DNA of 64,000 bases, taken from NCBI GenBank assembly GCA_000004985.1, contig GG738845.1, one strand, 5' to 3'. Made by a program: the position numbers and the translations under genes. The notes below the pieces were generated by a model. That model did not search any database, was not told the DNA's origin, and saw only the letters and a program-made list of their open reading frames with translations. Shown here piece after piece: positions 1 to 64,000 of the stretch (position 1 is its first letter; each line of letters starts with the position of its first letter). The stretch is from Naegleria gruberi. Its lineage: Eukaryota.

Positions 1-546
1 CTTATTAACAAAATACTCAAGGTTAAATCCATATTTGTTCCTATTTTTGGAGAAACCTCCATAAAAAAAAGACCATTCCCAACGCCATAATTACCAGCCT
101 CTTCTCTTTTTAAAATATACGATTTACAAAAGTTTTCACAATCCTTAATAGATGAAACCTTTCTTGATGTGTCAGTTTTTGTACCTAGTAGCATTATATT
201 AACATTTGGAGAAAATTTTTCAAACCAGTCCAACCATACACTTGTTGCATTAATCCATGATTGATTATTACTTGTGTCATATACAATCAAAACAAAGTTT
301 GTTTTCTCTGAGAGAACTTCGTTATATGACGACGGAGGTTCCCCCCATCCAAAAACGTAAAAATCAACAAAATATTGATTGTTAATTTCCATTCTCGTTA
401 TTTCCGCTTGAGAATTTTTTCTTTTTTCAATGAATTTTCCATTCTTTTTACTTGCACTCCAACTTGAAACTACACTACTCTTTCCAACAAACCGATCTCC
501 ACAAACAAGAACCTTAATCACTGTTTTTTCAGTTAGTTGAGGCATT
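1..546 (-). CDS. Divergent Ras-superfamily small GTPase-like protein, C-terminally truncated by the window edge (ATG at 546)
   Basis: Reverse-strand translation begins MPQLTEKTVIKVLVCGDRFVGKSSVVSSW, a GxxxxGKS P-loop. WGEPP replaces the usual DTAGQ, and LLGTKTD replaces NKxD. The ORF runs off the window start and is absent from the ORF track. Confidence 0.5.
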
Positions 547-636
547 TTTTTATGATATTAAAAATACTGAAGGCAAAATAATTGTAATTTTTCAAGTTAC
601 CAACTTTAAAAAACTGTAATACCAATAAACCAGTGA

Positions 637-1014
637 TTGTTGATGTCAGACACTGTAAAGAAGCTTCATTCGGTTTCTGGACGAAGTTTTGCACAACCAA
701 CAATTAGTAGTTTGAATCTATCAAAAAGTAACCAAGCAGGAATACTCTCCCCTATTCGGAAAAGACAAACTCCTCAAGCAGATTTTGCAAACAAACAATT
801 TAAAAAGGAGAATGTAAGGAAACCATCAGCACCTCCAAATCAACAAAAACCTTCCGATAACAACATTGTGACATCAAATAAGCAGATAGACAAGAAAGAG
901 ATTCTAAGAAGGCAAATATACGCAACCAATCACATGATGAAAATAATAGAAAATCAAAAGTGGGAATTATTAAAAAAGGGGCGTCATAACTCAAATGCTT
1001 CATATACCTTATAA
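637..1014 (+). CDS. Hypothetical protein (125 aa), basic and S/K/Q-rich
   Basis: Open reading frame only; no recognisable domain. Confidence 0.25.
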   Translation: MLMSDTVKKLHSVSGRSFAQPTISSLNLSKSNQAGILSPIRKRQTPQADFANKQFKKENVRKPSAPPNQQKPSDNNIVTSNKQIDKKEILRRQIYATNHMMKIIENQKWELLKKGRHNSNASYTL

Positions 1015-1155
1015 TATTATTATATACACTTAATTTAAAAACTGATTAAATATTCCATAATTCTATCTCCTTTCAAAAACAATCACAGAATATTGTCATA
1101 ATTTCCGTTATCAGTTGGTAAGTTGATAGAAAAACAGTCATAAATTTAAAGTACT

Positions 1156-1164
1156 TTGGCGCCA
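1156..1164. promoter_or_regulatory. E2F-like GC element TTTGGCGCC, about 45 nt upstream of the PACRG ATG
   Basis: tactTTGGCGCCataaaat in an otherwise more than 75% A+T intergenic region. Confidence 0.35.
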
Positions 1165-1207
1165 TAAAATTTACAGCATTAAATCAAAACAAAAAAAAAT
1201 ACAAAAC

Positions 1208-2296
1208 ATGGACACCAATAATTTAGGCCAAGGTCCAACTGCAGATTTTAAAGGAGAATATGTTCATCCTGTTGTCTCTGCAAATAAGGGAACAGCATCA
1301 TCACTGTTGCTTGAAGAATACACCAAGACCCACATTTGTAAAAATCCTTTGAAAGGAGGAGGAAAACAATCCAGGCCCGATGCAACTTTTCTTCCAAAAT
1401 CAAGTGAATCTCCTTTTGGAAGTTTCCCAAATGAAATGAAGCCAAGAACAATGAAGACTCAAAGAATTCAATCATCGACAGAATCTTCCCTTGATTCAGG
1501 ATTGGTTGGTTCTAAAATGTTGTCAAGTAAAACTACCTTGGAAAAAACTGAAAAGGGAACTTTCATGTGGAGCTCTAAGAAAATTGGATCTGGAGGAGCC
1601 TCAAGCTCTTTAAGAGAAGGTAAAAAGCCAACACCTCCACCAAAACCTGTTGCTGGTGCAATGGAAAGAAGATCCATCCCAGAAACACAATTCAGAAAGT
1701 TTTACGAAAGAGGAGACTTACCAATCTCTATTAAACATGAGGGAACAAATGAAATCCATTGGAAAGTTAAAGCTGAAAAACTCGATTATCATCACTACCT
1801 TCCAATATTTTTTGATGGGTTAAGAGAAAAAGAAGAGCCATATAGATTTTTAGCAGTGCAAGGAACATTTGATTTGTTAAAATATGGTAAAGATAAGATT
1901 GTGAACTGCATACCACAACTAATTATTCCAATCAAGAGTAAGTAATATTACTGTAATATTCCATATTCTTTTACCCTAAAATAAGCTGCTTTAAATACAA
2001 GGGATCCTGAAATTATATGTACAGTACTGAAAGTAATCCAACAATTAGTTTTATCAAATGAGAAAGTTGGTGAAGCCCTAGTTCCTTACTATAGACAAAT
2101 TCTTCCAATTTTCAATCTCTTCAAGACCAATAATATCAATCTTGGAGATGCCATTGAATATTCTCAAAGAAAGAGACTAAATATTGGTGATTTAATTGAA
2201 GAAACTCTTCAACTGTTAGAGCAAGAAGGAGGTGAAGATGCATTTATTAATATTAAATACATGATTCCAACCTATGAATCGAGCGTGCTCAATTAA
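1208..2296 (+). CDS. PACRG: Parkin co-regulated gene protein (PACRG) homolog; join(1208..1937,1986..2296)
   Basis: [45 protein letters not shown] and the C-terminal [12 protein letters not shown] are near-identical to animal PACRG. The 48-nt intron runs gtaagt...ataag. Stop is TAA at 2294-2296. Confidence 0.9.
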
Positions 2297-2378
2297 ACAA
2301 TGTTTCCCCTTGTATAGAATCCAAAAATAAACCCTTTCTTTAAAACGTCACATTTTAAATTTCATCCAAATCAAAAAA

Positions 2379-3363
2379 ATGGTGGAAAGTACGTTACCTC
2401 TGTCAATTAACTCATTATTTTAATATTTATTAGAACATACTATTGGTATTTTTGGTCCTTATGCTGTCGGAAAAACAAGTGTTTCAGGTTAGTTTCTTGA
2501 GAATTTCTACTAATTTCTAATTAAAATTATAAAACAGTACAATTTGTGGAAAATAAGTATACGGAAACTCATGATCCTACAATAGGTTAGTTGACTAAAT
2601 AATATTTTGATTAAAAATTATTCAAAAGAGGATTACTTTGAAATAACAAAGAATATTAGAGGAATAACATCTAACATTACAATATTGGATACAGCTGGAC
2701 AGGAAAGGTTTGTTATTCACTAATAATAATAATAATATTTAATAATTTGAAAGCTATCAAAGTTTATTATCGGGTTTGTTTCTTTAACACTTTTTTAAAA
2801 TAATATTTTCAAAAACAGATGCCATGAGTGAAGCCGAAGGTAAGATTTATAAATTTATAGTTTAGGATTAACTGAAATTAAAAGGATTTATTTTGGTATA
2901 TAGTGTTGTGGATAGAGAATCTTTTGAAAAAGTTCAAAAATTGAGAGAAAAAGTAACAATGGTACAAAGTGCAACTGTGCCAGTTATTCTTGTTGGAAAC
3001 AAAGCTGATTTAGAAGATGAACGTCAAGTTTCTACTAGTGAAGCAGAGCAACTTGCGCATGGAGTTGGATGTCCCTTCATTGAAGCATCAGCAAAAACTG
3101 GACTAAATATTGAGAAAATATTTGAGTTGATTGTTTGTCAAGTTAGAAAATCAAAAGGTCTAAAAATTTCACTAGATGGAAATAATGACGATTTACCAAA
3201 CATAATCTCTCAAACAACAACAAATGATAACTCATTACATGTTTCCAATGAACCCTCAACACCAACTTCCCCTAATCAAAAAAAAACAAGGAAAAATTCA
3301 AACAGTAAAGATACAAATCTTAATTCCCCAAACAATAAGAGAAAGGATTGTGATATTCAATAA
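2379..3363 (+). CDS. Ras-family small GTPase (Ral/Rap/Rheb-like), 7 exons; join(2379..2388,2434..2487,2538..2585,2629..2707,2754..2773,2819..2839,2885..3363)
   Basis: G1 motif IGIFGPYAVGKTS; YTETHDPTIEDYF; switch II ILDTAGQE; GFILVYSVVD; ILVGNKADLEDERQVS; EASAKTGLNIEKIF. There is no C-terminal CAAX. The two micro-exons (20 and 21 nt) are inferred because they keep frame and preserve the switch II length; those boundaries are moderately uncertain. Confidence 0.7.
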
Positions 3364-3480
3364 AATTTATTTCAATAAAAGTAAAAATACATGTTCAATT
3401 CAAAAAGTACTGTATTATTGGAATGAAAAATTCAATTTCAATCTTTAAAAAAAAATAATAAAAAAATTTGAAAAGAAAAA

Positions 3481-6396
3481 ATGGCCCAATACCTAACTAC
3501 AAAGGCCGAAAACGCTCTCAAGAGAACGGCTGGTATGTAATTATTCATCACTTCATTAAAAATATTAACCAATTTTCTTGCAGATTACATCCAATCTGAA
3601 CAATTAAATTTAGCTTTCCTTGAACTTGGAGCAATTGTCTCTAAATTCGGTCGTCAAATCAAAACATGGCACGAAATTTATGAAGATGTTGCTAAAAGAT
3701 TCATCAAGGTATCTGTAGAGTTAAGAAAAGCCCAAGAAATCAAGAACGTCCTTTCTTCATATAGAATTCTCTGTCAATCAAGCGAAATCAAATCATTTGG
3801 TAATGTTATTTTGTTGTACTTGGACCAAGCTGAAAAACGCACACAAAAGGCTATCGAAAAGTCCAAGAGCAAATCCTTGACTCTCGAAAAGGATTTAGAA
3901 AACGAAATTCCAGAAAACATCCTTCTTTATGAAGTTTCCGGAGAAGGATTAAAGGATAGAACTGACCGTGAAATTGTTACACCATGGATGAGATTTTTGT
4001 GGGAAACCTATAGATTGGTACTCGAACTCTTAAAGAAGGATCCACAATTAGAATCCATCTATCATGAAACTTGTAAGAGAGCTTTTGATTTTTGTCTTAA
4101 GTATGAAAGAAAGACAGAATTTAAGAGACTTTCTGATCTTTTACGTGCTCATATCAAAGGTGTAGAAATGTCATCTTACGAAAGCATTGCACAATATCTC
4201 TCTGCTCGTTTCTTCCAATTAACTGTTGCTATCAAATTGGATTTATGGCAAGATGCTTTCAAGAGTGTCGAAGACATTTACTATTTGATTTCTACATCAA
4301 AGAGTGTTGTTATTCCACAAGCAGAACTCTTGAATTACTATGAACAGTTGACAAAGATTTTCTGGACTTCAAAGAACTACATTCTCCATGCTTATGCTCA
4401 CTATAAGGCTTTTGCAATTCATAAGAGTATTTCTAATTCCTCTGTATTGCAAACCTCCGCTAACAGTTTGTTACTTTCCACTCTTACCACTCCATCAAAC
4501 ACTAGTAATGAAACTCTTCCAACAGACTTTATTTCTGTTAGAAATGAAAGAAGATTAGTTTCTCTCTTAGGTTTGAGTGTTCCACCAAGTAAAGAGCTCC
4601 TTGTATCTGAATTAGATGCCAAGAATGTAACACAATTAGTAGATACTCAATTGAGAGACCTTTATAGAATTCTTGAAGTTGATTTCAGTCCACTTAAAAT
4701 GTGTGAAAAGATCAAGCCAATTTTAGAATATGTCAAATCAAAGGAAGATTTAGCTATTTATTATGAACCTCTTAAACAAATTACTGTTACAAAATTGTTA
4801 CAACAACTTGCAAGAGCTTTCCAAAGTATCAAAATTGAAACTGTATCCAAGATGGCTGATTTTGTATCTTTAATTCAACTTGAAAAGATTCTTGTTGAAA
4901 ATGCAAACACTGGTAAAATTCAAGTTATCATTGATCATGGAAAGGGTGTTTTGGTATTCGGTAAATCACCAAGAACTTTCGATGCTAATGATGTACATAA
5001 TCAAATCGCCTTGTTCGGTAAAAGAATTCATGATGTCATTGATATGATTCATCCAGAAAGAAAGGAAGAAAAGGAAAAGAAGAGAAAGAAGTTCATTGCT
5101 GATGTTTCTAAGAAGCTTTCTCCAGAAATTGAACAAATTTCTATCAGAAACGACTTTATTAGAATGAAAAAGTTGTGGCACGAACAAGAACACAAGAGAG
5201 CCTTGGAAAAGGTTGAAGAAAGAAAAGTTGAACTTGCCAAACAACGTGAATTGGAAGAAGAAAGAATTGCCCAACAAGAAGCCAAGAATAGAGAAGAAGA
5301 AAAGAAGAGAAGAGAAAGAAAAATTGCTGAAGAAAAGAAGAAGAGAGAAATTATTGATATGATTACCAATAATAACACTAAAGCAGAACAAGATTTGTTA
5401 AAGGTAGCCAATAAGTCTCTCAAAAAGAAGCTCACTTCCCTTATTGAAATGGAAATGGATGACATTATCGAACTTAAGAGAAGCGAAATTCAACGTGAAA
5501 AGAAGGAAAAGGAGAAGAAATTGGTAGAAAAATCCAAGAATATGGACTATCTTGAAATTACTAGACGTGAAATTGAAATGCCACTCTTTGATGATTATAA
5601 TAAGAAACAACAACAATCAAATAAGGAATCATTCGATAGTTATGTCAGTAAGCAAAACCTTGAACTTCAAAAGGAGTTAACTGAAATGAGACAAAAGAAA
5701 CAAGAATTATCCAAATACTTTGTTGATACTACATACTTTGCATCTGAATTTGTTTTGAAGAAGAGAAAGGAAGAATTTGAAAGATTAAAGTCAGAACAAG
5801 ACAAGAGAAAACAACAAAAGAAGGAAGAATGGGAAACTAAACGTGTTGCTATTATCGAAGAAATTGAAAGAAGAAGAAAGAAGGAAGAAGAAGAAAGAGA
5901 AATCAGAAGAAAGGAAGAAGAAGAACGTAAAAAGAAGAGAGAACAAGAAATGGAAGAAGAACGTAAAAAGAAGGATGAATATGATAGAATTCAAAGACAA
6001 AAGGATGAGGAATATTATCAAAGACAAAAGGAAAAACAAGCTGAAATTGAAAAGAGACTCCAAGGCCAACAACAAACACCAAAGAAACAAGACAGATGGG
6101 GTGGTTTGGATAGTGAATCATCTTCACCATTTGGTGGTGCCAAGAAGTCTAGTGGTTATGTTCCTCCTCACTTGAGACGTCAAGAATCTGCATCTGATGC
6201 TCCAAAGGAACAAACTGAACAAAAGCCAGAAACTAATAATAGACGCTTTGCTGGATCCGATGAATCTTTCTCTGCCTTTGGTAAAAAGCCAGCAAGTGGT
6301 ACAGGCGGCTCAAGTGGCTCAAGTGGTGCAGGTGGTAGAGGTGGATTTGGTAGTAACAACAACAACCGTGATGGTGGCGATAGATGGAGAAAATAA
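3481..6396 (+). CDS. EIF3A: Eukaryotic translation initiation factor 3 subunit A (eIF3a); join(3481..3532,3584..6396)
   Basis: N-terminus reads MAQYLTTKAENALKR. PCI-region matches include SGEGLKDRTDREIVTPWMRFLWETY and FKRLSDLLRAH. A long R/K/E-rich coiled region and a C-terminal RGG/GGS tail follow. The 51-nt intron runs gtatgt...tgcag. Confidence 0.85.
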
Positions 6397-6463
6397 TCGT
6401 CTTATTAAATATTATTTATTGTTAAACATATTTTGTTTTTTAATTGGATTTTTAAATTAAAAA

Positions 6464-7036
6464 ATGTCATCAAAAAAGGATTGGAAAATCACTGTTGTGA
6501 CAAATAATGAAGGAAATATAAAACCATTCAATTACATTAGTGGTGTAGCTGTTGAATCATCTTCTTCTTCAAATACTACCAAGGATATCTCGGAAAAGAA
6601 GAAACAACAATTGGATCTCAAACAAAAGAAATGTTGGGAATTTGCCACAAGTCCTTTCCGTGGTTTATTCATGAATGTTTTTCTGATGTGGATGATTGGA
6701 AATCAAATCAATATTTTCCCAATAATTTTTACTGCTATGGCCATTATGAACCCTATTAAAGCCATGCTAGGAATTGGTCAAGGTATGTGTTATTGGTTTT
6801 CATAAATTTACTAATAATTCTTTAAAGCTTTTCAATCTTTCGACTCGGAAGAGGGAGGAAAAATTAATACAATCTTGCCAAAAATTGTTTACTTTTTACT
6901 TCAATGTGTATCTTTAGGAATGGCAGTTGTAAAACTATTTTACATGGGTCTGCTGCCAAACGAATCCGATTGGGCTCACACAACTCCTCTCCATCCAACT
7001 GAATTTGTTGTTCCTTTAGTATCAAACAATATGTAA
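6464..7036 (+). CDS. EMC4: ER membrane protein complex subunit 4 (EMC4/TMEM85) homolog; join(6464..6782,6828..7036)
   Basis: KKCWEFATSPFRGLFMNVFLMWMIGNQINIFP and MGLLPNESDW match the EMC4 core. The 45-nt intron runs gtatgt...tttaaag. Confidence 0.75.
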
Positions 7037-7076
7037 ATTCAAATTGAATTAATAAAAATCAAAAAAAAATTAAAGA

Positions 7077-8142
7077 ATGAAAAAGAAGGTTCTATTGATG
7101 GGAAAGGTAGGTTGACAGTTATGTACTTTTCTCTGATCAGAGGTTTAAAAACCCGATTAAAGAGTGGAAGTGGTAAAACTTCAATGCGTTCTATCATTTT
7201 TGCCAATTATATTGCTCGTGATACAATGCGTCTCGGAGCTACTATTGATGTAGAACACAGCCACGTTAAATTTCTTGGAAATTTAGTTTTAAATTTGTGG
7301 GATTGTGGTGGTCAAGGTTGGTGTTTAATTATTCTTAAATAACTGTATATTTAATTATTTTATAATTTTAAAAAGAGGCATTCATGGAGACCTATCTTGA
7401 ATCACAAAGAGATCACATTTTCCGTAATGTAGAGGTTCTTATATATGTTTTTGATGTTGAAAGTAAAGAATTGACTAAAGATTTGGCTTATTATCATGAT
7501 TGTTTGGAAGCAATAATGCAAAATTCGAAGAATGCCAAAATATTTTGTCTCATTCACAAGATGGATTTAGTACCAGAAGATCAAAGAGACAAAATTTTCC
7601 GTAAAAAGGAACAAGAACTCAGACAATTATCATCACCAATGAAAGTAACTTGTTTCCGTACTTCAATATGGGATGAAACACTCTACAAGGCTTGGAGTAC
7701 TATTGTTTATAGTTTAATTCCTAATATTCAAAGTATTGAGGCAAACCTTGATAATTTTACAAAGATTTGTGGAGCTGATGAGGTAGTTTTATTCGAAAGA
7801 GCTACATTCCTTGTGATATCACATAGTACAAGCCATGAACATCCAGACGTTCATCGTTTTGAGAAAATTTCAAATATTATCAAACAATTTAAAATCAGTT
7901 GTTCAAAGGCACAATCTCAATTTCAAAGTATGGAGGTAAAGAATTCTCAATTTTCTGCTTATATTGAAGGTTTTACACCAAACACATATATTATGGTTAT
8001 ATTGAGTGATACAAGTATACAGAGCGAGGCTGTTCATATGAATATTAGGGTTGCAAAGAAGCACTTTGAAAAGTATTTGAAAGTTTCAACTACAGAGGGA
8101 GGTCAACAAATTGCCTATGATCCTTCTTCCAATGTTTTGTAA
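7077..8142 (+). CDS. RRAGA: Ras-related GTP-binding protein A/B (RagA/Gtr1); join(7077..7106,7163..7316,7376..8142)
   Basis: [31 protein letters not shown]; NLWDCGGQ; [24 protein letters not shown]; [10 protein letters not shown]; [11 protein letters not shown]; [13 protein letters not shown]. Introns of 56 and 59 nt. Confidence 0.85.
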
Positions 8143-8156
8143 AGTAAATTAATGAT

Positions 8157-9844
8157 TTATTGTAATTTGACAGGTCTCTTTTGATGTTCCACATTTTTCC
8201 ACTCCTCACCTTCTTGTGTTGGTGCACTTTTCAAAAGGCTTTTCATTAGCAATTCATAAGTAGAGTGATGAGGTTCAAATTCTTCTCTTAATACCAGGTT
8301 AAAATTCTCCTCTGTTGTTGAGTGAATTGACAATTCCAAAACCCACCAAAATGAAGGCACAAAAAGAATTTCATGTTCCTCCAATTCTACAGAAATTGCA
8401 ATTGAGTTTTTAAGGAAATTATTTTGAGTTTTTAAATTTTCCACAATATTAAAAGGATCAATTGAGGATATCACTGTATGACTATGAATTCCAGTCCATT
8501 GTTGAAATTTCCAATCCATCACTGAAACTTTTGGTTTCATACTATCAGAGTGTAGAGGATCAAAAAGAATAAATTTTGTTTTGCCCTTAATTTGAATAAA
8601 AATACTCTCCTTATTTGTTTGATAAATAGGGAGGACAAAATTGTTTAACAAAATATCATCAGAGTATGATAATCTCATAGAGATAGATCTAAAGTGTAGA
8701 GATTCTCTAACAATATTTGGTTGAAATGGTAGTGAGTTAGTCAACCATTTTTGATTGATTTTAACTATCTGATATGGAATCATAAATCCACCTTTTGACC
8801 AGTAAGTATTGTAATATTAAATCTTTTGACCTACCTGGTTTGTGATTGCTTCTCAATCTTTCATAATTATTATAATGATCCATTTGGTCATTCCATGTTG
8901 ATCTCTTCCAAGAAAATGATAATTTTGGATTTTGTAACGCATTTTCTATTTGAAAACCTGAGCCAGTTATTAAATCATCAATAATTGCCTGAGTAGATGC
9001 AATACGTTCAAATCCATCAGCAAACAAAACAGGTTCATCATTATTTTCGTATTTTTGATTCTTAATATTATTTAAATTAGAAACAACACTATCTCTTATT
9101 TGAGATTGATCTGCAACATCTGTTTCTATATGATGTTTAAATGGAAATTCCTCTGACATTTGCCCTAAAAGTGGAAACACGTTTGATTTGATTTGAGTTT
9201 TGATTTGGTCTACTCCATGGAGAGGTTTCTGAGTAACAATGAAAAATTCTTGTTTTTTTAAATTATCAATAAAGGTGTAATGCCATCCAGCTTTGAAACA
9301 TTTCCATTCTCTTCTAGGTAAGGTTTTTAAACCTGAAAGTTTTACTGGTCGTCCATTTGCAATAAAGCTACATATTAAGAAAATATTTACAAATTTCACA
9401 ATGAATTCATTTTGTTGTAACTTACTATTTGAAAAATATAGTTCCTTTTGGAAGTTTTTCTCTAAACTCAGGTACTCTAGTTCTATCACCACGATCTTCT
9501 CCCTCAATTTTTTCAATACTTCTCTCTAAATGTACTAATTGTTCTTCATCTCTATCGGGAGATGTTCCACTGAATAACGTATGATCCTGATTTAATTTTG
9601 AATTCCATAATCTCATATTCTCAAATACTTTTCGCGTCACAAATTCATAAGTCATTTCTTTATGGTGTAGAATATTAGAAACTGGATTAATTTTGTTTCC
9701 TTTCATAAATCCAAACAATGGAGCAAACACAACAGATCCAATAAGACATCCAATAGTAAAAATCAACAATAGAATTAAAATGTTTAAAATTGCCATTTTT
9801 TCACTTTCCAATAATTCACCATTTGATTTATACAAATCCATCAT
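8157..9844 (-). CDS. Type II (signal-anchor) membrane protein, about 528 aa, possibly a Golgi glycosyltransferase-like enzyme; complement(join(8157..8791,8835..9367,9426..9844))
   Basis: The N-terminal exon encodes a single TM (ILNILILLLIFTIGCLIGSVVFAPLF). Three ORF-track ORFs join in frame through introns of 58 nt (gtaagt...atgtag) and 43 nt (gtaggt...caaaag). The family could not be assigned from sequence alone. Confidence 0.45.
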
Positions 9845-10079
9845 GATTGAATGGGAAAACTATCGTCATCAAGTTTCTTCGATTCTTGTTCAATTTGGTT
9901 TGATGACATTTTTTTAAAACCATGGAAGATTTTGCTTGGATCAAAAAGGTTCTCACCAAATAATCAAGTTCATAAGAAAAAATTGTCTCTTGTGTGAGTC
10001 TCTCTACAACAGAACATACGATCAACACGAATCATCACATCATCTTGTTTACCAATTTAATTTGTAATAATTTTTTGAA

Positions 10080-12068
10080 ATGGATCGTACACCCACCATA
10101 GAAGAAACAACCCATAAGGCTCAAATTTCTCTTCTTCCATCATGGCAAATTAATTTACCGTTCAATGTATTCAAGGCTGACCAAACCAAAAAGTTGAATT
10201 TTCCTCCAACCATGTTGAACGTTTTGGTAAAGAAGATAAAATTATTGATGAAAAACAAACCAATCACTGGTGTTGGTTTGATGGTGGTTATGACAATTTA
10301 CGCCATTCTTGTGGCTAGCCTTTTCCCTTCATCTTTAATCAAAGCTCATGGTTCCTTTGTTTTGGGTTTTGGTTCACTTGCACTTGGTGATGATCTTTTT
10401 AGAAGTTTCTACAAACTTTGTGTTGAAGGAGAGAAAATTATGAATAGTGGACAAATTTCTTCAAATTCAGTCTCATTGACAAATTGGTGGAATGGTTTTC
10501 AACAACTTGATGAGGGTCAAGTTTGGGTTTTGTGGTGGAAATGGGGACTATTTCACCGATCCTTTATTTTATTCCTCAATAATCTGAAACACTTAGCTTC
10601 TCCAAGCACAACTAACAGTAGCACTGTTAATAGTATTAACACGAAGAAAAGAAGAGTATTCCTGTTAGAGGGTTTTAACGCAATACTCCTTTCTTCTTTG
10701 TTTACATATACTGCTCTCAAGTATCCAGATAATAGGTTACATACTGTCATTCCAAAACAGTTACAATATTTGGGGTCATCACTTCTTTGCTGTTATGGTA
10801 TTAGTGCCATTAATCATTCATTTAATGATAATAGTAGTTGGGAGCCTCTACCTAAATGGATCGCCCTCTACCTACTAACTATTGGTTCTTACATGGGAAC
10901 ATATTGGAGCTTTGAATGTGTCTACGAATTTATTGATCTATTCCAAAATAAGAATTACTCTTCCTACACTACAACCATGCTATTCATTTGGTATCTTTCA
11001 AAGTTAGCCGTCTCATCTAGTGTTGGTGTTGTTAGTACTTTTGCTCTATTGGATAAGTTAAAGATTTGGAAGACTCTTGGTAATTATTCAGATAAGCTAT
11101 TGATTAATGCTAAAAAATATCAAAAGGAGTTCTCTGCTATTGGGTTGAGCACGGCCAAGGGTTTGGGACTTTATTCATTTGCTGCTGGCTCATATAATTT
11201 TGTTGAATCTATGAAAAAATTCATTCAACACCTTTTAAATGAAGACAATACCACACTCTCTCTTGGAATGCGTGCAAAGGAAATGGGTAAGGATGTGCTC
11301 TTCATTGCTGGAATGTATGCTGGATTTTATATTTTCAATGGAGCTCTCTGTTTTGGCTCTCCTTACACAAAGGTTCCATTTTACTTGGAAAATGAAGCTC
11401 TAAATTTAACAGTGGGTGGTGTTACATTACATAGTGTTGTTGCAGCTCTTTCTAAATTTTCCTATTTTTATAATAAGAAAATTTTGGATGAATCAACAAG
11501 CCTCTCAATTTTAGCAACTTTAGATAATGTTTTATCATATGAAAATATTGCTCTTACATTTGCAACAAGTGGTACATTTATGTATGCCAATGATTTACTT
11601 TTGAATGCATATGATAAGGTCACAAATAGTTCTAATCAAATTCGACCAGTTTTCAATCCAGTTCCTGGTGGCATTAGCTTGAGCACTAGTTTGTCAGCAG
11701 TTGCCCTCAAACATTTCTTATCTGCTGGTAGTTCTGTTTTGGGAGCAATTGGTACTCCAAATCAAAGTATTGTTTCTTCTTTGACAAGTTTGGGATTACT
11801 TTTACCCCTTTCAAAGGATTTAGTAATTGGAACATGTTCTCTTGCTGCAAGTGGGTTTGTTTTAATGAAAACATTCCCTTCTCTTAAACCACTTATTGAG
11901 AAACCTTTGCAATTCTTTGATAAAATTATTGGAAGAAGATCAAGGAAGATTCTGAGTATTTTGGGTTCTCCACAAGCTGCTTTTACACTTTTTGCCACAA
12001 TTGGAAGTTATATCATTTACAAAAAGTATATCTATGACGAAGAATTGTTTGAACAAACAGATAACTAA
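10080..12068 (+). CDS. Hypothetical polytopic membrane protein (662 aa)
   Basis: Long uninterrupted ORF with multiple hydrophobic segments and N-glycosylation sequons; no recognisable family. Confidence 0.45.
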   Translation: MDRTPTIEETTHKAQISLLPSWQINLPFNVFKADQTKKLNFPPTMLNVLVKKIKLLMKNKPITGVGLMVVMTIYAILVASLFPSSLIKAHGSFVLGFGSLALGDDLFRSFYKLCVEGEKIMNSGQISSNSVSLTNWWNGFQQLDEGQVWVLWWKWGLFHRSFILFLNNLKHLASPSTTNSSTVNSINTKKRRVFLLEGFNAILLSSLFTYTALKYPDNRLHTVIPKQLQYLGSSLLCCYGISAINHSFNDNSSWEPLPKWIALYLLTIGSYMGTYWSFECVYEFIDLFQNKNYSSYTTTMLFIWYLSKLAVSSSVGVVSTFALLDKLKIWKTLGNYSDKLLINAKKYQKEFSAIGLSTAKGLGLYSFAAGSYNFVESMKKFIQHLLNEDNTTLSLGMRAKEMGKDVLFIAGMYAGFYIFNGALCFGSPYTKVPFYLENEALNLTVGGVTLHSVVAALSKFSYFYNKKILDESTSLSILATLDNVLSYENIALTFATSGTFMYANDLLLNAYDKVTNSSNQIRPVFNPVPGGISLSTSLSAVALKHFLSAGSSVLGAIGTPNQSIVSSLTSLGLLLPLSKDLVIGTCSLAASGFVLMKTFPSLKPLIEKPLQFFDKIIGRRSRKILSILGSPQAAFTLFATIGSYIIYKKYIYDEELFEQTDN

Positions 12069-12099
12069 ATTAAAGTTTACAATGTGTATTATTAAGTTG

Positions 12100-12486
12100 C
12101 TATTTATCAAAACTATTTAAATCTTCTTGTGAATCAGATGCAGAAGAGTTATCATCAGGGTGGTCATTACTTGTAACGAATTTTGTTGATGCAATATAAC
12201 TCTTTTGTCTTTCTATTATTGTGACAATTGAAAAGACAACAATCATAATTCCAAGTAATGCACAAGTCAAGTTTGAAAATATGGATGAAACGCTCATGTT
12301 GTAATGTTCTCTATGAATAAACTGCCTGTATTTATAATATTCATGGTGCTTTGCCTGTTCCTTACAATGCAATAAGGAATTAATATCATTTCCGTTACAA
12401 TTAAAGGTTTCGGTACAATCAATTAAAGATGTGAACAAAAGGGAGGCAATTAATATTATCAAATATTGAGTCTTGTTGATGTACAT
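12100..12486 (-). CDS. Small type I membrane protein (128 aa), Cys-containing ectodomain, one TM, acidic tail
   Basis: Signal-peptide-like N-terminus (LIILIASLLFTSLIDC) and a TM (LLGIMIVVFSIVTII). Confidence 0.35.
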   Translation of the reverse strand: MYINKTQYLIILIASLLFTSLIDCTETFNCNGNDINSLLHCKEQAKHHEYYKYRQFIHREHYNMSVSSIFSNLTCALLGIMIVVFSIVTIIERQKSYIASTKFVTSNDHPDDNSSASDSQEDLNSFDK

Positions 12487-12701
12487 TATGTTGTTTTTTT
12501 TGAAAGGAAATAAAGAGAAAGAGGAAGCATTATGGATAAATTTGTTTTCAAACCAAATCGAAACTCTGCTTGTTCTTTGTGTTTGATGTTGATTTTAATT
12601 TTGACCGTTGCCAAAAATCAGTCAAAGTCCTTACTCTCGGAATATGAAAAGTGCGTGCACTACTCGGTATTTCGCAGTAAGGACAATTTTGCATGCATTC
12701 T

Positions 12702-14082
12702 TTATTGCTCGTTGTTTGGTGGTAAATTATTTTGAGTAGAAAATAAATTTACAAAACTCTTGTATAATTTTTCATTGTAAGCTTCCAATTGGTTTTCTGT
12801 TTGAGAATTGAGTTTGTGTAGAATTTCATAACATTTAGCAATTGACCTCCTAAAATCAATCATATCTTGTTCATAAAAATCTCCAATTGTTTTGTTATCG
12901 GTTATTTGTGGAGGGTTTGTGGAAATATCCTCTGGTGATGTTTCTGTAGTTGATGGTATGGATTTTTTAGCTAAAAACTCCAATTTCTCATTAATGTTGG
13001 ACAATTCGGACCAACATTCTGAAAGAGATATTTTAAAATTAGGTGTCAAACCTGACCACTCAGGGCATACACTCAATACTACATGAAATTTCACAAATAT
13101 AGTTGGCCCAGCCTTTCCTTCTTGTACCAATAAATCTTTAAGGTAAGCTCCTGAAGACATGAAAGGATAAGCCCCTGTTAATGTATTATTACCATAAGGT
13201 CCATAAACTTTTCCCGTATTTGTCTCGAATTTAATTTGCATTAAAGCCTCTCGTTGATAGCCTGATACTTTTACAATATATTCATTATCTGAAAGAAATA
13301 TTTCAACATTGTCATTTCCACCTGTGGGTGTGCCATATGTTTTTGATGTTTTGTTGCTATATGATATCTTTAAAACGACTGGGTCAACCCAAAAATAATT
13401 GAAGAAAACCTACGCTCAAATAATCAATATAAATTCCCCAACGTAGTACAATTTTTTTGATTTGGGTTGTAGGTATTACCATTCTCTTAAATATATAACT
13501 GTTTCTCGAATAATCTCCATTTTCAAGCTGTTTAACATTTCCATACTTGAACATTATAAATTTGTTAAAATAATTTTGTTTTTGTATATCAGTCAATGGA
13601 AGTAACTCTTTTTTCTGGGATGGAATTGAATTGGTGGTGGATGAAAGAGGCTGATTTTCTTGATAGATTATTGGTATGAGAATGATGTCAATTCTTTACA
13701 AACCTTTAACTTGAGTAAATTTCGAGAGCATTTCCATGAATTGATATTCCGAATAGGATCTCATAGTTTCTGGGTATGTTTCAAATAAATGATCTAAATG
13801 TTGATCAAGAGTTTCTATTGGTATTGCTACAGAAAGTGAATCATTACTACTAGTGCTCATTTGAGAACTACTAGATAGAGATCTTCTAAGTTGTGGTGAG
13901 GATGACTGAATGGAATGTATGTCCTCTCCTTCAAGGAGAGGATTAGTTGCTGAAGTATCATGAACAGAATTTCCCATGAATGATTTTAAAAACGCTCCAA
14001 ACCCTCCTTGAGCATTTGATGGAGAGGAGAAGCTTGTGGAGCTTCGGGTTCTATTGTTGTTGTTATTGTTATTCGTTGACAT
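12702..14082 (-). CDS. Jacalin-like lectin domain protein with an N-terminal poly-Asn/Ser-rich extension; complement(join(12702..13367,13414..13658,13704..14082))
   Basis: Jacalin signature GTPTGGNDNVEIFLSDNEYIVKVSGYQREALMQIKFETNTGKVYGPYG. The 128-aa ORF (MSTNNNNNNNRTRSS...) joins in frame through a 45-nt gtttgt...tcaag intron and a 46-nt gtaggt...ttaaag intron. Confidence 0.55.
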
Positions 14083-14178
14083 TTAAAAAAATTACTAGCA
14101 TCAGGCGACGAAGTATTTTTGTGGGTTGATGATCAAGATATTTTTTTGTTTTTTGTTCCAACAACATTCTATTTTATT

Positions 14179-15207
14179 TTAAACACACGACAATCCAACA
14201 TGAAATGTGTCACCCTCCTTTAACAATTTGTAGTGAATAAGATTTTTGAGAAATGGTTCATCGACTGGACAAAGATGGTTATCAGAAATAAGGAAAATCG
14301 ATTCCACTTCAACTCGCTTGAAAGTGATTGAATAGCAATTCATTGCTTCAAAACAGTTGTTCAAAATTTCTTCCTTGAAGATGGAACAACAACTTCCATT
14401 TTGGCTACAGTATTCTGATGGGAAAATATTATAGTCTAATCTTAACAAAGTAATTATGGGATCAAAGTTGTTTGTTGTGGAGTGAAATTTTAACAGTATG
14501 GAACAAGAACCATCATACGGAACAATTTCAGTGCTTTGCTTAATTTTCTTTCTTTTTAAAGTGCTGTCTGAAAATGTTCTCTTTTGAGAAGGTTTCAAGT
14601 TCTTTATCGTTCTTCCAGAACCGTCTGCAGATGGAATATACTCTCCTCTGGAATACCTCCAAACCTTGTTAAAATCTGTTGAACAAACTGGCCCAAACAT
14701 GATTGAAGTGGATGGAAAGGTTTTTTGGTATAGCTCAGCGTTTTGAGCATGAATAAAATAATTCTTTTTGAAAGACATATTCGCTCTCTTACAAATAACA
14801 CAATATCTGTTAGAAGGATCTGGAAACATGTTTCTCACCTCATGTAAACTCTCTTTAGAGGATTTAATCTTAGAGGGGAAGGTTCTGTTAGTATTATTTT
14901 GATTAACATCTTTGGTTTGGTAATTGCCAATGATAAAACAGTTGTCATTGAAAATATGCTCTGCTACCAAATTGTGATTGGCAGGACTGTTATTGTGTGA
15001 TAAACTATCGGTTGCACATGTGTCTGAAGAAAACTGTGCAAAATTGAAAGGTGCAATAACATTGTCTGACTCAACAAATTCAACAGGAAGGAATGAGTGA
15101 TATGAATCAAAATTGCAACTATTAGATAACATGATAACTTTTTTTAAGGTTGGGATAATCGAATAGACTAATCTTGTGAGTGTTCCATCACGCGAGGTCA
15201 TTGTCAT
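14179..15207 (-). CDS. Hypothetical protein (about 342 aa), Cys-rich C-terminal region
   Basis: Long ORF; the first in-frame ATG (MTMTSRDG) is at 15207. No recognisable domain. Confidence 0.4.
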   Translation of the reverse strand: MTMTSRDGTLTRLVYSIIPTLKKVIMLSNSCNFDSYHSFLPVEFVESDNVIAPFNFAQFSSDTCATDSLSHNNSPANHNLVAEHIFNDNCFIIGNYQTKDVNQNNTNRTFPSKIKSSKESLHEVRNMFPDPSNRYCVICKRANMSFKKNYFIHAQNAELYQKTFPSTSIMFGPVCSTDFNKVWRYSRGEYIPSADGSGRTIKNLKPSQKRTFSDSTLKRKKIKQSTEIVPYDGSCSILLKFHSTTNNFDPIITLLRLDYNIFPSEYCSQNGSCCSIFKEEILNNCFEAMNCYSITFKRVEVESIFLISDNHLCPVDEPFLKNLIHYKLLKEGDTFHVGLSCV

Positions 15208-15543
15208 GACTTCCTTATTTGTCTGGCTGCCAAAATTTGAGAAACACCCAAAAACAATAACCAATCATCCTAACATATGTGTGTCCAAAAAGAATAGAAG
15301 CTTACTCTCTGAATGTAATATCTCATACAACGCGGGATAGAAACGTAACTTTCAACAAGGAAAGGGTTGCTTCAATAGCTTATCATGATTTTTATTTTCA
15401 AGAAATTCCAAACTTATGTTAAAATCTTTCATAAAACATGATTAGAATAAGGAAATTGTAGACTCTTTTGACCCAACATATTAAGGTTTTGAGTGCTAAG
15501 AAGTTTAATAAAAGAATCCACCTTCAGAAACAGAATAAAATGA

Positions 15544-16920
15544 TTAGAAATTTATCATTTTAAATTTGAAAACTTTTTCTCCTCGATTTTTTCTCTGGCT
15601 TTCATGTTCTCCATTCGAAAAATCAACAAATTCATTACCCAATAAGTGTAACTGATCTGAATTTTCAGTATTACTTTGCTTTTGACTAAATTTTTCACTA
15701 TCATCAAGAGATAGTTTGTCAAACGGTAGAACCAATGGATTACTATTACTTCTCTTTCTACTTCTGATAGTTATTGAAGAAAGTGGTAATGAGGATTGGT
15801 TGCTGTTCTGAGTTAAATTGGTGCATGTGTTACTTGAACTTGTTGGAGAGAAGGATCTATTTCTACTTGGTGCATGTATTGAGTTTGACATTTTGTTCGA
15901 TTTTTTAATTTTGGGTGAGTTACTTGAAATGATTTTGTTTGCTTGGGTAGCTGCAGCTATCGAATTCCAAACTTCCTTTGCAGATATTCTTCTTGAAAGA
16001 GGATTAAAGGGATTTGGATTATGTAATGATGCTCTTTCTGAATATTGTTTGATGGATTCTTCATTTTCTATTACAAGTACAAAGTCATTCTTTGATTCAT
16101 TGCCAAGTGGTTGACTTGTAGGTGTTGATGGTGTACTTGATTTTTGATGATTTTGAGAATTAATGACTACAGTTTGGAATATACTTGTATTACCGTTGTT
16201 GAATGGTAAAGGTGAACTTTGTTTGATTAATGTATTACAATTGTTGGAATTACCACAAATATTAAAATTATTACATGAGTTATAACCTGCACCACTGTTC
16301 GTGTGAATAGCAGTACTTGAAGACGTTGTGGCAGGGTGTAGGTTATTAGTTGTAAAACTCGTTATGATATCTGTATTGTTTGGTGATAAGATTTGATTAT
16401 TGGTGTTCAAATATGAAGTGTTGCCCATCATTACAGGTGGTACACTTCTAACTCTTGAATGAGGTGCTTTACCTCTTCCATTAGAATGAGGAAATTTGTT
16501 TTGTTGCGTTATGTTTGATTGTTGTGACACTGAATCGATTGTTTGTGAACCATTTGTGGTACCATTTGAAATTGATCTATTCCTAACTATCATACTATTA
16601 TTTGTGAGTTGTGTCTGATGATAATTATTAGTACTATTACAATTACTACTTGCAAATTCTATTGTTTGTTGACTTGTTGTATGAAAATTGTCTTGTTTTG
16701 TAGAGGGTTGCGCAAACCACTCTGATATGGAAGGCAATCTTTCCTGTTGTTGTAGTTGGTTATTATTATTGTTGAAATAATTTACATGAGTCTTTTTGTT
16801 TCGAATAATAATATTATTTGGTTGAGTGGTTGGTTGTTGAAGGGGTTGTGTAGTGTTGTTGATGTTTCCAACAGTATTGTTGGTCATTGAATCGGTCATT
16901 GTATCCAACACATTACCCAA
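15544..16920 (-). CDS. Low-complexity Asn/Gln/Ser/Thr-rich protein (458 aa), prion-like composition
   Basis: MGNVLDTMTDS...NNNNNQLQQQ...; homopolymeric N/Q/T/S tracts with a charged C-terminus. Confidence 0.4.
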   Translation of the reverse strand: MGNVLDTMTDSMTNNTVGNINNTTQPLQQPTTQPNNIIIRNKKTHVNYFNNNNNQLQQQERLPSISEWFAQPSTKQDNFHTTSQQTIEFASSNCNSTNNYHQTQLTNNSMIVRNRSISNGTTNGSQTIDSVSQQSNITQQNKFPHSNGRGKAPHSRVRSVPPVMMGNTSYLNTNNQILSPNNTDIITSFTTNNLHPATTSSSTAIHTNSGAGYNSCNNFNICGNSNNCNTLIKQSSPLPFNNGNTSIFQTVVINSQNHQKSSTPSTPTSQPLGNESKNDFVLVIENEESIKQYSERASLHNPNPFNPLSRRISAKEVWNSIAAATQANKIISSNSPKIKKSNKMSNSIHAPSRNRSFSPTSSSNTCTNLTQNSNQSSLPLSSITIRSRKRSNSNPLVLPFDKLSLDDSEKFSQKQSNTENSDQLHLLGNEFVDFSNGEHESQRKNRGEKVFKFKMINF

Positions 16921-17061
16921 TAAAAAAGAATTGTTTTTTTTTAAATTTAGTGTTATTGGTATTTATTGTATTATGTAATGATTTGTTGTGCCAGAAAGAG
17001 GTAGTGATTAACAAAAGGAGTGACGTTTTCCGAGATTTAGATTGTTTCCATCTTGACTTTT

Positions 17062-18282
17062 ATGTGGAGGACTTTTGAAACTATGAAACGATTTGGCATT
17101 TGTAATTCCAATCAAGCAGAACCATTAAAAAAAATGCACACCCTCATCTTGATAGATTTTCTTCCGGAAAATGAAAAAAAGCAATTTGATCTTAAATATT
17201 CAACATTATTAAAACAACATCAATTCAATAGAAAATTATCCATTCCTTTTTCTGGTAATTTTTTTAACGTAGCAACTCTTGGCTCAGAAGAGTCTGGTGA
17301 AAGTAATAATCATTTTAATTTACCTTTTGATATTATTAAAATTGACTCTTTCATGATGATTACAGATCAAGAAAATCAACGTATTCAAATCTATGAAAGA
17401 AATTTATATTATTTTACAATCAAAATCAAGCACAATTCAAAGTTTAAGTGTAAACCAAAAAGAATAGAGTCATCGGATGATGGTGTTTTTGTTTCGTTTG
17501 ACTTTGATGATAATTCATTATTGATTAAGCTGGACAAAAAGTTACTATTTGAAAAAATACAAAAATCTATTAAGGAAGGTATTAACATTATTAACATCAA
17601 TTTAGATGATACTCTTGATAATTTAATTATTTGGAAATCAGAATATCAATCCAATATTTTAGCATTGAAACCAATTAATTGCCAATTAGAAAAATTTGTA
17701 ATTGTTTCCACTCAAGATAACATGCATCTCATTCAATCAAATGATGGGCAATTTTTAAGAGAGGCATTTAGCGATTCAACAATTTATGATTTAACTTTAT
17801 TTAAGGTTGATGAAAAAATCAATTTATTAGCCTCTGGAAATAATTCTGTTTTTATATTTGATCAGTTATTTGAAGAAGGGTTTGAAATGAACTCTGAACT
17901 GCACTCTATTATTTATCCAAGTTCGTCCTATGGCTCTTCATTAAGTATTATTGTAAATGAGGGTTTGAATGTTAGAAATATTTGTTCTAGAGCTTTTTTA
18001 AAATCAGGCATTGTTCAACCAACAAAGAAAACAACAAAGGAAGTAATTGCACACAAACAAATAATAATAGCTGAATCAGCGAGTAGCAAGATACATATGT
18101 TTGATTTATTCTTAATGAAACAAACAAAGAATAGCTTAGAGACATTCGTATGGGATTACGAACTTGTAAAAACGTTTAGAAAAAAGCCAGTACTGAACTA
18201 CCCTACAAGCCTTTTGATAGATGAATATGGAAATTTATTTGTTGTTGACTCAAAACAACACAGAATTCAAATTTTCAGATAA
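17062..18282 (+). CDS. NHL-repeat-like protein (beta-propeller)
   Basis: Repeated NHL-type signatures: ITDQENQRIQIYE and VVDSKQHRIQIFR. First ATG is at 17062. Confidence 0.45.
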   Translation: MWRTFETMKRFGICNSNQAEPLKKMHTLILIDFLPENEKKQFDLKYSTLLKQHQFNRKLSIPFSGNFFNVATLGSEESGESNNHFNLPFDIIKIDSFMMITDQENQRIQIYERNLYYFTIKIKHNSKFKCKPKRIESSDDGVFVSFDFDDNSLLIKLDKKLLFEKIQKSIKEGINIININLDDTLDNLIIWKSEYQSNILALKPINCQLEKFVIVSTQDNMHLIQSNDGQFLREAFSDSTIYDLTLFKVDEKINLLASGNNSVFIFDQLFEEGFEMNSELHSIIYPSSSYGSSLSIIVNEGLNVRNICSRAFLKSGIVQPTKKTTKEVIAHKQIIIAESASSKIHMFDLFLMKQTKNSLETFVWDYELVKTFRKKPVLNYPTSLLIDEYGNLFVVDSKQHRIQIFR

Positions 18283-18307
18283 TTAATTTCAAATAATTCT
18301 AACTTTA

Positions 18308-18877
18308 CTAGTAAACTCGAGTACCTGGTTTTACACCAAGTGTTTCCTTTGGTGCTAGTGGTGTAATTGTTTCAAAAGAAGAATCAGTGTTTTCCTCTGG
18401 TTTTTCTCTTGTTGCAAACATGATCATCCCATGAGATAGATGGTTAGCCATTGATTTTGGTTGAAGATTTTTCACTACTAAAACTTGTTGTCCAATAAAT
18501 AAATTATTTAATTCCTCAATATTATCTGTTGTGGATATGGAGGGATAATGAAGACGAATACCCGAAAGGATTTGCCTAAGATTTTCTTCTCCTATATCTA
18601 CTTTAAAACAAATTAATTTCTTTGATTTCTTAACAAATTGTGCTTCCATAATTTGTCCAACAACTATCTCAACCTTCATAAAGTCATCTATGGTAATTTC
18701 TGAAGACTTGCATTCATTTTCCGATTCAAGACTTTTTTCGTTAGAATTTTCAACTTGGTGATGAGAATTAAACTGATGAAATCCTCTTTTTGCAATATAA
18801 AAATATTTACTATTCCGACAGAAAGAACAATTAAAAGTTTTCCTTGATGATGGAGAAAATACTCTTCTCAGAAACAT
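18308..18877 (-). CDS. tRNA-binding (Myf/EMAP-II/Trbp111-like) domain protein with N-terminal presequence-like extension
   Basis: VGQIMEAQFVKKSKKLICFKVDIGEENLRQILSGIRLHY resembles the OB-fold tRNA-binding domain. Confidence 0.5.
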   Translation of the reverse strand: MFLRRVFSPSSRKTFNCSFCRNSKYFYIAKRGFHQFNSHHQVENSNEKSLESENECKSSEITIDDFMKVEIVVGQIMEAQFVKKSKKLICFKVDIGEENLRQILSGIRLHYPSISTTDNIEELNNLFIGQQVLVVKNLQPKSMANHLSHGMIMFATREKPEENTDSSFETITPLAPKETLGVKPGTRVY

Positions 18878-18905
18878 TTTTTAAATTTTTTTTTAATATA
18901 AAATT

Positions 18906-19592
18906 TTATAAAATTTCAATTATTTCAGAAACCTCATTAGGATCTAATACTTCAGTCACATCATCATCATCACTTGAAACATCATCTATTTCAACAGGTC
19001 TTAATGGAGTGGAATCAATATAAATTATATTATTTTTTCTGTGGGTAATAGGAGTGGTAAGATTAATGAAAGATTTCTCAGGTGTGTGATGTATTTCACT
19101 TTCGTCTACAAGANNNNNNNNNNNNNNNNNNNNNNNNNNNNNNNNNNNNNNNNNNNNNNNNNNNNNNNNNTCTTCATCACTATTCTCATTTCTATAAAAT
19201 CCATTCACTAGTTCGTTGTAGTCAATTTCAAAATCTTTCTTCTTGACAGTAACTACTTTGAAGGTCTTACTCTCTTTTTTATCAAAAACTTTGAGTGAAG
19301 TGAATCTTGACCTACACACAGGACAAAGATTGGAACGTTCCTTCCACAAACAAATACACTTGTTACAAAATTGGTGTTTACAATGATTTGGTACGGCCTT
19401 TGGATAGGAAACAGTAGATAAACATATTGTACAAACTTGTTCGCTATCATCACTTGAATTTTCAGTGTTGTGAGTTTCGGAAGAGGATGGTTTTTGTTTT
19501 TTTGTTTCCGTATCCAAAGTGTTATCTGACTTTCTTTTCAATGCTATGGTTTTAACAAGTCTTTTCCTTTTAATTGGTGATGGTGAGGTCAT
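18906..19592 (-). CDS. C3HC4 RING-finger protein (contains assembly gap 19114..19170)
   Basis: CTICLSTVSYPKAVPNHCKHQFCNKCICLWKERSNLCPVCRSRF. Acidic, SIM-like C-terminus (DDDDVTEVLDPNEVSEIIEIL). Confidence 0.6.
   Translation of the reverse strand: MTSPSPIKRKRLVKTIALKRKSDNTLDTETKKQKPSSSETHNTENSSDDSEQVCTICLSTVSYPKAVPNHCKHQFCNKCICLWKERSNLCPVCRSRFTSLKVFDKKESKTFKVVTVKKKDFEIDYNELVNGFYRNENSDEXXXXXXXXXXXXXXXXXXXXLVDESEIHHTPEKSFINLTTPITHRKNNIIYIDSTPLRPVEIDDVSSDDDDVTEVLDPNEVSEIIEIL
19114..19170. other. Assembly gap (N-run) inside the RING-finger CDS
   Basis: 57 consecutive n. Confidence 0.95.
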
Positions 19593-19700
19593 TCCTAATT
19601 TTTCCTTCTATTTAATGAACGGATGAGTACGAAGTTTAAATGGTGAATGCAATCATTCGTTTAATACCTAATTTTTTTGCATTTTTAACGGCAAAGAAAG

Positions 19701-19710
19701 TTGGCGCCAA
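19701..19710. promoter_or_regulatory. Palindromic E2F-consensus-like element TTGGCGCCAA (TTTSGCGCSAAA class) upstream of the RING-finger gene
   Basis: aagTTGGCGCCAAAAtt about 110 nt upstream of the ATG at 19592 (minus strand). Confidence 0.4.
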
Positions 19711-19767
19711 AATTAAAAATAGTTTTTACAAAAAGTACCATGTATTTACATTTATTTACAAAGTTTT

Positions 19768-20760
19768 CTAAGGTAAGATCTTCTTGATCATCTCTTTTTG
19801 TTGATTATCTAAAAATCGAGGGAAGACTATGGCTGGTTTAATGATTAGGTCTCCTTTTTGATCTGGATTCTTGGAAAGTGGCATACCTTCTCCAGAAACA
19901 GTTTTAGAATATCCTGGGTTTACAATGTCATTAATAGGTATTCTTAGTGTCCTATCATCTAATGTTTTAACTTCTATTACAGTGCCTGAAAGTGCTTCTT
20001 TCAGGGATACATTAGGAGTGTAAATAAGATTATTTCCTTCCCTTTGAAAAGTATTATGAGGTTGTTCATCAATTTCGAATACTACATCTGCAGCAATAAT
20101 ACCTGGAGCTTGATCTCCCTCGTTTTCAAATCTTATTTTTGTTCCCTTCTTAAATCCTTTTTTGATTGGAAAAGTTAAAATCTTTGATTCTTTTCTTGTT
20201 GTTTGCCCATCTGGGTTTAGAACTTGTTTTGTAATCTTTATCCTCTTTGTTTTTCCTTTGTATAAATCCTCTAGGGAACAAACAACTTTTTGAACAACAT
20301 CTGGAGCCTTTCTTGGTCCTCTTTGTTGAGTACTCTTAAAGAATGATCCTGGTCCAAATCCAAAGGATGAAAATGAGTCATCACCATCATCAAATCCTCC
20401 ACTAAACATTGAATCGAAAGGGCTTCTTGCCCCAAAGAATTGTTTGAAAATATCTTCAGGGTTTGTAGCATGGAAAGTATAGGAACCTCCACCTCCACCA
20501 AATCCGGCACCACTTCCACTTGTTGGAATTCCTCCCTTTAGGCCTTCTTCCCCATATTGATCATAGATTGCTCTCTTATTACTGTCACTTAATATTTCAT
20601 AAGCTTCAGCAATTTCCTTAAATTTTTCTTCGGCCATTTGCTTGTTGTCAGGATTTCTATCGGGATGCCATTTTAATGCAAGTTTACGATAGGCAGATTT
20701 TAATTCCTTCTCATCGGCACTTCTAGAAACCCCAAGTATTGAGTAATAATCTTTTCCCAT
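19768..20760 (-). CDS. DNAJB: DnaJ/Hsp40 subfamily B chaperone
   Basis: J-domain [32 protein letters not shown], then a G/F-rich region and a C-terminal substrate-binding domain. Confidence 0.85.
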
Positions 20761-20979
20761 CTCTAATTCAAGACAGTAAATGTATGGTCGTTTTTTTTGA
20801 TGTTATTATTAAAAGAGCGCCAATATCTTGATGTTGTAAGTAGACGTGATGATTAAGAACTGTTTGAGCACTTTTTTTGTCTTTGTCATTCGGAATGATA
20901 GACGTTTTTAAAAAAAAATTTATTTTCAATTTTATTCCGAACCAAAAATTATTCCGATGCTATCGTGGAAACAAAATCC

Positions 20980-20993
20980 TTTACCCGCCAAAT
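20980..20993. promoter_or_regulatory. E2F-like variant TTTACCCGCCAAAT in the DnaJ/SCC2 bidirectional promoter (an AGAGCGCCAATA half-site also at 20814..20825)
   Basis: cctTTACCCGCCAAATc lies 45 nt upstream of the SCC2 ATG (21038); compare TTTCCCGCCAAA-type E2F sites. Confidence 0.25.
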
Positions 20994-21037
20994 CTTGTTC
21001 TTGTTGGTGAAAGAAGTGCAAAATAAAAATTAAAAAA

Positions 21038-24000
21038 ATGTCTTCAAATAATAATCGGATACCTTTATCAAACAATGGATCAAGATTTATTGATGCCTTT
21101 CTTCCTCCTTTTTGTGCCCAATTTTCTATTATCAACGAAATGCCTCCACTGACTGTCAAAGAACAACCAATATTCAAAAATATCGATCATCCATCCAAAG
21201 ACTTGTACACTTATAATTTATTACAATGTCCTCATCACAAAGAGGAAGTAATTAAATGGCTTGATACCAATGATGAAAATTTAGTTGAAGGACTTTATAA
21301 TGTTCTCACTTCAAAACCAAGAATGGATGATGAAATGTAAGTTTTCAGCAAAAGGAGTTATAAATTCTTTGCCAAGTATTTTAAACTCTAATGGTGGTAG
21401 TTTAGTACAACAAGATTTGAATAATAATAGTAAGAATTCAGTACTTTTGAGTTCACTCTTAAAATTCCAGGAAGATAAAGAAAATCGACCAATCAATCCT
21501 TCACCTGTATCATATGATTTATATAAGAAATCTTTACAAAAAGAAACACCAAAAGTTACTTCTAATACTACACCAATCAAGATTCGTAAAGCTAGAAGAA
21601 ATAAGAGTAAGTTTTCACTAAACATTCATTTAAAATCTTCTATTTTAGAATTAATTGATGAAGTTGAGACACAAGAAAAACCATCTTCAACAGTATCTAA
21701 TGGTCAACCTTCAAAACTAGTAATTAATGCAAAACTTGCTCCAAAAACAACAAGTGTCGAAAAACTTATAGGAGCACTTGATGAACTTTTTGCATGGAGT
21801 GACTTTAGACAAAGCGAAGATGAATTGGTGGAAGAAAAATTTCTTAAGGATGTAGAAGTTGAAATAGGCTTGGCTCATAAAAATAATTATTTGAAAGAAG
21901 TACCTACGGAAAAATTAATTAAATTGTTAAGTGTGCTAGAGAGTCAAGTTAATGTAGGATTAGAATTAGTTAAAGTAGTATCAGAAACTTCAAGAGAAGA
22001 ATTAGTAGAATCTTTAAAACAAGATAAGGATAGTATTAGTAAGGCTTCAAGATGTGCTATACTATCATTTACTGTTATGTCTGGTAGAGGCGTTTCTAAG
22101 GAAACTCTAAATGAAGAATGTTTTGAAACCATTCTTGATTTTACCAAAACAGTTTTGAGAAAATATATTTATCCTATTGTAGAATCAGAAGAAGCTCCAA
22201 AAAAGAAAACAAGTAGAAAATACAGTTGCAATTCAGAGATGATTCAATTGTGTAAAATTTTCAAAAAATTAGACAAAATTCTTAGGAAACAGTCTTTGAA
22301 AGACGAATTTATTTTAACAATATCAGATATCGTTGTTTCTACTTTCTTTGTAAATGGTATTGATGATATACAACTTGCATCATTGGGTGTTATTACAAAA
22401 GTAAGTTTATTATTATTGATTCACAGAGGTATTAATAATCACAAAAAATGTGTTAATAGATTTTCTCTTCTTATCCAGATCACAGAGAACAAATTCTTGG
22501 TGAGATAACAGTTTCTCTTTTAAGGCTTCCAGCCAACAAGAAGACTGACAGAAGGTTTAGAATACCAGAAACTTCAATTCATATCCAAATGTTCACATCT
22601 CTTATGCTTCAATTAATTCATTCATGCACTGATATCAAACGAAATGAAACTTCTGTAGCAAGAAAACTCATCTTTGATAATGTTGAAAATAATTCAGATG
22701 ATGATCAGGATGATGATATTATGAAGGACTCAACTCCTGAATCAGAAGACATTATTATTACTACATATGAACAAGCTGTTCGTTGTGCCACAACATTTTC
22801 AGAGTATTTCTTGGAAAGATGTACAAAATCAGAATCTGTGGATGGAGATAATAGACTAATTATTGAACATTTTGTGGAGGATTTACTGGTGGTTCTTCCA
22901 TTGCCATCATGGCCAGCAGCAGATCTTTTACTTCAAGCGTTAGCTAACATTCTTTGCAATAAGTATCTCTCTCAAAAAGATATTGCTGATAAGTATAGAC
23001 AATTGGCTTTAAAAATTTTGGGAAAACTTGCTGCTAGAATTAAAGAACTTGAATTTAAAAATTTACAGTTCATGAAGGACTACATGTTAACAATGGAATG
23101 CGTACAGGATAACAATGGTGAAACTAGTAATACTATGGAGTTACATACTACCAAATTGCAAGATGAGTTTAAAACTTTATTTGAGTTGGACGAAATTGAC
23201 AAGATGAAACTTTCGCTATTCACATATCTCAATATGAAGCAAAAAGATTATCCAATGATTTCTTATTCTAAACAGTTTACAATCGCTCAGTGGTTTTATG
23301 ATGAAAGAGAAATAGAAAAGAAAGCACCATTCTACAAAACTTTATTATTGAGAGATGATACTGATACTGTAAACACGTATGTAGTATTTTAAATTATCAT
23401 TTATTAATTCCAATCCAAAAGACCCCTACAAGATGTCGAGTCACAAAATTTATATATTAATATTCTTTGTAACAGAAATTCAAGTATCATTAACAAGTTT
23501 GACTTTGTCTTTGGCCAAATTATTTCAGAACTGAAGGATGACAAACCAAAAGTCCGCGCAGATGCTATCAAAGCTTTACAAACAGTTATTAATATGGATT
23601 CATCTGTATTAATGAAAAATTACGTACAACTTGGAATTCGTGAAAGAACTGTAGATGCATTCCCTTCAGTGAGAGAGTCTGTTATTGATTTAATAGGAAA
23701 TGCTATGATAACTCTGAAAAGATATGAAGATTTTTATATCAGAATAATATTAGATAGAGTCAAAGATACATCAAAGAGTGTTAGAAAGAAAAGTATTACA
23801 ATTCTGGGAGAACTTTGTTCCTTAATTACTGAAGATAATATGATTACAGAAATTTGTAAAACTTTAGCAAGTAGATTAAGCCATCAAAACAAGGAAGAAG
23901 ATAATATCAAGGAACTAGTTTTAAAAACCTTCACAAAGCTATGGTTTGATAAAAATACCACAGAAAAATTCAAGCTAAGTGGGCTTCAAATTGTGGATGT

Positions 24001-26377
24001 TATAGGAAAGCAAGCAATAGATTTTAAACAGTACAAAGATCATTGGCTCTATCAAATTATTAATGTAAGTTATCATCTTTAATACTAACTATATTTAAAC
24101 TTTATTAACAGTTGGCCAGTATGTCAAAAGATCACGAAAAAATTCAAACTTCTCTTAAAATGATAATTGAAACTCTTATACAACATGTAATCAAATTGGA
24201 TAGCGAAGAAAAAAAAGCTACATCGCCTAGCGAGTTATTCAATAGGTTTAATATTGTAACTTGTATGAGTGCTTTACATTTGATTTGTCTAGCTGATCAT
24301 TCTTTATTTCTTTCTCACTTTAGAAATATTTCTGGTAAGTCGCAGAAAATTTAACCATCTAATTATTCAACCCATTAGTATATATTAAATCTGAGAATCA
24401 ACTCCCTCTTGTTTATCATGCTGTATGCATAGTTGATAAGTTATCTCCTTATATTAACAAACCAGAGCAAAAATTTTGCGATGTTCTCCAAAAAGAATTA
24501 GTGAAATTAATATTTTCATGTCCAGGTGTTAAACAAGAAATAATAGAGGCGTGTGTCAGCTGTTTGTGTAATTTTTGCTCAAGAATCAAAAATACTCAAT
24601 ATTTATACACTGTTCTTAATAATATATTCTCTTTCATAACAGTGTCAGATACTAATCTGCAAAGCGAAGCAAGAACTTGCAGATTGCTTTATGCAGCAGC
24701 ACTATTTTGCAGATATCACGACTTTGATAGTACTTCAGATATGATTGAAAATATTACCAATCAAAACTTGAAACCTGGAAAAATTGTACAAACTATTTAC
24801 AGCATCACTATTGGCTGGATTTCCAAATCGTCTGAATTGATCAAGCAAAAAGCAGCCAGATCTTTAGGATTCTTATTGATAAGACAACCTAAACTTTTCT
24901 TGGTAAAGCAAACTCAAACTGCTATTTCACAAAGCTTGTCCAGTGAAAATAGGGATTTTGTCTATGAAGTTGTCTTGATGTTTAAAGACTTTTTACTGGC
25001 TGAAGAATCAAAGCTAAGCTCCGCTACCCACCAAGAGAATATGGATGCCGGTGTAACATCAACTTTAATGTTAAGCTACATTGATGCATTGATTGCTCTT
25101 TTAGACGATACTACTGATTATATTAGGCATGCCACTCTAGAAGTTTTAGAATTAACTGTACAACAAGGATTAACTATTCCTTCAAAGATAATGAAATATA
25201 CATTGGCAATGGAATCAGATCCTAATAGTGATGTTAGAGAAAAAGCCCATACTATTAATTTATACCTTAAAGACAGATTTTTAAAAATGTTTACCAGTGA
25301 AGCCAGACATAGTTTTTCAAAGGCATTTATGCATTTGAATAATATTAATGAGAAATCTGTTATAGTGAAAGGAATAATTGATGGTAAAAGTGCCTTCCAT
25401 GGTATTTATTCATTGTGCNNNNNNNNNNNNNNNNNNNNNNNNNNNNNNNNNNNNNNNNNNNNNNNNNNNNNNNNNNNNNNNNNNNNNNNNNNNNNNNNNN
25501 NNNNNNNNNNNNNNNNNNNNNNNNNNNNNNNNNNNNNNNNNNNNNNNNNNNNNNNNNNNNNNNNNNNNNNNNNNNNNNNNNNNNNNNNNNNNNNNNNNNN
25601 NNNNNNNNNNNNNNNNNNNNNNNNNNNNNNNNNNNNNNNNNNNNNNNNNNNNNNNNNNNNNNNNNNNNNNNNNNNNNTACCTTTATGATAGAAGCTCTAA
25701 TTCATTTACCATATAAGAGCTTGTATGAAGTTGCCGAAATTGTAACTACTCTTGGTGAAAAATTGGATATGTTAGGAGATAGTGTGAAAGAAGAGCTTAA
25801 AAATCAAATCAAAAATGAGGAAAAGGAGTTGAAATATGTCAGAAAATACATTACACTATCATGCTGTTTATGTTTCTTGATTCAATTTAAAAACACACTC
25901 CAAGTTAGATATAATTTGACAAATTCAAAGATGGAAGAGTATTCTGCAGATTCAAAGTCCTTCATCAAAAAGATTATTACATCCTCCTCTATCAGGGATG
26001 TTTCTCTTGTGGAATTTAATTTAATAATTCCTAAATTAGTTAAAACTATCTCAAGTCAAGACTATGAAGATGAAACAATAGCTGAATTGTATCAATGGTC
26101 AAAAAAAATTATCAAGAGCCACATGCACGATGGTTTTAATGTTACAGTGGGAAAAGCAAAAAGAGGAAAAAGAAAAACTTCTACAACCAAAAAAACCACC
26201 AAAAAGAAACCAGCACCAAAAAAGAGGAAGAAGGCTGAGGAAGAGGAAGAATATTCTGGAGAAGATACTGAAGAAGACAATCCACCAAATGAGGAAGAAG
26301 AGAAAACACCCCACGAAAGTGCCTCTGAAGAGGAAGTTGAACCAATACAGACCAGGAAAAGAACAAAGAGAAAATAA
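21038..26377 (+). CDS. NIPBL: Sister-chromatid cohesion protein 2 / Nipped-B-like (SCC2/NIPBL) cohesin loader, multi-exon
   Basis: HEAT-repeat hallmarks: KVRADAIKALQTVINMDSSVLMKNYVQLGIRERTVDAFPSVRESVIDLIGN, SVRKKSITILGELCS and TFTKLWFDK. The C-terminus is K/E-rich. Seven same-strand ORF-track ORFs are joined through proposed introns 21337..21376, 22405..22478, 23377..23475, 24065..24111 and 24335..24378. An unresolved junction falls in gap 25419..25677. The first two introns are tentative. Confidence 0.7.
25419..25677. other. Assembly gap (N-run) inside the SCC2/NIPBL gene
   Basis: 259 consecutive n. Confidence 0.95.
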
Positions 26378-26383
26378 AAAAGT

Positions 26384-27808
26384 TTATTGACCTGGTTGTA
26401 CAAAAATATATTCCTTGGAGTATTTTAGCTTTGGAGTGACATTAGGGGTTAACTGCTTTCTCTCCTGTTCTGAATAACCATCACATCCAGGATTACTACA
26501 AGTAAAAATGCATACACAACCGAATTGCATTCCTTCCTCCACACCCTTCTTTACGTATTTATCTACCTGTAATTGATAAATTAGAGTAGGTAAAATCTCA
26601 AGTTCAAAAACTCTAGGAGCGCCACACTTGTCACATTTTGGAATGTAATCTGAAGGATTTGGCTCTAAATCATGTTCGTGATCCAATTCGTCCTCATCAT
26701 CACTGTGTTCAGAATCTTTTAAAGCTACTCTTTGTGCCTTTTCTTCCATTAGTTTTTTCTTAATCTGTACATATTTTGAAAGTAGATCTGTAGGTGCATC
26801 AGAAACCCATAATGGTTTACCACCGTATTGCCATCTTATTGACTGGTTAGGGCATTTTGCAAGAATAGTTTGAAAGTGTACAAAAGCAAGACTAATCTTT
26901 TGAGACTCAGGAATTTCAACTCCTTGGTTTGTTTCAGCATGTGTTTCATCATCTGTTTCTTCACTATGCTCTCCTTCTACTTTATCACCTTCTTCGGTTT
27001 CCTTGAAATTAATTCCTTGAATCTTTTCGCTCATAAATTTCTTTGCAAATGCCTCAGCTTCAACACCTTCGTTCACTTCTTCATTTTTCAATTCCTTTAA
27101 TAATTTCATTTCTTGGGAATCCTCTGGAAATTCTTCATCTTCTGGTTCCTCATAAATATCCAAAGCAAAACATGGTAAATTTCCTTCTGAAACTGCCAAA
27201 GAAACCTTCTTCTTCTTTTTCTTAGTAGTTTCCTTTTTGGTTACTTTTTGCAAAGAAGAAGCTTGATTTGCAAGTAAATTATCTAACTCCTTGTCATCAA
27301 CTGTTTGATTCCAATCCGTAACTTGTTCGGTATTAACTTCTAATTTAACTTGATCTTTTGGCTTGTTTTTTTGCTTTTCGACCCTCTTTTCATCTACTTT
27401 GAATTGTGTTCTTAAACAGGTCCATGCATTGCTCTTTTCACTACAACTTGCATTATTACAACCAAACACATATAAAAAACGATCATAGCCAGCAATAGGA
27501 ACATAGCATTGGGTGACCAGGAATAATTTAGATGAACAAATCCCACACTTTAATTTTGGAAGTTGTGGAACAAGGTTTGCGATATCCTTATCACTTCTTC
27601 CCTTCAATTCCATAATATCAAGTTCACTCTCCGAGATCCAAGCAGGATTTCCTCCTAGTTTGTTAAAATATGGATCATTATCATCAGGAGTATTTTCACC
27701 AACTCTTTGTTCTGGTTCTCCAATCCAAGGATATTCTTCAAAATAATTACTTTCAAGACCAAATTCTTTTAAATCTTGCTCCGAAGATGAAGAGCCTATG
27801 CTTAACAT
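26384..27808 (-). CDS. PDCD2: Programmed cell death protein 2 (PDCD2/Tsr4-like)
   Basis: N-terminal KCGICSSKLFLVTQCYVPIAGYDRFLYVFGCNNASC. PDCD2_C-like KCDKCGAPRVFELEILPTLIYQL...CVCIFTCSNPGC. Confidence 0.7.
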   Translation of the reverse strand: MLSIGSSSSEQDLKEFGLESNYFEEYPWIGEPEQRVGENTPDDNDPYFNKLGGNPAWISESELDIMELKGRSDKDIANLVPQLPKLKCGICSSKLFLVTQCYVPIAGYDRFLYVFGCNNASCSEKSNAWTCLRTQFKVDEKRVEKQKNKPKDQVKLEVNTEQVTDWNQTVDDKELDNLLANQASSLQKVTKKETTKKKKKKVSLAVSEGNLPCFALDIYEEPEDEEFPEDSQEMKLLKELKNEEVNEGVEAEAFAKKFMSEKIQGINFKETEEGDKVEGEHSEETDDETHAETNQGVEIPESQKISLAFVHFQTILAKCPNQSIRWQYGGKPLWVSDAPTDLLSKYVQIKKKLMEEKAQRVALKDSEHSDDEDELDHEHDLEPNPSDYIPKCDKCGAPRVFELEILPTLIYQLQVDKYVKKGVEEGMQFGCVCIFTCSNPGCDGYSEQERKQLTPNVTPKLKYSKEYIFVQPGQ

Positions 27809-27894
27809 TTTTTTTAAAACTTATTTTAATTCAACAAGTATTGCTACCAACCGAGATTTGATGCATAATAAGAATATTATTTATTATTATTGTA

Positions 27895-30774
27895 TTACAT
27901 TTCTTGCTTGGTCATACTATCGGCAATACTATTATTAAATCTGATAGAATCTAATCTCTCCAGTTCTCCTTGAAAATAGTTGGCCAAGTGGATCTTTACA
28001 AACTCCAAAATCTCTAAAACATTGTACTGGGTGAGTGTAGTATCTTTCCTTTCTTTACCTTTCCACAAATAAATAGGCATTTTGATGTTTTCGACACCAT
28101 ACTCTTTCATCATTATCAACAATTCCTCTATTATCATTTGTGTCTTTGGAAGAATGTTAATGTTCAAATCCATTAAAAATGTTCTCCTTCCCTTTGCATT
28201 AGGAGATTTTGGACAGATCACAAGTGACTTCTTAATGTATTTAATATGCTTTCCAAGGGAGTTTACAATTCGTTCCACTCTTTCAACTGTAAAATCATCA
28301 AATGGTATTTCGAAAGTGAATACGTCGGTTGTCTTAATGTCTTCATCACTCCATGATTTAGAAAGTTTTTGAGGTGATTCATTTGGCTTATATCTCAAAA
28401 CTAAACCATCAGGAGTGCTCACATAACCTGTTGGTATTATTCTCGATCCAGTGGTATTTGCAGCCAACCTATGAGCTTTCACAAAGCTGTCTTGAGCTTT
28501 TTGTTTCTTAACCCTCATATCTTTACTTTCATACCATTGCCCCAGTTTTTTACAAAGATAGACAGTATTCTCAAATTGTCTTTTTTGAATAGAGATACTA
28601 ATAGAGCTTCTCGAAACGATACTCCTAGCACTTGCAATGCTTCCAACTACAGAACTGTTGGTACTATGATTTTTCATTGGTGAGTCAATCATAATTGGTG
28701 AATAATTCTCCACTGGTCTACCTTTGATTTCCTTTTGTGGACTTTCAATAGATTCTCTTATTGAGTCTGATTTGGAATCTGCAGATTCAACCTCAATCAC
28801 CTCTTGTTCTTTGGCCATTACATCTCCAAATTGGTTAATAAATGAATCCTCTGCATCACCTAGCAATTGATTGGTCTTTTCAGGAGAGTTTTTTGGTCTT
28901 GGTGTCATTTCAGAATCAGAAGATAGATAAGGAGGTTCATTTTGTGCTTCTTTTGTTGGTGACTCCATTTCTTTAACAGGTGAGGATGTTACAGGATTTT
29001 CAGACAAAGTCTCATGAATAGCAAAACTTAATATAAAATGATTGATTTTTCCCTTGATTTTGTCATCGTCATCCATGAACTCAGAATGAAGATCAGAGTA
29101 AATATCAGATCCCTCAGCTTCAACTTCTTGAGAGCTGAATATATCTTTCAATGTTGATGTATTTAGTAATCCTTTTCCTAGAGCTTTGAATTCTGAGTAA
29201 ATGTTAATTCCCTTCTCATCAACGGCTCTAATATCTGAAAAATATTCTGGTTCTGCATAGCTCAAATGCTTCAATAAAGCTCCTCTTAATGTTGACATCC
29301 ATAGAGGAAAAGCAGTCAGTTCTGTATTGACTTGTTTTCTTGAATGAGGGCTTTGCAAAAACAGAATAGCCAACACAATAGAGAGTTCAACTTTGAGTAA
29401 TTTGTGAGCTATCATGGTAGAATTTTGTTTTTGCTTGCTATTAGTTTTGTTTTGTTCTAATGATGATTTCAATAAAACAGAGAGTGTTTGAAAATGACCA
29501 ACAATAAGTCTTGAAACTTTTTCTTCGTAAGGTGAGGTTTGCAAAAGGTATCTTAAAGCTCTTACAGCTAGAGAAGCAGGTCTAACTGTACATTGTTTCA
29601 AAACTCTGATAAATGATTTCCAATATCCTTTTGAAATAAACTCTCTATGTACATCTAAGAATAATTCCTTTCTTCCATCAGAATTTTCTGCAATTTTCGA
29701 ACTGAACAAGGTTTCCAGCAACTTACAAACTGCCTCAAGAACATCCCTTGAAGAGTCTTTAGTTAATCTGTCATTCAATACTTTACAAAGAGTTGGAACA
29801 GAAACAAACTGGGTTGCCTTTGGATCACTCTTAAATATAATTTCAATAATTTCTGCCGATAATGCTCTAACCTCTTGACTTGAATCGATATTTAAAACCT
29901 TGATACACACTTGAAGAGTATTTTCTTTCAACAATTCATCTGGGTAATGATTACTGAACTCTCTCAAAATTGCACAACAATAGCTCCTTACCAATGCATT
30001 CGAGTCACTTTCCAAGCATTTCAAAAGTTGACTAACTCCCTTTTGAAGAAGTAATGCAAGTCTTCCAACTTCGTTACGAACAACAAAGAAAAACAAACAT
30101 TCGGCCACTGCTAAACGAACTTCTTCATTTCCACTATTTGGAATACCTTCTTCCCTATCTTTTTCAAACAAAAATTCCATTAGCACATCTATACCATGCT
30201 CATCAGCAATAGCTTCAGCACACATCTTTGAAAGTGCTTTTAACTTTTGGTCATCCACGGTCTGTTCATACATATTCCTTGATTCATACGAACATATACT
30301 AACGAACTTGCTCATACATTTTAAAGCATAAATTTTCAAATGATTTAACAATTGATCCGTTTCGATTGCAATTTGAAGTTGATAACCTCCTTCCTTAGAA
30401 GATTCAATATAAGCATTGGATTTTGTGAACTGAGGAACACTAACAAAATCCAATAGGAGAGAGATGAAGGTATATTCCTCTTCCTTCTCTAAAGCATTAT
30501 CAAATACTAATGCCTTCAATCTTTCTGGCTCAGGGTCTGATGACAGAAGAGTAACTGCTAATTGGAAACATTCCAATGCTTGATCAATACTTTCCATCGA
30601 TAAATCCTTAGAGGCTTGATTAAGAAACCTTCTAATGTTTGATAAACAATCATAAAGACACTCGCAAATATTTTTCATGCAATCAGCTTCTTCCTCAATG
30701 GAAGGAGCAGGCTCAGAGCCGTAAAAACCTTTCTTTCTTGACTTTGATATATTTTCATCATTAAAGTCTTTCAT
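27895..30774 (-). CDS. Large ARM/HEAT-repeat-like protein (959 aa) of unknown function
   Basis: Single long ORF. Alpha-solenoid-like N-terminal two thirds (LVRSYCCAILREF, SQEVRALSAEIIEII), a Ser-rich linker and a conserved-looking C-terminal domain. Confidence 0.4.
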   Translation of the reverse strand: MKDFNDENISKSRKKGFYGSEPAPSIEEEADCMKNICECLYDCLSNIRRFLNQASKDLSMESIDQALECFQLAVTLLSSDPEPERLKALVFDNALEKEEEYTFISLLLDFVSVPQFTKSNAYIESSKEGGYQLQIAIETDQLLNHLKIYALKCMSKFVSICSYESRNMYEQTVDDQKLKALSKMCAEAIADEHGIDVLMEFLFEKDREEGIPNSGNEEVRLAVAECLFFFVVRNEVGRLALLLQKGVSQLLKCLESDSNALVRSYCCAILREFSNHYPDELLKENTLQVCIKVLNIDSSQEVRALSAEIIEIIFKSDPKATQFVSVPTLCKVLNDRLTKDSSRDVLEAVCKLLETLFSSKIAENSDGRKELFLDVHREFISKGYWKSFIRVLKQCTVRPASLAVRALRYLLQTSPYEEKVSRLIVGHFQTLSVLLKSSLEQNKTNSKQKQNSTMIAHKLLKVELSIVLAILFLQSPHSRKQVNTELTAFPLWMSTLRGALLKHLSYAEPEYFSDIRAVDEKGINIYSEFKALGKGLLNTSTLKDIFSSQEVEAEGSDIYSDLHSEFMDDDDKIKGKINHFILSFAIHETLSENPVTSSPVKEMESPTKEAQNEPPYLSSDSEMTPRPKNSPEKTNQLLGDAEDSFINQFGDVMAKEQEVIEVESADSKSDSIRESIESPQKEIKGRPVENYSPIMIDSPMKNHSTNSSVVGSIASARSIVSRSSISISIQKRQFENTVYLCKKLGQWYESKDMRVKKQKAQDSFVKAHRLAANTTGSRIIPTGYVSTPDGLVLRYKPNESPQKLSKSWSDEDIKTTDVFTFEIPFDDFTVERVERIVNSLGKHIKYIKKSLVICPKSPNAKGRRTFLMDLNINILPKTQMIIEELLIMMKEYGVENIKMPIYLWKGKERKDTTLTQYNVLEILEFVKIHLANYFQGELERLDSIRFNNSIADSMTKQEM

Positions 30775-30908
30775 TATTAAATATCGGTTAAAATAAAGGT
30801 TTGCTTTTGTTATTTTTTTTAAGGATGAATTTCGTAACGTTTTTGCAAGCTTCTACTGTAGGTGAAGAATGTTGTACTGAATATTGATTTAAATTTTATT
30901 TAAAAAAA

Positions 30909-31784
30909 ATGTTAAACTCATCATCTTTGCTAGCACACAGCCGCTCATATATTCGTACCCTCTCACAAGTGGGACGTAATACCATCAACAAAAACGGATT
31001 TAATATTAATTCTATTATGATGAACCAAGAACAATTTAGAGGAATTAAAAGTAATCCAAAAGCTGGAAAGAGTCAAAAGGGTCAATCACTCTTTACTCGT
31101 CAAAAACCTAGTGTTACATTCTTGGAGGAAATTGCAGAACCTTATATTCCAAAACTTTACAGTACCAATAATCCATCATCAGGAATTAAAGAAACCTTCT
31201 CAAGACTGTGGTTTCAATTTTTGAAGGTTTTAAGTCACAACAGATCTCTTTTCCGTATTTTCAGAAGATTGGGAAGTCAATTTGGAGTTAAAGGCAATGC
31301 TAATTTTCAAAAGGAAGTTTTTGAACATTTTCTAGAGTATAAAAAAGGAATTGCAAATAACGACCTCAAGAAATTGAACAAAGTTTGTACATCAAGAGTC
31401 TTAACTCAACTAAAGAGAGATAGTAGACATAATTCAGAAAAATATCAAATTGAATTAACTACAAATTCTAAACCAAAGGTTGTTCACTCTTTCATTTTGG
31501 ATGTTAATCAAAACAAAGAAATAGCACAAGTAACTGTTAAAATGGATTTGAATGAGAAATTATTCAGCAAACAGGATATAGCTGGTGGAAAACAACAATT
31601 GAACCTTGAGTCTGATGAAAACAAAGTATATTATGTAGTATTTGAGAAACCATTAGATGATTTCAGCAAACAATGGATGATTGCTGGTTTTGTTGATCCT
31701 GCCAAAAAGTATATCGAACCAACAACAAAAGAAATCATGTATGGCGGAAGTGCACAAAAATTAACAAATGCAAATGAAATATAA
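30909..31784 (+). CDS. Probable mitochondrial Tim44-like domain protein (MRPL45/Mba1-like)
   Basis: Presequence-like N-terminus (MLNSSSLLAHSRSYIRTLSQVGRN) and a C-terminal WMIAGFVDP motif. Confidence 0.3.
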   Translation: MLNSSSLLAHSRSYIRTLSQVGRNTINKNGFNINSIMMNQEQFRGIKSNPKAGKSQKGQSLFTRQKPSVTFLEEIAEPYIPKLYSTNNPSSGIKETFSRLWFQFLKVLSHNRSLFRIFRRLGSQFGVKGNANFQKEVFEHFLEYKKGIANNDLKKLNKVCTSRVLTQLKRDSRHNSEKYQIELTTNSKPKVVHSFILDVNQNKEIAQVTVKMDLNEKLFSKQDIAGGKQQLNLESDENKVYYVVFEKPLDDFSKQWMIAGFVDPAKKYIEPTTKEIMYGGSAQKLTNANEI

Positions 31785-31858
31785 ACCCAAAGGGCAGAAG
31801 AAATTCTTGTTTACAATTAATTTAATAAATTCCAAATGTAGGGATGTTGGTTTAAGCT

Positions 31859-32368
31859 TTAGTTGTCAATACCATACTTTTCCATTTCTTCAAGTCTCTT
31901 TTCACGAAGTTCTTTAGCTTGTTCTTTTTGTTTTGTGGTCATAGGGATTAAAGTAGCTGGGTGAATGGCAAGTGTTGGTTGTAAAAAGTGTCTGTAGAAA
32001 GCCCATAATGAAATGGCCCATCCTAAGAAATAAACGGTGTGCAAGAGAACATCTTTTGATGATAATGTAGTGTATGTATCCTTATAGGCCCATTGTTTTT
32101 GACCAGCTCCGTCTTCCCACCAAACATCATAATTATCATCAAAACCACTATTATTAATATTATATTGTTGTGGTCCACTGTATGGCAATTCATATTCTGG
32201 TTGTTTTCTAGACAAATCAACGGTAGTACGCTTTAAGTGTCCTGGTGCAGGATCCATTGGAGAACGTTCTGATGATGATGATGCAAAACGTCTTTGAAGA
32301 ATTGGCAAAAGATAATTCTTTTGGAGGTTGTTGTTCTTCAAAAGAGAACAAAGGATTTGCTTGTTCAT
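31859..32368 (-). CDS. Probable mitochondrial single-pass membrane protein (respiratory-complex accessory-subunit-like)
   Basis: Presequence-like N-terminus (LQRRFASSSS), then a DVWWEDG motif, one TM (VYFLGWAISLWAFY) and a charged tail. Confidence 0.25.
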   Translation of the reverse strand: MNKQILCSLLKNNNLQKNYLLPILQRRFASSSSERSPMDPAPGHLKRTTVDLSRKQPEYELPYSGPQQYNINNSGFDDNYDVWWEDGAGQKQWAYKDTYTTLSSKDVLLHTVYFLGWAISLWAFYRHFLQPTLAIHPATLIPMTTKQKEQAKELREKRLEEMEKYGIDN

Positions 32369-32523
32369 TTTTTTAAATATTTAATTTATTTTTTTATTTT
32401 TCAAAAATTTCTTCCTCTTGCTGTTGTTTCAATAGCTCTTCTTGAATTATTGCTAATTGTGATATCAAGGATTGATATTCTGTATCCGAGAGATTGTTTT
32501 CATTTTCATTTAGAAAACGAGAT

Positions 32524-35500
32524 TCATTCATTCCCTCTCTTGTTTTCAGANNNNNNNNNNNNNNNNNNNNNNNNNNNNNNNNNNNNNNNNNNNNNNNNNN
32601 TCAATAACTTGCATATGAACTTCCAATACGGACATGCTTGATTCAAGGTTTCTAAGTTTTGTTTTACATCTTCCACTTTAATTAATACATCTTCCTTAAT
32701 TGTCGATGAAGAATTATCAAGTATTTCACTGTAATATTCTTGTTTAGTATCCACCTGCTCCTGTAATAGGTTAATATTTTTTTCAAAAGTTAATATCTGT
32801 TCCTGAGTATTGTCCTTCCATTCAGAGAGACCATTAAGGATCTTCTTTTGAATAATGTTTTCCTCTTTCATCATTGCTTTGAGACGAGTTATTTCCTCCT
32901 CCATGGTAGCAACATTATTGCCAATTATTGAAATACTCATTTCTTGAGTCTCTATCGAGGCTGTTAATATTTTGAAAGAGTTGATTTGTTCATTCAATTT
33001 TTCGAATTCCTCTTTAAAATTCATAATGGTACTACATATCATACTAACTTGTGTAATTGGCTTAATATCTTCCCTAATCTGGGGTAATATTAATTGTTCA
33101 AGATGAACCATAAAATCTTGCAGATTAGAAATATTTTCATTCAATATCTTGAAACAAGGTAGTGAAATAATATTATTTTCCAATTCATTATTTTGATTCT
33201 CAGTATTTTCGATTATATTTCTTTGTAAAAAATCCTCTAATCCAATTATTTTTTCATTAAGATAATTTTTACATTCTTGTAAAACCTTATTAACGTTTTC
33301 ATCAAGAAATGATATCCTTTCAATATTTTCTTTGGTAGAGGTCGAATAAGCCAAATTAAATTCATTTTGATTTGTCTTGAGAAGTGAAATGTCCACTTTA
33401 AGAGCACCAAAATCCTTGTTTAAAACCTCATTACAATCTTCTATCAGTTTTAACCTATCTTCCACAAGTTCGGACAGGGAGTTATATTCTATAATTTTTC
33501 GATTGGTAAAAGAGTTTATCTCAGAATCAATAATTTTCCTTAAACTGGAATAGGAAGAATCTATTTGACTGTTTTGAGAGTCAATAGAGGATGAAAGGGT
33601 TTTTTCCATGGCTATTTGTACCATTTTTTGTTTTGATATTGCTTCTATTACTTCACTGTGCTGGTTCTTGTATTCTTTTAAATGGTTAAAAAGTTCGGAA
33701 GAAAGAGATGAATAATTTTGATTGGATTCTAATTTCTGTTGACATATAGTCAAATCATGGACTCTGGAAACGAGATTATCATAATTTAATAAATTCTCTT
33801 GAATTTTTTGCTTAACAATCACCATGGAATCATTAAATCCTTGCTTCCACAGATCCAATGTTTCGAATGTGACTGCGTAATCTTCAACTTTAGCTTTGAC
33901 ATTCGAATGTAAATTCGTTAATTGTTTAATTTCCTCCATTAAGGTTGTAGCGCCACTTTCTGATATTTCAATTTTTGTTTGTATATGTGATAATTGATCA
34001 TTAAAACATTGTTGAATACTAGTAAGTGATTTTTCAATATTGCCCACTTTCACAGAAAGATCTTTAAGTGCTGATTCATTTGAATGGACATTACCAGTTA
34101 AGGTAATTTGATTGCTATCCAAGTATCTTAATTGCTTGTCTATTTCCTCGTTTCTAAATATTATTGTTTGAACAGAATCTTTGAAATACCTATTTTGGGT
34201 TTCAATCTCAACAATTTTCTGTTCAAGATTTTGTATCAGTATTTTGCTATCATTTCTAGAACTCTCCAAATTAAGAATCGAAGACTCTATACACTTATTA
34301 GAATCATTTTGATATTTCATGTTCATCTGAATTTCTTTTGATATTTCATTTCTTAAGTTATCTAAACTAGCTTCAAAAGATCCAATTTTTGAAAAAAGAT
34401 TTTCAATAACGTTGTTCGAATATTTTCCCTTGTCATCATTCTTGAGTATCTCTGTTATTTGATTTTTTAAATCAGATACTCTAATATCAATAGATTCAGT
34501 AAAATTAGTCAACCTCATGTTAATGTGGTCAAAGCTATCCCCAGCACTCTTGTAAAATGATTCATATTTTGTATGAATTGTATCTATCTGTGTTGAAAAT
34601 ATGTCGTGAATGGATTTTGACTGTTCAATTTGGTTCACTTCATTTTGAAGAGTTGTGTCTTTCTCTGTGAAATATACTCTCAAATCAGATAAATCTTCAT
34701 TAAGCTTTGATTGGTTTTGAGATATGGATTGTTGCTCGTTTCTTATATTTTCAATCATCAAAAATGCTTCTGATTTTATATTATTCAGTTCCAAATTGTA
34801 TTGAATAATTTTTTCATTTAGTTCTACCAGATCTTTTTCATTGTTTTTTCTCTGCTCTACATCTGTTAAATGGGATGATACATTTTCAAGCAAGTCGGAT
34901 AATTTTTTAATATCACTCAACTCATCTACTCTTTTCATTTCAAAATGATCTAATTTTTCAATTGTTTCTTCTTTAAATTGTTGGAGGGAGAAAATCTGGT
35001 CCTTTAAATATGAATATTCTTCCTGTCTCTCCTCAAATTTACTCTCTATAATATTTTGTTCGATATGCAACCCATGTATATCTTCAGAAAACATCAGGTT
35101 GGATTTAATAATTGATTCTATTGCTTTTCTAGAGTCTTCTTCTGTTAGTTGCTTCTTAAATTGAATTTCATTCAGTGTCCTCTCCATGATGTGGAATTGC
35201 TGTTCAAAGTTAGAGGATAAACTTTCATTATTAGAATTTTGGACTAAACTTTCCATTCTGCTTTTCAAGTCCTTCAACTCCCTTTCCGTTCTTGTTTGGA
35301 ATTCCTTTATCTTTTTTTCAGAGTTCTTCTCTATAGAATTACATCTTTCAAGTATATTACTAGTATTTTCCAATTGATGTACCATATTATTGGTGAATTC
35401 TTTTGTCTTACTTTCCAAATACTGTTTCATTTTTTCTAAATCTTGAATGGATGATTCAGATTTAGAGTCATTCGTTTTTGCTTCCATTCTAGGTTTGAGC

Positions 35501-36750
35501 TTTAAATCATTCACATCTTTTTTAATTTCACCAATACTAGATGTCAAAAATGTAAATTGCTCCTCTGTTTCTCTAAGAATTTTATCCACAGCCTCCTCCA
35601 CAGAGACATCAATTTTGTGTTGAATATTTCTTTCTTTCATTTCTGAAAGAACAACATCTGCCTTTTTGGTTATTTTTTCCATTTCATTACGAACTATTTC
35701 CTTCAAAAGCATCTCTTTAGATTGGGATGGTATATCCTCATTAGTTTTCATATTCATTTTCAATTGCTTTTGAACCTCCACTTTCACCAATTCATGAATA
35801 GAATTATCGATAGAATTTTCTCTAGTTTTTAAATCTTCAAATTGTTTTTTGGTTTCTTGACATTTTTGAACCAGGTCAACAACAATTCTCTCCAATCTGT
35901 TGGAAAGAATCCATTTTTTGAAAATCTTTTCACTCATCTGGTTAAAAATCGATTTGAATGTTTGAAATTGGTTTGATAAACTATCAATTGTTACCTCTCC
36001 GATTGGAATTTCAGGAATTTTTTCAACATTTAGTTGAGGCATTTCATTAAGCCAATCATGAATATATTGCTTCTCATTTTTAGGATGATTTTCTTTCATT
36101 AGTCTTTCCAGCTCCTCCATTCTTATGAACTTGATAGTAGCGCTTTCCTCTTCGCTATCAGAAAATAAATAATCTGTATTTGCTATTGAAGCAAACTTTT
36201 GTTTAGCATCTGAAACAGGCTGCCCATGTAAGAACCTCAAAAATCGTTCAGCAGCTAGAGTTTCTCTATGGTCCAGATCTTGTTTTGAAACAACCTCCCA
36301 AGATTCACATACTAATGGTTCAGATCCTTTCAATCTAGGCGAATCCACAAAGCTACCATTCTTTGGGCTTCTTGGACTTCCTTTGGGTGATTCTAAGAAT
36401 GTGGGTGTTAAGTTTTTAAGGTCAATATCAAGAAGTTTTTTCTTTGATTCTTGAGGGAGAGGAGATGAGGATCTTTTACCAGTGTGCTGTATTTGATGAA
36501 GATTTGAGATTGTTGCAGTGGAAGGATATAATATTGGCGAGGAGCTTCTAGAAGCTTTTAGAGATTGATTATTTGTTGGTGATATTGCTCTTTTGGGAGT
36601 TGTATTGGTAGGAGTAGCATTTGAAATCGTTGCTTGCCTTGGAATAACTACCAAATGATCTAGTGATGATCCGTAGTATGGATTGAGTGTGTCATCAACC
36701 CTATTTATTGAAGAGAGAGTCTTTGCTTTCTTTTGGTTAGATTTCACCAT
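32524..36750 (-). CDS. Giant coiled-coil protein (about 1400 aa; contains gap 32551..32600)
   Basis: Single long ORF. Ser/Pro-rich N-terminus with SPRSPK motifs, then more than 1000 aa of heptad-rich E/K/L/Q/N sequence. Confidence 0.5.
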   Translation of the reverse strand: MVKSNQKKAKTLSSINRVDDTLNPYYGSSLDHLVVIPRQATISNATPTNTTPKRAISPTNNQSLKASRSSSPILYPSTATISNLHQIQHTGKRSSSPLPQESKKKLLDIDLKNLTPTFLESPKGSPRSPKNGSFVDSPRLKGSEPLVCESWEVVSKQDLDHRETLAAERFLRFLHGQPVSDAKQKFASIANTDYLFSDSEEESATIKFIRMEELERLMKENHPKNEKQYIHDWLNEMPQLNVEKIPEIPIGEVTIDSLSNQFQTFKSIFNQMSEKIFKKWILSNRLERIVVDLVQKCQETKKQFEDLKTRENSIDNSIHELVKVEVQKQLKMNMKTNEDIPSQSKEMLLKEIVRNEMEKITKKADVVLSEMKERNIQHKIDVSVEEAVDKILRETEEQFTFLTSSIGEIKKDVNDLKLKPRMEAKTNDSKSESSIQDLEKMKQYLESKTKEFTNNMVHQLENTSNILERCNSIEKNSEKKIKEFQTRTERELKDLKSRMESLVQNSNNESLSSNFEQQFHIMERTLNEIQFKKQLTEEDSRKAIESIIKSNLMFSEDIHGLHIEQNIIESKFEERQEEYSYLKDQIFSLQQFKEETIEKLDHFEMKRVDELSDIKKLSDLLENVSSHLTDVEQRKNNEKDLVELNEKIIQYNLELNNIKSEAFLMIENIRNEQQSISQNQSKLNEDLSDLRVYFTEKDTTLQNEVNQIEQSKSIHDIFSTQIDTIHTKYESFYKSAGDSFDHINMRLTNFTESIDIRVSDLKNQITEILKNDDKGKYSNNVIENLFSKIGSFEASLDNLRNEISKEIQMNMKYQNDSNKCIESSILNLESSRNDSKILIQNLEQKIVEIETQNRYFKDSVQTIIFRNEEIDKQLRYLDSNQITLTGNVHSNESALKDLSVKVGNIEKSLTSIQQCFNDQLSHIQTKIEISESGATTLMEEIKQLTNLHSNVKAKVEDYAVTFETLDLWKQGFNDSMVIVKQKIQENLLNYDNLVSRVHDLTICQQKLESNQNYSSLSSELFNHLKEYKNQHSEVIEAISKQKMVQIAMEKTLSSSIDSQNSQIDSSYSSLRKIIDSEINSFTNRKIIEYNSLSELVEDRLKLIEDCNEVLNKDFGALKVDISLLKTNQNEFNLAYSTSTKENIERISFLDENVNKVLQECKNYLNEKIIGLEDFLQRNIIENTENQNNELENNIISLPCFKILNENISNLQDFMVHLEQLILPQIREDIKPITQVSMICSTIMNFKEEFEKLNEQINSFKILTASIETQEMSISIIGNNVATMEEEITRLKAMMKEENIIQKKILNGLSEWKDNTQEQILTFEKNINLLQEQVDTKQEYYSEILDNSSSTIKEDVLIKVEDVKQNLETLNQACPYWKFICKLLXXXXXXXXXXXXXXXXXSENKRGNE
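32551..32600. other. Assembly gap (N-run) inside the coiled-coil gene
   Basis: 50 consecutive n. Confidence 0.95.
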
Positions 36751-36810
36751 CAGAGAATTAATCCTTATTTGTTGGTGGGTGAGTAGTGGTGTTGTTTTTT
36801 TTGATTTATT

Positions 36811-36820
36811 TTTTGGCGCC
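36811..36820. promoter_or_regulatory. E2F-like element TTTTGGCGCC in the bidirectional promoter between the coiled-coil gene (-) and the LRR gene (+)
   Basis: ttattTTTTGGCGCCttct, about 60 nt from ATG 36750 and about 90 nt from ATG 36912. Confidence 0.35.
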
Positions 36821-36911
36821 TTCTATTATTAATCCACCGTTATGTTGAATTTTTAAAAATTAAAAAAAAAGGAACAATTGGATTTGTTCACAACAATCTC
36901 TTCGAACATGG

Positions 36912-39164
36912 ATGAATATGAACACACAAGATAGTACTCCTATAAGAAAACGTTCGAAAAAGAGAGTTGCAAAACAATCTTCCAAACATTACCGTGAAGA
37001 GAGTCAACTTCCCGAACAACAATGTGTAACACCAACAAAAGAACATACAGCTAATACTTCCTTCTCCTCTCCAGGATCAATTTCTCTCAGTGCACTGAAA
37101 ATAACAACTCCATCACAAAATAATGTAAATTCCTCTTTAAATGATTATGAAAATCACAGGAATGATCTATCAAGCATGTCTGATAGTTCCTTCCTGACAA
37201 TGTCTTCCTCTTTTAATATGCCACTCATCATGATGGAAGATGATCAAGAAAATGTCACAAATTCTTCAATTTTATTGTCACAACATACTTCCTTGACACA
37301 AGATTTTGGGAATGTTGCATTATCAAATAATGATAGACTATTTCCCTGCAATATTACTGGCACAATTACAGATAATTTTGAACAAGAATGTAATGATGCT
37401 CCCACCTCTCCAATTATTACTTTTCCTTCTAATCAATATTCTAACCTAGATATTGATGAAAAGGAAATTTTTGAGGAATATTTTGAAAAGTTGACTGAAA
37501 TAGAGACTAGATCTAGATCAAATAGTTATAATAGTAACAAACCATCAAAAAAAAGAAAAACATATACCTTGAGTAGACTAAAAGTACTACCTGTGGCCAT
37601 CAAACATGTAATTTTAAGCTTTCTACCATATCTACCACTAAAATTTTATTTAGGGCTAGCCTTTCAATCTCCTCAAAACAAGTATTTATTTGCGACAAGT
37701 ATTATTCAAAACTCTTTTGGAAGGTATTCGGATAATCCTCTCAGATCCCACATTTTCATTCCATTTCTGAATGTTGAACTTGTGTTGTCAAAAGAGCCAT
37801 TTTCCGAAAAGTCAAATAATGACATACCCCAAGATATTGCTAGATCTCTATCCAAGGAAGATTTTGAATCTATTTGCATTTTATACTCCCCCATTTTCAA
37901 TCATGTAAGGAATTTAAAAATCACCACAATAATAGAAAATGATTCGAGAATTACTACACCAATCACAAGTGCAGAAATGCAAACTTTTATGAACGTGTTA
38001 CTGGAGTACAAATCAAAATATTCACTGTTCAGAACCTGCTTAGATTTTTCATCATCACCCTTGGTTAAAAAGTATTTGGACATTAATATAATATCTGAAA
38101 GAAAAATTTCCTTATTTTCCAGATTAGAAACGTTATATTTTAATGTAGAAGCACCAGAAAGTATATTCGAGTCGGATTCTCAATTGTTAGATCCTTTTAT
38201 TTTCCAACCAATCCCTTCTTTTGATAATATCACCACACACATTAACCTAAACAAGAATTTCATACCTGTTCCCATTATTCTCCCACATCTAAAAAGATTT
38301 CCAAAGCTGAAATGCATCCACACTTGTTTGTACTTTCCAGACACTATCCAATCCAATGGTATCGATTTCACTTCAATGCAATTGATTCAATCATTGAAGA
38401 TTTGTAATATTTCAACGAAACAACTAGAAATTTTACTTTCCTCAACAAGCCAAGTTAAAAATCTTGATTTAAGAGGTTTAACTTATTCCCCTCTTGACAT
38501 GTTCATGAAAACCAAGAACATTACTCAAAAACTTCAACATTTATCTATTCAATTTTCAGAGAATGATATTGTGAGTGATATAGAGTTTTCTAATTTTCTT
38601 AAATCAAATTGTATTCCATCACTCAGGTGTTTGGAAATATTTGAACCAGAAAATAGAAGTAGAGCTCGCCAAGAATGTACTCTTGATGGAATCCGTCACA
38701 ATACCTCTATTACAAAGCTTTCCCTTGTTTTCTTCTTACATTTGGGTGCAAAAGCTGCAGAAAACCTATCCAATTCCCGTATTAATTCGTTAACTGTTGC
38801 AAACTCGTTTAGGAATGCAACACACTTCTCTGCCTTTATGGAGGTTTTGTCCAATAATTCTGTCATTAAGAGATTGCACATATCAACATTTTTCTCATCC
38901 AGATTAGCATTTGAAAACTTTTTAAAATCCAATAAGATTTGTGAAAAATTTATTGGAGAATTTGATGACAAGTCAAAACTTTTGGTCTTAGATATTAATT
39001 GCCTTGAAGAATTGAAAACAAATGTAAATCTCAAAGTGCTCAAACTTTTGAATTTTACCTTTGATGTTACAGATGAGGAGATTGAACGAGTTCTAAATAA
39101 TGAAATTCCACAAATCGATGTAACAATTTGTAGAAAGGCATATGTATCCAGCTTTTCACAATAA
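36912..39164 (+). CDS. Leucine-rich-repeat (RNI-like) protein, possibly F-box-like
   Basis: 750-aa ORF. Acidic, Ser-rich N-terminus, then LRR-like segments (LEILLSSTSQVKNLDLRGLTYSPL, LQHLSIQF, LRCLEIF). Confidence 0.4.
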   Translation: MNMNTQDSTPIRKRSKKRVAKQSSKHYREESQLPEQQCVTPTKEHTANTSFSSPGSISLSALKITTPSQNNVNSSLNDYENHRNDLSSMSDSSFLTMSSSFNMPLIMMEDDQENVTNSSILLSQHTSLTQDFGNVALSNNDRLFPCNITGTITDNFEQECNDAPTSPIITFPSNQYSNLDIDEKEIFEEYFEKLTEIETRSRSNSYNSNKPSKKRKTYTLSRLKVLPVAIKHVILSFLPYLPLKFYLGLAFQSPQNKYLFATSIIQNSFGRYSDNPLRSHIFIPFLNVELVLSKEPFSEKSNNDIPQDIARSLSKEDFESICILYSPIFNHVRNLKITTIIENDSRITTPITSAEMQTFMNVLLEYKSKYSLFRTCLDFSSSPLVKKYLDINIISERKISLFSRLETLYFNVEAPESIFESDSQLLDPFIFQPIPSFDNITTHINLNKNFIPVPIILPHLKRFPKLKCIHTCLYFPDTIQSNGIDFTSMQLIQSLKICNISTKQLEILLSSTSQVKNLDLRGLTYSPLDMFMKTKNITQKLQHLSIQFSENDIVSDIEFSNFLKSNCIPSLRCLEIFEPENRSRARQECTLDGIRHNTSITKLSLVFFLHLGAKAAENLSNSRINSLTVANSFRNATHFSAFMEVLSNNSVIKRLHISTFFSSRLAFENFLKSNKICEKFIGEFDDKSKLLVLDINCLEELKTNVNLKVLKLLNFTFDVTDEEIERVLNNEIPQIDVTICRKAYVSSFSQ

Positions 39165-39237
39165 ATATTATTCCTGTTTCCCAACAATGGAAACAACTAG
39201 TTCAATATCTTATAAATAAAAAATAAATTATATTAAA

Positions 39238-39750
39238 TCAAACTATTTCCTCTTTCTCTTGCTGTAAAGGTGAAATACAACAAAAATATAGAACCAAATT
39301 GAAAACAATTGCTGGAACCCAACAAAGTACTGTTAGCATAAAGCTCAGTAGTACCCACATTAATCTATTAGTATCTAATTCTTCAGTTTCTGTCTGCACT
39401 CTATTTCTGTGTGCTCCTGTTTCCGATTCATTATTCCTTGTTGAAAAATCCATCACACCTGTTGATCCAGTCATAGCTTCGCTCAATCCATAACGTACCT
39501 TCTCTCTTGGATGTTGATACAACAAAAAGTATGTTGCTAAAGGAGGAAATAAAATACAACAAGACAAAACAGAAGTCATCCATGCAAAATAAGATGCGTA
39601 CTTGTTATTGGCTCTGGTATCACCAAATAATAAATGGTGAGGTCCCATACAACACCATTCAGAAGGATGGTTTGTGTGTGATGTTGTTTTAACAAGTTGT
39701 GTGTTGTTAACATCATGTGATTGCACTGATGGTCTTTCCTCCGATGTCAT
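39238..39750 (-). CDS. Hypothetical multi-pass membrane protein (170 aa)
   Basis: Two to three hydrophobic segments (SYFAWMTSVLSCCILFPPLATYFLLY; LMWVLLSFMLTVLCWVPAIVFNLVLYFCCI). Confidence 0.35.
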   Translation of the reverse strand: MTSEERPSVQSHDVNNTQLVKTTSHTNHPSEWCCMGPHHLLFGDTRANNKYASYFAWMTSVLSCCILFPPLATYFLLYQHPREKVRYGLSEAMTGSTGVMDFSTRNNESETGAHRNRVQTETEELDTNRLMWVLLSFMLTVLCWVPAIVFNLVLYFCCISPLQQEKEEIV

Positions 39751-39845
39751 TAAATAAATGGTAATTATCTGTCCTATATTTTTTTTTAATATTTAAATTA
39801 GAACGTTATGATGGCCGTTTGGAAAACAACAATAACACAATGTTT

Positions 39846-40411
39846 TTAGAATAATCCTTGAGATTCATGGTAGATCTTTACTCTGTGAATATCCTTTTCA
39901 GTTAATTTCTTATTTCTTCCTTTGCATTTTCCTCTTCCTTGTTTCAATGGTTTATTCTTATTTTCCTTGATAATTTTCTCAATTCTTGCTTGTCTTCTTT
40001 GTTCCATTTTTCTCTTTTCAATCTTGTTCTCTTCTTCCATATCAGCTTTGATTTTGGCTTCTAATTCTTTCACTTCCTTCATTTCTTTTTTCCTTTCATA
40101 GCTTTCTTTAGATCTGTCTTTTTAACAGAAAATCGTTCCTTTGGTTGCTTCCAAACTTTTCCAGAGATGAATGTTGTTTGTTTAACAGATACATAACTTC
40201 CAGGAGTAAATTTTGGTTGGTTATTATCGGATATTGTAGGAGTCTCTTCGGATTTTGTTATGGATGTCTCTTTAATAACATTTGTTGTAGTGGTTGGTAC
40301 TGATGTTGGAATTGTTGTTGATGTTGTAGACTTGCTCTTAGTGGTCAATTTGCTCTTCTTTGATGGAGTATTCTTCTTGTTTGCTTCACTCATTTTTTTG
40401 AACGTGTTCAA
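39846..40411 (-). CDS. Cgr1/CCDC86-like nucleolar protein, apparent -1 frameshift at about 40079..40085
   Basis: GKVWKQPKERFSVKK resembles the Cgr1 core (GRVWK..K..F). The downstream ORF encodes a K/E/R-rich coiled tail. The two ORFs overlap by 4 nt at an A-run (ggaaaaaagaaatgaagg). Confidence 0.4.
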
Positions 40412-40486
40412 ATAACTTTTTAAATAATAGTTGAAAAATATTTATATATTAATTAATTTAAATTAATCTTGTTTATTGTTACTTGT

Positions 40487-40996
40487 TTATTTAATTTGTG
40501 GAATATTAAATGTTTTTGGGGAATCCAAATCCATTTCAAAATTCCAATCATTTTGTGGGTTAATTAGAGAGAATAACAAGTCCGAAGCAAATTGACCTCT
40601 CAACTTCATTTCATCTGAAATAATTGAACTAGCTTTATCTATGATACTTGAATTATGTTGGCTTGTAGCATTTGGTTGCAGAGTGTGAGTGTTTGATTCA
40701 TCTCCAAACAAATCAAAACCTAAATCTTGATCATCATTTTCCAATAGGAAAGGGCAATCTGGTTTATGTTTTTTGTGTTCCGAATGTACATTATCGGTTG
40801 GTTCCCAATCTCTTAGTCTTATTCCACAATAATGACACTGACACATATCACGAACTGTGCTTGTAGGAAAAAAATAAAATCCATTTGCAGCCAATAATTT
40901 AGGAGTACAATAAGGATGGGATTCATCTGTGTGAGGCCAAGATAGACCATCTTGTCTGTTAAAGAAAGAAGCTAATCTATTTTCTTCCGAATCCAT
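40487..40996 (-). CDS. BIRC5: Single-BIR-domain protein (survivin/BIRC5-like)
   Basis: LASFFNRQDGLSWPH...NGFYFFPTSTVRDMCQCHYCGIRLRDWEPTDNVHSEHKKHKPDCPFL matches the BIR zinc-binding pattern C-x2-C-x16-H-x6-C. Confidence 0.7.
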   Translation of the reverse strand: MDSEENRLASFFNRQDGLSWPHTDESHPYCTPKLLAANGFYFFPTSTVRDMCQCHYCGIRLRDWEPTDNVHSEHKKHKPDCPFLLENDDQDLGFDLFGDESNTHTLQPNATSQHNSSIIDKASSIISDEMKLRGQFASDLLFSLINPQNDWNFEMDLDSPKTFNIPQIK

Positions 40997-41134
40997 TTTT
41001 TGTTTACAATTTTATGTTTGATTTTCATCAGATGAAAACTGGCAGAATTTTTTTAATTCATATTATTGCTTGGGTAGATGGAAACAACAATCTAAAAATA
41101 CAGCATTAATAATAATACAATCAAAGAAAAAAAA

Positions 41135-41890
41135 ATGTACAATACTCACGATCTTTTCCACTCCAAAAACAAACCTGTTAGCCATCCATCAGCACCATTA
41201 TTGCAACACAACAATTTCTCTGAAGCTCTTCCTTTTGAAGACCCACTCAAAGATATGCAAGAAGCACACTCTATGGGTACATCAATTATGGCTGTAGAAT
41301 TTGATGGAGGTGTTGTAATTGGAGCTGATTCTCGTACAACCACAGGTTCATATATTGCTAACAGAGTGTCTGACAAATTAACTCCTGTCCATGATAGAAT
41401 TTATGTTTGTCGTTCTGGTTCAGCAGCTGACACTCAACAGATCTCCGATTATGTTCGTTATTTCCTTCAAATACACTCTGTTGAAGTTGGTACCTTACCT
41501 TTGGTGGAAACAGCTGCTAATTTGTTTAAGGATTTTTGTTATAACTACAAGGACAATCTACTTGCTGGTATAATTTGTGCAGGTTGGGATGAAAAGAATG
41601 GTGGATCTGTTTGGACTATTCCTCTTGGTGGATCTTTAATTAAAGAACCTTTCAGCATTGGTGGATCGGGAAGTACTTACATTTATGGTTACTGTGATGC
41701 CAATTTCAAGAAGGGAATGACAAAGGAAGAATGTAAACAATTCGTGAGGAACGCTTTGTCTCTTGCTATGGCACGTGATGGTAGTAGTGGTGGTGTTGTT
41801 CGTCTTGCTGTCATTACCAAGGATGGTGTTGAAAGAGAAGTCCATCATGAAGGTCAAGGTGGTACATTGCCAAAACATTATTCAGATTAA
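41135..41890 (+). CDS. PSMB6: Proteasome subunit beta type-6 (beta-1, caspase-like site)
   Basis: Propeptide followed by G|[53 protein letters not shown]. Confidence 0.85.
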
Positions 41891-41948
41891 TCATTGTATA
41901 AATAATTCATTTACGTTGTATATTTATCTAAATATGTCTTTATTTTTC

Positions 41949-44639
41949 TTAATTATTGGGATCATTTCTAGAATAAGTGCCATCAGAGAACCAAATTTCC
42001 TCACTTCCATTGTTATCAACAAACTTAATTGTTTTATCTGGAAAAACAACCTCCTTCTCTCCTCCAGGAAAATGAGTTTCAATTTGGTTATTAGAGAATT
42101 TGTACATTTCAGCACCTGTTGGATATGTAATTTGGGTTGTTTTTAAGTTATTGAAAAAGTAAATAACCAATCCATCCTCAAAGGTCTTTTTGATATCACC
42201 ATTATTGAAATAGATTAGACTAGATCTATCAGGTAATATTTTCTTAACACTTCCATTTGAAAACTCCACATCTCTTCTTCCTGTATTGAAAAGAATTTCA
42301 ATTTTTCCTTTCCCAACTTCTCTTCTACTGGTTACTACTTCTCCAAAATTTTCATTTTCCCATGTTACATTGAAATGACTATCGCTCACCTGGAAGGTTT
42401 TTTTTAATAGCCCAAGTTTGTGATTATTAGGATAAAGAGATTTAACTAAGGGTATCTTTTCCATTACTTTTGTTGACATGGTTTCTGGAAGAGGCTTGAT
42501 ATTCACATCCTTATTTGGTGTGATTGGTGTTTTAGGATTTTGTTGGGAATTGACCTTTGTATTGGTGGTAATGCTAGGACTTGAGTTAATAGATGGTTGA
42601 GAAATATTATCTTTTGATTGCTTTTTCCTAAAATTGTTATCGATTCTTTCTAATTCCCTCTTTTTAAGATTCTCCTCAAGCTCTATTATCTTTTCTTGTA
42701 ATTGTTCATTTCTTGATTTGAGAGCTTGGATATTTGATTTAAGTTTGGACCTTTCATTCTTAAATTCAGTAGTCAACTTTTCTATTTTTTCCTTAAGATC
42801 GTTGACTTCTTTCTCATGTTCTTTCCTACTCAGTGATTGTTGCTGATCTTTGATATTTCTTTCTAGAATTCTTCTTTCTCGTTTTAACTTTTGTGTTTCT
42901 TCCTGTTTATATTTTTCAAACTTTTCTCGTTCCTCTTCTGTAAATCGTTTAAACTCTGATTTTTCACATTCAATGTTTTGCCTTTCTGCTTGAAGCTCAT
43001 CTTTCAGTCTCCTAGTTTTTTCATTTTCATTCTTATAAAATATTAGTTGCTCTTCCAATTCTTGAAGTTTTAATTCTTCTTGCTCTTTCAGTTTTTTATC
43101 CTCTTTCTTTTTTTCAATCTTTTCCTTAATTTGTCTTTTCTTTTCTTCCTCTTGAGATTTTGGAAGAAAGAAGTTAGATATTATTGATCTACTATTTGAT
43201 ATTTTGGCTTTATGGGGGTCTTCATCATTTGGTGGTTGTTGGTTTGTTTTTTGACTTGTAATTGGTTTTTGCTCATAATTATAAGGATTATATACATTAT
43301 TACGATTAATAAAAGTTCCCCATCCTTCTTCGTCCTCTTGGTTGATTGAATCTTCTTCTAGGAACAGATCATTAGGAATAGATGGTTCGGAGAAGTAGGC
43401 TTTCAAAGTTTTTTCTTGTTTAGATTCTTGATTATTAATCACTTGTTGCTCCTTTGGTAAAGATTGAAGTGTTTTGACAACTTGTGGAGATTCAGTCTTT
43501 GTTGGTTTCTCTATCTTTTTCGTGTCTGGTTGTTTTTTAAGAGGTTCGTTCTTTCTTTGATTGGAAAGACTTGTTTTGAGAGGAACATCTTGTTTTTGTT
43601 CTGTTTTTTGAGCTGTATCCTGAGATTTGGATTTTAGGATTGCTTCCTTTGAATGTTTGTTTGTAGGAGGTACATATGTTCCTGGTTTTGAGATTTTGTT
43701 CAGCAAATTTCCCCATCTGGAATTCCTTTTCAACATTTTGAATTTTATGGAAGATTCCTCATCATCCTTATATTCATTTTCATAACTATTGGGGGAAGTG
43801 GTAGTAGATTTGGGAGAAGATTGCTTACTTTCTGATCTGTGGGGAATTGGAATTTCTTCAACGTTAGTAATTTTAGCACTGTTGAGACTTGATGTGTTAG
43901 GTTGATAAGTAGTGATTATTGACTGAGAAGACTCGTTTCCAGACTGATAGGATTGTTTAGATTTTGGTGTTAAGGTTTTTGGAATATACATGTGGAAAGA
44001 TCTTTGTTCCTTAGGTTTGGTTTCCTCTTCCTCAGAATCTGAATGTTCACCTTCTAGCTCCAAATGATTGAAAGAGGTATTTTCTTCGCCATCTGAATCA
44101 TTAGAGTCATTATTATAATAGTACGTCTCATAATCCTCTGGTTCTTGTAATTCTTCTAATGAGTTCTCGTTGTCATTATTAATAATATTATTAAAGTACT
44201 CATTATTTACAAAATTTGGAGTGTTATTTTCTGTTGTGTATCTGTATTCCTCATCCTCTTCACCCATATCATCATTTGTAATATCTTTTCCGATAGTTTC
44301 AGTGTTGTCAATAAAATTTTTGTATTCTTCCTCATCCTCTTCCTCATTTTCGTTCCATTCTGGGTGCATAGGCTGGAAATATTGTTGAATAGATGAAGTA
44401 AGGAAAGCATCTTTGAGTGTTGCCATTTTGTTTTCTTTTGTTGGATCCATTTTAAAAATAGAGTGGAATGTAGAATTTCGGCGGGAATCAACATTTGTAT
44501 CACAATTTTCAATTTCCTTTTCAACATTTTCAGCTTTATAAATGTCGCTTATTTCATTCATATTTGTTTCTTCTAAATATGTTGCAAATAATGTTTTATG
44601 TGATATTGTCTCCTCAGATGAAACAGGAAATGATGACAT
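41949..44639 (-). CDS. CENPJ: Centriole assembly protein SAS-4/CENPJ (CPAP)-like, TCP10 C-terminal G-box repeats
   Basis: C-terminal repeated F-x-NG-x-K/R-x-x-x-PD-x-S/T...F-NGD-x-K units (ILFNTGRRDVEFSNGSVKKILPDRSSLIYFNNGDIKKTFEDGLVIYFFNN...THFPGGEKEVVFPDKTIKFVDNNGSEEIWFSDGTY). A long coiled coil lies upstream. Confidence 0.6.
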   Translation of the reverse strand: MSSFPVSSEETISHKTLFATYLEETNMNEISDIYKAENVEKEIENCDTNVDSRRNSTFHSIFKMDPTKENKMATLKDAFLTSSIQQYFQPMHPEWNENEEEDEEEYKNFIDNTETIGKDITNDDMGEEDEEYRYTTENNTPNFVNNEYFNNIINNDNENSLEELQEPEDYETYYYNNDSNDSDGEENTSFNHLELEGEHSDSEEEETKPKEQRSFHMYIPKTLTPKSKQSYQSGNESSQSIITTYQPNTSSLNSAKITNVEEIPIPHRSESKQSSPKSTTTSPNSYENEYKDDEESSIKFKMLKRNSRWGNLLNKISKPGTYVPPTNKHSKEAILKSKSQDTAQKTEQKQDVPLKTSLSNQRKNEPLKKQPDTKKIEKPTKTESPQVVKTLQSLPKEQQVINNQESKQEKTLKAYFSEPSIPNDLFLEEDSINQEDEEGWGTFINRNNVYNPYNYEQKPITSQKTNQQPPNDEDPHKAKISNSRSIISNFFLPKSQEEEKKRQIKEKIEKKKEDKKLKEQEELKLQELEEQLIFYKNENEKTRRLKDELQAERQNIECEKSEFKRFTEEEREKFEKYKQEETQKLKRERRILERNIKDQQQSLSRKEHEKEVNDLKEKIEKLTTEFKNERSKLKSNIQALKSRNEQLQEKIIELEENLKKRELERIDNNFRKKQSKDNISQPSINSSPSITTNTKVNSQQNPKTPITPNKDVNIKPLPETMSTKVMEKIPLVKSLYPNNHKLGLLKKTFQVSDSHFNVTWENENFGEVVTSRREVGKGKIEILFNTGRRDVEFSNGSVKKILPDRSSLIYFNNGDIKKTFEDGLVIYFFNNLKTTQITYPTGAEMYKFSNNQIETHFPGGEKEVVFPDKTIKFVDNNGSEEIWFSDGTYSRNDPNN

Positions 44640-44756
44640 TTTTTTTGATTAAGATTGCGTCCAGCCATTCACCGAGAACCACTTGGATAATAATGAATCC
44701 AAATATTATTCATTAATTTGTTGATAATATTTTTTTATTTTTGATGTTCAAAAAAA

Positions 44757-47220
44757 ATGACACAAAAACAGTCCAAGAACAAAGTTGTAGAGAAACTGAA
44801 GAAAAAAGGTTCCGGAGGAAACAAGAAGCAAGAGAACGTTAGCAGTGGAAATGAAGACCCACGTTTTGCTATTATGCATAAAGATCCAAAATTTTTACCT
44901 GTCGAAGCAAAAACAGTAATTAGTGATCCTAGATTATATGAAATCTTGGACCCTTCTTTTACAATGCTCAAGAAGAGCAGAGATGCCTCTGGTAAACAAA
45001 AAGAACAAGCTGTAAAAAACACATTAAAGGGTATTTACAACTTTGAAAAGGATCCGATGGCAATGAGAGTCGCAAAACTCAAACAAGCAAAAAAGGAAAT
45101 GGAAGAGGAAGAAGGAAAAGATCACGAGTCAGACTATGATAGTGACGATTCTATTGAAGATGCAAAGGAAATGATTGGAAAGAAAGATAAAAAGCCACTT
45201 ACAGCAACTGATATATTTGAAGGGGATGAATCTGAGGAAGAAGAAGAAGAAGAAATGGACTTTGATAAATTTTTGGAATCTTTGGAAGGTAGACCAGAAC
45301 TAGAAAATGTAGAGTGGAATGAGGAATGGGAAGATGCCTATGACTTTGATGATGAAGATGCAGCTGTTCTCAAGGCTGTAGGTCAAGAAGTTGATAGTGA
45401 AAATATTCCTGAGGAACAACAAGATTTATGGGACGTAAGTTTGATTTATTACTTAAATTTCTCATTATTTCAAAAGAAATATGTAGACGATCAAAAACAA
45501 ATTAAAATGATTGAAGAGGGCGAAGAAACTAGAAGAATTGCTGTAATGAACTGTGATTGGAATCTTGTTGATAGTGATGATTTATTTGTCCTCTTTTCTT
45601 CAATGTGTCCACCTTCTGGAAAGATAGTTGGTGTTACAGTTTATTTATCTGATTTTGGTAAGCAACAAAGGGAGAGTGAAGCTGTTAGTGGACCTGGAAA
45701 TTTGTTTTATGATGAAAATGATTACAGTAAGTTATTTGTTAACTCATTTATTAACAAAATTAGAAAATCTTGAAAATGTAAAGAAAAAGATTGCAGAGTT
45801 AAAGGAAGATAGTAGAAACTCCCGTCTTGTTTCAAGAAGAGAAAAAAAGAATAAGGATAATATTAAAGTTGAGACTGAAGTAGAACAAGCTGAAACCAAT
45901 GATGAAATGTTAGACCCTGTTAAAGTGAGAGAATATGAATTCAAAAAGATGAAATATTACTTTGCTGTTATTGAATGTGACAGCTCTCAAACAGCAACTT
46001 ATTTGTATAACGAGTGTGATGGGTTTGAATTTGAATCCACATCTATCTTGCTAGATTTAAGATTCATTCCAGACAGTTTAGACTTCAGTGAAAGAGAAAT
46101 CAAGTAAGTTTCAGAGATTGTGTAATATTCCTTACAGTTTTAAGATCTCAATGCACTTCAGTTCCAGCAGATTACAAACCAAAACAAAATATGTACTCCA
46201 AACCACTCAAATCATCATCTGTAGATTTGACTTGGGATACTAATAATCCAGAAAGAGAGGTATTGAAGAAAGACTTTAAAGATGTTAGCGAAGAAGCATT
46301 AATGTAAGTTTTATTGAAATAAGCATTTTTTACCATATTACTTACTGTATAGGAAATTTATTGCCAACTCAGATGATGACTCCAGTTCCTCATCAGATGA
46401 AGAAGTAGAAGAAAAAGTTGTAGAAGAAAATACTGATACAACTGAGGAAAAAACGCAAAAGAAGAAGGATAAAAAGGAAAAGAAGAAATTAGAAAAGAAA
46501 AAGTATAAGGATTTGATCAAGTATGCCAAAAAGAAAGAGAAGGAAAAGGAGGCTATTATGAGTGGCAATAGTGAGGATGCATCACACAATATTGAGTTTG
46601 TTTTACATGAAGGTTTAAAAGACACCATCCAAAAAGAAGTTGTAAACAAGCAAAAAGAAAAGGAAAAATTGGAAAATGAATCATGGTGGGAGACTGCAGA
46701 GAGAAAGAGAAAAGAAAAGAAAAAACAACAGAGAAAAGAAAGATTAAAGAAGATAATGAGTTCTGATCAAGATGGTGTTGAAGATGAGCAAGAGATTGAT
46801 GAAGATGATTTATTAGGAGAACAAAAATTGGCGGTAAGAGAAAAGGAGAAACAAAAACAAAAGAAGGAAGAGGAAGAAAAGCGAAAACAAAACTTGGAAT
46901 TATTAATGTCAGATTATAGTGCTGAAAAGGGATTTGATATTAAACGTGACACTGATAGAGAAATAACAAGAAGAAGAAAGAATCAAGAGTCCAAGAAAAA
47001 GAATGAGGAAAACGAAAATGAAGCTCCACTAATTATAGGAGATGACAGATTTACTGATGTCTTCCTTGATCCAGAATTCCATTTAGATCAAACTCACCCT
47101 AAGTACAAGAAAACTAATCTTACTTCCAAAATAATGGAAAAGAGAAGAGAGGAAAGTTTAAAGAGACAAGAAAAGGAAGAGTCACTTTATTCTTCAAAAT
47201 TGAAAAAGAGAAAATTATAA
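44757..47220 (+). CDS. ESF1: ESF1 nucleolar pre-rRNA processing protein; join(44757..45434,45477..45726,45764..46103,46145..46303,46353..47220)
   Basis: DPRFAIMHKDPKF; RIAVMNCDWNLVDSDDLFVLFSS...VTVYLSDFGK; EYEFKKMKYYFAVIECDSSQTATYLYNECDGFEFESTSILLDLRFIPD; DLTWDTNNPER. Four GT-AG introns of 41-49 nt. The first (42 nt) is in frame, so the ORF track reads through it. Confidence 0.75.
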
Positions 47221-47222
47221 AC

Positions 47223-48638
47223 TCAATTATGTACAGTTGTTTCAACAGATTTACATGGTAAAAGTAGGCAATACTTTTCATCTTCAAAAATAATAGAAGC
47301 GAATGTTCCACTGGCAGCTCTAAAAAGTCTATCAAAAAGTGAGTCTGCATGTTCAATATCAACGTTCAATAAATTTGGAAGTAAAATAGCTTTAGCGTTT
47401 TCAATTTTTTCACAATCTCTCAAAACCTGAAACACCTTATTTCTAGCAATATTAATATCACTAGAAGGTGACAAATCAATGTAGTGCATACAATGAGAAC
47501 TTAAATGGTTGAGCTTTCCTCCAAAATCAACCAATATAGAATCTTCAATGGATACACGAGTTGTTTTTTCTGATGCAGCACAATTTACACTTGTTTGACT
47601 ATCCAAAATAAATGCAGGTACATATGGAGCATAATGAGTAATCAATTGACCAGGAGCAATTTGAGCAGTGTTATCATTCATTTTTACACTGTATGTTTGA
47701 TGACGAGCCTCCACTTTAACTTCAGGAATTGTACCACGAGTGTTGCTTTCTTCCAAAATAAATTCTTGTACACTCTTTTTTAATTGTTCAAGTGAAATTC
47801 CTCCTCTTCGTAACACTTCAATTTTTAATGACTTGTCTTCAAGTTCTGAAATTTTTGCCACTGTACTTTCAATACCAACACTACATTCTGTTTTACTTTC
47901 AGAATTATTTTCCTCTTCCAAAACAAGAATTCTGAATACGTTTTCATTATCAATTTCATCTTTTCCATATAATCCTAAATCCTCCATCACATGTGAAGCT
48001 CTTGTTGGAGAAATGTGACCAAATCTATTTGCTGATGGAGCACTGATTGGTAATTTGCAATGCTCTAATAATTTACGAATTATTGGATGAGCAGGAACTC
48101 TAATACCAACAAATCCTGTACTAGCGGTCACACAATCTGGTATTACTTGTTCATTAGATTTGCTGACAAGTGTGAGTGGACCCGGCCAGAAGGTTGCTGC
48201 CAAATGTTCATATAGCCTCATATGGAGACTATTCTCCTCAATGGTAATGTATTTTTTTGCTTGATCTACATCTAACACATGTACAATAACAGGATCGGTT
48301 AGCGGTCTTTTTTTTGCTTTGAAAATGGAATAAACAGCCTTTTCATCCAAAGCATTGGCCCCTAGTCCATAAACTGTCTCTGTTGGAAATGATACCAAAC
48401 CACCATTTCTCAAGTGTTCACTGCATTCCTCGTAAATATTAAAGTCATGTCCATTTCCAACTCTGTAGACAATTCCGTTATGAACATCCTCATAATATGA
48501 GGAGGTATCACTGTGTTGTTGATGAGTCATTTTTTTGAGTGTAGAGAATGAGAGTAAAAGTGGCCAAGTTCTGCTTGATGCAATTGCAAACTGCGTTTTT
48601 GAAAATGTATTAATTCTTTTTTTAAATATCGCTTTCAT
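47223..48638 (-). CDS. SUA5: Threonylcarbamoyl-AMP synthase (Sua5/YrdC family)
   Basis: YrdC core FPTETVYGLGANALDEKAVYSIFKAKKRPLTDPVIVHV...FWPGPLTL...GIRVP. Its length is consistent with a C-terminal Sua5 domain. Confidence 0.7.
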   Translation of the reverse strand: MKAIFKKRINTFSKTQFAIASSRTWPLLLSFSTLKKMTHQQHSDTSSYYEDVHNGIVYRVGNGHDFNIYEECSEHLRNGGLVSFPTETVYGLGANALDEKAVYSIFKAKKRPLTDPVIVHVLDVDQAKKYITIEENSLHMRLYEHLAATFWPGPLTLVSKSNEQVIPDCVTASTGFVGIRVPAHPIIRKLLEHCKLPISAPSANRFGHISPTRASHVMEDLGLYGKDEIDNENVFRILVLEEENNSESKTECSVGIESTVAKISELEDKSLKIEVLRRGGISLEQLKKSVQEFILEESNTRGTIPEVKVEARHQTYSVKMNDNTAQIAPGQLITHYAPYVPAFILDSQTSVNCAASEKTTRVSIEDSILVDFGGKLNHLSSHCMHYIDLSPSSDINIARNKVFQVLRDCEKIENAKAILLPNLLNVDIEHADSLFDRLFRAASGTFASIIFEDEKYCLLLPCKSVETTVHN

Positions 48639-48790
48639 TATCAGATACGAATTTAATAATAAATTGTTGCTGAATAAAATTAATATTATTTTAATTTGAA
48701 ATTGTTTGTTAATTATTGTGATGTTTACGAAAGGAGGTAAAAGTTTGTTGAAGTTTGGAAATTAGAAATTTTTTATGATTTTTAAAAAAA

Positions 48791-49930
48791 ATGTCAAGCA
48801 AAAAATACAATAGGTATATCGACAAGACTTCAATACCAGGTCACGAAGAAAAGGAGAAGAAGGTTAATCAAAAAATTGATGATGTGAAAGAAGCTTTGGA
48901 AAAAGATACTAGTGCTCCATCATGGTTAAAAGGAGGTGCTTACACTGAAGAGGATAATCCAAATGGTCTTGCTGATCGTTCCGATTTTGTTATTTTGTTT
49001 CCGGAATATAGAGAGCAATACTTGAAAGAGCATTTTACTGTAATAGAATCAACTTTGGGTGCATCACCATTTTACTTGAAAACAACACTGAATTGCAAGG
49101 AAGGAAAGATTATTATAGAAACCACAGAAAGAACATTTGATCCATTTATTATTTTCAAAGGTAGAGATTGCTTACAATTGGTTTCAAGAGGAGTGGCATT
49201 TGAAGAAGCTAAAAGAGTTCTTGAGGATAACGTTTTTTCTGAAGTAATGAAGATTGGAAATCTCTGTAGAAATAAGGAGGTTTTTACAAAGAGAAGACAG
49301 AGACTTTTTGGACCAGATGGTTCTACTTTGAAGGCTCTCCAACTTTTGACAGGTTGTTTCATATTTATTCAAGGTAAAACTGTTAGTGTTATTGGAGAAG
49401 TCAATGGAATCAAGCTCGTATCTGAGGTGATTACCGACTGCATGAATAATATCCATCCAATCTATCACATCAAACAGCTCATGGTTAAAAAGGAATTGAA
49501 AAACAGCTCTGAATATGCAAACGTATCATGGGATAAATATTTGCCAAAGTTTAAAAAGACTGTGAACAAGTCAATTGTCAAAAAAAAGAAAAAGAAAATT
49601 CAAAAGAAAGAATATACACCATTTCCAAACGCACCTGAAAAGAGTAAGAAGGATATTGAAATTGAAACTGGTGAATATTTCTTATCAAAAGAAGAAAAGC
49701 AACTTAAGCAAGTTTCTGAAAGAACTGAAAAACAAAAAGAAAAGAAGGAAGAAAAGAAGAAACAACAAGACAAGCTATATGAAGCTCCAAAAGAGGAAAA
49801 TCCAAAGAAGAGAAAGCACCAAAATGACGAAAATAATGATGATTTGATTAAGAAGATTTCTGAAAGACAATCAAATGTGACGACACAACAAAATAAGAAG
49901 GTTAAGGCTGAAGATTTTATAGATAATTAA
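48791..49930 (+). CDS. KRR1: KRR1 small-subunit processome component (KH domain)
   Basis: SWLKGGAYTEEDNPNGL; FVILFPEYREQYLKE; KEGKIIIETTERTFDPFIIFKGRDCLQLVSRGV; LFGPDGSTLKALQLLT. K-rich C-terminus. Confidence 0.8.
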   Translation: MSSKKYNRYIDKTSIPGHEEKEKKVNQKIDDVKEALEKDTSAPSWLKGGAYTEEDNPNGLADRSDFVILFPEYREQYLKEHFTVIESTLGASPFYLKTTLNCKEGKIIIETTERTFDPFIIFKGRDCLQLVSRGVAFEEAKRVLEDNVFSEVMKIGNLCRNKEVFTKRRQRLFGPDGSTLKALQLLTGCFIFIQGKTVSVIGEVNGIKLVSEVITDCMNNIHPIYHIKQLMVKKELKNSSEYANVSWDKYLPKFKKTVNKSIVKKKKKKIQKKEYTPFPNAPEKSKKDIEIETGEYFLSKEEKQLKQVSERTEKQKEKKEEKKKQQDKLYEAPKEENPKKRKHQNDENNDDLIKKISERQSNVTTQQNKKVKAEDFIDN

Positions 49931-49934
49931 ATTA

Positions 49935-51080
49935 TTACTGTCTTTTATCTAAATTTTCAAGTACTTGATTGACTTCTTTTGTTTGTTGATGATTTTCACC
50001 GAGAACGTAAACAAATATTTCTCTAGCCTTTTCCAGATATTCTCTAGCCTTAGCAAAGTCTCCCAAAAATAATTTGAAAAACCCGTTTACAACATACACT
50101 TTCCCTGTTTCCACATGATTTTCTCCAAGATGTTCTGAATCTGTTCTCAAAATATGTTCTAACATTTTTTCAGCATCTCCAACTTTGTCTTCATCTAAAT
50201 CCTTTACAGAATTTTTAAATTGAATTCTCGCTTGTCTTGTTGAAACTTCAAGTGAACCATCCTCATTATCATTTGTTTGGGGTTTACCAACTAAAATAAT
50301 TGACGACAATTGGTCATACCAAATATCAACAACTTTTTTCATAAATGAAACACCTTTTTCAGATTTTCCTTGCATTGAAACAAATACATTGCCTAAATTG
50401 AAATAAGCAAAACTTGTAATTACATCATGAGTTCCATGCTCTAAAGCTAAATAATATACACTTGCTGCCATATTTTCAATGGCTTCATTAACCTTTCCTT
50501 GCTGAACATACAGTAAACCAAAATGTTGATGAAGTTCAGCTCTCAAGTTTGGTGGGCATTTTTCCTTGTTTTTCATACAGGTCCAATTTGCTATAGACAA
50601 ATATTCCTCTGCTTGTTTGAATTGATTTAATTGTTGGCTTGCCTTGGAAAGGAGGAAGTATGCTTCAACTTGTTGCAAAGCATCTTTTCCATACAGTTTT
50701 TGAATATATTCCAAAGCTTTTAAACCTCCGATAGTAGCCCTCTTAAAATCGCCCTCCTGCAAAATCATTGAACTCTCACTTAAGGCAACCTCGATAATCG
50801 CTTCCAAACTTAATTCAAGTTGTTTCATATGTTCTTGTTTTTGAGTTAGAGATGTTCCAGTAAAAGTTCCTTGTTGAGGAGAATTGAATTGAGTAATTAG
50901 GTTATTAAATTTTTGCTCTAATTGAATCCAGTTTAACCCTGATCGTTTATCCCTTCCTGTTGTTGTTGCTCCGTAACTTCCATTATCATTACTATTCAAT
51001 AATTGCTGGTTAGAGTTATTTCCTTCTGTCAGCCTGCTCAAATCGAGCGTTCCAATTTTCAGTGAAGGACTTGTAGACAT
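49935..51080 (-). CDS. TPR-like repeat protein (381 aa)
   Basis: Several TPR-like helical pairs (YFNLGNVFVSMQGKSEKGVSFMKKVV; GDFAKAREYLEKAREIF). Confidence 0.4.
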   Translation of the reverse strand: MSTSPSLKIGTLDLSRLTEGNNSNQQLLNSNDNGSYGATTTGRDKRSGLNWIQLEQKFNNLITQFNSPQQGTFTGTSLTQKQEHMKQLELSLEAIIEVALSESSMILQEGDFKRATIGGLKALEYIQKLYGKDALQQVEAYFLLSKASQQLNQFKQAEEYLSIANWTCMKNKEKCPPNLRAELHQHFGLLYVQQGKVNEAIENMAASVYYLALEHGTHDVITSFAYFNLGNVFVSMQGKSEKGVSFMKKVVDIWYDQLSSIILVGKPQTNDNEDGSLEVSTRQARIQFKNSVKDLDEDKVGDAEKMLEHILRTDSEHLGENHVETGKVYVVNGFFKLFLGDFAKAREYLEKAREIFVYVLGENHQQTKEVNQVLENLDKRQ

Positions 51081-51102
51081 TTTTTTAAGTTATTTATTTT
51101 TA

Positions 51103-51112
51103 TGGCGGGAAA
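51103..51112. promoter_or_regulatory. E2F-like element TGGCGGGAAA about 25 nt upstream of the TPR gene ATG (51080, minus)
   Basis: tttaTGGCGGGAAAgtc resembles the classical TTTGGCGGGAAA E2F site. Confidence 0.3.
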
Positions 51113-51130
51113 GTCTGCTGTAGATCATTC

Positions 51131-52500
51131 TCAATTATCAAAGTCACGGAATCGAGATAGAATTTTTGGTGCTACAATAGCCCAAAAGAATAATAAAAGG
51201 CAAATCCATTGCGAAACAATCTTTACCCACATTGCTGCAAGTGAATGATCGACTGACCATTTCTCTTCATCATTTGAGAGTACATCCCAATTTACTAATA
51301 CGCAGCTCATATAACAACAGGAAAACATACAAACAAGATGGCAATAAAACATTTCTGAACATTCGGATCGTTTCGCTTCATCAGTTTCGTCGTTTTCATC
51401 ATTATCATTTTCCGTTCCATCTTCGTCACTATGTTTGCTCATACTGAAAAAACTTGAAAAGCTCAAACCAGTGCTAATAGCACTTCGTCTAGAGTTTTTA
51501 AGGTTAATTAATTAGTGAGTATTACATCATACTTACACAATGGAAAATATTGAGATCAAGAGACTGATAATTATAGTAATAATTGAGCTAGCGGTAGTAT
51601 TAGATCCTCCTTCCTGAGAAAAGCTAGCCAATTTGTTACAGGTCTGGTTTGGATAAGATGTCAAAGCTGTCCAACATACAAAAGATGTATACAGAAATAT
51701 TAAGCCTGTTGGATAAATACCTCTTTTTAGAACCATTGCCACAATTGTTGTAATTATTGAACAAACTATTGTAAAGCAAATGAAAAATCTATTCAAATGA
51801 CAATCAGGGCCACTACCAAAAAAAACAAATTCACATACTATAAATGCCAATCCAAGAATATAGAAAACTATTGCTAAACCAAGCATTAAATAATCCCATA
51901 CCCCATATGATGAATCATCACCTTTGGATCTGAACCATTCTGCTGAGCTAAAGGAAAAGTCAATTAAAATTATTAGTTGAATTATGATAAAAATACATGC
52001 TAAAACTAGAGACAACCATGCAAATCCATAGAAAAAGATATCTGTCATATGGATATAAGTAAATATGATAGATCTATTAACGTACCAGGTATGAAGAATG
52101 GAACAATTAGAAACACAATAAATAATGGAAGCTTGAGAATAAACCATTTGTGCTGAATATATAATCTTGCATTGTCTCCCACACAAAATAATCTTGATGC
52201 TAAAAAAGCAAACAAGAAGAAAAACATGAAACAACCGAAACATATCCTATAAACAGCATAATTACCACTTATTCTCACCAATACACTTTCAAAAAACCAT
52301 TCATAAATCTGCCTTCCAAAAGGTACATTATCAAAAAATCCAAACAATCCTTCTCTCAAAAACAGTGCAACAATAAATCCAAAAAATAAGAAGAAAGAGT
52401 ATGCTACCCGAGTGGCTGTCAGTTTTTTAGGTTTTAATTTTTTCAATTTTCCTCTCCAACCTTGCTCCTCCCCATAATCAAGATCCGAGTAGATGGCCAT
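51131..52500 (-). CDS. SERINC: Serine incorporator (SERINC/TMS1) family membrane protein; complement(join(51131..51488,51537..52041,52086..52500))
   Basis: NYAVYRICFGCFMFFFLF; FFIP; IIIQLIILIDFSFSSAEWF; C-terminal LAAMWVKIVSQWICLLLFFWAIVAPKILSRFRDFDN. Introns of 44 and 48 nt join the three ORF-track ORFs in frame. Confidence 0.75.
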
Positions 52501-52583
52501 CTATTCAATTCTTCGATTTTTTTCTAATTGGCTTCTAGTAAAACTTTAAACGTTTAATATCATAAAAAATATTTTTAAAAAAA

Positions 52584-54501
52584 ATGCTTCCTAGTGCCTC
52601 CAACAGTAACCTCACTCCAGGAAATTCACTGGATACCAATAAATCTATGAACGCTCTCAAGTCGTTAAAAGAGTACATATTGGATATGGTGGAAAGCGTT
52701 AATGGAGTAAAGGTATTAATTCTAGATGAATATACTGTAGGTTTAATAATTTAATGATTAATACAACATAATAATAAGAGAGACGTTGTTTCTGTTGTAA
52801 CACCTTTTAGTATGATTATGCAAAAGGAAGTTTTTCTTGTAGATCTGTTGAGTAATCACACCAGACAGAAATTATCAAACATGCGTGCTATTGTTTTTAT
52901 CCGACCAACAAAGGATAATGCCTATCTTTTAAAAGAGGAACTCTCCGATCCTAAATATCAATCCTACAATGTTTGTAAGTTTTGATCGATAAGATTCACC
53001 TAACTCTAACTTAGTTTTCTCCAATGTTGTTGATGAAGAAATTCTTCATAGATTTGCGGAAATAGATAAGAATGAAATGGTTAAAAGCGTATTTGAATAT
53101 TTTACTGAATATTTGGCTCTAGATAACTCGATTTTTTCGTTGAATATGCCTAAAACTTTTAAAATGATGACCAGCCGTTCAGAAACATCTGACACACTTG
53201 TTCCAAAGCTAACTGATGGATTGACAAGTGTTTTGTTATCTCTTAGGAAAAGACCAATTGTAAGATATCAAAAGAATTCTATTCCTTGTAAATTATTAGC
53301 TCAAAATTTGAGTGAAAGAATTTCTGGAAGAGACAAATCAATGAAGGGTATTTTCGATTTTAAAATGGATTATGAAACCAGATATCATACTAAAGCACCT
53401 CCAGCACCTATTTTATTGATTTTGGACAGAAGAGATGATGCTATCACACCACTTTTAACACAATGGACTTACCAAGCAATGATTCATGAACTCATTGGGC
53501 TTAATAACAATGTAATCAAATATCCATCTGATGAAAAAAGAGAAGAAGTCTTTACGGCCCAATATGATGAATTCTTTTCTCAGAATATGTATGAAAATTG
53601 GGGAGATTTATGTAAAAATGTAAAAAAAATTGTTGATAGATACCAACAGAATCATGACATGAAAGAAAATATTCAATCTATTGAAGATTTAGCTAACTTT
53701 ATGAAAAACTTCCCAATATTTAAAAAACAACAACAAGAAGTAGAAAAACACATTACAATGGTAACTGAACTTCGTTCCATTGTTTCCAGACGTAAATTAC
53801 TTGATGTATCAGAAGTTGAGCAAGAGCTGGTTTGTGGTCAAACACATGACAATATTTTTGAAGAATTGAAAAAGATTATCAAGAATGAAAATACTCTTAA
53901 ACTAGATGCCCTCAGACTTGTAATTATTTATTCATTAAGATATGAAGATAGAAAGTCTGAACTCAAACTTCTGAAGGAGTTGCTTGAGGATAAAGGTGTA
54001 GAAGAAACTTGGTTGGTGGATGGAGCAATAAGATTTGGAGGTAAATCAGCACGTACTCCTGGCCTTTTCGACGAACAACCAAAATCTCTTTCAATAACTT
54101 CATTATTTAAGAAAGTGGCAAGTGAATTCCAGGATAAGGAAGTCTCCAATGTATTTACCCAACACAAACCAAGACTTTATGAAACTTTGGAATTTTTATT
54201 TAAAGGAAAATTAGATACTGAGAAATATCCATTTATCAGTGATACTTCAAAGGACATACCACAAGAGGTGATAGTATTTATTGTCGGTGGCATTACTTAT
54301 GAGGAAGCTTCAGCTGTAGAATTGTTCAACAGTAAGGCTAGAAGAGAGGCTGAAGAAAGCGCCAAACTGAAAGCTAACTTTGGTGTTATTAGCTCATTGA
54401 ATCAAATTGACGATAATTTCAAGTCTGTAATTTTGGGTGGCACCAGTGTTTTAAACTCAAAATCATTCCTAAGAGAACTTGAAAATATTGATGGACATTA
54501 A
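52584..54501 (+). CDS. VPS45: Vacuolar protein sorting 45 (Sec1/Munc18 family); join(52584..52736,52779..52974,53015..54501)
   Basis: VKVLILDEYT...MIMQKEVFLVDLL; MRAIVFIRPTKDNAYLLKEELSDPKYQSYNVFFSNVV; LILDRRDDAITPLLTQWTYQAMIHELIG; FIVGGITYEEASAV. Confidence 0.75.
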
Positions 54502-54553
54502 TTATTAAAATTGAAATTATTATTCCTTTACAAAAAAAGAAAAATATTAAAAA

Positions 54554-54964
54554 ATGAATCAAACCAAACGAATTGCTCTGTCTAAAACATCGCCATCTAT
54601 CCGCAACGGAATAATCATGTTCAAGAGATGCACTAATAAACAATCCAGAGAGTTTACAGTTGATATGTGCAATAGAGAAAAATCGGAAAAACAAAACGAA
54701 CAAGCAAAATCCCAGGAGGATGAAAATTTGGAATTTATTATTGAACAAGCATATATTAAAAAGAAGGTGGAACAAGCTGCTCTCAGCTCTCAAGTAAAAA
54801 TTGCTTTAGAAAAGGCCAAAGCAAAGCAAAGAAGAAAAGCCCATTTGGTTGTTGCCTTTGGATTATTTTCTGCTGTTGCAATTACATTGTTTGTTTTTTA
54901 TATTCACCAAACAAGATCACACTCTGGAGTGTTAACAGAAACAACAAAAGATAGAAAATTTTAA
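54554..54964 (+). CDS. Small tail-anchored coiled-coil membrane protein (136 aa), possibly SNARE-like
   Basis: Heptad-like LEFIIEQAYIKKKVEQAALSSQVKIALEKAKAKQRRKA immediately before a single C-terminal TM (HLVVAFGLFSAVAITLFVFYI). Confidence 0.3.
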   Translation: MNQTKRIALSKTSPSIRNGIIMFKRCTNKQSREFTVDMCNREKSEKQNEQAKSQEDENLEFIIEQAYIKKKVEQAALSSQVKIALEKAKAKQRRKAHLVVAFGLFSAVAITLFVFYIHQTRSHSGVLTETTKDRKF

Positions 54965-55950
54965 TTTTTTGGATATTCTTTTGAAAAGACANNNNNNNNN
55001 NNNNNNNNNNNNNNNNNNNNNNNNNNNNNNNNNNNNNNNNNACCCTTTTCCTGTTCTACCATTTCAACAATTTTGCTAGCTGACAAGAAATTCATCTCAT
55101 TCTGTGCATAAAATTTACTTCCTAGTGTAGTCTTACTATTTCTAATACAGTCAATTTGTCTCCAAATCATATAATCAATAGCATGAGATATTGTTGGTAA
55201 TTGATAAATTCTACAATCAAAATTACCAAATATATCTCCATCCAATAATTTTTGACGAACAAGTCTTCTTTTTTCAAAATCTTCAGTTTGATAAGATTTC
55301 TTTGAAATATTAGAATTATGCATGTCATATTCCAATCTACTTTCAAAGCTATCTGCATTTGCTCGTAATAGTTTCCTCAAATAATAATTAAAAGTTATGG
55401 TCAGAAAACTTGTTGAAATGCTAACTAATTTTTGAGCACGACCTCTGTAAATTCCATTTGGCACTTTTTGTTTTTCGTTATTACTTGTTTGCCCTGAGAA
55501 CAATAATGTTAATTCATCTGAACAGTTGTAAATCAATGTTGGATTCATACTCAAATTTTTAAGACACAAGTCTCTCACTGCAAGAAGAAGAGCCCAATGA
55601 ATATTAGCATCAAAAGGCTTTTCGAAAATGTCTCCATTAGTTGTAAAAGATTTAAAATGAAAGCCATCAAAACGCATAACGATTGGTTGTTGGTCTGCAA
55701 TATCAAAGTTAACCTTGCTATCATATTGTCCTTCAAATAGTTTCATTCTAGCAACCACTTCATCAAAATTTTGATTAACAGCCTCCATTCTTTCGTGTAC
55801 AATCTTGTCATTTGTGTTGTTGGTTTTATGAAAGCAACGGAAAGAGAAAGAAGGTATTGTGCCATAGAATTTTCTTCCTTTGCTCATGATGGAAGAACAG
55901 AACAATTTGTGTTGAAGCATTTTTTTGAGATGCTTCTTACTTTCAATCAA
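54961..55950 (-). CDS. THG1: tRNA-His guanylyltransferase (Thg1)-like protein with N-terminal extension (contains gap 54992..55041)
   Basis: KLFEGQYDSKVNFD...PIVMRFDGFHFKSFT...FEKPFDANIHWALLLAVRDLCLK...LIYNCSDELTLLF...YMIWRQIDC follows the Thg1 palm-domain order. Confidence 0.6.
   Translation of the reverse strand: MIESKKHLKKMLQHKLFCSSIMSKGRKFYGTIPSFSFRCFHKTNNTNDKIVHERMEAVNQNFDEVVARMKLFEGQYDSKVNFDIADQQPIVMRFDGFHFKSFTTNGDIFEKPFDANIHWALLLAVRDLCLKNLSMNPTLIYNCSDELTLLFSGQTSNNEKQKVPNGIYRGRAQKLVSISTSFLTITFNYYLRKLLRANADSFESRLEYDMHNSNISKKSYQTEDFEKRRLVRQKLLDGDIFGNFDCRIYQLPTISHAIDYMIWRQIDCIRNSKTTLGSKFYAQNEMNFLSASKIVEMVEQEKGXXXXXXXXXXXXXXXXXVFSKEYPKN
54992..55041. other. Assembly gap (N-run) inside the Thg1-like gene
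   Basis: 50 consecutive n. Confidence 0.95.
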
Positions 55951-56151
55951 TTAAAACATTAATTTTATTGATGACACTAGCAATTTCCACAATATTTTGC
56001 ATCGGAATTAATATTAATAAAATTAAACTTGTAATTTTCTATAATACTAACATTCATTCGCTAGTTTTGAACATGTATTCAGTAGGTGCTTTCACCAACA
56101 TCAATATTTAAAAATTAAAAAAAATGATCACCCAAAGCCAATATAAAAAAA

Positions 56152-58194
56152 ATGTATGAAGACCTACAAAATGATCTTGTTACACCTTTTACACCATTTT
56201 CCTGTTGCTTTGAAAGCCAGGAAGGTACTCTAAACGTAGCTGGTCATGTTGTAGAGTTTAAAAGTAAATATAGTGATAGAAAATTTGATATCCCAACCGA
56301 CCGAATTCGTGTATTTAAAAGTAAAAAAGAGCCAAAATTAAAACTTGATAAACAGCCCAAGGAAGAGGAAGGAAAGGCAACAGAAAAGAATACAGAAAGT
56401 TTTTTGCTAACATTCACAAATCCGGACGATTGCGAAAAATGTAAAGAGTTGATCGCAACATATATGACAAGAGCAGAGAAGAGAAAAAAACAATCTCACG
56501 AAGGAAATAAGCAACTAAAACTACTTGCTAGTGATGCCTTCCTAAAGAAGGTTTATGATGAAATGGTTGGTGGAGGAATTATAAAGAAAGAAGAATTTTG
56601 GGCTCAAAGAAAGTATTTAATATCCTCATCAGCCTTGACAGCATCTGATAGTGGAAAAGGTGGACCTATCATTAAGGAACAACGAGAAGGTTTGAAAAAT
56701 TACCTTTTTTGTTCTGATGATCATTTTGTTTCAAGTGTAAGAACTGATCAAGAAACTACAATTACCCTTTCCAAACGAAAAGTCCAACAAATTTTTACGG
56801 AACACCCTGGTGTTTACCAATATTATAAGAAAGTGGTTCCTACACAAATGAACGAAAAAGAGTTTTGGGCCAAGTTTATGAAATCATATTTTTTTAGAAC
56901 ACTTGATCCAGTGCATAGTGCTATGGGAAATACCACTTCTTCTTATTCAAAAACTGATGTGGATGATCCATTAGAACATTACGAACGAGAAATGAATAAG
57001 GAGTTTGATGAAAAAGCAAAAAATACCCGAGTCAACCCTCTTGTTAATATTGCAGCAGAGGATATAAGAGAAGGTTACGGAATAAGACAAGATGAGTTGA
57101 TTCAACCATCTAAACTAGCGGGATTCCCTGAATCTCTTAAAAATTTGAATAGAAAATCTTCTAGAATAACCCAGTATGCTTTTATTAATGAAAAACCAGG
57201 AGAGCAAAGTAGTGCTCCTTCTAAAGAAGTAATTGATGAAGAAAAAGTTCTAAATGAGGAAAGGGAAAAAATTAAGGAAATGTTGGAGTATGAAGATTTG
57301 AAAGATGAAGCTAATGTGGAATATATACCTTTGAAAATACAAGACAAGAATAGATATTTTGAGGGTTTATTAAATGAGCAATCAGCACCAACTGCTGGTA
57401 CAATCTCCAAAAAGGTAACCTCCTACCCTCTACGAGAAATGAGAAAAGCTTTTAATGAAGAGCTTGCTCACTTGAAACAAAATCTTGATCTTGGATCAGC
57501 TGTAATAGATCCAAAATTAGCAACACAGATATATAGGGAAATAAGTAACCAAATAATACAAAGTGGAGATCGTGATGATAAAAATACAAGTGGAAATCTT
57601 AGTAAAATAGATGTGGAGCACAGATTTAGAGAGGTTTTCGAGCTTGTACACGAACTATTGAGACATTTATGGTCTCTCTTATCATTAACTAAAAACGAAT
57701 GGAAGTCACACCATACTGAAAAATCCGAAAAGATTATCCAAAAGTTGAATGAAAAAAAGGAAATTCTTAAAACTTTAGGCACTGCACAAACCAATCAATG
57801 GGTGAAATCACTTTCTGAATCGATTCAAATTGCTTTGGAACATTTTAGTAGAATGAAACAAGGAAACCCAAATATTAGTCTACCTCAAACTCCAACTTCT
57901 CAATTCCGTACTGTGGAAGTAACTAAACCAGCAACACCTCAACAAAATCCTCAAACACCAGCAACACCTCAAACCAACAAACCAACAATTTCTGTAAACT
58001 TGACCAACAAACCAACCACACCCATGACTAAGATAAACATTCCGACACTTTCAAGAACACCCATGACAAACACACCATCCACACCTTCTGTTAGATTCTC
58101 CTTGCCTTCCAAAAAGGGAATTCAAACACCATCCACACCATCTAGCAGTGAACCAAGCAACGAACCAGCACAAAAGAAAATAAAAATGGACTAA
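56152..58194 (+). CDS. GTF2H1: General transcription factor IIH subunit p62 (TFB1/GTF2H1)
   Basis: Two BSD-domain signatures (KEEFWAQRKYL; NEKEFWAKFMKSYFFR). C-terminal ELVHELLRHLWSLL matches the p62 C-terminal helix. P/T-rich tail. Confidence 0.65.
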   Translation: MYEDLQNDLVTPFTPFSCCFESQEGTLNVAGHVVEFKSKYSDRKFDIPTDRIRVFKSKKEPKLKLDKQPKEEEGKATEKNTESFLLTFTNPDDCEKCKELIATYMTRAEKRKKQSHEGNKQLKLLASDAFLKKVYDEMVGGGIIKKEEFWAQRKYLISSSALTASDSGKGGPIIKEQREGLKNYLFCSDDHFVSSVRTDQETTITLSKRKVQQIFTEHPGVYQYYKKVVPTQMNEKEFWAKFMKSYFFRTLDPVHSAMGNTTSSYSKTDVDDPLEHYEREMNKEFDEKAKNTRVNPLVNIAAEDIREGYGIRQDELIQPSKLAGFPESLKNLNRKSSRITQYAFINEKPGEQSSAPSKEVIDEEKVLNEEREKIKEMLEYEDLKDEANVEYIPLKIQDKNRYFEGLLNEQSAPTAGTISKKVTSYPLREMRKAFNEELAHLKQNLDLGSAVIDPKLATQIYREISNQIIQSGDRDDKNTSGNLSKIDVEHRFREVFELVHELLRHLWSLLSLTKNEWKSHHTEKSEKIIQKLNEKKEILKTLGTAQTNQWVKSLSESIQIALEHFSRMKQGNPNISLPQTPTSQFRTVEVTKPATPQQNPQTPATPQTNKPTISVNLTNKPTTPMTKINIPTLSRTPMTNTPSTPSVRFSLPSKKGIQTPSTPSSSEPSNEPAQKKIKMD

Positions 58195-58273
58195 GTTATT
58201 GATCTACTTTATTCGTATTTAATAAATTCATCTTGGCCTAACTTAACAGACGAGCCAATAAAGAAAACTCTAT

Positions 58274-59395
58274 TTAAAGTTGTTGATGACCTCCTCTAAG
58301 TTTTTCCTCTCTGTATCTTCTACAATCTCTAATAACAATTAAAATGAAAGGAATTAAGAATACAAGAATGCAAAAAATGATAGCTGCAAAGATGATAAAC
58401 ATGGTAATTTCAGTTTCTGATGTAGGTGGTGTCAATGAAGTAGGAGCAAAGGAAGCTTCCAATACGTCAACTCCACTGTCAGGAGCTCCACTTGAATAAA
58501 TCCAATGATCACAAGTACCATTTGATGTCCAATGAACAGGTCCATTCAAGAAAAAGTTTCTACCATTTGCACACAAATCACATTCTGCATTATTCAAACC
58601 TTGGACAATTTCACAACTAGTGTAGTTAGCAATCAGAACGGAAACTTGAGAATTGTAAGTGACATCACCTTTGAAAGTAGCAATAAGCTTGTTGACATTA
58701 CAATCAACAACACCACTCTCCTTCAAATAAACAACCTGAGTCAAAATAAATTTCTTTGAATCCTTTTCAACAACAAAGAAGACGTCTTCCTTAGCTTGAC
58801 TTCCAAAGTAGTTTCTATTGTTTGTTGAGAGCCAATAGTAAGATCCGGTAGCATGAGGACCACGCAAGTCGCAAGATGTGGAAGGATCAACAGCTGGTAG
58901 GAAAGTGAGTGCCTTCTTGTAGAATGCTGTGAAACCAGTTAATGTTAAATCTTCACACTCATCACCAAACGTAATTTTCAATGTTTGAGAGGCAAACATT
59001 GCCTTGAATTTAGAACAGATAGCAGTGATATCATCGGCATAGTTATTGTTCAATACTACAGTACAAGTCAATGATGACATGGTGAAATTTTCAGAAATAG
59101 CATAACTTCCGTGCAAATCAACACCAACAATTGGTGTTGTGTAACCCAAAGCAGGTCCTTTCTTTTCAACAACTTTTAAGTGTACAGCACCACGATTAAC
59201 ATTGGTTGCGCTAAAAGCTTGTAATTTCATGTGAATGTCAACTTGGAGGTTAGCTCCTGTACGTGGAGTAACTTGCCACCAGGTTTCGTCATGAGAAAGA
59301 CAAAGTTGTTCATTATCTGATTGTTGAATAGATGATTGTACTAAAAACAATATCATCATGATGAAAAGCACCACGTGTACCCTGGACGTTGCCAT
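58274..59395 (-). CDS. Type I membrane glycoprotein (373 aa), hypothetical
   Basis: Signal peptide (VVLFIMMILFLVQSSIQQ), Cys-containing ectodomain with N-glycosylation sequons, C-terminal TM (ITMFIIFAAIIFCILVFLIPFILIVI) and a short basic tail. Confidence 0.45.
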   Translation of the reverse strand: MATSRVHVVLFIMMILFLVQSSIQQSDNEQLCLSHDETWWQVTPRTGANLQVDIHMKLQAFSATNVNRGAVHLKVVEKKGPALGYTTPIVGVDLHGSYAISENFTMSSLTCTVVLNNNYADDITAICSKFKAMFASQTLKITFGDECEDLTLTGFTAFYKKALTFLPAVDPSTSCDLRGPHATGSYYWLSTNNRNYFGSQAKEDVFFVVEKDSKKFILTQVVYLKESGVVDCNVNKLIATFKGDVTYNSQVSVLIANYTSCEIVQGLNNAECDLCANGRNFFLNGPVHWTSNGTCDHWIYSSGAPDSGVDVLEASFAPTSLTPPTSETEITMFIIFAAIIFCILVFLIPFILIVIRDCRRYREEKLRGGHQQL

Positions 59396-59634
59396 TTCTT
59401 CTTAGATCTTGTGAAAAAAGAATTCCGTATGAAGAGAGTTATGTTGGATAACAGTTGTGAAACCTACTTCCAATGTGTTTTGGTTGAGAGAACTTTGTAT
59501 TTTTTTTTTAATTAATTTCTTTATTCAATAAAGCCAACAGTCCCAGAAATGGTCAACAGATATCAGAAAAAATAATTGTTCTAAAACCATTATTCTTGAT
59601 ATTATTCCATTTTATTTCCATTTTATTTTCAATG

Positions 59635-62600
59635 TTAGACAACATTTGGTGAATTTGGTGAATTAGGTGAGCTTAGTCTAATTAAATTTGCTTTAGAATT
59701 CTTTCTGTGGGATGCATAGAATAAAAAATCAATATCTGGGTCACTTCTTGGTGACTCAGTTCCAGAATTGTTTGGAGAATCATCATCAATGTTCAAGTCA
59801 AGTTTTGACATTGAACCTATACTAAGGGAGCTCATTGCAAAGTCTTCAAATCTTATTTTGGAATGTAATTCTTGGTGGATATTGTAAACATAACCTTTAG
59901 CCCTTCTCTTTCTCTTAATGATTATTACTGTTGCAACAATTACTATTACAATAACAAAAACAATCGAGAATCTTCTGGTATTTGAGGCTCAGTAAGAGAA
60001 CAATTGCTTCCATAATAAGGTGATTCACAAATACATTGGTTTGGGGAGACACATTTTCCATGTCCATTACAAACAGCTATATTGGCGGATTCAACTTCAA
60101 AACAAACAGGAATTTCACATTGAGAGCCTGTAAATTCAGTTTGATTACATTTACATGTATTAGGGCTCTCACAAATTCCTTTTCCATTACAAACTGTTGG
60201 ATCAGTGCTAAATTTTTGATAACAAATAGAAAGTTCACAATCTTGACCGGAATAGCCATTTGTACAAACGCACTTATCTGGTGAAACACAATTTCCTCTT
60301 GAGTGACAAACGTTTGGATCGTTGTTTGTTTAGTTAAAGCAAACAGGATATTGACAATGGGTACCACTATACCCATTATTACAAGTACAATCGTCAATGT
60401 TTTGGCAATAACCATTACCGTTGCACATTTTTGAGGTTTCATTAGAAAGAATTGAGTAACATGAGAAAAGCTCACAATTAGGGTTTGAGTATCCCAATTG
60501 GCAATCACATCTATCAAGTGCTGAACAGTTTCCTTGGCCATTACAAACTGATGTCAACTCTGATCTTACACCAAAACATGAATGAGTTTCACAATTTTGG
60601 TCAAAGTATCCAATTCCACACTCACAATGGTTAGGAGATTTACAAATTCCATTTCCACTACAGACTGTACTTTCATTAGAAGGAATTCCAAAACAAATAG
60701 GAATTGAGCAAGTGGTCCCAGTAAAACCTTGAACACATTCACAAACATCAGGAGCAATACAAACTCCATAATTGCAAATAGATGGATCCTTGGAACCATA
60801 ACAAATTGATAGGTTGCAATATTGTCCAAAATAGCCAGCACTACAGAAGCAAGAATCAGGAGAAACACAAGATCCATGACAACTACAGACATTTGGTGAA
60901 TTAAACAATTCTGAATAACATGAGTATTCATCACACTTGGAGCCGTTATACCCAAGAGAGCATTTACAAACATCCAAAGAAGTACATTCACCTAATCCAC
61001 TGCAAACAAGTGAGTTGTTAGATAATAAGGAGAAACAATAAGGTAAATCACATTTTTCACCATAATAATCACTATTACAAGAACAATTATTGAGAGAATC
61101 ACAAGAACCATGTCCACTACAAACCAAAGAAGAATTGGACGTGATTCCAAAACATGTACCAACTTCCGCTACAAACATTAGAATGATTTGATTCCGAAAC
61201 ATGAAGTGATGGAACAGTCCCATCCATAATAGCCATCATTACAAACACATTTATCAATTTGGGAGCAAGTACCATTCAAGAAATTACAAACACTGGGATC
61301 ACTGTTAGCAACTCCAAAGCATGAGTGATTTTGGCAATTAGTACCACTATAACCATAAGAACAATCACATAAGTTTGGTCCTAAACAACTGCCCTTTCCA
61401 CTGCAAACATAGGAAGAATTTGAAATAATCCCACTACAATAGGTCAAATTACAAGAACTACTAAACCATTCGCTGTGGCAGGTACAAGAATCATAATTAA
61501 AACAGTCTCCATTTCCACTACAAACAGATACGCTGGTAGAGTTAGTACTATAACATGTAGTTTGATTGGCAAGAACAAGTATTCAGAGCTAGGCATGAAC
61601 CTTTGCCGCTGCATACATCAACAGAGATACTTGTACGACCAAAACATGTTGTAATATTACAGTTTGAACCAAAATATCCAGTGTCACACGTGCAAGAGGC
61701 ATTGCTATTGCATTGCCCTTTCCCATTACAAACTTTTGTATCATTAGAATTAACTCCAAAACATGAAGTAACATTACAATCCAAGCCGAAATAATTAGGT
61801 TTACAACTACAAGTATTTGGATAAGTGCAGTTTCCATTCGAACTGCAAACATGGGCACTATTTGAGTTAATATTAAAGCAAATTGGATATTGACACTCTT
61901 GACCTGTATACCCGCTCAAACATGAGCAGGTATTTGGTCCAATACAAGATCCGTGACCATTACAAGCCCGTGAATCGTTAGAGGGAATTGAAAAGCATTT
62001 GGGATATTGACATTGATCCCCTGTGTATTGTAATTGACAAGAACAAGTATTATTCCCAATACAGGTACCATTCTGATAATTACAGACAGCTGACTCATTG
62101 TACATTTTCCCATAACAAATAGGAATACTACAATCAAAACCTGCCCAATTACCGTAGCATTGACAAAAATCTGGATTTGCGCAATATCCATTACCACTAC
62201 ACACCTTGCTATTTGTGCTTAAAGTTCCAAAGCAGATAGGATCGTTACAATCGGATCCATTATATCCGTATGTTGTATTACAAATACATGTATCCTGTTG
62301 AATGCAATTTCCTCTACCAGAGCAAACATTATCATCACTGAAATTTCTTCCGCTACATTCAAAATAACATTCAATAAGGAAAGTACTCCCTGCAGCAACA
62401 TCAATAATAACGCCTCTTGTAATTTGCTTTTCTTCCAGAGAAACTCTAGTAAATGTTAATAATTCAGGTGATTTTACCTCATAGCTTAGAATCATTGTTT
62501 GTTGGAATTTGAAGAGCATAATTATCACCAAATCCCAACACCTTTCCATCTCTTGTAAGTAGGAGTGTGAGATCAGCAGCTGATGCCTTAATAATAAAGT

Positions 62601-64000
62601 AACCATCTGTTTTGATTTTTGTAGGATATGGAGATGATAGATCTGAAATCTTTGTTGAATTTGGTTGGAGTAGAAGCTACTGTTTGTGAATAAATCAACC
62701 TGTCATTCACATAATTTACATTTTCTAAAGGTAACCTTCCCATAAAAAAGATATCATTTTCATCATTTAAAAACATTAAACTTCTTCTACTGGCAAAACG
62801 ATTAACAATATTTTCTCCAATCAAGTCTCCCATTTCAGAAATTAAATTAAATTTCGTATAACTTTGGTTCGTTAAAAAGTCCAATGTTCTCACTGTTCCA
62901 TCAACCAATATTCCAGTTGTAGTTGAACCTACTGCCAACTTAATATCACTATTTTCAGTAAATACAAGTTTTGGAATAAAGTTGTAATGTTTCATGGTGT
63001 TTGCACCCCATAAAAATAAGGTTCCATTTGCTAACAAATAAGATGTATATCCAGAGCTGAAAATCTTTAGTGGAATGTTGGCAGAACCAGTAACAGTTGA
63101 CAAAACACCTTTTTCGTAAACTTGTGTTGGTTTAGATGTTGGTAATCTATTCTTTTCAATACCCAACTGGCCAGCACTACCTTGGCCAAATGAGTAAACA
63201 TGGCCATTTTTCGTGCTAATCATGCAATAATCATTTCCAAGCAATATCATCAGGATCTCCAGATAAATCATCTGCTGTGACAAGTATTGGTACAGCAGTT
63301 CTTCTTAGTGTGGAATTTAGTTGACCAAATGAATTCTCCCCCACAGTGTAGATACCCTTATCAACCTTCAACAGTAAGCTGGAAGATCCAATAGCTACCT
63401 TTTCAACAACATTTGATCCTATGCCAGTAACTTTGGTTAAAGTGTAATTTAAAGACAACACAGATTCATCACCAGAAAAAACATATCCCATCCAATATAA
63501 ATTCCCGCTTGTATCAATAACAGAGGAAAATTTGTTAAATTTTGAAACATAGATCTTGGATGCAACCTTCTTCCAGGAATTGACTATTTGGGGTGAAGAT
63601 AAGGAAATATTGTAAGTGGTCACAGTATGATTAATGTATAACTTTTCTTGTAGAGTTTCAATCATAGTAGCATTACAACACATTCTCTTTGTAATGTTTG
63701 TTTGGTTATTAAAGAGGTCATAACTTAATACTGACATGGTGGTGTTATCACATTCAACATAATCTTCACTACAATTGTAATTAGAAAGATCATAATATAG
63801 TTGTTCTGTTGTTGTGATATTGAAATCTCCAATAGTACCACCTATTTCACCACAAACTTGAATTGATCCATCTGAGGCAAGGAACTTTGAGTATGTACCA
63901 ATACTCATGTGTTGTATTGGGTATGCATAGGTGAAGCTTATTTGGGTGGGAGTTGAAACAGTGCTAAGTCCTTCATACCTACTACCCAAACAGAGCTCGT
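59635..64000 (-). CDS. Giant tenascin-type EGF-repeat surface protein with N-terminal RCC1-like repeats, C-terminal TM and tail; 5' end beyond window; reading frame interrupted at least four times
   Basis: At least 25 tandem 31-aa units (C-S-G-x-G-x-C-x5-C-x-C-x2-G-Y-x-G-x2-C-x4-C-F-G). Upstream RCC1-type repeats (HVYSFGQGSAGQLG; DLTLLLTRDGKVLGFGDNYALQ). The last exon-like segment encodes a TM (IVFVIVIVIVATVIII) plus tail down to the TAA at 59635. Collinear ORFs 60330..61223, 61178..61447, 61548..62606, 62588..63283 and 63231..63989 sit in different frames. Confidence 0.5.
60000..62400 (-). repeat. Coding tandem repeat array: about 93-nt EGF-like units
   Basis: Periodic recurrence of tgttttgg / tgtagtgg / aatgg motifs; the translated C-x-C-x2-G-Y-x-G-x2-C pattern repeats every about 31 aa. 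Confidence 0.7.

What the first reader, a model, noticed from the sequence alone, without database searches (positions are those of the whole stretch)
19701..19710. Recurrent GC-rich E2F-type element (TTTGGCGCC / TTGGCGCCAA) in AT-rich promoters
Perfect or near-perfect TTGGCGCC cores occur at 1156..1164 (PACRG promoter), 19701..19710 (RING-finger promoter; the full palindrome TTGGCGCCAAAA matches the metazoan/plant E2F-DP consensus TTTSGCGCSAAA) and 36811..36820 (coiled-coil/LRR bidirectional promoter). Related GCGGGAAA / CCGCCAAA variants occur at 51103..51112 (TPR gene) and 20980..20993 (DnaJ-SCC2 bidirectional promoter). At about 30% GC, a given 8-mer with six G/C is expected about 0.2 times in 64 kb on both strands. 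Three are observed, all in the roughly 10% of the window that is intergenic, and all within 130 nt of a start codon. This suggests a conserved cell-cycle (E2F/DP-like) cis-regulatory code. One of its targets would be the cohesin loader, a classic E2F target in other eukaryotes.
Basis: partly seen in the sequence, partly recalled or inferred. Interest (0 to 1): 0.55.

Follow-up and report, generated by a model that had tools for sequence, protein, structure and literature searches.

The report
Conserved E2F-type promoter box in Naegleria
A short GC-rich DNA word that matches the binding site of the E2F/DP cell-cycle regulators recurs in a few Naegleria gruberi promoters and is conserved in related species, notably in front of flagellum genes, so it is a testable candidate for a switch that no one has yet identified.

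Summary
TTGGCGCC occurs at 1156, 19701/19703 (palindrome) and 36813, against 0.17 expected. All three GGCGCC in the window are these sites. All lie in the 9.3% of the window outside ORFs, 45-110 nt from a start codon. GGCGCC(AA) is the top over-represented non-coding 6-, 7- and 8-mer.

The window is Naegleria gruberi. The box is under selection. Upstream of PACRG, TTGGCGC is kept at the same place in N. lovaniensis and Willaertia magna, in otherwise unalignable promoters. E2F-like variants are also kept upstream of an axonemal ZMYND12/TAX-1-like gene and a class-B DnaJ.

N. gruberi encodes E2F, DP, DEL and RB with canonical RRxYD recognition helices, so E2F-family binding is the best candidate. 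It is not shown.

The cell-cycle reading is only partly supported. Two box-bearing genes are axonemal, and PACRG is differentiation-specific. One is the cohesin loader SCC2. Rad51, a survivin-like gene and SAS-4 lack the box. The RING, SCC2 and coiled-coil sites could not be footprinted.

Verdict: a real conserved cis-element of E2F type, a new member of a known kind. It may link to Naegleria's flagellar gene induction, whose regulators are unknown.

The parts
1155..1163 (+). TTTGGCGCC box, 45 nt upstream of the PACRG start codon (1208)
   Evidence: Conserved as TTGGCGCT in N. lovaniensis (L003 9961) and as TTTGGCGCC in Willaertia magna (L004 9961). GCCGCCAAAA sits at the same place in an ENA heterolobosean (L005 ~450). 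TTGGCGC is the only G+C-rich 7-mer shared by the three 150-nt promoters (1 of 5000 shuffles). The chance that both orthologues carry it is 2e-5.
1166..1174 (+). AAAATTTAC, a second conserved block 1-3 nt downstream of the PACRG box (possibly a TATA-like or start-site element)
   Evidence: It is the only 9-mer shared by the N. gruberi, N. lovaniensis and Willaertia PACRG promoters. It is not enriched elsewhere in the window.
1208..2296 (+). PACRG gene (first exons), an axonemal inner-junction protein
   Evidence: Pfam ParcG, E = 6e-34. Best hit is N. gruberi NAEGRDRAFT_82851. PACRG1 is named among differentiation-specific genes (PMC10802493).
19701..19712 (.). Perfect palindrome TTGGCGCCAA(AA), the finding's own coordinates. 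It lies 109 nt upstream of the RING-finger gene start (19592, - strand) and 57 nt past the DnaJ stop.
   Evidence: Conservation could not be tested: no relatives were found in the metagenome scan, and the DnaJ orthologues of other species are not adjacent to a RING gene.
18906..19592 (-). RING-finger protein gene (228 aa), presumed target of the 19701 box
   Evidence: Pfam zf-RING_2 and zf-C3HC4. PDB hits cover only generic RING domains. Function unknown.
20817..20824 (-). ATTGGCGC box, 57 nt upstream of the DnaJ start (20760, - strand), in the DnaJ|SCC2 divergent promoter
   Evidence: E2F-like boxes are also found upstream of the DnaJ orthologues: TTTTCGCGCTAAAA in N. fowleri (L009 9855), TTTGCGCCAAAAG in Willaertia (L011 9854) and GCGGCAAAA in a JGI contig (L013 ~3275). 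Their positions differ (-57, about -146, about -147, about -80).
19768..20760 (-). Class-B DnaJ/Hsp40 gene
   Evidence: Pfam DnaJ + DnaJ_C. It is 100% identical to an N. gruberi predicted protein. Best PDB matches are the axonemal radial-spoke proteins DNAJB13/RSP16 (E = 6e-86), but it keeps the HPD motif and a G/F region like DNAJB1, so its subtype is unresolved.
20984..20992 (+). CCCGCCAAA (= TTTGGCGGG on the other strand), 46 nt upstream of the SCC2/Nipped-B start (21038)
   Evidence: Gene identity rests on Nipped-B_C and Cohesin_HEAT matches. Conservation not testable.
36812..36820 (.). TTTGGCGCC in the divergent promoter between 32524-36750 (-) and 36912-39164 (+). Read on the - strand it is GGCGCCAAAAAA and points to the coiled-coil gene, 63 nt from that gene's start.
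   Evidence: Both flanking proteins lack Pfam and PDB matches. Conservation not tested.
51104..51112 (-). TTTCCCGCC box, about 24-32 nt upstream of the start (51080, - strand) of the ZMYND12/TAX-1-like TPR gene, inside a 50-nt intergenic spacer
   Evidence: TCCGCCAAAAAAAA in N. lovaniensis (L008 9989) and AGCGCCAAAAAAA in N. fowleri (L006 9990) abut the start codon; there is no box in Willaertia. CGCCA is the only G+C-containing 5-mer shared by the three Naegleria promoters.
49935..51080 (-). TPR protein of the ZMYND12/TAX-1 family (associated with the axonemal inner dynein arm)
   Evidence: PDB sequence search: TAX-1 (9y6s, 9e5c) E = 4e-39; ZMYND12 from axoneme structures (9d2f, 8j07, 9fqr) E = 2e-27 to 2e-23; Chlamydomonas 'subunit of axonemal inner dynein' (8glv) E = 8e-26.

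Best explanation
The TTTGGCGCC / TTTCCCGCC / CCCGCCAAA boxes are functional promoter-proximal cis-regulatory elements of Naegleria gruberi, kept by selection across Naegleria species and in Willaertia. The most likely reader is the E2F family of winged-helix factors that N. gruberi encodes: an E2F-DP heterodimer, or the two-domain DEL/E2F7-8 type, with RB as a possible co-regulator. A dimer would sit on the pseudo-palindromic GGCGCC core a few tens of bases upstream of the short 5' UTR. It would switch on or repress a small regulon, about one promoter in eight to ten in this sample. [quoted passage not shown]

Shown: the sites exist, are enriched, are promoter-proximal and are conserved at orthologous promoters; E2F, DP, DEL and RB exist with canonical DNA-recognition helices; two targets are axonemal. 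Inferred: that E2F-family proteins bind these sites, and that they drive differentiation-linked rather than, or as well as, cell-cycle-linked expression.
For: Enrichment.

Conservation at PACRG holds across two genera plus one unnamed heterolobosean, with unalignable flanks. It also holds at the ZMYND12-like gene in three Naegleria species and at DnaJ in four taxa. A kinesin gene next to the ZMYND12-like gene keeps CCCGCCATT in N. fowleri and N. lovaniensis.

Specificity: in about 147 kb of extra Naegleria and Willaertia sequence, intergenic TTGGCGC occurs only at the orthologous focal promoters.

Motif match: the sites fit the TTT[GC][GC]CGC expression used for E2F (as in PMC9371601).

Factor: NgruE2F carries KRRIYDITNVLEGIGLIEK and NgruDP carries RRRVYDALNVLMA. 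Pfam finds E2F_TDP at 1e-28 and 2e-18, plus E2F_CC-MB and DP dimerisation domains.

Targets: PACRG and the ZMYND12/TAX-1 family protein are axonemal. PACRG1 is differentiation-specific. Basal-body and flagellar genes are transcribed de novo during differentiation.

Precedent: E2F/DP/Rb act in ciliary-apparatus regeneration in Stentor and with MCIDAS in vertebrate multiciliated cells.
Against: There is no binding or expression evidence for the sites themselves.

Only about 60 N. gruberi genes and about 90 genes from relatives were sampled, and the extra loci were chosen through box-bearing genes.

Three of the six box-bearing promoters (RING, SCC2, coiled-coil/LRR) could not be tested for conservation, and their gene functions, apart from SCC2, are unknown.

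The differentiation-specific centriole gene SAS-4/CPAP (41949-44639) has no box in its 117-nt promoter, so the box cannot be the sole differentiation element.

The Willaertia ZMYND12-like promoter and the Acrasis kona PACRG promoter lack it.

Outside the focal promoters, the loose pattern TTSSCGS is not significantly enriched in intergenic DNA: 5 of 20 sites against about 15% of the sequence (counted).

Another factor that prefers a GGCGCC core cannot be excluded.
Confidence: 0.5

Rival explanations
1. This is a classical G1/S cell-cycle E2F regulon. The boxes would mark genes switched on for DNA replication and chromosome segregation in proliferating amoebae. The axonemal genes would carry them either incidentally or for RB/DREAM-type repression.
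For: E2F, DP, DEL and RB are all present. SCC2/Nipped-B carries CCCGCCAAA 46 nt from its start. E2F-RB control of G1/S is inferred to be ancestral in eukaryotes (PMC4862756). A repressive use on flagellar genes in cycling cells would fit the fact that they are silent in amoebae.
Against: Two identifiable targets are axonemal, and PACRG is differentiation-specific rather than mitosis-associated. Rad51 (N. fowleri L009) and the BIR/survivin-like gene (40487-40996) have no box. No CHR-type TTYGAA element accompanies any of the boxes (read directly). The SCC2 site is unconfirmed by conservation.
Confidence: 0.2
2. The box is a conserved cis-element read by a different DNA-binding protein that prefers a CGCC/GGCGCC core followed by an A-tract. 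Its resemblance to E2F sites would be coincidental.
For: Across orthologues only the core (S)CGC(C/T) plus a downstream A/T-rich run is invariant: GGCGCC, GGCGCT, GCCGCC, CCCGCC, TCCGCC, AGCGCC. That is looser than TTTSSCGC. No binding data exist.
Against: The three best sites match the E2F consensus perfectly, including the T-tract. One is the full palindrome TTGGCGCCAAAA, expected for a winged-helix heterodimer. The E2F and DP recognition helices are unchanged from animals. I know of no other factor family in this genome for which a GGCGCC preference has been reported (own knowledge; not tested).
Confidence: 0.22
3. The boxes are chance occurrences or compositional artefacts with no function.
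For: Small sample; short motif. The loose variants (TTSSCGS) also occur inside ORFs.
Against: 0 of 100 shuffles reach the observed count. The word ranks first in the unbiased non-coding k-mer scan. It is conserved at the same position in orthologous promoters of different genera, with a joint chance of 2e-5.
Confidence: 0.03

Closest known systems
Animal and plant E2F-DP binding sites (TTTSSCGC, e.g. TTTCGCGCCAAA-type palindromes) in promoter-proximal positions
   Same: The core sequence is identical, including the perfect palindrome TTGGCGCCAA. The sites lie just upstream of the transcribed region. The cognate E2F, DP, E2F7/8-type and RB proteins are present with unchanged RRxYD recognition helices.
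   Different: The identifiable targets here are mainly axonemal genes, not replication or mitosis genes. Binding is untested, and no CHR/CDE partner element is present.
Vertebrate multiciliated-cell programme (E2F4/5-DP1 with MCIDAS/GEMC1)
   Same: E2F-family factors are used in non-dividing cells to induce genes for building centrioles and cilia (PMC12183034, PMC5839779). Naegleria likewise builds basal bodies and flagella de novo after leaving the cell cycle.
   Different: In vertebrates the direct E2F targets are chiefly centriole-biogenesis and regulator genes. Here the centriole gene SAS-4 lacks the box, while structural axonemal genes carry it. Geminin-family cofactors were not looked for in Naegleria.
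Stentor coeruleus E2F/DP/Rb module in oral-apparatus regeneration
   Same: This is a unicellular eukaryote in which E2F, DP and Rb are induced early, predicted TTT[GC][GC]CGC targets are co-expressed with centriole genes, and E2F RNAi impairs completion of a ciliary structure (PMC9371601).
   Different: It is a different supergroup. The Stentor targets listed include cyclins and kinases and were not shown to be axonemal structural genes. No conservation analysis was done there, and no expression or knock-down data exist here.
RFX X-box / FOXJ1 ciliary regulon of animals and choanoflagellates
   Same: Functionally analogous if the flagellar reading is right: a short promoter-proximal palindromic box shared by ciliary genes.
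   Different: The sequence and the factor family are unrelated. RFX and FOXJ1 are reported absent from Naegleria (PMC12183034, PMC10530576).

Membership tests
E2F/DP cis-element | Sequence matches the consensus TTTSSCGC (ideally the palindromic TTTSGCGCSAAA) | tested here: met
   TTTGGCGC at 1155, 19704 (-) and 36812; TTTCCCGC at 51105 (-); TTGGCGCCAAAA at 19701-19712.
E2F/DP cis-element | The genome encodes E2F and DP winged-helix proteins with the RRxYD DNA-recognition motif | tested here: met
   The NgruE2F, NgruDP, NgruDEL and NgruRB sequences are in the Medina et al. 2016 source data. Pfam finds E2F_TDP, E2F_CC-MB and DP domains. RRIYD and RRVYD are present.
E2F/DP cis-element | Promoter-proximal location and enrichment over background | tested here: met
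   All perfect sites lie within 110 nt of a start codon, in the 9.3% of the window outside ORFs. Transcription start sites are unknown.
E2F/DP cis-element | Conservation of the site in orthologous promoters | tested here: met
   Met for PACRG, the ZMYND12-like gene and DnaJ. Could not be tested for the RING, SCC2 and coiled-coil sites.
E2F/DP cis-element | Physical occupancy by E2F/DP and dependence of transcription on the site | not testable with these tools
   Needs EMSA, DAP-seq, ChIP and reporter mutagenesis.
Cell-cycle (G1/S) E2F regulon | Targets are replication, repair or chromosome-cycle genes | tested here: inconclusive
   SCC2 carries a box. Rad51 (N. fowleri) and the survivin-like BIR gene do not. 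Two targets are axonemal. The sample is too small for a regulon-level test.
DREAM-type CDE/CHR module | A CHR element (TTYGAA) a few bases downstream of the E2F/CDE site | tested here: not met
   No TTYGAA lies within 20 nt of any of the six boxes (read directly).
E2F-driven ciliogenesis programme (multiciliated-cell or Stentor type) | E2F boxes on centriole or cilium genes induced in non-dividing cells | tested here: inconclusive
   Present and conserved on the axonemal PACRG and ZMYND12-like genes. Absent from the SAS-4/CPAP promoter, although both PACRG1 and Sas-4 are differentiation-specific. The expression timing of NgE2F, NgDP and NgDEL was not available.

The most novel reading that the evidence does not exclude
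The E2F-type box is the cis-element, and E2F/DP (or the DEL type) the factor, that coordinates the rapid transcriptional induction of flagellar genes during the Naegleria amoeba-to-flagellate differentiation. No regulator of that programme is known, and RFX, FOXJ1 and XAP5 are absent. Together with vertebrate multiciliated cells and Stentor, this would point to an ancient link between E2F and cilium building, possibly dating to the ancestral eukaryote, rather than an animal-specific co-option.
Probability: 0.25. Interest if true: 0.75.

Novelty: new member of a known kind. Interest (0 to 1): 0.52.

Why it matters
Naegleria builds basal bodies and flagella from nothing within about an hour, by transcribing hundreds of genes. 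Transcriptional control of this programme has been studied since the 1970s-80s. A 2025 review still states that the transcription factors are unknown, because RFX, FOXJ1 and XAP5 are missing (PMC12183034).

A short, exactly defined and phylogenetically conserved box in front of axonemal genes, matching a factor family that the genome encodes in single copies (one E2F, one DP, one DEL, one RB), makes that question directly testable. If the association with flagellar genes holds genome-wide, it would also bear on whether the role of E2F in multiciliogenesis is ancestral. If it does not hold, the result is still the first documented conserved promoter element of E2F type in a heterolobosean.

Tried and rejected
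1. N. gruberi PACRG model P0001 was not on record for contig look-up. N. lovaniensis, N. fowleri, Willaertia and metagenome contigs were used instead.
2. I spent the last homologue search on DnaJ, hoping that neighbours would bring the RING and SCC2 promoters of other species. The N. fowleri, Willaertia and JGI/ENA orthologues sit in a different neighbourhood (S17e - unknown gene - DnaJ - 2-oxoacid dehydrogenase), so those two sites stay unfootprinted.
3. Two metagenome scans, with the RING protein and with PACRG, returned no confirmed relatives.
4. Expression tables were not available. Fritz-Laylin & Cande 2010 and the journal version of Kennard et al. 2025 are not held, and the preprint has no supplementary text. 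Only the main-text statement on PACRG1 and Sas-4 could be used.
5. PDB sequence searches with the 1408-aa coiled-coil protein, the 750-aa LRR-like protein and a concatenate of ten further orphan ORFs gave nothing. No more ciliary genes could be recognised in the window.
6. Whether the DnaJ is the radial-spoke DNAJB13/RSP16 orthologue or a general DNAJB1-type chaperone could not be settled.
7. I considered AAAATTTAC as a general start-site element and rejected it, because it is not enriched.
8. A canonical heat-shock element search found none.
9. The Acrasis kona PACRG promoter has no box, so conservation does not extend to all Heterolobosea.

Full report
**1. The observation**

TTGGCGCC occurs at 1156-1163, at 19701-19708 / 19703-19710 (a perfect palindrome TTGGCGCCAA followed by AA) and at 36813-36820. 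That is four strand-matches against 0.17 expected from dinucleotide-preserving shuffles, and no shuffle reaches four. These three places are the only GGCGCC hexamers in the 64-kb window. The window has 27-36% G+C.

I found one further site, GCGCCAAT at 20817-20824.

I masked all plausible ORF segments. This leaves 5,970 nt (9.3%) of non-ORF sequence. Four of the five TTGGCGC sites fall in it (binomial p about 3e-4).

I also ran an unbiased scan of all 6-, 7- and 8-mers in the non-ORF segments against a second-order Markov model. GGCGCC, GGCGCCA and GGCGCCAA each rank first. The 8-mer is seen in 3 segments against 0.027 expected, p = 3e-6 for 3,960 words tested.

**2. Organism and genes**

The DnaJ ORF at 19768-20760 is 100% identical to a Naegleria gruberi predicted protein on a 1,555,553-bp scaffold. 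The PACRG hit NAEGRDRAFT_82851 is listed with the same longest-contig length. The window is N. gruberi.

Pfam and PDB sequence searches identify the box-bearing genes as follows:
- PACRG, starting at 1208 on the + strand.
- A RING-finger protein, 18906-19592 on the - strand.
- A class-B DnaJ, 19768-20760 on the - strand. It diverges from SCC2/Nipped-B, 21038-26377 on the + strand.
- An orphan 1408-aa coiled-coil protein, 32524-36750 on the - strand. It diverges from an orphan 750-aa protein, 36912-39164 on the + strand.
- A TPR protein, 49935-51080 on the - strand. It belongs to the ZMYND12/TAX-1 family found in axoneme cryo-EM structures of trypanosomes, mammals and Chlamydomonas, with E-values down to 4e-39.

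The other roughly 40 promoters in the window belong to eIF3a, EMC4, RagA, a proteasome subunit, KRR1, ESF1, Sua5, Sec1, Thg1, a BIR protein, CPAP/SAS-4 and others. They have no such box.

**3. Conservation**

PACRG. Orthologous loci were fetched from N. lovaniensis (L003), Willaertia magna (L004) and an unnamed ENA heterolobosean (L005). Upstream of the start codon they read:
- N. gruberi: TTTGGCGCCATAAAATTTAC
- N. lovaniensis: GTTGGCGCTCAAAATTTAC
- Willaertia: TTTGGCGCCTAAAAAATTTAC
- L005: GCCGCCAAAATC...AAAATTACA

Each lies 30-50 nt from the start codon, in otherwise unalignable AT-rich sequence. Among the three 150-nt promoters, the only shared 7-mers are TTGGCGC and pieces of AAAATTTAC. 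Only 1 of 5,000 shuffles gives any shared G+C-rich 7-mer. The chance that both orthologues carry TTGGCGC is 2e-5.

ZMYND12-like gene. The boxes are TTTCCCGCCATAAAAAT in N. gruberi, TCCGCCAAAAAAAA in N. lovaniensis and AGCGCCAAAAAAA in N. fowleri, each abutting the start codon. Willaertia has none.

DnaJ. Orthologues in N. fowleri, Willaertia and a JGI contig each have an E2F-like box upstream: TTTTCGCGC, TTTGCGCCAAAA and TTTTGCCGC.

Kinesin. A kinesin gene next to the ZMYND12-like gene keeps CCCGCCATT in both N. fowleri and N. lovaniensis.

Specificity. In the roughly 147 kb of extra sequence, intergenic TTGGCGC occurs only at these focal promoters.

Orientation. Read towards the gene, the common form is (TTT)SSCGCC followed by an A/T-rich run.

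Limits:
- The Acrasis kona PACRG promoter has no box.
- The RING, SCC2 and coiled-coil sites could not be footprinted.
- The loose pattern TTSSCGS is not enriched in intergenic DNA once the focal promoters are set aside.

**4. The candidate factor**

The source data of Medina et al. 2016 (eLife, PMC4862756) contain one N. gruberi E2F, one DP, one DEL (E2F7/8-type, with two DNA-binding domains) and one RB.

I ran the E2F and DP sequences against Pfam. E2F_TDP scores 1e-28 and 2e-18. E2F_CC-MB and DP dimerisation domains are also found.

The recognition helices read KRRIYDITNVLEGIGLIEK (E2F) and RRRVYDALNVLMA (DP). From my own knowledge these are the same RRxYD motifs that contact the CGCGCG core in the animal E2F4-DP2 structure.

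Binding itself is inferred, not shown.

**5. What the regulon is**

Naegleria amoebae divide without centrioles or flagella. The basal-body and flagellar genes are transcribed de novo during the one-hour differentiation (PMC4819266). PACRG1 and Sas-4 are named as differentiation-specific in N. gruberi RNA-seq (PMC10802493).

Of the box-bearing genes that can be named, two are axonemal: PACRG and the ZMYND12/TAX-1-like protein. One is ambiguous: the DnaJ has its best PDB hits in the radial-spoke DNAJB13/RSP16, but it retains the HPD motif and a G/F region like DNAJB1. One is a chromosome-cycle gene, SCC2.

Typical proliferation genes that I could inspect lack the box: N. fowleri Rad51 and a survivin-like BIR gene. 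No CHR element accompanies the sites.

On the other side, the differentiation-specific centriole gene SAS-4/CPAP also lacks the box. The box therefore cannot be the only differentiation element. It may belong to the later axonemal wave rather than the early centriole wave, but that is speculation.

The kinesin with the conserved box could be either class. N. gruberi has five kinesin-14 paralogues, two mitosis-specific and three differentiation-specific.

The sample is far too small for a regulon-level statement.

**6. Comparison with what is known**

E2F sites of exactly this sequence are textbook elements in animals and plants.

E2F4/5-DP1 with MCIDAS/GEMC1 drives centriole amplification and ciliogenesis regulators in vertebrate multiciliated cells.

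In the ciliate Stentor, E2F, DP and Rb are induced early in oral-apparatus regeneration. Predicted TTT[GC][GC]CGC targets are co-expressed with centriole genes, and E2F RNAi impairs completion (PMC9371601).

For Naegleria, a 2025 review states that RFX, FOXJ1 and XAP5 are absent and that other, unknown factors must regulate cilia genes (PMC12183034).

My literature searches found no report of an E2F-type or any other conserved promoter element in Naegleria. The library searched is incomplete.

**7. Verdict**

The element is real, significantly enriched and evolutionarily conserved, and it is of E2F type. It is a new member of a known kind.

The cell-cycle interpretation is only partly supported. 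The data fit at least as well a use of the E2F box on differentiation-induced axonemal genes.

Confidence levels:
- That this is a functional cis-element: high, about 0.85.
- That E2F-family proteins read it: moderate, about 0.55-0.6.
- That it is a main switch of the flagellar programme: low to moderate, about 0.25.

Noticed in passing
window 32524-36750 (-): An orphan all-coiled-coil protein of about 1408 aa (roughly 160 kDa) has GGCGCCAAAAAA pointing at it. The Naegleria striated rootlet (rhizoplast) is at least 50% one 170-kDa protein made de novo in differentiation; the review gives no gene for it (PMC4819266). This is a size coincidence only and is speculative.
   Followed up: partly
window ~32540-32600: A run of N (assembly gap) lies inside the 3' end of the coiled-coil ORF; it appears as X residues in the translation.
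   Followed up: no
window 41949-44639 (-), promoter 44640-44756: This is the CPAP/SAS-4 centriole gene (Tcp10_C repeats). Its 117-nt divergent promoter, shared with ESF1, has no E2F-like box, although Sas-4 is differentiation-specific.
   Followed up: yes
window 1166-1174; L003 ~9971-9979; L004 ~9973-9981: AAAATTTAC, immediately after the PACRG box, is conserved in three species but is not enriched elsewhere. It may be a gene-specific TATA-like or start-site element.
   Followed up: partly
window 12635, 17029, 32485 and others; upstream of DnaJ in window 20930-20960, L009, L011, L013: Words of the type TCTCGGA(A) / TTCCGA are the next most over-represented non-coding k-mers. TCGGAA-type words (TTCCGA on the other strand) recur upstream of the DnaJ orthologues. 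No canonical heat-shock element is present. The factor is unknown.
   Followed up: partly
window 19768-20760 versus L009, L011, L013: The N. gruberi DnaJ copy next to SCC2 is not syntenic with its orthologues in N. fowleri, Willaertia and a JGI contig. N. gruberi has a second, 84%-identical copy (P0231), listed with the same longest-contig length as the window's DnaJ (1,555,553 bp). This suggests a lineage-specific duplication and relocation.
   Followed up: partly
L001, L002 (ERR1078381 / ERZ929261): Contigs that encode a DnaJ protein identical to this N. gruberi one are present in a public metagenome assembly. Either N. gruberi was in the sample or the assembly is contaminated.
   Followed up: no
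window 18308-18877 (-) and 18906-19592 (-): The RING ORF is followed after 28 nt by a tRNA-binding-domain ORF on the same strand. A gene call on L001 extends the RING product to 280 aa. These could be one spliced gene or two tightly packed genes.
   Followed up: no
L011 12381-12388 and 12614-12620 (Willaertia): TTCCCGCC lies 230 nt upstream of an IQ-motif protein gene, and TTTCCCGC lies at its start codon. These are unexamined possible further box-bearing genes.
   Followed up: no
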